64,000 bases of DNA from Bugula neritina (lineage: Eukaryota; Animalia; Bryozoa): contig OZ037768.1 of assembly GCA_964035545.1 (NCBI GenBank), forward strand, positions 10,944,741-11,008,740, given 5' to 3'. A program made the translations under genes and the position numbers. Positions 1 through 64,000 of the stretch are shown piece after piece (positions within the stretch are counted from its first letter, which is position 1; the number at the start of each line of letters is the position of its first letter). A model generated the notes under the pieces. That model saw nothing but the letters and a program-made list of their open reading frames with translations. It ran no database searches and had not been told where the DNA came from.

Positions 1-1328
1 ACCATGTAATCAGTCCATTTATCAGCTGACACCATGCTGACTGCAATGTCTCCATATCTGAGTTCTGTTGACGTATCATCCAGCCAATTCTGGTCACACC
101 TGTGCTAAATGCAAGCGAAATACTGTAAATGTCTTCGCTGTGACAATTAATTTCATTGCATCTCAAGCTTTTACTATGTGAAAAAATAAATGTGCACCAT
201 AGAGTTATTGAAATGGTAGAAAATGCTATTTTTAGATTATAAAGTCTGTAGAAGTGTCTTTTCAAAGCCAAATAGCGATTTGTTGGCATGACTCACCTTT
301 CTCTCCTCGACCACGGTGGTTACCATAACAACTGAACTTGTCTTTTGCTGCCAAATCATGAGCCAAAAGTCATTAATTGTAGCCGCTGTCGGCCCTGTCA
401 TAGCAAGTGTTAGTTTTGTTATAGACTTGAAAGCTCATATTCATTGGAATATATTTAAAAGTTTATGTTACCAAGTTTTGTAACAAATTTCATTACAATC
501 GCAGGATTCAATTAATCAATTATTCCCAATAGCTCACTATCTTCCTATCAACACAAAATGGTGATGCAATGAACTTAGGACTGCCAGGAGCATACCCCTG
601 TAAAAGGCAAAACAGACTTGAAATTAAAGTTTTTTCAGAATTATCAGAGTGCAAAAAAATACGTTTGTTATTCCCACTTGCTTGATAAATTTTAAAAGAA
701 TGGCGTCATTTTAAAACACCCACAATTCTAGATAATTCTAATGTACAGCTGCAGCTGATTAGATGAGGTGAGTAATTAGAGTTTCTAATCTCACTTGTAC
801 TGTGTTAGACAAGTTGACCCCAATTTGTTGATGATGTCACCAACGGCAGCCAATCATAGTGCTCCAAAATATGTCTCACAAATCATTTTGTTGATAGACA
901 ACATGATTTGTGTGATACGTTGTTAGGATCTTGAACAAAATTGAGAGTAGAAATAAAAAGTAGTTATTGCAAAAAATCATTTACCAAGGTAATTAATGGC
1001 TAATTTACTTGGAGTTATTCTCTCACCGATATGTAGGAGGCATTAATAAAGTCTGATTATTCTTCCGTCTCTCTTTCGAGTATAACTGGGAGGTCATCAA
1101 CTTAATTAAAAACAAATTTAATCTCCAAATGATGGTATTAAAAAATTTACAGAAACTGTTGGTAGCCGTAAAGAGTTTCACAAATAAAAAGAACTTTATC
1201 ACGCTGGTCCACAGAAGATGGTTGTTGGCAATTCACCAACCAGGATAGAGGCCCTCATATCGGCACTTTCTTTTGTTTTTTGGGAGGACAGCAGCTTCTA
1301 TGATGGGTTTTGGCAGCTCGGCAAGTGA
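1..1328 (-). pseudogene. Degenerate classical protein tyrosine phosphatase catalytic-domain exons (continue beyond the left window edge)
   Basis: Minus-strand exons give SLAELPKPIIEAAVLPKNKRKCRYEGLYP (~1241-1328; KNRY-like), VDDLPVILERETEE*SDFINASYIS (~1027-1100; DYINAS), GYAPGSPKFIAS (~536-597), GPTAATINDFWLMIWQQKTSSVVMVTTVVEERK (~297-394) and HRCDQNWLDD..YGDIAV (~1-105). There is an in-frame TAA at 1059-1057 and no phase-compatible donor after the FIAS exon. Confidence 0.8.
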
Positions 1329-2030
1329 CTAGTGAAACACACAACAAACTATTAACTGTTACTATACTTACCAACTTTGAAGCTATATTGTTTTGTAGCA
1401 AAAAACTCTTTTGATAACAAAATACAAACAAAACTAGTCAATTAAAAATATAATGCCAGTGCCAAAAATAATACAAATACCTTTTTTAATATATTACAAC
1501 AGTTATTTCTATAGCATTGTCCATATCTAATCTTTTTAAAGTGTGAAAAGAATTTTCCATCTACTATAGTTGGTAAAAACTTAACTGACAATTAAAACTC
1601 ATTTACAGCTAGAAGCTTGCTGCACAGACATTGAATTTGAAGCAGCGAATATGCTGGCATATTTAGTCTCAAGAAAGTGTAGGCTGTAGCCAAGTTGTTA
1701 TTATTTGTCTCCTTGCAGTAGAGCTGCAAGCCTTTTATATTTACTCTAGGTATAGAGAGTTGATAACTCCACAATATGACATAAAATAACATATACAATA
1801 AACAGGGATAACTCCCAAAGCCATGTTTTGTAAAATATTCCAGTTCATTCAAGAGTCTCAAATATCATCTCAAAAATACAAAAGACGATTTCATAACAAC
1901 AGATTGAATGCTAAATTTACACAAAAAGCTAATAAGCTAAAGCTGAAAAAAGATTTAAGCATGCCTATAAAATCTTGCCTTCTAAATTAGTAATCCTATA
2001 ACCATTGAATCACTAGGGCGATTTTGAAGA

Positions 2031-2148
<118 letters not shown>

Positions 2149-2660
2149 GTCAATTCCTATTAACGTATATGAGCCCTTGGAGTAAATTTTTCATGAGTAG
2201 ATGATTCCTAAAAAACCAGTAAAACTTCGGTTGAATCAATTATATTCTATAAAATTAATTTTATTGTGTGATCTACATTTCACAAATAGTATATAATAAA
2301 GTAGTCAAAATATTATACATAATTATTGAAAGCAAATTAGGAAGTTGTATAATTGAAATTATAATTTTGCAAATGGCTAATTTCTACTAAGACAAATTAA
2401 TTTGTTCAACTAATAAACTGGTTTGTTAGTAAGAATTACCATGCAACAACATTATATATGTAAGAGAGAATATCACAATGTTATAATACATGTGATTATT
2501 ACTCCTTTACGTTATTATGCAATGTATAGTATAGCATTAAAATATATACAATGTAGTTTTGATTATATATACAAAGAGTACTCTAACACACAATATATTC
2601 ATTGTTTAAGTTTAGGCACTTACAATATCATTAGTGATAAATGTTCAGATATCAATATTA

Positions 2661-2943
2661 TATTATACCTATGTGTATGTGTGTGTATGTGTGTGTATGT
2701 GTGTGTGTGTATGTGTGTGTATGTGTGTGTGTGTATGTGTGTGTATGTGTGTGTGTATGTGTGTATGTGTGTGTATGTGTGTGTATGTGTGTATGTGTGT
2801 GTATGTGTGTGTGTATGTGTGTGTATGTGTGTGTGTATGTGTGTATGTGTGTGTATGTGTGTGTATGTGTGTGTATGTGTGTATGTGTGTGTATGTGTAT
2901 GTGTGTATGTGTGTATGTGTATGTGTATGTGTGTATGTGTGTA

Positions 2944-2984
<41 letters not shown>

Positions 2985-3183
2985 GTGTGTGTATGTGTGT
3001 ATGTGTGTATGTGTGTGTATGTGTGTATGTGTGTGCGTATGTGTGTGCGTATGTGTGTGCGTATGTGTGTGTATGTGTGTGTATGTGTGTATGTGTGTGC
3101 GTGTGTGTGCGTGTGTGTGCGTGTGTGTGCCTGTGTGTGTGTGTGCGTGTGTGTGCCTGTGTGTGCGTGTGTGTGTGTGTGTA
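2661..3183. repeat. (TG)n/(TATGTG)n compound microsatellite
   Basis: Read directly; it explains the spurious VC- and HT-rich ORFs. Confidence 0.98.
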
Positions 3184-3375
3184 TAATGTGATGATAGCAA
3201 TAATTGTACTTATATTATGCTTATTTGATTAATATTCAAATGCACATTTTAACTGACTATAATTTGAAAGTAGAGTTAAAAACAAAAGCTGTTACTAATT
3301 TAGCTGATTAAAACAATTCTTTTCCAAAGTGAAAAGCAAAAAGTGTAAAAGTCTTGAAATATTATATATATTTAT

Positions 3376-6300
3376 TTATGTAGAGCAAGACGTAGGGTTG
3401 CTAAAAGTAAAATGTGGAGTTGGTACAGGGGCACTCGTGAGAAAGTTTCCAGTCTCAGAGTTTTCCTCTTTCTGCAAGCCGTAATTTTGTGATTTTAACT
3501 CTTCAAAATATACTTCTGGTGGCTCAACTTCTTCACTAGTGTTTTTGGAATCGTCATTTGATGCTGCACCTGCAACATTCTCTTGTGACGTCTTCGGCTC
3601 ACTTGTATATTCCTTAAGTGGCTCTATTTTTGTGTAACCGTCTGCAGCACTCTCTGATATTGGACACAAGAGACATGTTACAATTATTTTACTGTAAAGC
3701 TGAAGCATTTACAAAAAAAAGTTATTGAGCATTACAATTTGCTTTGAGTTTCAGTTATGCTGTTGATAATGAAGTAGTCCCAGTAAAAATAAATGTTTGT
3801 TGAAAGATTATTGAGTAAAGAATTACCTGGTCGAATATTGCAGGAAAGATTGTTGTAGGGCAAACTCTGACTGCAGTCGTTAAAACGGCCATAATGGTAA
3901 GACGGTATGTGAGAAGCTCTGCACCCAGATTCGGGCTGCACGCAGACTACAGCTGGTGTTGAAGTGCAGTCTTCTGCAGTTGGTAGGTTCTGCATTTGTG
4001 TTTCAGCTATGTTGTCTGCACTGAAGGCTAGATGAACAAGAGACATGTTGTCTTGATAAAAATGTAGGTCTAATATACAGCATCACTAAAGTCATTTGTT
4101 TCATGAAGCTTCAGGTACTGCATTTAATTTTAGATTATCACATTTTGTAACAATTACTTGATAGGCATTTTAAGTTATACAGTAACAAATTAAACAACAT
4201 AATAAATAAAAGTTGGCAAATTGTACCTGAGTTTTCATTTCCGAGTTCATTAGCTTCTGTGCCAGAAATTAAAGTGCTTTGGGTAGAAACTTCATCTGCA
4301 AAAAATATTGAAACTAGTGAACTTCTGAATGCGAAAATTATGATAGCATAAATGCAGGTATGTATGTGTTGTCACTGTACAGTAGTAGTAACATTAGCAG
4401 TAGCAGTAGCATTAGCAGTAGCAGTAGCATCAGCATTAGCATTAGCAGTAGCAGTAGCAGTAGCAGTAGTAGTAACAGTAGCATCAGTAGCAGTAGTAGT
4501 AACAGTAGCATCAGTAGCAGTAGTAGCAACAGTAGCAGTAGCAGTGGCAGTAGCAGTAGCATCAGCATTAGCAGTAGCAGTAACAGTAGCATCAGTAGCA
4601 GTAGCAGTAGTAGTAACAGTAGCATCAGTAGCAGTAGCAGTAGTAGTAACAGTAGCAGTAGCAGTAGCAGTAGTAGGCTGGTTTACATGAAAGAAACTGC
4701 TAAGTTTGTTACCTTCTTTTGGCCCATTTGTTTGCAAAAACATTTCCATTCTTCTCTCAGTCGTTTTATCTGCAATGTATAATTTATTTTGTGTTATAAC
4801 ATTTCTTATTGAACAAATTTCTAGATTGCCAGTCGCAATCAATTTTTATTTAGTGGTTAGTTGCATGCGCTTATGGAAGGGAAAATTTAAAACCATTACT
4901 GTATAAACATATGCAATTAACTAAAATTATTGCTGTTGTATTATAATTTAAAATATTCGCACCAGATTTCTTCAGACGTTGTCTGAGCACCACTGCAAGT
5001 AAAATCCCAGTCACGATAACGAATAGGGACAGCGGAACTCCAAGGGCGACAAGAAACAAATTTTTTTCAGGTTCATCAGTAAGAATTTCAGGAGGCGACG
5101 TACTGGAAGTACAACCAAATGAACAGGTGTTGTGTCCACAATGCATACCATCAAATTGATATATCTCCTCCACTCCTTTACGGAATTTGAAGTTCAGTGT
5201 GACTGAAGTAACGGTATCAAGCTCGGAGTGATTATAGCTAGAAATGAATTGGGCTATTTTTTCATACTTTACATCGTTGCTGTTTGTTGTGTGTTTGGGT
5301 TGAATGATGAACAAATCATGTCCATGTCTTCCATCATAGTTTGAGTTAAAAGGCTCTACACTAAGAACACCCGGTTCCAGACTGTCTTCTGCATCTGAGT
5401 TAGGCAGCTTCACATTTTTAATGTGATTCTTAAGCAGCTGAGATAAATCCTCACTTCTGTTGTATAGCAGTGGACAAGTGTAGTTACCCTTGCAGATCTC
5501 AAGTGCATATGAGTGAAATCCATAGACAAACGCGTATAAGGCCTGTATTGCTAAAACTGCGTAATGTTCAGCCTTGTATACACCATATGGAGAATAGCCT
5601 TCAGATTCTAAGCATGGCACATTGTAGGGAGTGACATAGAAGCCTCTAATCTTGCACTGTCTTTTTTCCTGATACATCCTGGTAAACCACAGATTGTCAA
5701 GAAACTTTCCTTTGGCTCTAAGACCCTGCAGATGCTCGATAAATCTAGGCACCTGCGAAAAACACACAGCAATATATCTGACGCTGTTTCAACCAGTAGT
5801 TATGATTTAGAGATTCCCACTCACAAGAAGTTGTTCAATGAAGTATACTTCGAAAGACAAAGGCATTTACTGCGGTGTTGATTATCATAATTTAAATTTA
5901 GTAATAATGCAAAGGCTAAGAAAAGCCTTTTAACATCGCCACCATGATGCTAACATACAATGCCTATTTAGTAAACATAGTCCGAAGTTTAATAATCTGC
6001 CAAATAGGGACAAAAGCCCGACACAAAGTTTAGAGCTCAAAAAGGGTTACTTGAAGAGGAAGTGTCATGCTGGAAACAAATGAGCCTCTAAGCAGATCTC
6101 CGTATTTTTCCTTGATGGCCGGAGACTCATCAAACACTTCGAGTATGAGAAGAGTGTTTCCGCTGTGTATCCACCAATCTCGCCAATATCTCTGGTCTCC
6201 AAATTTAAGCCTGTCTAGCAAGTTTTCCAACGTCTACAAACATTTGTAACAACTAACAGAGTTTACTAAGATTTACAAGGTACCTTTTTAATACAAGTTA

Positions 6301-9300
6301 ATATAAAAATTATTATCTGTGTTTGGAAAAATTATGTTGCTTTCTAAAACAGAATGGTGTAACTTGAACGGACCTTTTCTTCACCGATGAATATCACAAA
6401 GTAACTGCCACTCCCAAGATTTGACATGTTATGCCATAGGTTATCGTAAGCCACTGTGTCATTCTTGCTGTAGTCTAATTCATACTCTTTTAGGAGACAA
6501 AGGTCATGTTGCTTCAATGACTTTAGTTCTTGTTTGATATTCTAAAATGCGTAGAAAGCAGCAATAGGACATTTTAGATTTATACTGCTTATACCTAAAA
6601 CTTGTAGTGTTGAGTTACTTAGTGACCCCTGTGATGTAATGGTTAGGGCACCAGCTTGCAAGTTGGACGTCTGCGGCTCGAACCGCAGACTTCTGACTTA
6701 CAAACTGGTGGGCTAACCATTACACCAAAGAGGCTACTGGGTAGTATCAACTGTACAACACTGAATTTATAGAAATAGCCAACTTTAAATTATCTGTTCT
6801 TACTAAAATGAAATCCCTTCAGTGTGTGAAATCAACATAAAATTAAAAGTTTTAAGCTTTTTCTGGTCATAAACTTCAAGTCCAATTGCTTACTTTTGCC
6901 CCATTGGCTCCATACTCAGAGTTGGTAGAGATTAAAACATATGAGTTAATTTTAGCTTTGCCGGAATCTTCCAGGAACTGAACAAACTGATGCACATTCT
7001 TAGCTAGTTTGCTGAAAGAAGGCTGGACTCTCAGAAAGTGGGTGTTCATGTTAACTTTGTCATCCAGTTTTGAAGTTGAAGCCCCATACGAAACTTGGAT
7101 CAGGTGAGCTGGCATCAACAATGGCTGCATCTGCAGAGTAAAATATTATATGTTTATTCATTATATCCTCAACTCCAGCATCCATAGTAACTAAATACAT
7201 ATATAGCAAAAATAAACACCATTCAACAGTGGTTTAGAGCTGCACTAATATGTAAAACATGCTATTGAATCTTACAAATCTTACAAACCTTTGATATGCT
7301 CACCTGATAAGTGGTGTGACTGGAGTAATCTCCCACTAACCCCACAACCTTAGAACGGTCTAAACAATCTCCATATTTATTACAATAGTCTCTTGTGCCG
7401 TATAGAATATCAATCAGTGTTTTCTGGGCAAGAGCTGAGTTGAAGCAAGTGTCAAATATGAGTAATCCAATGTTCAAACCTTTGTCACCAAAGATTTCAT
7501 TGAGTCGTTTTCGAGCAAAAATGACTGCTTCAGATCTCAATGTATTTGTCCCTTCCTTATCAAAATCTACGCAAGTCAAAAGGTCAGGATAGTCGTTATG
7601 CCTACAAAATTGTCATTTTAAAGTGCAGTTTATATTGTATGTATAGATATGCTAGCAGCATTAAAATACGTCAATTTTCTTGTTACACTAAAGTATTATA
7701 TACTCCTTTCTAAATTAATATAAATCAACACTAAAAATAAAATTTATAAGCTGAATCCAACTATGTTAAATTCATGCTTGCATGTTATACATATGGCGGG
7801 TAAAAATATAGAGATCTGAAATTGTATGCACGAAATTTATGGCTAATCGATACTTGAGGACTTGTGTAAAGTGTGTTAGTTGCTAAGATACAATAGAAAA
7901 CTAATTTAAACCACTTTGAAATTATATAGGATTGTAATTGTGATGTAGGACTAACCTGTCAAAGATTGGCACAGTGACAATAAGAATATAATCTCCAGGT
8001 AGATAAACGTAATTTCTTTTATTGATCTGTTTAGCACACATTGCCCTGCAGTGTACATCAGTGCACCAAGATCCAGGGTTGCTATTGGACGTAGCATTGA
8101 AGTCCCACCCACCAGAAGCTGTGTAGAGGGACTACAAATATATTATAGTATTTTATACTTTATTTGCAATTGAATTTTTGCTGTTATTATGTTATCATGA
8201 TAGTTTTAAGCTGGTAAAGTTTGCTTTTTTCCAGCATCTGTTTCTTCAAGCTTATAGTTTGTGGTTATATGCAGATGATACAGTTGGTTAATATAAAATG
8301 CAGATACATTCAGTTCTAAGGATAGCAATTGTTTCTTAGCACAAGTACTAAGTCCACCAACCTGAAGACTCTGAGAGACGTAGAATATTGAAGGTTCAGG
8401 CAATAGAGCTGTAGGTGTGGCATTGTAAGCCTCTCGATAACTAGAAGTATTTTGAGGATACTGAGCTTTCATCAACTTTAAACTATTGAGTACACTCAGC
8501 TGTAGGTCACTACATCTTCTGATGTCATTTCCGCATTGCGTTTTTAGAATCTCCCCTACAGTTTCACTTTGCAATTGAAGAACAGACTCCAGTTTGCTGA
8601 CGTGAGGGGTTTGTGAGTCATTGTTGTGTCTCACAACGTAAACTTTATCTTTCTGGTAATTTGCTTCGATAGAATTGTCAGCTTGTGTGGATATTATCCA
8701 GTGCATGCTCTCATCATCATTGTTCAACAAGTTTACTAAAACAAACATAAACTGTATTATAATAAAAATTTGTAATTTACTATATAAATTTGTGCAGCTA
8801 CATTTGTTTTATGTTCATGGTTGACTACGTAAAAACAAATAAATATAATACATATTTCATTTATACACAAAGCACCCAATGTATTAAAATTTAGTAAAAT
8901 AAAACAACATACTTGTTTAAATTTGAATTAATCTGAGTTTTAAAAACTTTAATAATAATTCTGTATTATGGAAAAATAAGAAATGTTTTATAAAATCAGT
9001 ATAGTATGAAAGAAAACTAAAACTCACTGGTAGTTGTTTTTGCCATTGAGACAAATATTGTGGCTCTAGTTTTGTCCTTCTTGATGATTTTATCAACCGT
9101 GCCAGTTTCGTCATCACCGGATATTTCAATATATTCCTCCACACAGACGAACTGGTCTCTTAGTTCCTTTTCTAGCAAATTCTTCAGTTCTTTACTTGTT
9201 GAGTCTAAAGTGTGAGCTACTGAGACGTAGTCAAAGTTCAGTTTAACTGCCAGCTCTGCTATAGCCTTTGGAAAAAATTGACAACTTATTAAGCATTTAG

Positions 9301-12300
9301 CATGATTAGAGTGAATAAATTTTAAATTTAGAACTAAAAAAGTATGTTAAGTTATTCGTGCTTCTTTAGCACAGATATTGCTGTTGCTGCATTAATTTTA
9401 AGATGCAAGCTTCCAATTATATCTATTTAAAAATAGAATGAAATTTTAAAATCTCGGTTTGAATGATGGGCAGTAAGAAAATCTTTTATATTTATATTTT
9501 AATTTGTTTAAAGAAAGTTGAGTTTAAAAAATATATTTTCATTCAGCTAAATGCTGACTAACCTAGTATAATTCTAACTAAGTGTATATAAGTAAGTATA
9601 AGTATAAGTAAGTGTATAAATATAAATAAGTGTAGACATACCTTTGCACGCTGACTTAGTTGAACACTGCCATCAAACACATTAGATGGTAAGGCAGCAG
9701 GCAGATTCATCTCCCCCAAGAAAATTATTGGCACTGAAACATCTGGCCAGAGATTTTTCATGTCTTCATAAACAGTCTTTGTGAAACTAATGACTCCTGT
9801 GAATGAGAAATATTGACTTAGCACTCTTGCGTTAACTAATCAAAATAGAAGGGTGGGGTACTGCAAATTCTTGTCTCCCATCTTTATAAGAGTGATTTGA
9901 TTGTAAGATATTGCACATGCAGCAATTTATATTCTAGTTAAGTTTTTTCCTAATTATATTGAAGCCATACTAGAATAACTAGATAGTAGCATTTCTTGAA
10001 CAGCTTTATCTAGCTGCATTGTGTGCTAAATTAAGTTAGTGACTGTTACGCATTGTTTTTATAAATGAATTTCAACTTTGTATGCAATCTTAGAAAAGAA
10101 ATAAAATTAAAACTTTGAATAAAAAGTGTATAAAAGTGTGCATTTGTTTTATATTTACTTTTTTAAAGAGGGCAACTAATTTTGTAGAAAGAAATTATGA
10201 AAGTTTTGTTTGAGGATCAGCTTGTGGCTATGTGAAGACAACTTACAATTATAGCACTGTATTTAAATTTAACAAGCCACTGCAATGAGGCAAAAAACTT
10301 AATATACTTGGTATGTATGGGAGACAAATTAGATGTATCATATATACATTGTATGTCTATAAAACTAACACAATTCACTATTCTATATTACTATAACCGG
10401 ATTAATTGAATTTGATGCAATAAAACTACCAAATATTTTTTAATAAAGCTAATATTTTTACAGATTATTCAACTATAGTTTAAAGCGAATTCAAAGTTTC
10501 CTGAATGTACTATGTACTGTTTTAATATTTAAATATTCTTGTAAGTGCAATGGAAGGAATTCTTGTTTAATAGTCTAAAGTAAATAATTAAATAAAGTAT
10601 ATAGAAATAATACATACAGCATATATTAGATCATTGTTGAAAGCTTATTATAATAATATAGAAGCGATAAAGCAATAAATAGCATATATAATAATACATT
10701 ATTGGAATTTTAACAAACACACAATAACTATTAAAGTGCTGTTGAAGTTTAATGTAATACTATACAATACATACTAGATATAATAATAAATACATATTAT
10801 ATAAGACATAAACACACAATACCTATTAAAGTGCTGTTGAAGTTTGCTGACTGACTAATGCTGTCTCCAGGACACACCTGGGAGTTGACGGAATACCTTG
10901 AAATCTCTGCTGCCACGTGTAACCTGGTAATACTATTGCCATCATAGTCAGGTATATACTCCACTCCTGCAGGTAGAAATATGATGTTGTTAGCACTTGG
11001 TACAGTATAGATATGTGATAGTAAACATACACTGTAGTGTTGAGTTTATCCAGTGGCCCAAGTGGTGTAGTGGTTAGTGCACCTGCTTGCCAGCTGGAGG
11101 TCTTAGGTTTGAATCCCAGTACGTGGGGGCAAACATTTTATAGATACACACATTTAGTGGAATACTTTTCAAAGTCAAAAATTACTTTTAATGACGCTAG
11201 AAGTTTCTAGACTTGGTAGATAACTTTAATCAATCATTATAAATGTGTGAGTAGAAAAACAAAATTAACAGGCCAAACCACAAATCCGCAATAAAACTGA
11301 AAAATATTAATCATCCTGTAATTGAAGTTTAAGCTGATTATACTAGCTGCAGGAAGTAAAATATTTTTAACAAGAATTTAAAGAAATATTTCACTGTTTC
11401 TCTAGTATTTTGCATTTTTGTGTGTAGGGTCACTCAAATGTATGTTTGTTTAATAAATAGTATTTGCCATTTTCTAATTTATAGCTGCCAGTTTTAAAAG
11501 TCAGTTTTACAAACAAACAAACTAAAAATTATGCCTGGTAACTACTACCCACTTTTTAATATTTGTAGATATGAAAATGCTTTGTCATGACCTAACTCAT
11601 CGTAGCAATACTGACGAGACAATGTTTTTATTGATGTAAGGTGAACACAGGATAAGCAAATGTTAATATGGACTATGAAATGCAGTGTTGTTTCTCTTCA
11701 GCCTCTTCCAAGTTCTTTTTGGAGATAAAATAGTGAAATGAGTACAAAACTTTATATATAAAACAAACAAAAGAACATAGAAAACGATTCAAGTTATTGA
11801 TTCTGTTAAAGCTAGAAGAAAGTAGTCAAATGCAGAAATTACTGTCAAGTGGAGACAATAACTACAGTAACTCAGTTAGTCACTACATTTTCTGTCATCC
11901 ACACTGTTTTTATATAGAAGCTGTTTATGAAAATCATTTTTTAAGTTTTCATTAAGCATTTAAATTGACTCACCAATTTTAGTAGCATTGGGCTTGGTAT
12001 TTAGTTGCTGGACAATGTTGTTAGTGTGTATCTCCATCTCAGTCTGTCCAGTAACGCATTCAGAACTGCTGACTCCAATCACCATAAAGTGCATCTGGAT
12101 ATCTGAATATACATCAATTTTAACCGTACACCAAGCTTACATATGTGCATGTATAGATAACTTCTGTTATACTATTGAAGTGTATTTCCAACACTTAATT
12201 TATAATACTCCATTATAAGGCATGTATTATAGCAACTGGAATTGTGCAATTAGTAACATTTCTAATACATAGATTTTAACTGTACACTAAGCTTACTAGT

Positions 12301-13524
12301 TTTACTGGTTTTTAAGTTATCATACTATTATAACTTATATTATATTAAGCACCTGTGTGCATTAAGGAAATAGATGAAACCTTGCATTCGGACGATACAG
12401 TTCGATGATAAAAATCAATTATGGAGACTTAAAGTGATAACAGATTATTTGAAGGCTTGTAAAAAGACTACACACTCTCTAAAATACTCAATATTGCAGT
12501 TCCTAAACATATTATTGCACCTTATTGCATATGTTTCTAAATGAAGCATGGTAGATTAACTGTCAAGTATGAAAAAGATGAAAAACATTAAACATTTCGT
12601 TATTTGATGCGCTTTAGTGAAATTGCATCATAAAAGAGAATATTCTTAAAAGGTGAAATATTGTGTTGTTTATTCAAAACTATTTTACACACTCATACTG
12701 AAGGCCTAGATCTATGCATTGAAAAAGAATGTCCACACACTTTATTTTACTCTACATTTCTATTTTAGGCACAATTCCTGGTGCAAGTAAATTGGAATAC
12801 GCATAATTACAGTGAATCATATGGTATACGCAGATAGTACATAATAAAACACGACTAATTATATTGATACTTTACATTTATAACTCAATTGTAACAAATA
12901 GGTGACTTTTAGCTCTACTGAAGGTGCTACAAACTTCAGGTTACAGCAATTATTATAGATGTACTAATGTATGTCATTTTCCTAGAAAACAAAAGTTTGC
13001 GATGATATGTTATTTAATGAAAGACAATGTATGCTTTTATTCAACACTTGGCATGAGAGAGATGAAAATGTTTGTCACTTTCAGATCCATTTTATTCACA
13101 AGACACACACACACACGTACACGCACACGCACACGCACACGCACACGCCACACACGCCACACACGCCACACACACACCACACACCACACACGCTAATAGC
13201 CGTATCACAAGCATTTTATTTAAATGAAAGAAATTTTAAGGTAAAAGTCAATTCAAACATATAGACAGTTCAGTTGTATTTATTGCGTGGATTTTTACTA
13301 CAATCAACAAGGTAGAACAACTTAGTTGATGAGTACTGTGGTTATCACACTAAACACACACCTTATAACATATTATACACTACTCGTACAACACGTGAGG
13401 CCAAGCTGCATATATATTTAGTGTATTTGGGTAACTTACCTGCATGACCTTGATGACCTAACAAGTTGCAGTTTGCTAAACTCCATGTGCTTATCAAGCT
13501 AATAAATGTTAACATAAAATTCAT
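3376..13524 (-). CDS. Single-pass membrane receptor with two tandem Venus flytrap (ANF_receptor / mGluR-like) modules, about 15 exons
   Basis: Signal-peptide exon 13440-13524 (MNFMLTFISLISTWSLANC). VFT1 exons at ~11974-12136, 10823-10966, 9642-9797, 9027-9265 (AIAELAVKLNFDYVSV..FVCVE) and 8362-8735. Linker at ~7956-8122. VFT2 exons at ~7304-7602 (IGLLIFDTC; VVGLVGDYSS), 6895-7130 (QVSYGASTSKL..FLRVQPS..SEYG), 6385-6541, 6051-6232 and 4963-5752 (NLWF; TM LFLVALGVPLSLFVIVTGILLAVVL then RQRLKK). Phase-1 tail exons at ~4227-4295, 3827-4069 and 3376-3653 end in TAA, overlapped by AATAAA. Confidence 0.8.
4377..4675. repeat. (GTA/GCA)n trinucleotide-type microsatellite, intronic
   Basis: Read directly; it lies between the TM exon and the next tail exon. 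Confidence 0.95.
6603..6757. mobile_element. Palindromic tRNA-derived element (two inverted SINE-head halves)
   Basis: The left arm ...gatgtaatggttagggcaccagcttgcaagttggacgtctgcgg pairs imperfectly with the right arm ccgcagacttctgacttacaaactggtgggctaaccattacacc, centred on CTCGAA. Confidence 0.7.
11033..11130 (+). mobile_element. tRNA-derived SINE-like head, same family as 6603-6757
   Basis: Same tgtagtgttgag leader. A-box tggtgtagtgg, anticodon-like arm cctgcttgccagctgg and B-box-like ggtttgaatccc. Confidence 0.65.
13103..13192. repeat. CA/CACG microsatellite
   Basis: Read directly. Confidence 0.95.
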
Positions 13525-15469
13525 GCTAGAAAAATAAGTTAGGCGTAATTAGAACCCTTTCACTTCTTACTAGCCTACATAGAAGTCACGTAACCTTCTA
13601 AACTGTGTAATCAGATTATAAATGAAGCGAAATGTCATATAGTACATAACACCATACTACTAAGTACCATGGTAAGTGAAGGGTGACTTACATTAAATGG
13701 TTTTAGAAGGATTTGAAACGTGATTCATTACATCCCAGGTAAAATAGTTCCAACAAGGAAGTAAAATATAAAGATCTAACAGGAGTTTATGTCTCCCAGT
13801 GGTAAGTAGAGACAGTGAAATGGAATATGAATATATGGTAAGATTTATAGTCTCTCATAGGCATTGAAGCTTATGCTTATAGTGACATACTCTAGAAAGC
13901 TTTAGTTAAGCTGAGCTTTGTGGTTAATTATTTAGTATGTCATTTTCAAGCGATCAGAAATCCCAAATCATTTCAGTACATACTCGCACAAAATTCATTA
14001 TAAAACAAAATTATTTAGGCATTCAACCTTAGAGCAGTATGCAAATAAAAACTAACATATAAAAGCATATTTTAGTATTGCATAAGTGAAGTGTGTCAGG
14101 GGTTCTTTAACTCAATGAAAGGCCACTGTTACAAGTTTTCTTTCATAACTAGGCACATTATTGACTGTAATTGAAATATTGAGTTCCCATGAATTTCTTT
14201 GCCATAGGTAATTGTGGAAGGCCAAAGATTTACCAAAATAATTTGTGTGCTGATTCTTTATGCCTTAACATTCAACCAGTTGGCTGGGTGAGAGACCTAA
14301 ATAAGTGAAGCCAATGATGAAGAATGCATAACATGACATCATATTTAATACTAAATATTTGATTCACGTGGGTATGTGTGGCTGGTTACTAGCTACTAAT
14401 ATTATCAAGGAAGGCGTTTTAATCAAGTACATGAGTGAGATTATTCACTAGTATAAAGTTTTCTAGCATTTCGTAGCATGCTATAGCAATGAGTAGTATT
14501 TTCTAAGATATTTTAACACCATAACATAGTGTATTCTATAAACATGCTGTAGCACTACATAGCTTTATTTATCATGTTCTATATTCTGTTCAAGAATTTC
14601 AAGTTAAACTTTGCTTCAAGCAATTTACTTTCAGATGAAATTATTAGATTGCACAAGCAAGAACCTTAGCCTAAATTTTATAATATATTTATTAAAAATA
14701 GAAATCATATTTAGGACAAAAACTCAATGGTTTTCAGGATACAAGATTTTAAAAACTGATCAAAGGATGCTTATTCACAAGTAATTTCTTCAACAATGAA
14801 TTTATTGAGTGAGCTGCAGCATTTTTGTAGTCAAATCTCAGTATTGGTGAGCAACAACTAAAGTTTGATACTGTGAGAGACGGCTTTATAGACTGAGCAG
14901 GCCAAGCTGTGGGAGTTGTCAGTCCGTATGGTACGACTAAACGCTGAATACTGATATACCAGGAAGTAGAACTGAACTATTTGTTCTGCCATTTTTATTT
15001 TGCTACTTTATTACTTTTATTGTGCATTTTTAAACATTATATCCATAGAAATAACAGCTTGAGCTATAAAAGCCTTTATGCAATTGCTAATAATGCAAAC
15101 AAAAACTTGAATAGACAACTCTAAAACACTAAAATGCAAAAATCTAGATTATCTAAATTCAAAGGCACTCTGCTTCAATTAGATTATAGCATTGCCAAAA
15201 AGAAAAATCATTACTGCAATAGAATTTTTTTAGCAAAAATGTGTTTTTTCCACGAGTACAAGAAAACTATTGTATACTGCCCAAAATTAGGTAATATAAG
15301 TTATAAATGCTGATTATGCAAAAAGATTGATGAATTTTGTAGTTCCACCTACAAGGAAAAAAAGGTGAATTCAGTTAACTCTGCTTAACCGAGAGGCGGG
15401 TTGAGGTTGGAACGTAGTTGCTTTACTCCTCTTGTTGTCACGTACTTTGTGATTCGCTGCCTGGTCTTT

Positions 15470-16436
15470 CTAGCTCTCAGTTTGGAAGTCAGCATTGGCC
15501 TTCTTCTGAATGTTGCATTCATCACCAAGAAGGTTTCGTGCATTTCTTTGTAATGATAAATTCCCTTGTCGTTCCAGCGTATCTTGACCAATGAGAGGGT
15601 CAATTTTCTGATAACTTTTCATATAACTTTCTACGGCAACATTGAATGATTCTTTTGTATACAGTGAAAATAGCATCATTTTATTATATAGAAACACATA
15701 TTTTTATTGATTTGAAAGCAACTGGTAAAATATTATGCTGATGCAAATGAAATACAAGAAAAGCTGTACTTGTTGAAATGATCTATAAGCATCCCAAGTT
15801 GAGTGTGGATGAGTGCACTATAGTTTGAACTTTGGAGCCTTGAGCTCAGAGTTGGGGGTTCAAAGTTCCAACATAAACCTCTAACTCCAATCTTGAAAAT
15901 CCCAAATTAATGCTCTCAGTCACCCCCAACTCAGAGCTGCTGTTAGAAAGATTCAAAATAGCCAATTGACCAAAGTATCATCTGAGTGCTTAATTAATAA
16001 ACACTTTATGCTCACCCTCATCAGACAAGAAGTTTCCAGAGTTTCCCCGGATTCTAGAGAGAGTATTTGAGATATAGTTGCTATGAATGGTACTGGGACC
16101 TGGAGATGGATAGACTGTAGACACTGGTTGTCTGCTGAAAATTGGTGTTGTGCTAACCCCCTTTGAAACACTTCCTTGTTGCTCTTCGGTTTCTTGAACG
16201 GTAGGTTCAAAGGCTAAATTATCTGCTGAATACATACAACTTGATGGCAATAATTAAAAGTATAAGTTCTTTGATTACACCTATTTGTATGTAGCTCTAA
16301 AGGAAACAAAACATTTTAAATTCTATAAATCAATATGCCTTCCAATTGCATTTTACTGATGGGCAGGACTGAAAGTTTCACCTTCTGCATTTTCCTTTTC
16401 TTTACCATTTGATAAGCTTTTCACAAAAGTTATATC
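15470..16436 (-). CDS. Uncharacterised low-complexity protein (3' exons; start not found)
   Basis: Three phase-1-compatible GT-AG exons at ~16382-16436, ~16016-16223 and 15470-15651, ending ...ADFQTES*. No recognisable domain. Confidence 0.45.
15842..15938. repeat. Short inverted-repeat (MITE-like) element
   Basis: gagctcagagttgggggt ... acccccaactcagagct. A loosely similar palindromic stretch lies at ~60708-60780. Confidence 0.5.
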
Positions 16437-16896
16437 TGTAATTCAAGAAAATAAAATAATTTGATAAAATATGACAATACTATATAAACATGGTATATAT
16501 GCATATAGCAAATAACAAAAGCGCATATTATTAGCATATATAAACACATGACTGCAGTTTAATAAACTAGCAGCTCATGTTTGATCAAATACAGCATCAT
16601 GCATGTTTGCCATTGTTTCAGTTCATCAGCTCGCCGAGGACGCTAGCTGTCCGCATTCTCATAGCTGCGGAGATAGAGCAGACTTGCAATAATGTATAAA
16701 TACACTCACCGCTTCAAAGAGTCGGCTAATAATCCGAGTTAAAATAAATCAAGCTATTTTTATATTTGATGCAACTCAGGCCAATGCTATGCTGTAGTAA
16801 GCCCTGAATATGATGAAATACTTCATTGAAATGTAAAAATTAGCTGTTCAAGCAATTCACTGAACTAACAGCTGATATATAGAATTATTGTAGAGA

Positions 16897-17006
16897 GAAG
16901 CAGTGGTCTAGGGGTTAAAGCCTAGATGGTTTGCCTAGTAAGCACGGAGTCATGGGTTCGGGCCCCAGTAAAGGCCATTGGTCATGTTAGGAAAAGTATC
17001 CAGTCA
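16897..17006 (+). mobile_element. tRNA-derived SINE, possibly with a Meta-type core
   Basis: A-box gtggtctagggg and B-box gggttcgggccc, followed by ggccattggtcatgttaggaaaagtatccagtca. Related fragments at ~46113-46145 and ~51058-51085. Confidence 0.6.
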
Positions 17007-17051
17007 TTGCGAACATACTGTGTGAAATTGTAACTTTATTAAAATGGTGCA

Positions 17052-17350
17052 TATTAGTAATGAGATAAAGAATAAATATAACTAAAAATTTAGATTTTAA
17101 TTAAAAAGAATAGTATATATTATATATATTATATCTAATACAAGTACTCTATTAATGAGAGTGACTAGACAAAGAAAGCCTTGTTGCACTGCAACTATTA
17201 TAATATAAATGTTATGTATTGAAGATAGAAAACATAAGATAAAACTTTTAATGATATACAAAGTGTAACAATTTTTAAATAGCTAGGGTAAGTTCTGTTA
17301 GTACCAAGAAAAACTGAGTAGGTCCTGCATGGGTTAGGCCCTCACTAATA
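17052..17350 (+). repeat. Dispersed repeat; second copy at ~27300-27590
   Basis: Both copies share atacaagtactctattaatga..gactagacaaagaaagccttgttgcactgcaactattataatataaatgttatgtattgaag. Confidence 0.9.
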
Positions 17351-18070
17351 AGTAGATTATAAGACTTACAAGAGTATATGTTAATATAACTAATAGTAAT
17401 TTTACGCTTCATTAGGATGTCTTTTGAGTAAAATTTTAGTTGGCAACTTGAAATAGTTTAAATAAGACAAGGGTGTGTTTTATTAACAAAAGTATATAAC
17501 AATGATAACATAATTATTAAAAACCTAATTTCAATTTCACTGGCACACTTAATATAAATGAGTTGGAATGCGATTTATTTATATACAAAAGCATCACGCT
17601 GATTGTAGAATTTGAGAACATTTAAAAGAGTACAATGTACATATGCAATAAACAAATTATATCCAGTAAAGTGCAGTATCTTATTTACTAATTATACATC
17701 ATGGTTATAGGAAGTAAATGATGACTGAGCTAGATAATACATATGTATTATTAAAAATGTTTTGAAAATAGTTTTCACAAGGTTTATTATATTATTAAGG
17801 TGCATCATAGACGTATAGTGCATAACCACAATGCTTTACTGCATTTAAATCTAGACATTTCAGTTTTCTATTATTACAATTATTTAAATATGTTGCTAAA
17901 ACAACAAAACAAAATATTCAAAAAATGTTCAATAATGAGTGATGACATAATGAATGACACAATGATGCCTTAATTGCACGTTTACTGAGTTAACAAAGTT
18001 GAGGTTTATTGCTGCAACTAAATGTGAACGTTTCATGCTTTTTATGCATCTTTTGGTCATAAAATCAAAT

Positions 18071-20348
18071 ATGTTTTTGCTTCTATTCATCTGTTTGATT
18101 AACCTGCTAGTATCAACTCACCTCGCAGTGGAGCTGTACTGGTAAGTTTTATTATTTTATAAATATAATAACAAGTTAAATAATTTTCTGTTATTCTTAT
18201 CATTTGACAATTTTATGCATGTCAAGGTTTTGATTCAATCTCTTAAAATTTTGTTGTTATTCAACATTGGAAAATATTTACCTAATTGAGTATGATAATT
18301 ATTTGTTACAGTCAATGGGAGGTGATATTCTTTAACTTCATTATACTTGGACTAGTCTTTAAAGAGTATTCTCCACTGAAAACAAAAGCTCTGGACAGTC
18401 AAAGGTAAGATGTTGGTAGTTCAATTATGAAATGGGATGATAAAACTTTCTACAAATATAATACAGCGCAATGCAGCATCTTATTTGTTTAAATAGTGGT
18501 TTAATTACTGACTGCTTGTTTGGCTGCAGCAAGGACAAAAAGAAAAATGATTTGAAGAAAGCTGAGTCACTTTCAACACGTACCCAGTTGTTCTCTTGTG
18601 AAAAGACACCTAACAATTTCAAAGCTGTTGTGAAACCAATCAAAACTCAGGTGTATCAAGAGTTAGGATCATGCACAACCAATAAAGTCAAAAACCAAAT
18701 AAGTGTGATAGATGAGAATTGGCCCTGGAATGAGTGTGGATGTGCAGGTGCCTGCTGGCATGGAAGGTCTACTGCTAACATACCAGTTTCTCTTCCTCCA
18801 CATCCCACAGAGGAATTAGAACCAGAAAAAACAGCACATCACACCAGAAACCCAGCTCCTTTATCGAATCAACCCTCAAAGCCAATAATGCTAGAAGATT
18901 TCCTGAAAAAGTTTGAAGGGACTGGAGCACGCCCAAAATTGCACAAGCTTCACCTTCGCTCTGACATTATTATGCGTAAGTTAAATTAACTACTCACCTA
19001 TTTTTTTCCAGTTTATTACCTTGTTTTAAACTTGGAATTAGTCTATGGTGTCATTTTATACTATCTTTAGTATAAGATTCCACATGAAACCAATTATGGT
19101 AATGCAATGTTACAGCAAACACTGATACGGAACTCTACAAGAAAGTGAAGTCCGCTAAAGATTTCAAGAAAGAGATGAAACAAGCCACTCCCACTAAACT
19201 CACACCAGCAAAGAAAAAATTGCAAGACACACGTACTTCAGGGGAGAAAGTGGAAGTAAACTCATTACCACTTGCCACTATAAAACTCAAGAATTGCAAT
19301 GGTACAATATATTTTCCTTTTGTTGAGCAGTTTCTTAGCTTTGTAAAGAAGAATAACAAATTTATGTATTAAAAAGAGTTCACATTTGAAATTAACTTAC
19401 TGTTATTTCATTAGATGAGATGACAAAGGAGCTTTTGCCACATCCTGTTACACAAAATAAAAAAAATTATGATGGAAACAACAGGTCATCTGTAAAACAC
19501 AATTTTGCACAGAACCACAAAGCTGATGAGGGACAACTTCCACTGTTTCCCAATATGTCTGGTAAATATTAAAGCTAAGAAAGTAATTAAAAAAAAGCAA
19601 AATCTGAAGTAGTTTGAAGTATTAACAGATATAAATGTGATTCTAAGAACTGGTCATACTTTAATCAATACCTAAAATATTACCATGAAAATGTTGGTCC
19701 ACAATTAAGGTCATCCATTATTTTCATCCACACAAATTTGGATAATTTTAATAGCCACTGTTGACTAACAATACAAATTTGATATAAGAAAACAAGGTTT
19801 TTCCCCATATAAATAAGGAAGTATGTAGCTGATGGGCTACAACAAATAAAATATTAGTGTTCAACTAACTGCAACACATTTGATATAATATGTTGCAACA
19901 GAACTTTTACTGGCCGGTGGAGACTCACCCAACTCTCCTCTCAACAGTGTCAGACAAGCAGTGAAGAAGGCCCAACCACTCACTTCGGTTGGATCATCTA
20001 TTAAAGCCCGTAATGGTCAGTATATACAATATAACTTGATTCAGCTAAAAGTTTTATTATAAAAACTTTACTTCCTGATAAATACAGTGAAATAACTCAA
20101 ACTGATATTTTATTCAAAAGCCTTTGTCATTGATATTGAGAAATATTGTAAATGAAGTTGTACTTTGCAAAACGTGAAATGGCCAATAAATAGAACAAAA
20201 CCAATAGGAAGTCAGTATAGATATTAATATATGCCAAAAAATGCTGTATTTTGTAGAGCCTGAATCAGTTCAAGAACCGGTCACACCCCAGAGCCGAAGA
20301 AGTCGATTTTTGAAGTTTTTCTGTTGCTGTGTTCAGAGCAATGAATAA
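18071..20348 (+). CDS. Uncharacterised 7-exon protein: two N-terminal hydrophobic segments, disordered body, C-terminal FFCCC cluster
   Basis: Exons ~18071-18141, 18312-18403, 18530-18975, 19116-19301, 19415-19561, 19901-20015 and 20257-20348 all splice GT-AG in consistent phase with no stops. The protein starts MFLLLFICLINLLVSTHLAVELYCQWEVIFFNFIILGLVFK and ends RRSRFLKFFCCCVQSNE*. Confidence 0.7.
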
Positions 20349-21593
20349 GGTTAGAGCTCAATTTAAATAGAATTTCTAAGAAATTTCAGTTTGTTTTTAT
20401 TTAGAATCTGTTACATGTCATATCAGACTTTTACATTAGCAGTCATATTGCAAACCTGCTTTTTGTTAAAATTCCTATTTTTTTTCTTATTTCATACTCA
20501 ATTTGTTCACTTTAGTGTATATTTCTGTTTACTATCTAGATATTCTACACAAACCATTCCATACTACAGCTAACACTATCAGATGTGTAGATGAACTGCT
20601 CAGTCAACAGATGCCCATAACCTATTCTCTGGAAACTTCGCTGTGACAATTTAATAGATCTCTTTTTGTCTCTTTCTCTATTCCTCTGTTAGGCTGCTCA
20701 GAGACCAAAGCATGCAAATCTACATGCTGTGTTATATACTTTATTGAAGTTTATCTAGCCTGTTTTAGTTGGTTGAAATCTCTCCTATAGTGAAATTTGA
20801 AATCTCTTCTATATGTATTAAACTTTAAATTGTTTTTTTTTCTGAACCATTTATCTTTTGTCAATTTAATATAGGTAAATCAACAAATTAATTAATAATT
20901 GCAGCATATTAATAACTTTGGGTTACTATAAACCAACTTCTTGAAATAACTAGCTTCTCTATTGTAGCAGGTTGTTAGTTCAAAAATATATTATTAAATA
21001 AAATATATTGAATTTATCAAACATAGTAATTTATATACTGTATCTGCTATATACAAACTTTTTGAAAACCAAATCACTACTCATAAACGATCCCTAAACA
21101 ATAATTACACAAAAATGTATTACTTTTATTTCTAGCAAACACATACATCCTCCTGGAATAAAGAAGATTAGCCTATCATTGCAATCAGTGTTTTTCTATT
21201 TTGGAATTTTTAGTAGCTAGAAGCAAAAATTAGGCTTGCTATCTTTCATCCGCTGAAGTAATCACAGCTGCCTTGATGTTGGTGTGCTATCAACATTTTT
21301 ATACATTCAATACATGTTTTCAAATTTTCGTATGCAGAAAATTGTATTAGTAAACAAATATAAACAGAGAAGAAAAGTTCAATTATCAAAACATGTTTGT
21401 TACAGAAATTGAATAAAAATATAAAAATAAAACTTTTATGTTTTAGCTTCATAAGCAATCAACAAAATTATATTATAAGCAAATTAAAACAGCAAATGTG
21501 GGTTAGCAGATTAGCCAGAGAATTAGAATGAAAGCAAACTTGTTGGTTTATAAATCCATGAATTTAGAATGTTCCAGTAGCGAGTCCTTAGAG

Positions 21594-24183
21594 TTAGTAA
21601 TTCCCACTAAATTCCTCAAGCCAGTATCTCACTGCATTTGCCAGAGTAGAAGCAAAGTTTTTCCTGTTTGGTAAACTGCTTCTGACATAAGAATTTGCTT
21701 CAACTTGCATTCCAAATACAGGAGCTGCCATAGAATATCTAAAATAACATAATATAAAGAAACTTCATTAGTTTTTCATGCCGCTATTTCAGTGCTGATT
21801 GGTTCGTGGATGCTAAATTCCAATTTTTTAAAACCTAATAACTGTCGGAACTTATTATTTCTGCCAAAGACAACCTACTATATTTCAACATTTCATTAAG
21901 AAAGTTTTTTGCAAACTATAATTTGCATGTAGCATGAATTACCAGCAAAATAATTATTGGAAAAATAATGATGTTGGTGAGAAAATGTATGTCCAAACTT
22001 GGATATCCATAACTATTTTGCATTTTCATTTGGCTATAAAATAATATTATTATTTAGTCCATAGTTTTACCATAAAGTTATCACAGCATGTTATTACAAA
22101 CATCATTAATTACAGCAAATATCAAGTATAAAATATGATGACATAAGAAACCGTTAGGAGTTGCTTACTCTCGCAGGCTATATCCTCCTCTATACCACTT
22201 CCCTGTTGACGACATCTGGTTAGTTGGAGATGGGACAACTCCAAAACTAGAATTATTTTCTATCAAGCCACCAATAGAATAGTTTCCTCGCACCAGATCT
22301 TCCAACGACTTGCCAGAAACGTTCACCAGATGTCCCAAGGAAGTTTGAGGTGCTTGGCTATTTGGTAGAGTAGGCTGTACCAGTCCTGAAGGTAAGTTGT
22401 TGTCTATTAGATTTCCAATTACAGTTTTGTTATTCCCTGCCTGAAATGATACAAAGTAGACAACTTTAAACAACTAATTCATTTGATCGCAACACATAAT
22501 TTGACCAGTGCTCTTAAAGAATAAATAGCATTGAGATTTTAAAACAAATACGACATGTTGGTTGCTGTTGGTGCACACTATTAGTAAACTCTTCCAGTGA
22601 GTTAGCACAGGAGGCTATACTTAGGCTCTTACAACCTTCATACTTCAATTAGCTTTTTGTTACATTAAAGCAAGTACGAGGACTTCATTCTTGCTACTAA
22701 ACTGCAGCTGAAACCTTGTATATTTACACAGAGCTCTAAAACAATCTATAAACACATCAACACTTAAGCAGTTGCAAGTGTCCAATAAGCATCTGTTGTG
22801 AATCACACTAGTGACCACTATTAGACTATTAGCAGCACTGCCTGAGCCTGAAGTATTTGGATACCAAGATTCATGAATTGGCACGGCGTAAGAAGTTTTC
22901 CTAGAAGCTTATAAAAAATCAGTTGAACACACAACAAAATTATGTGTCACAGTAGGATTTAATTAGAAATTCGAATAACCACTGAAATTTTAAAATTTTA
23001 GAAAAATTACTATTTGTTTTGACTATTTTATTGCAAGTTTACTCTAAAACGTGCCAAATGATCTCTTTATTTCCTGAGTGTGAAAGGTAAAGATCTGAAC
23101 CTAGTAATACCTGGCCATGTATGTCAATGTAGAAAACATTTCTGCTGCCACCATTGCTGCTGTTAACTATAGCTCCATGGATAAAGTCGTGGTACTCGTC
23201 ATAGACAATTTTGGCATTGCTCATTCCAAATGTTGCTTCATTAACCTCTCTGTTGACATCCACTCTTGATCTGTGCAGGTCACAAATGATTACATGTGGC
23301 CTCACTAAAAGAACAAACCTAATTGTAGAACAGCACAAGGTAGTTAATTTTACTAGTGATATTATAGGTCTTTAGTTGTAACATGTGCAATATATTTTAA
23401 AAACGACTAGAAACTGGGTTAAATCAGAACCTCTTCAAGTTAAGACAAACAGCAAAATGATTAACTGTTGAAAATATAGGTACTTTTGCAATTTCTTGCA
23501 TTTACATTGCTGTTGAAAATCACCAGCAAGAGAAAACAACTTTGAAACAAATATAAACTGTGTTCATGTATATAGTTGAGTGATGCTTACCACCATTCAT
23601 ACGAAGTTTAATTCTGTGAGCAAGTAACTTTGCAAGGGAAGAAGTATTTACATCAGCTATAACTCTTGTACCGCATTTATCTATAGAGGTGGTATCAGTG
23701 CAGTTGATGCTGTTATAAGCACATGTGTCATTAGCACTTATGTAACACCCGTTTCCATACCTCTCTCCATATCCTGCTGGCTTTTTATAGCCACTGTGAC
23801 CAGCAGTAATCACCACATCACTGTCTACTAGAAATGGCATGAGAATAAAGATGTAAGCATGTCATAAAATAGTCATTATTGATACACACCAGCATCATTG
23901 AGCTGCAGTGGAAAAGAAAAATACTCTATGAAGGGAGCCAGTTATAACATTCACTACAGCATAGCTATTTTTCTAAGATTTTTTCAAAGCACAGGCTTTT
24001 TAAATAATTGCTGCATATCTATAATACCTGTCACAGCACAGGGTAGTAATGGTTTTATGAGAGAGATGTACAAATGTTAAACTTACCATGACCAACTTCG
24101 TATCTCACCATACCAGATGCTGAATATTGAATTTCATAGCCCTGCACACTCAGTACAAACACCAAAATCAGCAGTAGATGCAT
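21594..24183 (-). CDS. Secreted N-formylglutamate-amidohydrolase-like (Zn-dependent exopeptidase fold) protein, 5 exons
   Basis: Signal peptide MHLLLILVFVLSVQG (24087-24183). Motifs VITAGHSG, ADVNT..LA, RPHVIICDLHRSRVDVNR, YH..I, YIDIHGQ, VRG..SIGGL, VPSP, WYRGGY and MQVE. Ends ...EEFSGNY*. Confidence 0.8.
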
Positions 24184-27100
24184 TGTAGTACCTTGGGAGT
24201 AGTACCTTATACACAGACCAAACAATAATGAATAATGCTAGCTACTGCTACTACCTTTTATATAAAATAAGTGTTAGATGACAGAGATGATAAGGCAAGG
24301 AATTGGCATATATAGCAAATATATTATTCACACTTGATTAAGTAAGCAGGTTTCATCACAAATATTTTGATATTAAACAGCTTCTCAACTTTAAACCTTC
24401 TCCATAATATCTATTTATTGTCCTCGTTCTAAATTAATGCCAGCTCACAATATAAGACAAATAATTCGTTACAGTGTGTATTGCAACATAGGAATTTTAT
24501 TTTATATTTCCAAGCTATAAGTAGTACTGTCTCATCATCAAACAACAAAACCAAAAGTTTGATTTTTTAAGTTCTTCATATTGTAAATCACAAGACTTAT
24601 GCCTCTCAGCTATAACCCTAACCCATGAAGCAGTAACTGTATAACTGTAAATATCCAGTGCTTTCAGGTATCAGGTTCTTGAGCAGGCCTACTGCTATTC
24701 CTATGGGTAGAGAGGTGATCTAGCAGCACTCTTACTTGTAAATTAACAAGGCCATCTATAAGCGCTTTGACCTGTACACTAAAAAGTTGAAAAATGATGT
24801 TTTATTTACTCAGAGACCAGAGTATTTCAATATTAACTGCTTACAAGTAAGCTTCATACTTTTTAAAAAACTCCAATGCTGGGAGCTCGAAAAATGCTAT
24901 GAATAAGTTATCCTGGAGTTGTCTTCCATTCCTAAGCTTGTGGCTACACTTCGGCTTACAATTTATGAATTACTTCATTTATTTATAAAATATTCTGTGT
25001 GGGCGGAAAATACTTGTAAATTGTTACAAAAATAGTTCTTGAATTTGACTGTTTGAACTAAAATCGAAACAAATTTAATTCATGTTAATCATGCATCTTC
25101 ATTGCATCACGAATTGTGTTTGTTTTGCAGCTGGCATTGTATAAATGTGGTTATTGGCTAGCTAGCATAATTTGCTGTAGCTAACATGGTTCTCTAATAA
25201 ACAAACACAAAATATTGAATCTTACAAATGAATCAACATAGTGAGGGGGCTAGTATAATTCACTGTGGCTAGTGTGATTTTTCGATAAGCAAACAAATAT
25301 ATTGAATCACTAAAAATTATGTGGGGGCTATGGATATTGTATTATATAATAAAATAATAATTTGCCTAAAGTTTCCCGGGTATTATAGTTATCTCACATA
25401 GCATATAAATTTGTTACGGATATTATACAGTGTGATTTTGAAATATAGACTCAGCTCCAAAAGTTCTAGTAGGCACATCAGAATGGAAACAGTAAATACA
25501 GTATTTTATAGATTCAGGGTACAAGTTTATTCATTCAACTTTTAAATTTGTAGACTTGATTATCAGCATGCAGTCATGAAGATGTCAACTGATAAATGTA
25601 TAAGCTTCTTTGGGGATTAGTAGTAATCTCTATAATAATCAGAGCAAATGATTTACTACCTAAAACGTAACAAAACACTTTTTTTCTTCTAGGAATTGTT
25701 GGGACAAATGTAGCTTGCAGTTTTTGGGAGGCAGTTGAGTTGAGTAAAAGCAGGTTTTGAAAACTTTTCTGTTGAAGTCATTTACTTAATCTGTTTTAAA
25801 AGTATAGACGGAAAATTAGTTAAAGATTATTCTTCGATTATTTTCATAGTGATTACACATACTGAAGTTATTTCTTATTTTCCTAATGTACATAATATGT
25901 GTATATATGTTTACTGTATGAATAAATTTATACAACATTGATTTGCAAGTCATTTTTACAAATTAGAAGCTAACAATAGCCTTTTACTTCTTGTAATAGT
26001 GAAATTTTACATAATGAAATAGGCCTGCTGTTGGAAGATTCATTTGCGTATTGAAGTTCATAAAATTTACAGTTGAATCGGGTGTGAACTACGGAAACTT
26101 TACAAACAAGAAGTGCCGGTAGTGCTAAAATTCTTAGCTTAATTCAGGTGACACAAATATTTATCCATATTTAGCACACTGAGTAGTTATTAAATTCTTA
26201 CCAGGCTATTAAATGGTTAATTTAATATTGATAGGGTGCGCCCTATTTACGTATATACATAATTAGCAAGTGATGAACCTTAAAAAGATATAGCAATTCC
26301 AGGAACCATGAATCTCAAGTAGACTTATTGGCACATGTTTTGTGCTGTTTCTGAGAAATTGAAAACCTGGCTAGATGCTGATTGTTTTTTTAGTATGTGC
26401 AAAAAATAGGATCTACAGAGTAAGGGTTTGTTAGATTGGCTTTACCATAGCGAGTTTAATTTTATTCCAAAAGCACAGGCTAACTGCATGTAATTTAGTA
26501 ATAATAATAAAGCATTATGAAACACAAATTTTATTTAATTAACTCAACTAAAGCTAATCCCTAAAACATTCCCATGTGAAAAATACATCGAAATTCTTAG
26601 AATTATTAATTTAATCATACAGATTCGGTATATGGAAGAGACGCTTTAGTGGTCAAGATTTAAATCACCCTAGCCAGGAGGAGTGGAAGTAGGAGCAGTG
26701 AAAACAGCAGCAATCGTACAACCAGCAAAACAACAGCAATACCACAATAATTTTTTTAGTAATTAACAGTTGAAAATTGAGTAAGCAAGTAAATTACCAT
26801 AGTAATTAGACCATCGACTTGAATGTAAAATTTTCAATTCTGTATGATGTTCTTTCAATAGTAAAAACAAACCTTATTTTAGCTATGCTGATTGTTACTT
26901 TCATATTGTGTACTATAAATAATATGTGGGCAAGTATTTAAATTTTTGTAGCTGGCCAAAACAGACAAGTAAAATAGTTACTGCTGCCCTGACAACTGTT
27001 GTAAAACTGTGCTTATAGAATATACTGTGACTAGTCTTGATCTTTAGGAGCCAAGTCACGGTAATGAAAATGCAACATTATTAATTGCATAAATGATAGG

Positions 27101-27299
27101 AAAGTAAGTAATAGCATATTTAGCGGCTTTATTAGGTTGTTTTGTTGTAAATCCTAAACAAATAAAATATTTGTATTCTCTCCTGAAATTTTTATTTTAC
27201 ATTAGTAAAAAACTGCACTAACCGGTTTGACTTATTTACAAGAACAGCCCATTAAAATAAAGACTGTGTGAAATAGTAACTTTATTGTAATTGATACTT

Positions 27300-27590
27300 A
27301 TTAGTGATGAGATTAGAAAAAAATATAACTAAACATGTAGATTTTGATTAAAAAGAATAATATATATATTATATATATTATATTTGATACAAGTACTCTA
27401 TTAATGAAACTGACTAGACAAAGAAAGCCTTGTTGCACTGCAACTATTATAATATAAATGTTATGTATTGAAGGTAGAAAACATAAAAGAACACCCTTAA
27501 TGAGATACAAAATGTAACAATTTTAAATGAAGTTTTTTTTCAGTGCTACGGATAAGTGAGTGATTCCTGCTAGGGTTAGGCTCTCGCTGA
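27300..27590 (+). repeat. Dispersed repeat; copy of 17052-17350
   Basis: Direct sequence similarity to 17052-17350. Confidence 0.9.
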
Positions 27591-27810
27591 TGACATACTA
27601 TCTTTTCCTTTTTAAGCCAAATTATATGCAAAATTATAATGTTTTTTCAATGTATTGAAATTCTTAGTCTAAACAGTAGCCAATTGTCTATATTATCAAG
27701 ACAACATAAGCTGCATATATATACACGTTGATATTACAGTGCTACTCTAACTAATGGAATCTTTATTCCTAATATGTATATAGTAGCAACAGTCAAGCCT
27801 CCCTGCAGGG

Positions 27811-30800
27811 TTAAATATTGAAGAAGTCATACCTGCAAAGTAAAGGAATAGATAAAGTAAGGAAAGATTTATCTGTAGTTTAGTGCATGATATTGAAATT
27901 GATACTTTCTAAAGCAGATCAAAAGACCAACAAGAGTTTGAGTTATAACTAATATAACTTAGCAGCCATATGTAGACCTTTAGACAGCTGCAGTAAACTA
28001 GTAGCAGTCAGCAATGCTCAACTGAACTGATGTAAATGTGAAACTCAAATGGAGGGCTCTTTATTAATAACGGTTAGAATAGCTGGAAAGTCGAAAAGTC
28101 AATTTTATCGTTTTTCAGGAATCTTTTCTAAAAACTAGACACACCGATTTTGGCTATGGATAATTAAACAAATTGCTCCAAAACATGACTGATTTTATTA
28201 TCTAAGCATGGATCTTATTTCTGAGAAATTAAAGCTTCAATGAACAAAATTGTAATGGGCGAAATAGAATATAGTTTGAGATTTTATTTTCCACTTTATA
28301 CTTTATAGAGTATTAAACACTAGAAACAGTGAAAGGTGTGCTCAACTCAATATTTCGGTCCTTTAAAAGTTGAAAATCTTATCTTGAAAACTTTGAAATT
28401 AATATAAATGACACAAATAGGCTAAATTCACAATTTCTATAATAGTCATATTTTCTTTGTGTAAATGAATAATATTTTTACAGGACAAAGTGTTACAACT
28501 GCTAGCATACTACGGAGATGAAGGAAACTATGAATGAAATGGGTGAATACTCACTGTGAACGATATGTCTCGTCGTATCGCTCGTCTGCCTCGTCACTTT
28601 CCTCTTCCTCTGACGTGGCAAACTCCTCAGCTGGAGGAGCTCTGAGAGAGACTCCTGTTGTTATACTCTCAAATGTCTGGTACTTCAGAGTAGGAGCTAC
28701 AAAATATACTCTTCAGTTATTGTAAGAGCAAACCTTCGCATATGCACAGCGAATAAATCACTAACACAAACTTAGCAGTCGTGTGCACAAAATCTAGAGG
28801 TCATGAATACCAGCAAATAAAATTAAATTTAGGCAAATTGTCAGTTCACATAAAAACAAAATTTTCTACATAATAAATAAACAAAAGAAAACAGATATAG
28901 CACCCGGCCCGATGTGGGTCTGTGACAGAGCCAATTTACGCAAGGTGAACAGAACACACCGGGTTTGATAAGAAAAGGAGACTGATTGTAGTCTATATGT
29001 GACTCATCATCAGAGCTGGTCACCATCAGATCCATGTGTGGCTGAACATATGATGGTTTCTGTAACATACGTGTGACTCATTGTGAGTGTCTCAACAAGC
29101 AAAGTACAGACAACTCCAACATATTCATCTCCAACAACTTCTAAATGGGTTGTGCTTCACAAGTAATTCAGTGACTTTATTACCTTTTATAATAATTTAT
29201 ATATACTAATTTTACAATGTTCATATACGAGTCTAACCATTGCAATCCAATATGTTAAGAATAGTAACTCTTACTACCATTATATTTATAATCATGGTGA
29301 TATGATAAGTAGCTATGGTGAAATGTATAAACTCATATTTGAGATATAATGAACATCTTGTGCTGAATCACTTGATGTAAGAAAATTCTAGAAGACTTTT
29401 GAAATTGAACAAGTGACATGAGCTGTTGTATTTGTCAGTATGCAGTAAATCAGAATAAATTAGTGAAATTATAAAACTTTTATGATTATGCTGACCCACA
29501 ATGCATCACATGTTTATAAATGATGTGTCAATGGCTCAAAAGTTATTCCTATTTATAATGCAAGAGCAGGTTTTGTTTAGATGAGAATTAACTACAGCAA
29601 CATGCTGAATAACATCAAATATGGCTGCCATTGAGTAACTTATAACAGAAGATGTAACCTTATAGCCAGCTTTCATTAGCTTAGACCAGAGAGCAGGAGT
29701 TTCCTTGTACAGAGCATACTTTATCTCAGACGCCAAGAGTTCCCTACGACTTCTCCTTGAAACTATCTTCTCATAAAGTGGCCCGAGTTTAAACTCGAAC
29801 TCTCCACACCTGCACATGCATATTGAATATAATATAGTGCAGTCTTGTTATATGACTATAACAAGAAAACATGCCTATTGAATGTAATATAATGCACTGT
29901 GGCATATTCTTATATGACTATATTGGTAAAAAATCATAAACTGCAGTGTTTTAGACTTTGATATCGCGTCTAAAGACTCATTTAGCTAATCAAATGAATG
30001 GCATGCAGCAGGTAGTATAACAGTGACTTACTCAAAGTGTAGTTTACCCTGCTTGTAGTTGAGTTTAGGAGGCGGAGTTAGATTAGATGCATTGTGAATC
30101 TGCACATGTATCATAAGAAATTGTGAGCACTCCCACCATAGAATTGGTGGAACCCGTCTGTAAAGTGCAGAATTTCAATGAGACAGTAGAGAATAAAATA
30201 TATTCAGAAAATTGAGAACTTCAATAACAAACACGAGACATAATGCGTAAAAAACTTGGAGCTAAAAACTTCCACAAGGATTCTACAAATTCTACGGTTC
30301 AGCGACTATCAACATAAAGCAAATAGCGCATGAATAGAATAGACAAGTGAAACACTAACTTTTCTTTAATAGGTTGCGCCTGATCTTTGCGTATTGGCTT
30401 CAGAAGTATGGTCTGTTTTTTCCTCACTGTTGCATTGTGAGATGAGCTATACGAAAGAATGCAAAACAAGATACACAACATTGTATGGGAACAAAAGACT
30501 GGGATGCAAAATTATTGCTCCTAGAAAATTGTTTAAATCAGAATCGCTTTGCTAAAAAAAACAACATAACAAGTTTAGATTGACTAAAGTTAAAAAATTG
30601 ATAATTATCTTAGATAGGAAAATTTATAATTTCTTTATAAATACTTCATACTCGTGTCTTTGAAATATAATAAATATAATTAATGTAACTATTTAATATG
30701 TAAACTTAATATAAGAATAACACAAGTAGGAGCAGACAATGCAGACAGCCACTCTGGTCGCACAAACTAATGTGCTGGTCATGATTGTCACCTACAAATT

Positions 30801-33800
30801 AGACACTACAACTAATGGATCTTATTTCTGGAGGAAAAATTACACAACAGGTCTGAAGGAGATACTGATAGGCAACTATGATATCTGCTTATTTGAAAGG
30901 CTAATGCTGTCCATAGAACAACACAGAGTCAGCAAAAATACACGTCCCTGTAATTTTGAACTGGAGAAATAGCTAGCTTTTAACTTTTCCATTTTTACTT
31001 TCTGCAAACCTGAATCTCAGATTACAGATTAGCTGGCAGTCACTTAGATCCAGTGAGCACTCAGCAGTGCTCTGGTTTGCCAGAGTTTTGTTAATGATAG
31101 AAACAAGTCAAACACCTGACCAAATGGGCCAAAATTGCTCTGCAGTTTATCCCCTGCCGATCCAATAGTTTAATTGCTCACCAGCTTTACCAACAAAGTA
31201 GCACAGTTGAGGCCTGCTAGAATGATGACTTTTCATTTTAAAAAACAAACATTTGTACCTAAAAGAAACTCTTATACTAACGCTTCGAGTAAAAATCTGT
31301 TCCCCCAACCAACATGGTTTGTTTTCTACATTCACATTATTTGTAAATGAAGAACATTATTACAGCATGAGCATTGTATGGCTGATTAGCCTCTAAATAC
31401 ATCACAATAGCAAGGTTACATGGTCAGCATTACATATGTACCTGGAGGAAGGTTGGACAGCAGATACACCCTCCGAGGGAGGAGGCTCATCTGGTTTGAT
31501 ATTAACAAGAAGGTTGATGCAAGCCTCCCTAGTTTGAGCATTCAGGCCTGAGTTCATGAGTCTATAATAAAATAAAGTAGAGAATATTTCACCGATGCTG
31601 AATAATGAATTGTATTGCAGTCGCTAAAATATTGCTAAAACAACTGGGAGAACGCTTACCGCTGCAACTTATCATGCAACTGTGTTGATTTGAGCATTGC
31701 TGTTGCTCCGGTGAGATTCTTGAGCATCACGTGTAGAGTCTTGGCACATGAACACAGAGCCTATAAGTAGAATAGAGTGATGGCTTATACAGCTAAACTA
31801 TTCCCAAAACATCAATTTTAGCAAGTTATTGGAAATTTCCTTACATTTTTAGAGAAAAGGTTTTACAGTCACAGCATGAATAAAGCGTTTAAAAGATGAA
31901 TGTTCAACTGCCTGTTAACTCACCCTCAATATTAATATTCAAATTAACCTAAATATTGCCAAGGTGATTACATAACATAATTAAATTTATATTAAGCATG
32001 TCCAATAGACCATGTAAAACTCAGCCAATCAGCGAAGTGTACCAGGTCAATGTCTTACCATTGTAACTGATATAAAATTCTGCAAGTTCAATTGCAAAAT
32101 GCATGCTTCTAAAAGCTAGTTGTGCAACTTTTTTTTCATGCATTATTTAATTTCATATCTTAAATTGATGACTCTTGAAATGAATTTTTAAAATGTCTAA
32201 ATTAAGTGTTTATAAAATGCAATTAAAAATTTCATGTCTAGAAAAATGACCTGGTACACTTTTGCAACTTAAGGCCAATTATTACATAACTGCCAGCTTA
32301 GTAGTTATTTGTTGTTGCAGCTTGAATGGGTTATTGTTTAGCATTGGAAGCTTGCAGTAAACATCTGTGAATTTGGTACATGACTTTGATTGGCTGGTTT
32401 TTGAATGGCCCTTTAGTATATGCATCTGGATGGCTAAGTAGTGTAGACTCCGCCTACATCTAGCTAATGTACAGTAGCCAATCCACAGTAGTATTACAAA
32501 ATTTCTGTTTAACAAATGAAATATTCTGGTCATTTGTCTTGTACTTTACAATAGTAAATATTCTATTCAACTAGAATGTTATTGTATGTGAGCCATGGGA
32601 ACTACTAAGAGGTTAAATCAACCACCCATGCTGGTAATATTGTAGCTCGCAGTAATAGCAAGTCCACACCATATAAATATACACATAAGCTATTATGTGC
32701 AGCTTATGAATGCTGAAATGACCCCATTTCTTACCTTCAATTTGATTAAAAAATTGTATTACATATTCTGCCACTTCTGCACCAGGAACTTGTTTTCCTT
32801 TTAAATTTTGAAAATAGTGGTCAGTTTCTGCAGCAGCCAACATCCACAATAAACAACGTAAGCTTTTAAATAAACTATAAATATATGAAATATTAGTGTG
32901 GAAACAATGTAATTTATTCATTGCTATGATGAAAAATTATAAGAATATTATATAAAAGCTAGATATAGATTTCTAGTAAAATGGCACAGGTAAAAATAAC
33001 ACATTTTTACTTCAAATTCTAAATTTCATCAGTCACCAATGGTGGCTGTAGATTACAGAGAGCACAGCAGACTATCATAATCATAATCATAAGGATGGTC
33101 AGCCCACTGAGCAAAATTCAACTCCAACCCTTCATTTGGGTTACCAATGCACAAAAGCATATAATGTAAGACGCACAAAAAAACAGTGGTTTTAATGAAA
33201 CATGTGAAAAAAGTGAACAGAAAACGTCTTCAACAGAGTCAGCTGATATAGAGCAACAGAACTCATCTGACAGCCATCCTCATAGTCAGACTTCATCAGA
33301 AGTAACTGAGTTACCAGAATCATCAACTACTCAGAAAAAAAGATCTGCACATTCTATTGATAGACGAAAATCAAAAGTTGGAAGAAAAGGCTCAAAAAGT
33401 TCCACGTTTAAACAAAAAGCAACTATTGAAAAAGTAAAAGTTTTTAAAACTTTCACCACTACAGATGAGCGAACTAAATTCTATACTGGAATTCCTACAC
33501 GTTCTCTATACTATTTTTTAGCAAGGTAAAAATTATGATTTTCTTATTGCAAAGATAGACTATGGTTTATTACAAATAAACAATGCAAGTCTCACTATGC
33601 TAAAATTTGTACATTGAATAAATTTGATGTGTAGTAAAACTGTCATTTTAATTAAATTTGTTGCAGTATGAGTGTATCATTTATACATTTCTTATTAAAG
33701 ATGTTGTTTTATGTAAGATATTCATAAATACCACAGCGGTCATCTGCATGCTTTGATTTATTTAGTTTAGGGTTTTATTTAAACAAGCAGCAGTCTTTTA

Positions 33801-36800
33801 TTTGTGGACAAATTGACTCACTTTCTCCAGGAAAAGTAAATTGTTTTGACTTAAATTTTCCTTGGTTATTTTAAAGCTTATCAAAAGTGGCCTCCTAATC
33901 TAATTTTTAGCTGAAACTAACTCAGTGTTTAAAACTAAAATGGTTTACACTTGTTACTAGTTTCACTTATTCACAAGCATCATTAAATGCTATTCTAGAA
34001 ATAATATGGGTTTGAATTAGTTATAGTATAATTATAAAATGAAGTAATAATTGTTTGCCCACAGTATTTGTTTAAACTCATGACTTCATTCAAAGGATGT
34101 ATTCATACAACTAGCTTATTATGTACTGTTACAGTATTATGTAACACATGTTGACACACATTACATTCTGTTTGGATGGTGATATATTGGGTCAAGCCTT
34201 CAACTAGCAGTTCTTGAACTTCATAGTTATTGCAAAATATAACTGAAGCTACTTACCAGAGGGTAAAAACTGCTGAATGAATACAAACTAAGCACAAAAT
34301 TTATTTAGCACATACATTATAATTTGAATCATAATTTAATTTTCATTCTTTGTTTACTATATTTAGATTTATATGTCCGAAGATGAAAGTTCTCACTTTC
34401 AGAAAAAAAGTTAACAGGACAAGATAAACTTTTATTGGCTTTGATGAAGCTGCGTCAAGATTTCCAGTTTCAAATGCTTGCTGGCCTTTTTTATATCTCT
34501 AAATTAAGTTACTGCAAACAAAGTTGATTGCTAACCTTCGAATCCATGTCAAAAGAGCAATCAAAAGAATAAAAGAGTTCAATATTTTAAATGGTCCTGG
34601 AGGTGTGAACTTGGTGTTGGCACCTCTATTAGACAAGATTATGATAGTTTGCTGTGCTCTCTGTAATCTACAGCCACCATTGGTGACTGATGAAATTTAG
34701 AATTTGAAGTAAAAATGTGTTATTTTTACCTGTGCCATTTTACTAGAAATCTATATCTAGCTTTTATATAATATTCTTATAATTTTTCATCATAGCAATG
34801 AATAAATTACATTGTTTCCACACTAATATTTCATATATTTATAGTTTATTTGAAAGCTTACGTTGTTTATTGTGGATGTTGACTGCTGCAGAAACTGCCC
34901 ACTATTTTCAAAATTTAAAAGGAAAACAAGTTCCTGGTGCAGAAGTGGCAGAATATGTAATACAATTTTTTAATCAAATTGAAGGTAAGAAATGGGGTCA
35001 TTTCAGCATTCATAAGCTGCACATAATAGCTTATGTGTATATTTATATGGTGTGGACTTGCTATTACTGCGAGCTACAATATTACCAGCATGGGTGGTTG
35101 ATTTAACCTCTTAGTAGTTCCCATGGCTCACATACAATACCATTCTAGTTGAATAGAATATTTACTATTGTAAAGTACAAGACAAATGACCAGAATATTT
35201 CATTTGTTAAACAGAAATTTTGTAATACTACTGTGGATTGGCTACTGTACATTAGCTAGATGTAGGCGGAGTCTACACTACTTAGCCATCCAGATGCATA
35301 TACTAAAGGGCCATTCAAAAACCAGCCAATCAGTCATGTACCAAATTCACAGATGTTTACTGCAAGCTTCCAATGCTAAACAATAACCCATTCAAGCTGC
35401 AACAACAAATAACTACTAAGCTGGCAGTTATGTAATAATTGGCCTTAAGTTGCAAAAGTGTACCAGGTCATTTTTCTAGACATGAAATTTTTAATTGCAT
35501 TTTATAAACACTTAATTTAGACATTTTAAAAATTCATTTCAAGAGTCATCAATTTAAGATATGAAATTAAATAATGCATGAAAAAAAAGTTGCACAACTA
35601 GCTTTTAGAAGCATGCATTTTGCAATTGAACTTGCAGAATTTTATATCAGTTACAATGGTAAGACATTGACCTGGTACACTTCGCTGATTGGCTGAGTTT
35701 TACATGGTCTATTCTATTGACATTAATGTGCTCCATTAGTTTAGAAAAATGTTTTAATTTTAGCTACATGTACCGTTTCATAATTTATAACAAATAAAAA
35801 AGCAATAAGCCTAGCCAGATGCTATCACCTTTAAAACAGAGTATAGTTTAATCACACTCACAGAGTCTGCAGTAATTTTAAACATTCTATTGACTAGAGT
35901 AGAGAGAGTATCTGTCCAGGGGTGAGTAGAAGGTTGCTTTGAGTTGAGGGAAACCAAAGTGCTGATAAGTTGACAGGAACTCTCGATCAGAGAGTCACTG
36001 TTGACACTGAGTATATCTGTCAACACTTTCACTATGTCGTGCTTCATCAGTAGTGTCACTCTCCTAGACCATAAGTGTTATGTTATTTATTTGCTCATTA
36101 CTATACAGTGTCTCACTAAGCTGCCAAGGGTCCCAAAATCTCGATTTGTGACATAGTAGAATTTACCAGATTTAACTAACGGATCCACAGCTTTGACAAT
36201 TACCAGAAAATTTCATTGAATGTAAGAGCGTATCAGCTATACTCACTTGACTTCACCCTGAACATAGGTGTTGAATATGTGGAGGGAGAGAACTCTATTC
36301 TGTAGAATAGTAGATGTCCGCGCCACATACACCAGGTTGATGGTGAAGGTCTCCAGAGAGTCAACTTCCTGTCTGACGCTAAGCAGAAATGCCACATCAT
36401 GGTGGATATAAATGCTAATGCATCACTTTATCATAATAACTCAATTCCTGACAACAAATACTTAACCACAAACATAACTCACAAATGCTAGAGTATGGAC
36501 ACACTTTGTAGAAAGAAAACAACATTTTCACAAAACAAATCGTGTGACTGAAAAGGGTGAGTTTCACTTATGTCGTTTTTCCAGAATGTATTCATTAAAC
36601 TCACTTAAATTTATTTTAATTGAACAAAAGATTCTTTTGATTTAAATGTTAATTCAAACTTAAAGTTGCAAAGCACAGCAGCAGCAAATGTTTTTAGAAG
36701 TTCAACTGAACAAATAAATTGACATCAAATAAAAATTGACTGTAGTACTATCAATTTATACATATACTGGCAGCCACTACTGCAACAAAGCTCTCGCATA

Positions 36801-39800
36801 ATTTACTTTTCATCAAGTGTGTTTTCAGCATTCCCTTTTTGCTATGAATGTTTGAACTTAATAGAAAGCTATGTTTGAAGAGATGCCTTTTTAGGTGGAT
36901 GACATGATTTTTAAAAACCAATAAAATTTAGCATGATTATTTCAAATCTTATCTTTCTTAATAAGGTTACAAATGGAAAAGATGTTGCATAATTATCTCC
37001 CTTCTCTTAACTTCTCTGCTTATTAAACACAATTATATACACATATGTGAATACTGTACAATTTATACCTTACCTATTAGAGTTGATGAGATTTTTAAAG
37101 CAAGTAAGAACTTTAGTAAGTATTCCATTGTCATCACAGATCTGCACATATAAACAAATCATTGTATACATCACACATTCACTTCAGTTTATCTTATTCT
37201 CATAATACAAGTGATATTAGTTATACTTTCAAATGTTAATGTTAAAATGACATGCATTATTTAACAAAAACATACTAACTTACCTACATTCAGTCCACAA
37301 TAGCAACTCAACACTAATTAGCAGATTATAAATTCAGGGCAAGCACTTAGACATACTTTGCTCACATCTATTTAGCTTCTAGTATATACTGCACACATTG
37401 ATTAGTCATGCTTATTCATAGTGGTAATCCCTGTGAGAACCTATTTAGTTGTTTATGAGATAGGTATTTTCTTGTCCGAAGCCCTGTTCAAACTTTAAAA
37501 ACTATGCAAACACAATCAATAAAACAATTTTCTAGCTTGATTTAAGCCTTCGATTATTAGCAAAAACCTATTTTATACCACTAGTAATAGTTTTAATGAG
37601 CTTCAACAATTTTTCAAAATGTATAACTGAATTCTAAAAGGTGTTTGTAAATAAATTGAAAGTAAAACAGATAGACTTTACTGCAAATCCCATATGCAAG
37701 CTAAAACAAAACAGCCATAAATACGGAACCTTAGCTGATTTAGTACGAAATGATATATAGGTACGGTGGATTTCAGGGACATACATCGAGCAATTCATGG
37801 AGGTAATTGAATCCTTTTTCCCACCACATCTCTTCACAGTTGGCTATGTGGTTAGTGGTGAATATGGTGAAGCAGTCAAGGATGTGGTATAACAGATCAT
37901 CATGTAGGTTGACTGTATTTACCAAGTAGCACAAGCTCTTCACTATACCATCTCTTTTCATTTCATACTTCAAGCTGTGCAATAACAGATGCATCATAGA
38001 GTTGAAACAAAAAAACTGTCTTAACAGTTAATCGAATTTAAACTTCAGCAGTAATGAGTGGACAAACCATTTTAGTGATGCCTTAGATTTAAGAAATAAG
38101 ATTTTGCATTACAAAATATATACATATGTAAAACATAAATGAAAATGGTTTAGAAATGAGAGATCAAAAAAGGAAGATCAAAGCAAAGCTTTTTCTAGTA
38201 ATAAGCTGAACATTTGCATTCATAAAGGAGAACAAAACCATTTAGATCCAACCTTTACATCTGGTTGAGCAAAAACATTGTAATGAAAACATTACGGTGT
38301 TCAGTTTTGAATCAGAAATAGTTATAGTACGTAGAGTAGCTTAATGTATAATATGAGTCATGAATAGTGAACTGGATCACACAGTCATGTATGGTGTAAT
38401 TTATAATACTGTATAAAATGAGTCATGTGTAGTATAATGAGTAATATACAGAATGAGTCATGTATAATATAATGAGTAATATACAGAACGAGTCATGTAT
38501 AGTATAATGAGTAATATACAGAATGAGTCATGTATAATATAATGAGTAATATACAGAATGAGTAATGCAGAATATAATGAGTAATATACAGAACGAGTCA
38601 TGTATAGTATAATGAGTAATATACAGAATGAGTCATGTATAGTATAATGAGTAATATACAGAATGAGTCATGTATAATATAATGAGTAATATACAGAATG
38701 AATCATGTATAGTATAATGAGTAACACATGTATAGTGTAATATATCTTGTAGAAGTCCTATGCAGTATGATCACAGCTAGAATCATAGACAACCTACTTG
38801 CTGCTCTGCTGGACAAGCTGGTGTATACACTGAGTTATCAGCACCCTTCTATCATGGTTAGTTGTAACATTGAGAAGACGAACCAGTTTAGGTATGAGCT
38901 GGTGATGATAGTCTAACTGTTCAGCTTCATGCTTCATATTCAGTTGTTGCTATGTAAACACAGTAGATATTGAGTATAATTACACCTGAATGCACACCAC
39001 AGATTGTTCTCTGGTGGTTCAAGGTTCTGGTTGATCAGAATTAACCACTTAATTCACATGAGTTGACAAAGACTTTCGATGAACTATAAAAGTGAAGCAA
39101 AAAAGGAGATATGGCAGTACCAATGTGATAACAGAAAAGAGCAAATTTTATATTGTAGTCAGAATTAATGTTCAACAGGAGATGAAGATCTAAAGTTGAT
39201 GGCAAATTTCCAGATAAAAAAATAATACTCTTTGAGTTGCTAAAACTTTCCAAAAACCTAAAAAAAAATCTTATATAACTGTCAACCATTCATGGCTCGG
39301 TGCCTCGACTAGCTACAGTGCTATTGCGCCATAGGCCCTGTCATTTTGTTTATTTTTTCTCAATTAATTTTTTCCCGACTGCGACAAAATAAAAACAAAA
39401 AACAAAAAACAAAAAAACTGAGACCTGGCAAATATTGAGTGAAAAACCAAGAATGGTTTACCACCCGACTCCCATTATTCATCGGCTAGAAACTGCTCAA
39501 CAGACAGAATAATGATGAGAATTATAATTCTATCAAAAATCTAAGTAATCACCAGCTTACAAACGAGAAGGTAAAGAAATTGAACGTACAAGGATATCTA
39601 ATTTGCGGGTGGCAGCTAGACCAGTTGTGATGAGCTCTTGTGAGATGTAGACATCAGTATCTGAAGAAACATCAATGAGCTCCACGCCATAACTTGTTTC
39701 TCCAATGTACTTGGCAGGTCTTTTCTCCAACACCTAATATAACAAAAGGATAAAGGTCAATGTTGAATGTTTCATAAGGAAATTTTAGAATTTCCCAGTT

Positions 39801-42800
39801 TTCGCTAGATCATAATTTAGGGTGAGGTTTCATGAGAATATCAATTCATTATAAGACTTATTGATAGAATGGCTGTAAATAGAAGCGCGAACTAAATTGT
39901 CAAAAAAAATAATTCATGCAACAAATCTCTAATTAATGACATAAATTATTTGCATGTAGCCAACCACTCCACATTGTAGGATAAAAAGCTCACTAGATGC
40001 ATAGCATAGATATAGTAGTTTAAAATTTTCATAGATATTATTTAAACAAACCAGCAAATTAGGAATATATAAAATACCCTTGTTCAGTACAATTAAGTGT
40101 CTTTTTGCGAAACTGAGTTATTCACAATAAAACCAATCACTTGACGCCTACATCTCCAATAGTTTAACTCTACATTAGAACAACCACAAGCCTCACCTGA
40201 GCATAGAGACATTCTGACTGACCACATTTCTCCCACAGGAAATTACCAGAATTAACGGACCACTCAGCTTCAACAGGCATTACAGATGCCAAGTAGCACT
40301 CTATAGCTTGGTACGGCAAATCTTTCAGCTCTGGTAGAGATGGGGGTGGTGCAGATACCTCGGAGATAAGTTCAGTAAACAATAAACCATAGTCTATGGA
40401 TAACAACTGTAATTTGGTCTCCATACATGACATGATAACACATCGGCACCACCTAGCACAAAGAGAATAATATGTACACATATAGTATACATATAGTATA
40501 CACACAGTGTATACACAGAACACATACAGTATATACATAGTAGACACACAGTATACATACATTCAGACATACATATCCATAAGCATTACAAAACAGCCGC
40601 CTTCCTCTCGGCGTTATAGAATACGCAACATCAGATATCAGCAAATTCAAAGGTCCAGTGTGAAACCCAGGACAGAAACCCATTCAAGAAAAAAATTAAA
40701 TGATAATGAACAAAGCACCGGAGCTATTTTAATACAGTACCTTTTATCCTCATCAGGATATCGAGCTACACAGAGACTCCGTAGTGTTTTGTTTTTAAGC
40801 TTTTGTTTTCCTTTACTTTTCATTGTGAGCTGCAAATTATCCTCCAGGTCTCTCAACCTATAACACAGAGATGTGATTAAATTTATCTCTAAACCTGATG
40901 CTAGTATAAAGTGTATTGAGATGTAAAATTTTCGGGATTTATTTCTGTAAAAGTATGAAAATAATTGCCAAAATGAAAGATATGATAAATCATTTATTAT
41001 TGCGTCATATTGTAGCAGCTTACAAAGGCCACTATTTTCATCATCACACTTTATGATAAACAAATGATGCCACACAATAAAGAGTAAGTTTGTTTAAACA
41101 ATAGATGACGTGTTTTCATTATAAATCGGAAAGAGCTGCTTATCATTATGTTGGTGTAAAAGGAACAAGTGTTGAACACAACAAGATCAATAATTTTTGA
41201 TGAAATGTTGAATAGTAAAAGTGATTGAATGAGAAGTATTGGGTGTTAGTATTATTGGCAAGCATGATGCTACTTCACCTATTTAATGTATTTAAACTGT
41301 GTGATACTAGTATACCATATTATGATATAAAGTATATAGAACATAGGAGAATATAGAAGAATACTTGTAAATAAAAATAGCACAGAGTAAATATTCTAGT
41401 TGGTTAGAAGATGAGAAGGACACATGCTCACTCTAACATTCATCTGCCATTTAAATCAATTCAGGTAAGTCTAACTAATGCTACTTAATATGTATCTGCA
41501 TGCTACCTAAGGGTACCTGCATGCTACCTAATATGTACCTGTATGCTACCTAATATGTACCTGCATGCTACCTAATATGTACCTGCATGCTACCTAAGGG
41601 TACCTGTATGCTACAATGCCTTGTGGGCATGTTGCAGATAGTTTACAAATCAATTTTACATTAGTAATTTTTGATTAGCACAGTATTTTGCTGTTACACA
41701 ATTTTAATCTTGATACTTAATGCTACACCGGCACACCTATAAACATTTTGACTGAATTCAATCAAAAGCCTTATAAAACCTGAAAAACTTCCAAAAGATG
41801 AGCAGAAGTCTTTGAAAACTCAGTGAGTAAATGAGTAAAAGTGCCTCAGAAGACAGGTATGGTATTTTAATTCTAACATAAACAAGGCCAACGTCATCAC
41901 AGTACACCAATTGTATTAACCGAGTAGTTTTTATAGAGAAGTTTGTATATCAGAGCTCTGAGCTTTGCAAATAAAATTGAAATATATAATCAATAGATTA
42001 TCAAATGGCTTCCTGTAGTTAGCATCATAATACACAGTAGCGTTGGCAAGGCTGGAGGTAAGCTGTACGTAACCAGCAGCATAACAGCTCAGTCAATAGG
42101 ACCAGCAACGCAGGGAAGGTAAGAAAGCATTTGTAGGTGTAACATTATTCTCTAGAATAACACTTGTTTTTAACTAACAATATATTTAGTAACCTTGACA
42201 ACAGAACTGTGTACTGTAGGTAAATTAGCCTACAGAAATACCGGTCTAGCAGCGGCTATAGTTGGCTACTAAACAGCATAAACCGTTACGATATAAATAT
42301 GAAAAATGAGTTAGATGTGAAAATTTGTCACCTCCTTTGAAACAGATAAAAGGCATTTAACTTAAATATCATATATAGTAATATAGTAATATAGCAATAT
42401 AGCAATATAGCAATATAGCAATATAGCAATATAGCAATATAGCAATATAGCAATATAGCAATATAGCAATATAGCAATATAGCAATATAGCAATATAGCA
42501 ATATAGCAATATAGCAATATAGCGCATGTTCATTTATGACAATGGTGTTTCTCAGTTATATTGGATTTATTTTTGGGTTTGGAGTGCAAGTATAACACAC
42601 CAATTTTGAAAACCATAACTCGGTGTTGATTTACTAGGGAAAAAAGTCCTGTGAATAGCTGAAAAAGTTCAGGTGAAAATTTGTATAATAAGCTGTTTTA
42701 ACCTCAATAATTTTAATCTAACAGAGTTTCTAATCGCAAACAAATTCTTTACCTACGAACTGTCCTAACAGCCTATAGCCTATACTCAATAGCTGATTTA

Positions 42801-45800
42801 AGTAGTAACTATGATAGGAAAAGTGCTGTTCAAAAATATTCCAATATTCTCACTGCAAGCAACAATCATAGTTGACCAATAAGAAGGCAATTAGGCATTT
42901 TCTGCCATACTTGCATCAACATATAATTGGTTGAATTCACTAATTGATTTAGCATAAAATACTAACACAATGTAGTGTGATTCATTAATAATTAACAAAA
43001 TATCAGTTGTATGTGTGCATCATTTGATTAAATATTCATTCCTGATGAGTAGCTTAATACTGGGTAGAGAAGCTTATGAAACAAGTTAGAATGCTCAGCC
43101 AATCAACACTCACACACAACAACCAATAAAATTGATTCACGGCTGAATACAAAAATATCTCAATTTGCTAAATTATTGGATGATATCCTAGCAGCTATAT
43201 GTTTATCATCCATGGAGTGCACTTGATTCTTAACAACATTCACACTGATTAGTATCTAGTGAGTGTCATCAAAGATATTAATTTAATAATTACATATCAT
43301 AGATATTACTAGCACAATAATTACAATTGATAATGAGTACTTAATAGTCTTATTTATTTTTAAACCTAATGATATTACAAAACAAAAATTAAATTAATTA
43401 TTAGTCTAAAAAATATTTTATTGGTAGTTTCACTAATAAATTAACCTCAGAAAGAATGAAAAAGATTAAATAAAACTGTTTCTATAATAATATACTCAAG
43501 TCTGCGACAAGTCTGCATATAGAAATCATAATTGAAAAAAAGTTTGGTGAACAGTCAACAATTCAATTAATTATAATTTGGTTTACTTTCTTCAATTATT
43601 TATGTTCATTATCTTCATACTTCATACTAATTTAAACTAGACAATCATATAGATGCCAATTGAGCTGAAACCTGGTTGACTTGGATTCAATCAAAACCTT
43701 GAAATTAATCAGATGATCTTTAAAATATCTAAACCTGTCGTAGCCGGACCATTCAATGAAAGCCATCTCTAATAACTAAACCTTGATCGCTGTTACCATT
43801 GAACTATAAGGTTATAGTTTCAGTTCAGTGGCTGTTACCAACGGCTTTTTAAATTTAAAACTCTTAATTTTTGAAAGTTTGGAAATTTATATACTAAAAG
43901 TATTCTAAATAGTAAAAGTTAATTAGAGCTTAATATTTCACCTATCTCGTGATGGCCACACAATTCCAACAAGCAACAATTTAATAATCAAAATCTAGAT
44001 CTTAGGAATAGGGTTGGCTAATGTCCTCGAAGCTACAACTGTTCAAGCAGCTTAATCACATCAAAGATAATTATTCTTCTGTGAGGCACATTCTGTTGTA
44101 CATATCAATGGAATGATGTAGATAATTACTAAATTCACTTCTATTTAAATTATTTTACATATATGCAACTCCATAAATTTGGTTCCAACGTTCTAATTGC
44201 TACAATGAAACTAGAGAGCTAAAAATCTATTTTGCTATCTTTTCATGGCACAATACACTACTAAAATCTTTATTTTACTTGTTAAAAAACCTAGTGATTA
44301 TAAATAATTATTGATAAAATAATTGACCTTAGCATGACTGTACCAATAACAGTAGCACTAGCTAATATAGTGGAAATAAATAGAATCTAGCATCTCTAGT
44401 GTATTTACCTGTATTGATAGCAAAGGATCTTACACAAAGATTCAGCAAAGTATTGACTATTTACACAAAACCATCACGTCATTGGCTTTCATGAATTTAC
44501 CAATAATCAATGGTTACAGGTACCCTGTGTACGTTTGCAGATATTCACATAATGCATTCAGAGCTAGTAGAAACTGGCATGGAAAAGTATCATTAGTTGA
44601 TATTAGCTTTAGCAGAGTCAATTATTTTTATAAGTAGATAGTTTCAGTAGTAACTTGTATAGTTATTTTGACTATGGCAGCTTACTGTCCAGATGGTGGA
44701 GAAGAGGTAAGCCAGATTAATTAAAAACAGACTTTAAAAATAAGTTGAAGTTATTTTAAGATGTTAAACATGTATGAAATTATTTGCAGGAGGCAATGGC
44801 GACAGCAGCTGTGGTGCCTGGCGACATGAATGAGAGTTTTACAAAGGAATTTCTCTCCTGCTCCATCTGTTGGGAACTATACGATGACAAAGCCAGACAA
44901 CCTAAACTGCTCGGTTGTCATCATACCTTCTGCAAGGGATGCTTAAAAAAGATTTTACGAGGAAGATCATTCCTTCAGGTAACAACTGGCTTAATTTATG
45001 GTAGTTTCTCGCTGTAAGGACACTAGAACAGTAGAAACTGTATATTCCAACGATTTGCTTTTATGAAGTAACACGTTCAAAATGAAGTTAAAACAACCTA
45101 TTCTGTAAAACATATTGATTATATGTTTTACAGAATAGCTTATTTATAGATCTCTATAAATAAACACCAGAATCCCGAGTGTTCTCAAAATATGAAAACT
45201 AAAAGTTAAAACACTGTCGAAAAATAATTAAGTATTACATCCTATTTGCAACATTCTATTGCTTTTGCCTTTACTTTCAGTGTTCGACGTGCAGAAAAGA
45301 CACTTTAGTAACAGATGGAATTTCCTCTTTGCAAACTAATTTTTATGTCATGTACATGAAGCAAAAGTTCGGAGATCAGATGAAAGCAAACCTCAATGTT
45401 TGCTACAAGCACTCACTTCAGCCACTTTCTTTCTTTTGCAAGTAAGATTCTAGTTTTAAATCACTTGTCATTAAAAACTAATGATCCAACATAACTAGAG
45501 AAAAAATTTTAGTAAAAAAGCATATGCCTTTTCAGTTAATCTAACATTATATATGAGTTTGAAATAGAGTTTACTACAAACTTTTTGAAAATTTAGGACC
45601 TGCAAGCAAATGGTGTGCAGAGACTGCATAGTGCTTACACACCCTAAAGCGGAGGGTCACGAGTTACAAGAACTGAATGAGGTGAAGGCTGAGTATGTTG
45701 TCAGCTTAGAGCAACTTCGTATTAAAGTAGAAGATGGAGTCTGCAGACAGCAAAACAATCTGTCATGTCTGCGAGTAGAACTGGACTCAATGGACATTGT

Positions 45801-48800
45801 CACTGAGGTATCGTACACCAATTCTAATAAACCAAAGGTAATTTTGTGCAAAGGACCAAACACAGTTGGGTAATTTGAAAACACATTTTATTCAATTTTA
45901 CAATGTGATTTTTGCGCAGTTATTGGGAGCAAATTCCCCTGTGCTTTGCTGGCAAATCAAATCGCTCAAACTGGTGCATTCCTATAGGATAAAGCGGTAT
46001 TTGACTTTTAGCAAGCTTATTGGTATAAACTATTGACAAAGTAAAATACCCTTATGGCAGCTTTACTGAAATACTTAAATATCAATATTAATATTAGAAG
46101 AGTATAACAAAACCTAGGGGTTAGAGCATTTGCCTAGTAAGCACAAAATAGGTCTTTAGCCTGATTCAAGAAAAAACCCTTTCCAGCAAGGAATGGCAAC
46201 TATAAACTTGCTTGAGTGTGAATGAGCATAACAAAATCATCAGGTACAATAAGAATAAAATAGGAAATAAAGTTATTGCAAACTCTTCAAAATTTAACTT
46301 CTCTTATTACAGGTTGCCATGAAAGAAATCGACAAGTCCTTTGACGCTTTAGTAGAAGTGGTAAACACTCGTCGTCAGCAGGTCAAGGACATACTGAAGG
46401 AAACCCACGAAACTAGACACAGAGCTGTAAATGAGCTACTAGTCGAAGTAGACAATCAGACTGCACAACTTAAAGCTATAAGAGAACAATTGGATGATGC
46501 TACATGCAAAGGTAAGTTTTACATGCAAGCATAGACTCGAAAAGCATTACATTAACAAAAGAAAAGATTTTCACAAAAATAAAAATGAAGCTTATAAATA
46601 AGATAGGTTTTTGGACAAATTTAATACAAGTTTAAAATATTTTTTATTAAAGTTAATGTAAATTGTTGCAAAACTTATAGCAAACATTATTTCACACATT
46701 TTGCCAGGCCAACTACGAGATTTAGTAGATGTGGCAACGAATCAGGATTTGCAACAGCAGATAGCAGCAATGATTGATATTCGAGAGCTGAACCTGGGAA
46801 AAAATTATTTTACCTATAATGCCAAAGATGCTATAAAACAGTTGCAACAACTAATGGCAAAAACTGGTGAAATTAAGGATTTATGCATGCTTCCGGCAAA
46901 AATCAGCATAGAAAATGATGTGGCAACCGCTTGCTTAGAGACAAACATACTAATGAAGGTGAGCTACCTGGTTCACTTAAGACAGATATACAACATAACA
47001 GTGTTTTAGTTTTGGCATTTCATTGGTTGACTATTTCATGTAGATGCTATAAATTGAACTATTTTCGCTTTTTCGGCCATAGTTTTTTGGAAGTTAGTCA
47101 ATGTTAATGAGCAATCATGAGGTCACCACTCAATCCAACTTTTTAACAGCTCATATGATCTAACAACGAATAGATTTTATCATGTAGACAAACTTGGTAT
47201 TTTAAAATTAGTTTCTTGCGATAATTTCAACCTGCGTCCCAAACCAAAATTTACTGAGCAAACCAAAGAACTTGGGCTATCTCAATTGCTCCACTACGGC
47301 ACCAAAATGAAAATTTGAACAAGTTAAAATGTCGACGTTAATTTTTCCAGGACTTGCATATCAATTCTAACCGACTCACTTCCATTGCTTGACTTGACTA
47401 CCATTGACACAATGTTGCTCAGTGCTTATAATAATCAATATCTAATAGTAAATAAGAATTATTGCTAATGTATGATGCACTTGATAAGTGTTGGTTGTAT
47501 TATACTTCAACTTTGTGCTAAAGATTGTACATGTTTAGCAGATCTGTCTATATCATACTAATCTTATCATTGGTATTTATATGTGTTTTAAGCCTGTTAT
47601 ATGCTAGTAATAATATAATATTAATGTTCAATATATGGAAAACTTTATAATACAGCATTGGGATGAATATCTCCCAACTATATATTATTTCATTGTTTTA
47701 TAATTTATAAATTTCAACTGTACAGCCACTAAAATGTAAAAGTGATCTCAAAAATGAGCCAAGTGTAAAATCATTATAAAAATCAAATGCTCAAGGTGAA
47801 CATTGGCGAGGCAAATGCCTTTCAGTCAAATCTCCACAAAAATTGAGCCGCCTGCTTGCATCATGGCACTGTCTCTAGTTTGAAACAATTCACTAAAATA
47901 TTTTTGCTGGCAGAGCAGGAGACAATTTTACATCTTTTTCCTTTAGTTTAGTTTTAATTTACTGGAGGTGACAATCTCACAATAGGACCACAAATCTTAT
48001 ACTCTATAGTAAATAAAGTCTATTCAATTCTAGTAGGAAAAGCTAAGGTTCACAAACCAGAGTTAATAAGGGAGTTGATACTTGTAAGATTTTCTTTAAT
48101 ATATATATTAAAATGTAAAAAGTGAACAGTCCATGCCAATAATAACAAACCCTTCTTGATCAACAGAAAATAAACAAGATTTAAATGCATAGAGCTTGAA
48201 TTCATTGGGTGCATATGTTTATGTAGAATTACATGCTCAAATTTATTAGTCAGCTTTGCTGATCATTTTGTCCTCTACTGTAAATTCAAACCAGCGAAAT
48301 AATATTTTTGCTATTTCAATTGCAGATTTCAACGCATACTGAAGAGCCATTGCCAAGATACCCATTGACCATGGCTATAGTAGATCCAACAGGAGACGAG
48401 ATACAATGCGAGACCACAGACAATCATGACGGTACATACACAGTTGTGTTTACACCTCAGATATCAGGAGCTCATCTCTGCACAGGTAAACAGCAACACA
48501 CTTTGACCATGTCTTCATGCACGAGGCTATTGCAGCCTCTACAGCTGTAACATGACTTTTTAGGCTTGATTCCAGAAAATTGTTTCAATTTTTTAGCTAT
48601 TTAGAGTTATAAACTAACTTGTAAGATCTATACGATACTTAATCTACACTACCAAAAGCTATTTATTTCACATTGGAAATTAAAATATCAACAAAGATGA
48701 TAGACATGCTTATACTACAGAGTTAGACTGCAGATTTAAAGTGTAAACTAATAATCTATTTGAGCATATATTCCATGGCTGAAAAGGTTTCAATAGTACC

Positions 48801-51800
48801 AAAGAAAACCCATAAGGGTTTGGATAAGAGAAGCCATGCAAACTTCAACAACAACACTGTGTTTTCACACTAAATAAATGCAACACTCCAAAACTTGAAA
48901 AGTTTTACCTACTTCATGAAAATTACCAAGTTTCAATGCGATGCACAGCCATTTCACTTAGGATTGATTACTACATATTTTGCTAGATGAAATTGAAATT
49001 TGTTTTTGATTCAATATTAATTCATAATATTTTTAATCTATCAGTATTGGAATGGCATATTGTTTATGTAAAAATAGTATAAATGTTTACCGTTCTAAAT
49101 TATACCAACACTTTCAATGAGAAACGCAACTGGAAACTTTAAAGTAAAAATGTCAAACGTGTCTCAGACAAATTAAGAACAAATGTGAATTCAATTTTTA
49201 GTCCAGTTTTTGGGCCACAAGATACTGAGCTCATGTACCAGTGTTGCGGTGCTTAGTAACGACCCCGTCCAAGTGTTGGGATCTATGGGTAAAGATGAAG
49301 GAATGCTGATGTACCCATGCTCATTAAAGATTGATGAAGATGGTGCAATGTATGTGGTTGATGAAGGTAAATAATAGAAAATTATAGCTATTTATAAAAC
49401 AGCTAGAGCCGTAGATGTATTTACAGTGACCGTATATACAAGGACTTGAACAAATTGTACTCTTCTAGTAATAAAAAATACAACAAAAGAGAAAATTGTT
49501 GACTTAAAAACATAACTTCTTATTTAATGAAATATTTTGATAGGAAATCAGCGAATACAGAAGTTTCATGATGAAAAAGTAGAAATCATAACTGTAGCAG
49601 GAACGAACAAGGCGGCTCGCACATTTGATTGTGCTGTAGATTTGAAGAATGATGAGCTTATCTGCTCTAAGGTAATGTGTTGTACGACAAAACTGTGGCA
49701 GTAAATGTTTGACACTATTTTTTTTATTATTTTATCATTACAGCGAGTGACCAAAAAAGAGAAAAAAAACTAAAAAACAATTGTGGTGGTACTTTTCAGT
49801 GCTTGTAATTTTAAAAACTCATTAAAACTAGAAAAGTAACAAAACAACAAATAAGAAAAGAAATGTGACAAAATCTGTGATCGTAAAACATTTTAGGTCA
49901 TGGTAGAGCAGAGAAAAGCATGGGCCAACACAATTCAAATCTTCTCCTTAGATGGAACCCCAAAGCACCAATTTACTAATCCTGAGATGAAGAAGGCTCT
50001 GTATGTAGCAGTAAACAGCTCACAGCAAATAATAATCCCTGACTACCACTTGAATACACTTTTCATTTATGACCACAAAGGTAATTCTTCAGAAGAATGT
50101 ATCTATTTCTTAGAACTGAGCATATAAAACTGAATATTTTTCAAAAATTAAGCCCAACTAAAAACATTAGTTAAACAGTGACCGCTCTTTACTTTGATAC
50201 CCCTAGCTCCTTAACATTAAAGTAACATGAAAATGCCTCCAAATGTGAATTATAATTATTATAACTTTATGATTATTCATGAATTGCAGGCAATCTCATT
50301 GACCGAGTAGGGCAGACAGGATCTGGACCAGGGGAGTTCAAGGAGCCAGCCTTTGTATGCATAGGCCATGACGATGACATCATCATTTCAGACTGCCGCA
50401 ACAGTCGTGTGCAAGTTCTCAACAGGCAGGGTCAATTTAAATACCAAATAGGAACAAAAGGGAGTGGCAAAGGACAACTGCAAGGACCCTCAGGGGTGGC
50501 AATTGATAAGCAAGGACACATCTTAGTCACTGACAGAGTAAACAATCGATTACAGGTGAGAAAAATTTCATCAATTACTAGCGAAATTGCAACCAATTTG
50601 TCTAATCTTTTCAAGTTTTAAGAAAGTTTTAAATGAACTCGATGGGTCTGCTGTAGGTTTACACATACGACGGAAAATTTGTGAGCTGCATAGAAAGCTG
50701 CGGAAACAAACTGAATGATCCAAGAGGACTGGCGGTATCGTCTGACGGACATGTTTTTGTTGCGGACCAGAAGAATCACTGCATTAAAAAGTTTAAATAC
50801 ATGCACGTAGCTCCGAACGGCTCAAAACTGGAATCGGTGTTGTAACTGGCCAGCAGTTAACAAATAAAAAAAGAACTAAAGTAGATCTATTCAGTGCCAT
50901 TCTTTACATTCAGATAGTCGCAAAATACCCAACGAGAAAACTTTTTAGCTTTTGGCAACTTGCAACATTGCTGAATTTTTATTATTATTGTAGGCAAATT
51001 TGTTAGTTTATCTTTTATGTCATCTTTTGTTTTACCATAAAAATTAACGGAGTTTACTTTAGCCTTCGCCTAGTAAAGCATAAGATGACTTACTTTATTG
51101 ATGTATAACATAACAACTTTAACTCTAACGTTGACCATAGGAATGGTCACAATATTGGTATAGATATTTCATCAGTTTTAACCTATTTCTATAACTTTCA
51201 ACATAAACTATTTCGACTTACGGCTTACTGTTTTTACGATGTAATAAGTTGGTAAATTTAAAATTATAAGACGAAAGCTTGCCAAGATTTAAGAGAAGCT
51301 AATAGTTAAAGCATATTTTAAATATAAGTCATGTCATCAATCTACAGCCATACCTGTCATACTGGTCTGTTCTAATAATAAACATCTCTGAAGGATCCTC
51401 CACATTTGAGAAGTAGATATGACATGATTCAAACTCATCAAGCTGTCTTGTCTCAGCGGCTACGGCGTCAGCGGCAGCAATGGTCTCTACTGAGTCTGGA
51501 ATCAGTTGATTCTGCTTAGACACTTTGTCTGTCTTACTGGGTGCAGCCGGTAAAACAACTTTTCCTTTACATGCATCCTTGAGCAGTTCAATATGCTGTA
51601 AAATCATTTGTCATACAGTGGAGAATGAGGGGAGACTGTAACAATCAGCTATCCTTTGCCTCAACAAGAATGTGTTCAATAACAAACCAAGTCACAAACA
51701 TTTAGTCAAGAATTTAAAAAAATTGTCTATTGGACCACTGAGGTTCATATATAAACTCACATAAGTTTACAGTCAGTTCATAGTCGCCATCTTATGACTA

Positions 51801-54800
51801 TTGCTAATATTTGATAACATTTAATTGACTTTACCGAAGTCATTGAATAAATTTATTCAGTACATGGAGAGCAGCAGATTCAACTCGGTTATACCTTTGG
51901 ATTCTCAGTAGCCAGGTTTCCTACACTGACATCACCAAGTAGCTTGAGGTTGACGTACCACAGAGATACCCAGATCTTAGACTCCTTGAGATATTCTCTT
52001 TTCACAATAGGATCACACCACAGGGTGTTACCAAGGCTGGAGCAGGACAAACGAGTTAGAAAATTAAAGTACGAAGAAAAGGTGTGCACCAAGATTATTG
52101 AACGTATAACGACTGCATTGCTCTTGCTATTATTTATGTTCGCTGATGTCAGACCAATCTTAAAGTTGAAAAATTTTAAACTTGCAAGTCTTTAAAATTT
52201 AAAAAAGATTGACGCGCAAAGAAAATATATAAAAACAGGCTACACTATGACATTTTTCAAACATAATTTATAATATTACGACAAGTTTTTAAAACAATGA
52301 AACTTAAAAAATATATGCTCATTACACACAGTTTTGTAATGACCAAGTTTAAAAAAAATCGGTATGTTTAAAACACATATCATATGTTTGTAAAAAACCA
52401 CCAACAGTGTCGCCTAAACTATAAAAATTAGTTAAATCTCAATTCTATAATTTGCTAGTAAAAACAACTGTTTTTACCATCAAAGTATAAGCAAATGTCA
52501 TACGAAAAATAAGTGTGCCAATATACGGTTTGATGTCGAACTATCGTATTGTATAAATATGATGTTAAATTGCATACAGCAATATGTTAAATAACAATGG
52601 GAGTAACATGAGCACTGCATCTTACACTTACCAGAGTCGTATTTTCCCACACACTATTTCGTTAAGAAGGAGCTGGGATATGTAGGTTGTGACTTCACTA
52701 GACCACTCAATATCATGATCCATAGGCTTCAGTTTACAGGCTACAATCTGTAAGAACAACGACTATTATGTAAAACAGCCAACTGACCGACTCTAACGAC
52801 ATTCAACTTCAAATCTAAAGCATTACATAAATATAATACAACAGGTCTTATGTTATTCAGCATATTAGCTGGTCATGCGACTAAACTGACTGAGAACTAC
52901 AAACAAATAATCAAATTTCTTCCTGGTTTTCAAAAAACACGAAACAATAAATGAGTTTTCATTGATATTAACAAATAACCGTTGGAATATCTAAAACCAC
53001 ATATGGCAGTCTATCGTATATGAATACCTCAACCAATTCAGGAGGAAATGACTCCAAACTGCATTCAGAAGGTAACTCATACAGATCTGAAGCCTTTACA
53101 TTAAGAATGCGACACTCATCTAGGAGATGCACCCGGGCCGTAGAAGGGAACAGTGAACTGGAGTTAGACAACACATGAACAACTCTGGCTCTAAAAATAC
53201 ACAACGTAAATTATAAATAGGCATACGAGAAACATTCTCTTTTTATTACTTTACTAATAAAGTAAACAGATATTTCGGGCACCACTGAGTCCATCTTCAG
53301 AGTAACAATGAAGATATAACATAAATTATATCCCACATTACAAATAATATGTTTCTAGACGCGAATAAAATGCCACAGTATGTTAATAACAAGTGGATGA
53401 AGAGTAAGAATTTTACGAGCAGTGAATAAGGAAGTGACATCATCATCTATATCTTAGACATGTTCAACTTTCATACATCATCAACCAACCAATCAGTTCA
53501 AAATAGTGAATCGCCTGCTTTTCATGAATCAAACCGAGTCTCACCATAGGCAGTTCTAAGCAACTAATCCGTCTTAAAAACAATAAAGATTACAAAACAT
53601 TACCAACTTGAATGTGTAAGTCTGTGAGTATATCAAGTACCTGCAGTATACACCAGCCTTTCCGTAAACACAGAGCCTATCTGGCTCAATAGTTGCCGGG
53701 TCTATTGGAATCTTGGCATAAGCCTGAGAGAAATACGTCTGCAGACTGAGATCCAAATTAAATTTGTTACTTGGTACTTGACGGAGCACGCCATCTACTC
53801 CCCTGTGTCTTATTAACCGGGCATAGTAAGTAATGGCATTTTTGACATAGACAACCTTGAACTATAACATATCAAACATAAGTTAGCTTGGCACAGGTCA
53901 GTTATATACATCAGATAATGAGTAACTAAACTACACTCTTCATACCAGATGTGCCAACAAATGAAGAGCACGTATTTACTATCTACTGCACCTAAATGGT
54001 ATTTACGAGGTAGGTACAGTAAATGGAGAAATTGAGAAAAGCCTGTGTTCTAGATTAGAAATGCAGCATAAGAAGTTATGTTCCTGCGATAATTTCAACC
54101 CGCGTTCCAAACCAAAATTTAATAATAAAATCAAAGAACTTAGGTTATCCTAATTTCTCCACTACTGCTCCTAAATAGTGTTTACTTCTCTTAGCTAAAG
54201 TAAATGGCTGGATTGAGAGAGGAACATAATTGACTTATATTTATAATGCATAGCTACAGGAAAACATTGCCGCCACACATCACAAGTCTCTCTAAAACCC
54301 TTCGACTAATCCGTTACTACATTTGCACACATATGTAAGCAAGGAGCAGAAGCAGTGGTTGAACACCTCAACATCTCCGCTCGTCGGTATTAGCTTGCTG
54401 GGCGTGTCCAGATGTGCTGAGATGAGGTGTCTGGCTGTACACTTCAGCTGGTCTCTGCAGACACCATATGACTTCATGAATGAACACAGGTCCTTCTTTT
54501 TCCCAGACTCATTCGTCTACAATAACTATACATTTTCCAGACGCATGTACACTGTATATGCGCATGTTTACTGGTCGTGAATGCACATTCTACATGTATC
54601 TGCAAGCGGATTCTAAACTTACAAATACGTTTCACATGGTGTAAAAATACAACTACATACCTATATATATCCTGTTGTGGTGTTATATACAATATATTTA
54701 CGTAAATAATACAGTATATATTGTGTATATGTTATGTGTAGATTGTGTATGCTCATATATCACACTTTTATATGTCTGGACATCCAGCAACATCCTGTGC

Positions 54801-57800
54801 AGGTATATATTCTGTAATCATTTTCATCCATAGCAAATTTCAAATACTTGGCTATATGAATACCATTCACCATTTATCAGATATTTCCATTACACTAAGA
54901 GTTAATACAATTTATACAGCTATAAAAAACCCATCCAATGAAACTGGAGGTTCGAGAGACTAATGTGAGATGTTATATTAGAAAGAGAACATTAAACCAC
55001 CAGTCAATTACCTCAATAGCCGTAACAGAGAGCTGCTTCACTGGAGAGGGCACATGGCTAGAGGCTTTCTCCAATAGCCTGACCACTGTGGTAGCAGCTG
55101 GGAGATCGGCAGATGAGAATATGATGTGAGAAGACAGCATCAGTTGTTCAGCATCCTAGAAACACTTGTGCACAGAATTACCATGCAGGTAACTGGGAAA
55201 ATTTAATAGCCTAAATTCTTTAATTTTATTTATGAATTTTTGTTTGAACATGTTTTGCTAGAATATAAACTTTTTGTTATTTTTCTCTTTTGGAGTACTG
55301 GCGTTTCTCTATTTCTCTATTAATGCATTTACCTCAAAGTTATGAAACATGCGCTTTGCCTTTTAGTTTATTTGGTGGGAAATCATACTTTGATCATAGG
55401 CAATTGATATAAATAAAATTAAAAAAGTATTTTTAAAATAATATATCAAGCAGTGCACCGTAAGACACAGTAAAGCACACCAGAGCACAGTAAAGTTGGT
55501 GCAGGGAAAATAGCTTTGTTCTCTCACTAAGCAGTACAAAAGCAATTGGGAGTCACGGGCTTTCAAATAACACAGGTAGTAATTATAAATAACTTGGGAG
55601 TTGTCGGTACTGTACATCACAATTTTACATTTATATAGAATAATTTACTGCAAGGTGTTAGCAAACTCCTAGTATTTAAGATGTTAGTTTAAATTACTAT
55701 CCTTCAAAAACAAGGTGTGCAAAGTCAAATAGTTTTCGAAAAGAAACTTCTAGAGTGCTAGTAATCACATAGCAATAATCAGTTACCTTACTCTTTTCTG
55801 CTGCAACATGTATACACATGTGTATGCATCCCAAGTAGCTACATATAATATGCATGTAAGAGTCAAGTAAACATTCTATATCCCATAACATTCTCAAAAC
55901 ATTTACCAACCACAAATTATACTTCCAAATCCATTTATGTATATTATAAAACAATTTGGTACCATCCACTAAATTTATAACTCATGAGAAATTCAACTTG
56001 TGATGAAAAGTACATTATTAGGTCAGCAAACACTTGAGGGTTTTCATATCACTGTAATGCTGCCAACACTTGTGAGATTAGGAGGTTGGAAAAGGACTAG
56101 AAAGTTACCTTGGCATAATTAGATGAGAGGCAATGTAGCCGTAGACCCAGCAACTTCTTAGTCGCAGGCATATTGAAGTGTAGAACATACTGGGCATTCG
56201 TCACAGGATTGTCTAACCAGGAGAATAAACAAGGAGTCAAGTAATTAGTGATTCTCAGCGATCAAAAATCTTTTACCAACTTTATTATAAAAATGCAACA
56301 GTTAAAAGTTTTCAAAGCACTTGGAGTAATACACAATTGGGTCGTTCTACTACAGTATGAAGAAACTATAACTCTATAATCAAATCTCCACCCCTGTGAG
56401 AACCCCTTGATGATAAAGGTTTTAAATAGGCTAAGACCTGTGCCTTTCACTACACTGGTAACGTGGTTTGAGCACTTTCAGTAGCATAGGAGCAACTATG
56501 CCCTCTCTGACATAATCAAAGAACCTGCTGGTGTATGACTTAAGACCAATAATTTAACTAATCAACATCGAACCCTGATTTTATTCATTGACCAGATTTT
56601 CATATCAAAATACGAGCCTTCAAAAATTAAGAGAAGATGTTGCATCATCAATTGCCTTTGTGTTTCTATAAGTAGAGTAGATATATGATATTTAATAATT
56701 CCCTAGTCAAACAAATTATGACAATAGCTAGATAGTTATTTCATTTTAAAGAATTAGCAATTGTGGAGTTATCTTTCCACTACAAACTTGAATCGTGAAA
56801 TCATATAAAATCTATTACAGCAAAAAATAACAAATAGCAAACGAGTTTTTAAACTGAATAATTCATTGTAGAATGAACAGACCTTCTGAGATGAGTAACT
56901 TCAGGACCTCATCTGTCACAACAAGTATAGGGTAGGAGTTTTCTGACCGGACTTGTGTCCAAAGCTCTAACATTCTGTCCAAATCTCCCATACTCTTCAG
57001 AGCAACGTATACTTCCCGGCTATACGCATGTAACGCCTTTAAAAACATACGAGTAACACAGTGCACACCTGCTATCAGAGTTTATGCACTATGCAGAAGT
57101 ATTTTTCTCTTTATAAGATCACTGTAGACGTCAATTTTTTTAACAATACAGGAACATATGGAAAAACCAAGTGTTCTTACATGAAATATGCTCAAGAAAA
57201 ATAATGAAATAAAATATTTCTGAAAGACAACGTTAGGTCAAGTTAAGTTAGCAACTGTCTTTAGAGACTCTTAACTAGCTCAGATGCATAAAGTATGCAG
57301 ACTACATGATATCACTGTTTTATTTAGTACTCTTGAAAAATGCACCAAAACAGCTCAAAACTTGCTTTAATGGTAAATTATAGAAATTTTGTAAAGTTCA
57401 ATATTTTTATTGAAAAAACACACTAATTCCGTCTACAAAAACATTTCAGCATTATTTTAGAAAGCTTTGAAATTTATTCAGAAGTGAACAATAAATATAA
57501 CTAGTCCGCAACTCAATGAGTAATCCAAATGAAGAGACTACAGCTATGCATACCTGATACACTATTTTAGCATCTGACTCCAAGTGAGTGCAGATGACGA
57601 GCCTTATACCCGGAGACCCGCTCTCTTCTACCAATCTCAACATGGTACCTAGTCTTTGATTCTCATTGTCTATATAATGAACCAACTAAAAAGAAAATAA
57701 GAATTAAAATTGTAAAAGCAGTTTAGAACATAATATTAGAGCATAATTTTCCACACAAAAAACAGCATTAGTCAAGAATAACAAAATGATTACCTGTTTA

Positions 57801-60800
57801 ACATTGCTCGCTAACGAGGCTTCAATCTTACTGGTGATAACAGTAGCTGCGTCAGTCATGAACTCATCCCTGAACACACCAATCAGAGGAGACCAGGAAG
57901 TGGCGAATAGCATGAGTTGCCTCGGAGCAGCTCTCGCCACATTCTCACTGATGGCTGTGGCTACAGCTTTCATGGTAGCAGAGAGCTACAACAGAGAGCT
58001 TACGGATACTAAAAGGTTTCAACACAATATTGGCTAATCAAAGTCCTGTTACATGTGAAGCAGCCTACATAAAGTGCTTATCAAACCTGTTGAGGAAACT
58101 CTTTGGTAATAATGTCCGCGTCATCAATAACAAGGTGGCAAAGTCTTCTTACGTTGGTGTAGTTCTTGTCTAACATTCGAAGGAATGTAGATGGTGTAGA
58201 AATAATCATATCGGTCCCATTCATTAATGATACCTGCACAATAAACATACACCACACATTTACACATATACCCCAGTCTATATTTATAGTTCGTATGTGT
58301 AAATGTGTTAGTAGCACTTCTATCCTTCTCCTCCCCTCCATTGCAAACTTTAACACAAGTTTCAGCAGTATATATTAAAATTACATTTTAATTGTAAAGT
58401 AGAAGCTACATGTATATATTTTTAGACCCATTAAATAATTATTGAAGTATAACATAGTTTATGTAATTGTTGTGAACTCAAATCTAGTCACAATAAAAAT
58501 AGCGCTTATGAGTGAAATGCTAATTTTTCAGCTTGAGTGTTTTAGTTATTGTTAAAGAGTACCACCTGATTTAAAGTCTGGCAACTTCTCATGCCATAAT
58601 TACTTGCTAAATACCATAATTTCAAGTGCACTTCTGTATTAGATTCTCATGTTGACAATAATGTCTTATTTCAGTTTGTATCAGAGTATATCCTGCAGTT
58701 TAATCTCAAGCAGAATTTAGTTATAGAATGTAAAGTAGAGTAAAATAGCTGCATGACTCACACATAAATTAGACTCAGTCTCTCTACGACCATGCAACAC
58801 CAATAGGCAGTCCTCGTCTCTCTGTCCCATAATGTTGGAGGCATGAAAGAAGATCTGTTCAGCTTTTGACCAGGAAGCACAGAGAATGAGACAGCGAGGC
58901 TGCAAGGTACAATGTCAGTAGATACTATAGCAAAGATGTGAAACTTTTTATGGGGAAACCTGAAAATTACAAGCTTCCAAAATAGTGATGATTCTGAATT
59001 TTAAACTTGGAACAGACAAAACTTTTAGTTCACTTTCAGAATGTCTAGTAATTAAATTCAATAAAGCAAAAAACCATGATTGGAATGTGGAAGCCTATGT
59101 ACCCAATAGTTTGAAAGAAGTCATTAATATTTTGTTATATACTAATTTACCAGCACACTCTCATCCTAAGAAACGTACAAAATCAATATTCATCACATTT
59201 GAAGTTGGAAGTAGAATCATCAACCAAACACATTCTTAAATAAGAAATAAATATTTAAAATAAGATGCAAATTGATGTTCTCGCAACTCCCCCCAACAGC
59301 AGTTAGGCTGGGCCTTGAGGTAGGAAAACAGATAAACAATGCTATGCGATAGCTTATTAAACACGCTATATATAAATATTATTACAAATACTATATGACA
59401 GTGTACCCCATTTCCATCTGGGAGATGCTTGTAGTTATCTTTGTCGAGTAAAAGTGTGGCTAAAGCCATGAGATAAGTCAATGACACTCCATCTCTACCC
59501 TCCATGTAAAATGAATCAGTGACAGCGACCAGCTCCCTGCCCCTCCTTAGTATGGGCCAACAGAATGCCTGCATTGCTGGTAAGGGGCAGTTGTCAGCTC
59601 CCCCTAGTGTTTTCCAATGCTACAAAGTTCAAGCTTATTGCAAAATAAAGTTTACCAAAACAGGAGTAAAAGCAAAAGGTAAGTTTGGAAATTGAGTACA
59701 TTAAAATGATTGATGACTGCAAAAATAGAGGCAGAGTTTACATAATCTTGGAATAATTATTTTTAGCTAGCAATATGATAGTGTAGTGTTACTTTAATGA
59801 AGGGTGAGGCAGTTGATTTTACTATTAGGCTACAGCCTACTTAGTTTACATTTGAATTGGCTTTGTAAACCAAAACAAGATAACACATTTGTTATAAGTA
59901 TTGTCAGCTATGCTACTATAAGCATTGTTGACTGCAAGTCACATGATCAACATGTGACAAATCAGGTGACAGGAAATGGGCTAAATACAATCACTTTAGT
60001 TTTCACAGTTGAATTCAAACTTGCATTGTAGACTACACAGCAGAGATTATGTCTGCAACTTTACACATTGGAGTAGAAGGAGGGGGCTCTTGCAGTAAAG
60101 GAATACTGTTAGATGGTGAAGGGAACATTCTAGCTACAGGAGAAACAGGCTGTACAAATCATTGGGATATAGGACTAGATGTGGTGGGCAACAGGATTGT
60201 AGATTTGATAGAGGATATGTTGGCTCAGGCTGGCTGTAAGGGCAGAGTGGTGGACTCTGTGGGCCTCTCTCTAAGCGGTATGGATACTCCACAGAACACT
60301 ATTGATATGGCCAACACTCTGCATCAGATGAGGCCAAATCTCATCACAGGAAACAAGAAAGCCAAAGCTTACAATGATTCAATTTCGGCTTTAGAAACTG
60401 CTACTAGCCAAGGAGGTAATCAATATTAATATACTTCACTTTCTTTTGTGATACATTGAATTTGTGTTGCATACTAAATTCGTGAATACTTTGATATTAA
60501 TTGGAGGTTAAAGATGCAGCAAAATACTACTGCTTGGTTAATGATAGCAAAATCATTATCATTAAGAGTATCTCTGCTCATAGTGATAGTTAGTCAATTG
60601 CAACTTCCAAATCACACACAGTCACACTTTACATCAACTCTAAGCAAGTATTGGTAAAATGGTTTTATAAGCAGCTCTATGTTGCGGGTGAAGGACGATT
60701 TTAATTCTGGAGAAGGGGGTGTTTGAGGTTTGGAGCTATGTCCCAACTCAAAACTCGAGACCCCCAAACTACTGCACCAGACCTAGACCAGATATTCTAT

Positions 60801-63280
60801 GCTCATATTTAGCCTCAGTTTTGGAAAAGAAACTTCAGCTCTTCTAAAATGCACATTCACTGTTCATAAAACTAGAACGTTCTAAAAAGATATCAACTAA
60901 ATCGTTTTAGGTATAGTTTAGACAAAGTAAAAAAGATGGCACCCCAAGATTATATAATTTAGTTCAACAGTCAAAGCCTATTTCTTTGCTGTTACTGTTT
61001 TCACTATTAATTCATTAGCCATACTTTTTAGTAGTAATAACATGAAGTAGGTGCAGTAATGAAAATTTGAAACCAGAGACAAATATTATAGTTACGTTCT
61101 CAAAGTGAGTTTCAATCCGAAAACACAGCAAAATTCAAAAGCGCAATTGAAGAACTCAGGTAATTGAAATTTCTGTTACTGCATCTAAATGTACCCATGT
61201 TCATGAGTTATTGAATTTTTTCAGGTGCTGTAGTAATAAGCGGCACAGGATCAAACTGCAGGTTAGTGGAACCGAATGATGGAAATTATTACAACTGCGG
61301 AGGCTGGGGTCACATGATTGGAGATGAGGGAAGCGGCTATTGGATAGCCTGGACTGCTCTCAAAACTCTCATTGATCACGATGATGGCTTCAGTAAATGT
61401 GAACACAGCTTAGATTATGTTAGACAGAGTATGAAGGAATACTTCGAGGTGTCCACAAATTTAGACATGTTGACTCATTTATATACTAAATTCGCAAAGC
61501 ACGCCATTGCCAAGTTTACTATTAAATTAGTCGAGGGGGCTGATAAGGGAGATGCTCTGTGTTTGGATGTATTCAGACAAGCAGGTCATGCGTTAGCCAA
61601 GCATATTATTGCAGTCTGTAAGAAAAGTAGTCCCGAGAAATTTCCAGCTGGACTGACCGTAGTCTGCGTCGGATCCGTGTGGAAAAGTTATAAATACTTA
61701 AAAGATTCGTTTGAGAGCACCCTCCAATCAGTAGTCAAAGATTTTAATGGGGTGACACTAAAACAATTGAGAAAAAATGGAGCAATTGGAGCAGCTATAG
61801 TAGGAGCCCGAGATACTGGTTATAATGTACCGATAGGCTATGATGAACACACAGAGACAATGTCCATCCTGGCGTGACATTAGGCTTCTAAATGTACCGG
61901 TTTTTACATAGATAGTAGATCCTTAGAAATCAAATTCAGAAACTATCAACTGATAGAAACAGGCGAACAGAAATTCAATCTTCAATACAATGCAGCGAAC
62001 AGCTTGACAATTGACCTAAGTTTAAACATATGCTACATGAACAAAATGTTACAAAATCTTTCCAAATTTATTAAAATATACAAGCACAATATTATTATAA
62101 ACATTTAAATTCTCCATCTTTTTAGTTTCTAATTAATAAACATGCAGCATTTATCCCTGATAAACACATTATTTTGCAGTATTTGACTTGTTAACACAAA
62201 CAGTATTTAAAGTTTATAGCCTTGATATATAATGGCAAACTAGATGGCATAAGAATCCCCTCCTGTAAAGTGGAACCTACAGCTAAACTCTAATAGCTCA
62301 TTCACCAACAACTTGCAGAAGTTAATGGTGCACCATGCTATTCAATATTCAAACATCTTAATGAGGCATTAGCTGAACATTGTGAGTGTGATAATTTATA
62401 TTAAAATAATGTTATTAGAGTGAGTCATAATTCAAGATGATAGCATATTTTTATTGGCTACTAAAAATAGGTTATTTTAATTTTTTTCCTATTCAATATT
62501 TCAGTAAGCAGTTACCTCAAATCTTAATATCTACATCAGGGTAGTTTTATAGATATTTTTCACGAAGTATGTTAAAACAGTGTTTTAAACTTTAAACAAT
62601 CCTAGTCATTAATATGTGTACCACAGCAGCTAATGAAGCAAAAGTTAGGAGCAATTAGTAATTAGTTCTTTAATACTGCAGACAAATTTGATAATTAATT
62701 GGAAAACATGTGTGCACAAAATGTATTATAAAACTAATATGCTGGGGCCCACCACCATGAAATTCTATCTAGCTAATAGCTAAGATATTTCTGGATATTT
62801 TAATACTGCATAGAGATAACAGTTTTGCTTCAATCATATGACCACAAATGAGATAAAATTTTGACTGACCATGTTTTTCAATATTGATGAGCATTAAAAT
62901 TTATGAAGATTTTCCTCATAGTTGGTAGTCGCACTTTTAGTTGGTAGTCACAGCCTTAGTTGGTAGTCAGACTCTTAGTTCATAGCCAGACTCTTAGTTT
63001 GTAGTCAGACTCTTAGTTCGTAGTTAGACTCTTAGTTGGTAGTCACACTTTTAGTTGGTAGTCACACTTTTAGTTGGTAGTCACACTTTTAGTTGGTAGT
63101 CAGACTCTTAGTTCGTAGTCAGATCACAATAGAAAGTCAGACTACTTACCCGGAGGGCTCTTGCATGTAGCTTGGCATTTACCACACTGAAGACAGGCGT
63201 TACAGGTAAATCACTAAACAAGGTGATTTGTTTTTTCAGTGCATTTGCTTTCGATTGATCATAAGTTATGGCCTTCAGCT
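27811..63280 (-). CDS. TDRD12: TDRD12-like putative ATP-dependent RNA helicase / Tudor / CS-domain piRNA factor (5' part outside the window)
   Basis: Helicase exons: [20 protein letters not shown] (59408-59620), [32 protein letters not shown] and [10 protein letters not shown]. Extended Tudor exons at 51353-53870 and 39600-40858 ([36 protein letters not shown]). Helical repeat exons at 35860-38000. CS domain [35 protein letters not shown] (29659-30157). The acidic tail ends QYDFFNI* at 27811. Confidence 0.85.
32007..35710 (+). mobile_element. Non-autonomous ISL2EU/Harbinger-type DNA transposon with ~1.07-kb inverted arms and an AT target duplication
   Basis: 32007-33082 is the near-perfect reverse complement of ~34636-35710, with flanks AT|AGACC...GGTCT|AT. 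Internal remnants: THAP end [42 protein letters not shown] and [32 protein letters not shown] (DDE_Tnp_4 C-terminus). Confidence 0.85.
38416..38725. repeat. 35-bp minisatellite, about 9 copies
   Basis: Unit AATGAGTCATGTATAGTATAATGAGTAATATACAG. Confidence 0.95.
41488..41615. repeat. 22-bp minisatellite, about 6 copies
   Basis: Unit ATGCTACCTAATATGTACCTGC. Confidence 0.92.
42373..42523. repeat. (AATATAGC)n 8-bp tandem repeat
   Basis: Read directly. Confidence 0.97.
43037..43093 (+). ncRNA. Candidate minimal type I hammerhead ribozyme
   Basis: CATTC-CTGATGA-GTAGCTT(loop)AAGCTTAT-GAAA-CAAGT-TA-GAATG. It has both core boxes, a stem II and a 5-bp stem I; stem III is minimal or imperfect. Confidence 0.45.
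44674..50845 (+). CDS. TRIM2/TRIM3-like TRIM-NHL E3 ligase (RING, B-box, coiled coil, filamin, NHL), nested antisense in a TDRD12 intron
   Basis: [31 protein letters not shown]-box [24 protein letters not shown], coiled coil, filamin repeat [15 protein letters not shown] and NHL repeats ([10 protein letters not shown]; [25 protein letters not shown]). Ends [10 protein letters not shown]. Confidence 0.9.
54011..54173. mobile_element. MITE with TAGG(T/A)GCAGTA termini; relatives at ~47213-47305 and 61048-61187
   Basis: taggtacagtaaatggagaaattgag ... ctaatttctccactactgctccta. The internal segment is shared with 47213-47300. The copy at 61048 reads taggtgcagtaa...ttactgcatcta. Confidence 0.65.
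60049..61877 (+). CDS. NAGK: N-acetyl-D-glucosamine kinase, 2 exons, nested antisense in a TDRD12 intron
   Basis: Exons 60049-60415 and 61225-61877 (phase 1). Motifs [47 protein letters not shown] and VCVGSVWKS. Confidence 0.95.
62918..63121. repeat. 19-bp minisatellite, about 11 copies
   Basis: Unit TAGTTGGTAGTCACACTTT and variants. Confidence 0.95.
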
Positions 63281-64000
63281 GCATACAAAAGTAAGAACAC
63301 CGTGTCAAACAACTAGCAAAAAGAAAGATCTTAGGAAATCTATTAAAAACTATATTCTTGGAACAAAGTGACTAGTGTCTAGTTTTACCATTGATTCTTC
63401 ATTTTTATAAGTGCTATCTTCAGAAACATCATCTTCTTTCAGTCTGTAATAGGATGTTCAAAGTTAGTATGGGTATCAACAATGAGCACGTAATTAAAGT
63501 CAACTATGATGAAGAGTACAGTGCAATTGTGGTCCATAAGTGAAATTAGAAGCATTAAAACCACTCAAACATGTATAATCATATGTATATATGAGAGGAT
63601 GACTCCTGGTATCCGAGTGCAAAGCTGCTTAACACACAGAACCGATACTTATGAAAACCAATGAGATGGTAAAACTAGAAACAAATATGACAAATTAGCA
63701 TTTATTTACCTCTGTAGACATACTAATAAATGCATAACATAAAACTTAGTAACTTGTATTGAGAAATTGAAATGAAGAGAGCATCATTTAACATGAACTG
63801 TAAAATCTTAAAATGAAGCAAAAGCTATGAAAAGTGGAAAAAATATCATATTTGCCTCCAGTAGGTTTTACATATTATTTAGGTCTAAACTAAAAACTTT
63901 GGATAGAAATCCTAAAATGACATCTCATTGTAGACATGACCCAAAATTCAGAGAAAGCTACACTGCAGAACTGGAGCTATATATATACATTATTTATTTT

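What the first reader, a model, noticed from the sequence alone, without database searches (positions are those of the whole stretch)
3376..13524. Tandem-Venus-flytrap single-pass receptor with no 7TM and no catalytic domain
Seen: the spliced model gives a signal peptide, two mGluR-like VFT modules each closed by a short Cys motif (SWCTDVHCRAMC; CGHNTCSFGC), a single TM helix and a ~200-aa low-complexity tail. Known: VFTs are normally coupled to a 7TM domain (class C GPCRs), an ion channel (iGluRs), a guanylyl cyclase, or a tyrosine kinase (Venus kinase receptors). Inference: a class-C-derived ectodomain has been redeployed as a type I, adaptor-coupled small-molecule receptor.
Basis: partly seen in the sequence, partly recalled or inferred. 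Interest (0 to 1): 0.8.

Follow-up and report, generated by a model that had tools for sequence, protein, structure and literature searches.

The report
Double-flytrap single-pass receptor gene
This bryozoan gene makes a cell-surface protein that carries glutamate/taste-receptor-type ligand-catching domains on one membrane helix, with no G-protein-coupling or enzyme part; the same layout occurs across clams and oysters, and I found it described in no paper.

Summary
The gene is real: 16 GT-AG exons (13524-3376, minus strand), 1193 aa. RNA-type contigs of a closely related haplotype show 11 of 15 junctions, including VFT1-to-VFT2 and TM-to-tail. There is one TM helix and no 7TM, kinase, cyclase or phosphatase. 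The phosphatase exons downstream are a broken duplicate of another gene. The genome is probably Bugula neritina, and GenBank's near-identical model (KAF6030576.1) is mislabelled 'GRM5'. The first module is shortened and lacks the pocket motifs. At least 9 paralogues were found. The same VFT-Cys-VFT-Cys-1TM layout occurs across bivalves, where both pockets are near-invariant and a juxtamembrane Tyr motif is conserved. These modules are related to those of multi-VFT class C GPCRs. Most likely it is an amino-acid-type sensor signalling through tyrosine motifs; the rival is an NPR-C-like clearance or decoy receptor. Neither ligand nor signalling is shown. No paper describing the family was found. 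This scan has already reported the family from at least eight other loci of this genome.

The parts
13440..13524 (-). Exon 1: ATG and putative signal peptide (aa 1-28)
   Evidence: conserved at 86% in the C5 paralogue and 93% in KAF6030576.1; signal peptide judged by eye
8036..12102 (-). Module 1 (exons 2-7, aa ~29-407): shortened, degenerate VFT closed by Cys motif 1 (8036-8068); pocket motifs not recognisable
   Evidence: ANF_receptor E 0.014 on exon 5; exon 5 scores 9-12 bits on the bivalve VFT profiles versus shuffle maxima of 2.5 or less, other exons at background; ESM features 0.94 to ANF_receptor clusters; AlphaFold low confidence; junctions 3-4 to 6-7 in RNA-type contigs
5111..8035 (-). 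Module 2 (end of exon 7 to exon 12, aa ~408-943): mGluR/CaSR/T1R-type VFT closed by Cys motif 2 (5111-5140). Pocket: Ser 7319-7333, Ser 7074-7088, Arg with Asp replaced by Phe 7014-7031, Tyr 6909-6920, Glu 6135-6149
   Evidence: ANF_receptor 78.5 bits and mGlu5 E 1e-14 on KAF6030576.1; VIA Z 35 to mGlu4 and mGlu3; residue table
4985..5059 (-). Single transmembrane helix (exon 12)
   Evidence: KD 2.62, the only hydrophobic segment in the exons scanned; exon 12 splices to exon 13 and on to exon 14 in all four runs
3376..4769 (-). Cytoplasmic tail, exons 13-16 (~200 aa, S/E/T/N/P-rich); Tyr motifs YNNL 3846-3857, YTKI 3625-3636, YFEEL 3496-3510; stop at 3376
   Evidence: YTKI kept in two C5 paralogues and in the second haplotype; contigs run 672-700 nt past exon 13 versus 548-581 coding nt expected
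1..1556 (-). Not part of the gene: broken duplicated piece of a receptor tyrosine phosphatase (in-frame TAA near 1059)
   Evidence: Y_phosphatase E 3.7e-9; 85% DNA identity over 1.7 kb to a C5 phosphatase gene (L032) that has its own TM and an open frame at that codon
14133..16609 (-). Co-duplicated 3' end (tail exons) of a neighbouring paralogue, upstream of the gene
   Evidence: 80% identity to C5:1526426-1528812; tail ORFs at 15470-16250 match C5 copy 1

Best explanation
An intact, spliced member of an unnamed lophotrochozoan family of type I membrane proteins (VFT-Cys-VFT-Cys-1TM-Tyr tail) related to multi-VFT class C GPCRs. Shown: architecture, splicing, family and pocket conservation. 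Inferred: the membrane-proximal flytrap binds an L-amino acid or similar small ligand; flytrap closure or dimer rearrangement repositions the single helices; the disordered tail passes the signal on through tyrosine motifs bound by SH2 adaptors or non-receptor kinases. In Bugula the distal flytrap has probably become a spacer or dimerisation/recognition module and no longer binds amino acids.
For: Junctions and single TM. pN/pS 0.34 against the C5 paralogue. All 9 paralogues examined have one TM after the Cys motif, most with candidate tail frames carrying YxxP or YxxI motifs. No 7tm_3 match lies near any of these loci. 30 bivalve homologues of 950-1250 aa carry ANF_receptor/Peripla_BP_6 only, many on 3.7-4.4 kb transcript-sized contigs. 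In 15 bivalve proteins the S/T/R/D/Y/E anchors are 14-15 of 15 conserved in both modules. 14 of 17 bivalve tails have YxxP, 12 of them 14-21 aa below the TM, and the other 3 have YLT at the same place. Bivalve module 1 is sister to module 1 of 5xVFT-7TM receptors (100/99).
Against: No ligand or signalling data. This copy's tail has no YxxP. Its YTKI and YNNL motifs are equally AP-2 sorting signals (own knowledge). The Asp anchor of VFT2 is Phe here and Ala in two paralogues. The tail evolves fast. The grouping of Bugula with the bivalve family is weak (83/78, long branch).
Confidence: 0.5

Rival explanations
1. NPR-C-like clearance, decoy or co-receptor: it binds ligand and internalises it through YxxPhi motifs, or heterodimerises with multi-VFT class C GPCRs or other VFT receptors and tunes them.
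For: NPR-C is a one-VFT, one-TM, non-catalytic receptor that clears ligand and poisons NPR-A/B by heterodimerising (PMC10334801). Some bivalve tails are only 19 aa long and end in YLTV. Related multi-VFT GPCRs exist as possible partners.
Against: The dominant bivalve motif is YxxP, which is not a YxxPhi sorting signal. The Bugula tails are long and carry several Tyr motifs.
Confidence: 0.25
2. A rapidly diversifying recognition or adhesion receptor (immune, allorecognition or settlement cue) that uses the flytrap surfaces for proteins, peptides or microbial products rather than the amino-acid cleft.
For: Tandem arrays and recent segmental duplication. The first exons of module 1 are too divergent to be found in distant paralogues. 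Pocket residues are eroded in Bugula.
Against: The pockets are near-invariant across bivalves. Exons 8-9 of VFT2 are the most constrained (pN 0.015).
Confidence: 0.2
3. A truncated class C GPCR or mis-modelled gene whose true transcript continues into 7TM or phosphatase exons.
For: Junctions 14-15, 15-16 and the stop were not seen directly. All tail introns are phase 1. Phosphatase exons lie 2 kb downstream on the same strand.
Against: Exon 12 splices to 13 and on to 14 in four runs. Contig lengths fit exons 14-16 plus 90-150 nt of UTR. The phosphatase piece is a broken copy of a separate gene and is absent behind the 90%-identical paralogue. No 7tm_3 match lies nearby.
Confidence: 0.05

Closest known systems
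Class C GPCRs (mGlu, CaSR, T1R) and invertebrate multi-VFT class C receptors (XP_069135753.1 scallop, 5 VFTs; XP_035691717.1 amphioxus, 3 VFTs)
   Same: VFT fold and amino-acid pocket motifs; the short 3-Cys linker after each VFT is shared with the multi-VFT receptors
   Different: No nine-cysteine domain, no 7TM; one helix and a disordered tail
[quoted passage not shown]
   Same: VFT ectodomain, single TM, no catalytic domain
   Different: One VFT of the NPR lineage (Z 25.5 versus 35 for mGlu), peptide ligand, short tail; here two modules of class C type
Venus kinase receptors (PMC3703292, PMC2680970)
   Same: Invertebrate single-pass receptor with a class-C-like VFT that responds to amino acids
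   Different: One VFT and a tyrosine kinase domain; here two modules and no kinase
Trypanosome receptor adenylate cyclases (PMC6027212)
   Same: Two VFT domains on a single TM helix
   Different: Cyclase domain inside; protist family, no relationship tested here
Schistosoma SmGBP (PMC3206071)
   Same: mGluR-type VFT expressed without 7TM
   Different: One VFT, no C-terminal TM or tail

Membership tests
Class C GPCR / mGluR (GenBank label 'GRM5') | VFT of ANF_receptor type | tested here: met
   Module 2:
Class C GPCR / mGluR (GenBank label 'GRM5') | 7TM domain (7tm_3) | tested here: not met
   No Pfam hit on KAF6030576.1; one hydrophobic helix; no 7tm_3 near the locus; TM exon splices to tail exons
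Class C GPCR / mGluR (GenBank label 'GRM5') | Nine-cysteine domain (NCD3G) | tested here: not met
   No NCD3G hit at E 0.1; only a 3-Cys motif
Class C GPCR / mGluR (GenBank label 'GRM5') | Five amino-acid anchor residues in the cleft | tested here: inconclusive
   VFT2 keeps 4 of 5 (Asp is Phe); none recognisable in module 1; bivalve relatives keep all; numbering from own knowledge of mGlu1
Venus kinase receptor | Intracellular tyrosine kinase domain | tested here: not met
   No Pfam hit; no kinase motifs in six frames of the window or paralogue regions
Natriuretic peptide receptors (NPR-A/B/C) | NPR-lineage VFT, with a cyclase or a short tail | tested here: not met
   All 55 PDB sequence hits are mGluRs; NPR-C ranks 25th by fold; no cyclase
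Receptor tyrosine phosphatase | PTP domain in the same transcript | tested here: not met
   PTP exons are a broken duplicate of another gene; the direct RNA test across the repeats was not run
Unnamed bivalve VFT-VFT-1TM family | Two VFT modules with 3-Cys linkers, one TM, Tyr-motif tail | tested here: met
Unnamed bivalve VFT-VFT-1TM family | Single origin with the Bugula genes | tested here: inconclusive
   Bugula VFT2 sister to bivalve VFT2 at 83/78 on a long branch; no AU test run
Adaptor-coupled receptors | Ligand-dependent tail phosphorylation and SH2 binding | not testable with these tools
   Motifs only

The most novel reading that the evidence does not exclude
An undescribed, lophotrochozoan-wide receptor class in which class C flytraps sense amino acids or related chemical cues, possibly two ligands in series, and signal without G proteins or intrinsic enzyme through phosphotyrosine adaptors. 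In bryozoans it would have expanded into a chemosensory repertoire with one flytrap retired.
Probability: 0.35. Interest if true: 0.8.

Novelty: new variant of a known kind. Interest (0 to 1): 0.55.

Why it matters
If it signals, class C ligand sensing has been uncoupled from G proteins in a conserved animal family. That would add a candidate route for nutrient or settlement-cue sensing in filter feeders, including farmed bivalves and fouling bryozoans. [quoted passage not shown] The soluble ectodomains make ligand screening directly testable.

Tried and rejected
Fusion with the downstream phosphatase: rejected. Hidden 7TM exons: rejected. RNA contigs coming from the C5 paralogue: rejected, since they share 30 of 31 variant letters with the L030 haplotype and 18 of 40 with the paralogue. 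A word search with exon 12 found only that haplotype, and an alignment-seeded search for a full-length bryozoan protein found none; the GenBank model turned up through cluster members. hhalign of module 1 to the bivalve profile was weak (13%). AlphaFold on module 1 was uninformative, and alignment A4 was too poor to use. Eight paper searches found no description of the family. Reads were laid only on 4700-10690, because the 3' side holds long repeats.

Full report
Observation. I rebuilt the model exon by exon: 16 minus-strand exons from ATG 13524 to TAA 3376, every intron GT-AG, phases consistent, 3582 nt or 1193 aa. The genome is 216 Mb in 321 contigs. The cluster of a near-identical protein contains KAF6030576.1 'GRM5 [Bugula neritina]', 1193 aa, which is 86-100% identical exon by exon, so the source is probably this bryozoan. 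That record differs from my model at the end of exon 3 and around the exon 6-7 border, where RNA supports my borders. Exons were used by reference and the public record stood in for the whole protein.

Splicing. Contigs of four RNA-type runs (three studies; RNA status is the tool's guess) lie on exons and skip the predicted introns 4 to 12, including the weak exon 6 donor and the VFT1-VFT2 link. Their loose ends match the end of exon 3 and the start of exon 14 with one mismatch each. They are about 96% identical to the window and share 30 of 31 variant letters with a metagenomic Bugula haplotype (L030) but only 18 of 40 with the closest paralogue, so they come from this gene's counterpart in another population. 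Two contigs extend 700 and 672 nt beyond exon 13; exons 14-16 need 548-581 nt. That fits the stop plus a short UTR but does not show it.

No 7TM or enzyme. Hydropathy gives one helix, in exon 12. Pfam on KAF6030576.1 gives only ANF_receptor above its cut-off. The genome's 7tm_3 matches lie far from this locus and its paralogues. Phosphatase exons at 1-1400 on the same strand (E 3.7e-9) looked like a possible continuation. They are an 85% copy of a separate C5 receptor phosphatase that has its own TM, they carry an in-frame TAA, and they are flanked by duplication junctions near 1560 and just left of the window. The whole locus is a segmental copy of the C5 cluster: tail of copy 1, all of copy 2, then broken phosphatase and flytrap pieces. 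The gene is under purifying selection against copy 2 (pN/pS 0.34).

The two modules are not equal. Module 2 matches mGlu5 at E 1e-14, folds with mostly good confidence and aligns best to mGlu4, mGlu3, CaSR and T1R (Z 35-30; NPR-C 25.5). It keeps the Ser, Ser (for Thr), Tyr and Glu anchors and the Arg, with Phe in place of the Asp (mGlu1 equivalence from the alignment and own knowledge). Module 1 is about 380 aa against about 505 in bivalves. Only exon 5 scores on flytrap profiles, ESM features place it with ANF_receptor clusters at 0.94, and AlphaFold is unconfident apart from an alternating strand-helix pattern. It is probably a degenerate flytrap without recognisable pocket motifs.

Family. 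At least nine paralogues were found on C5 and C2. Each has the Cys motif, one TM and, in most, candidate tail frames with Tyr motifs. The YTKI motif is kept in both nearest paralogues. The representative search returned an oyster protein and multi-flytrap GPCRs. Searching with the oyster protein XP_048763362.2 gave 30 bivalve proteins (Ostrea, Saccostrea, Mytilus, Tegillarca, Mercenaria, Mactra, Potamilus, Ruditapes, Solemya) with flytrap domains only; all but two incomplete-looking models have one C-terminal TM and a 19-182 aa tail. The oyster model folds well (pLDDT 80) and matches mGluR ectodomains. In bivalves both pockets are 14-15 of 15 conserved, and 14 of 17 tails have YxxP, mostly just below the membrane. 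In the module tree, bivalve module 1 is sister to module 1 of five-flytrap 7TM receptors (100/99), and Bugula VFT2 groups weakly with bivalve VFT2 (83/78). The short Cys motif also follows the flytraps of those GPCRs. A class C origin is therefore well supported. The direction of change (loss of 7TM) and a single origin with bivalves are inferred.

Mechanism. Best reading (0.5): a small-molecule sensor, probably for amino acids, that signals through tail tyrosines and adaptors. Rivals: an NPR-C-like clearance or decoy receptor (0.25; PMC10334801), a diversified recognition receptor (0.2), a truncated or mis-modelled GPCR (0.05). No ligand or signalling step is shown.

Known and new. It is not an mGluR, VKR, NPR or receptor phosphatase by their defining domains. 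Partial precedents are NPR-C, trypanosome cyclases (PMC6027212), VKRs and SmGBP (PMC3206071). Eight paper searches found no account of this family, though the library lacks most subscription journals. One receptor survey explicitly discarded sequences lacking TM regions (PMC6307864). Earlier notes of this scan report the same family at eight or more other loci of this genome. I reached my reading before opening them and did not check their brachiopod and gastropod claims. Verdict: real, a new variant of a known kind, interest 0.55.

Noticed in passing
window 1-1556 (-) and about 2.2 kb left of the window (L010): Broken receptor tyrosine phosphatase exons followed by broken flytrap exons 4-7: rearranged pieces of the C5 cluster
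   Followed up: yes
L032 (C5:1506971-1510057 +): Apparently intact receptor tyrosine phosphatase with its own TM about 10 kb upstream of the C5 flytrap genes; ectodomain not read
   Followed up: partly
P0010, P0019, P0024: Class C GPCRs with five (scallop and an unnamed transcript) or three (amphioxus) tandem flytraps before 7tm_3; I saw no description of them in the searches run
   Followed up: partly
L030:1212: Second haplotype or copy with an in-frame deletion of about 147 nt in exon 12 and an exon 16 that is 11 codons longer; the RNA contigs share its SNPs but not the deletion
   Followed up: partly
window 44784-50127 (+): RING, B-box-like, filamin-like and NHL-like frames: a TRIM-NHL-type gene (RING confirmed by Pfam, the rest by eye)
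   Followed up: partly
window 60049-61877 (+): N-acetylglucosamine-kinase-like gene (BcrAD_BadFG hits) with few, long exons
   Followed up: partly
window ~29500-59600 (-): Long gene with helicase-like and Tudor-like frames (TDRD12-like by eye); the TRIM-type gene would lie inside it on the other strand
   Followed up: no
window 32613-32921 (-) and 34798-35106 (+): Two near-identical frames in inverted orientation, probably an inverted repeat or mobile element
   Followed up: no
window ~11040-11130 and ~6600-6745: tRNA-like SINE-type insertions in introns 2 and 9, also present in paralogue introns
   Followed up: no
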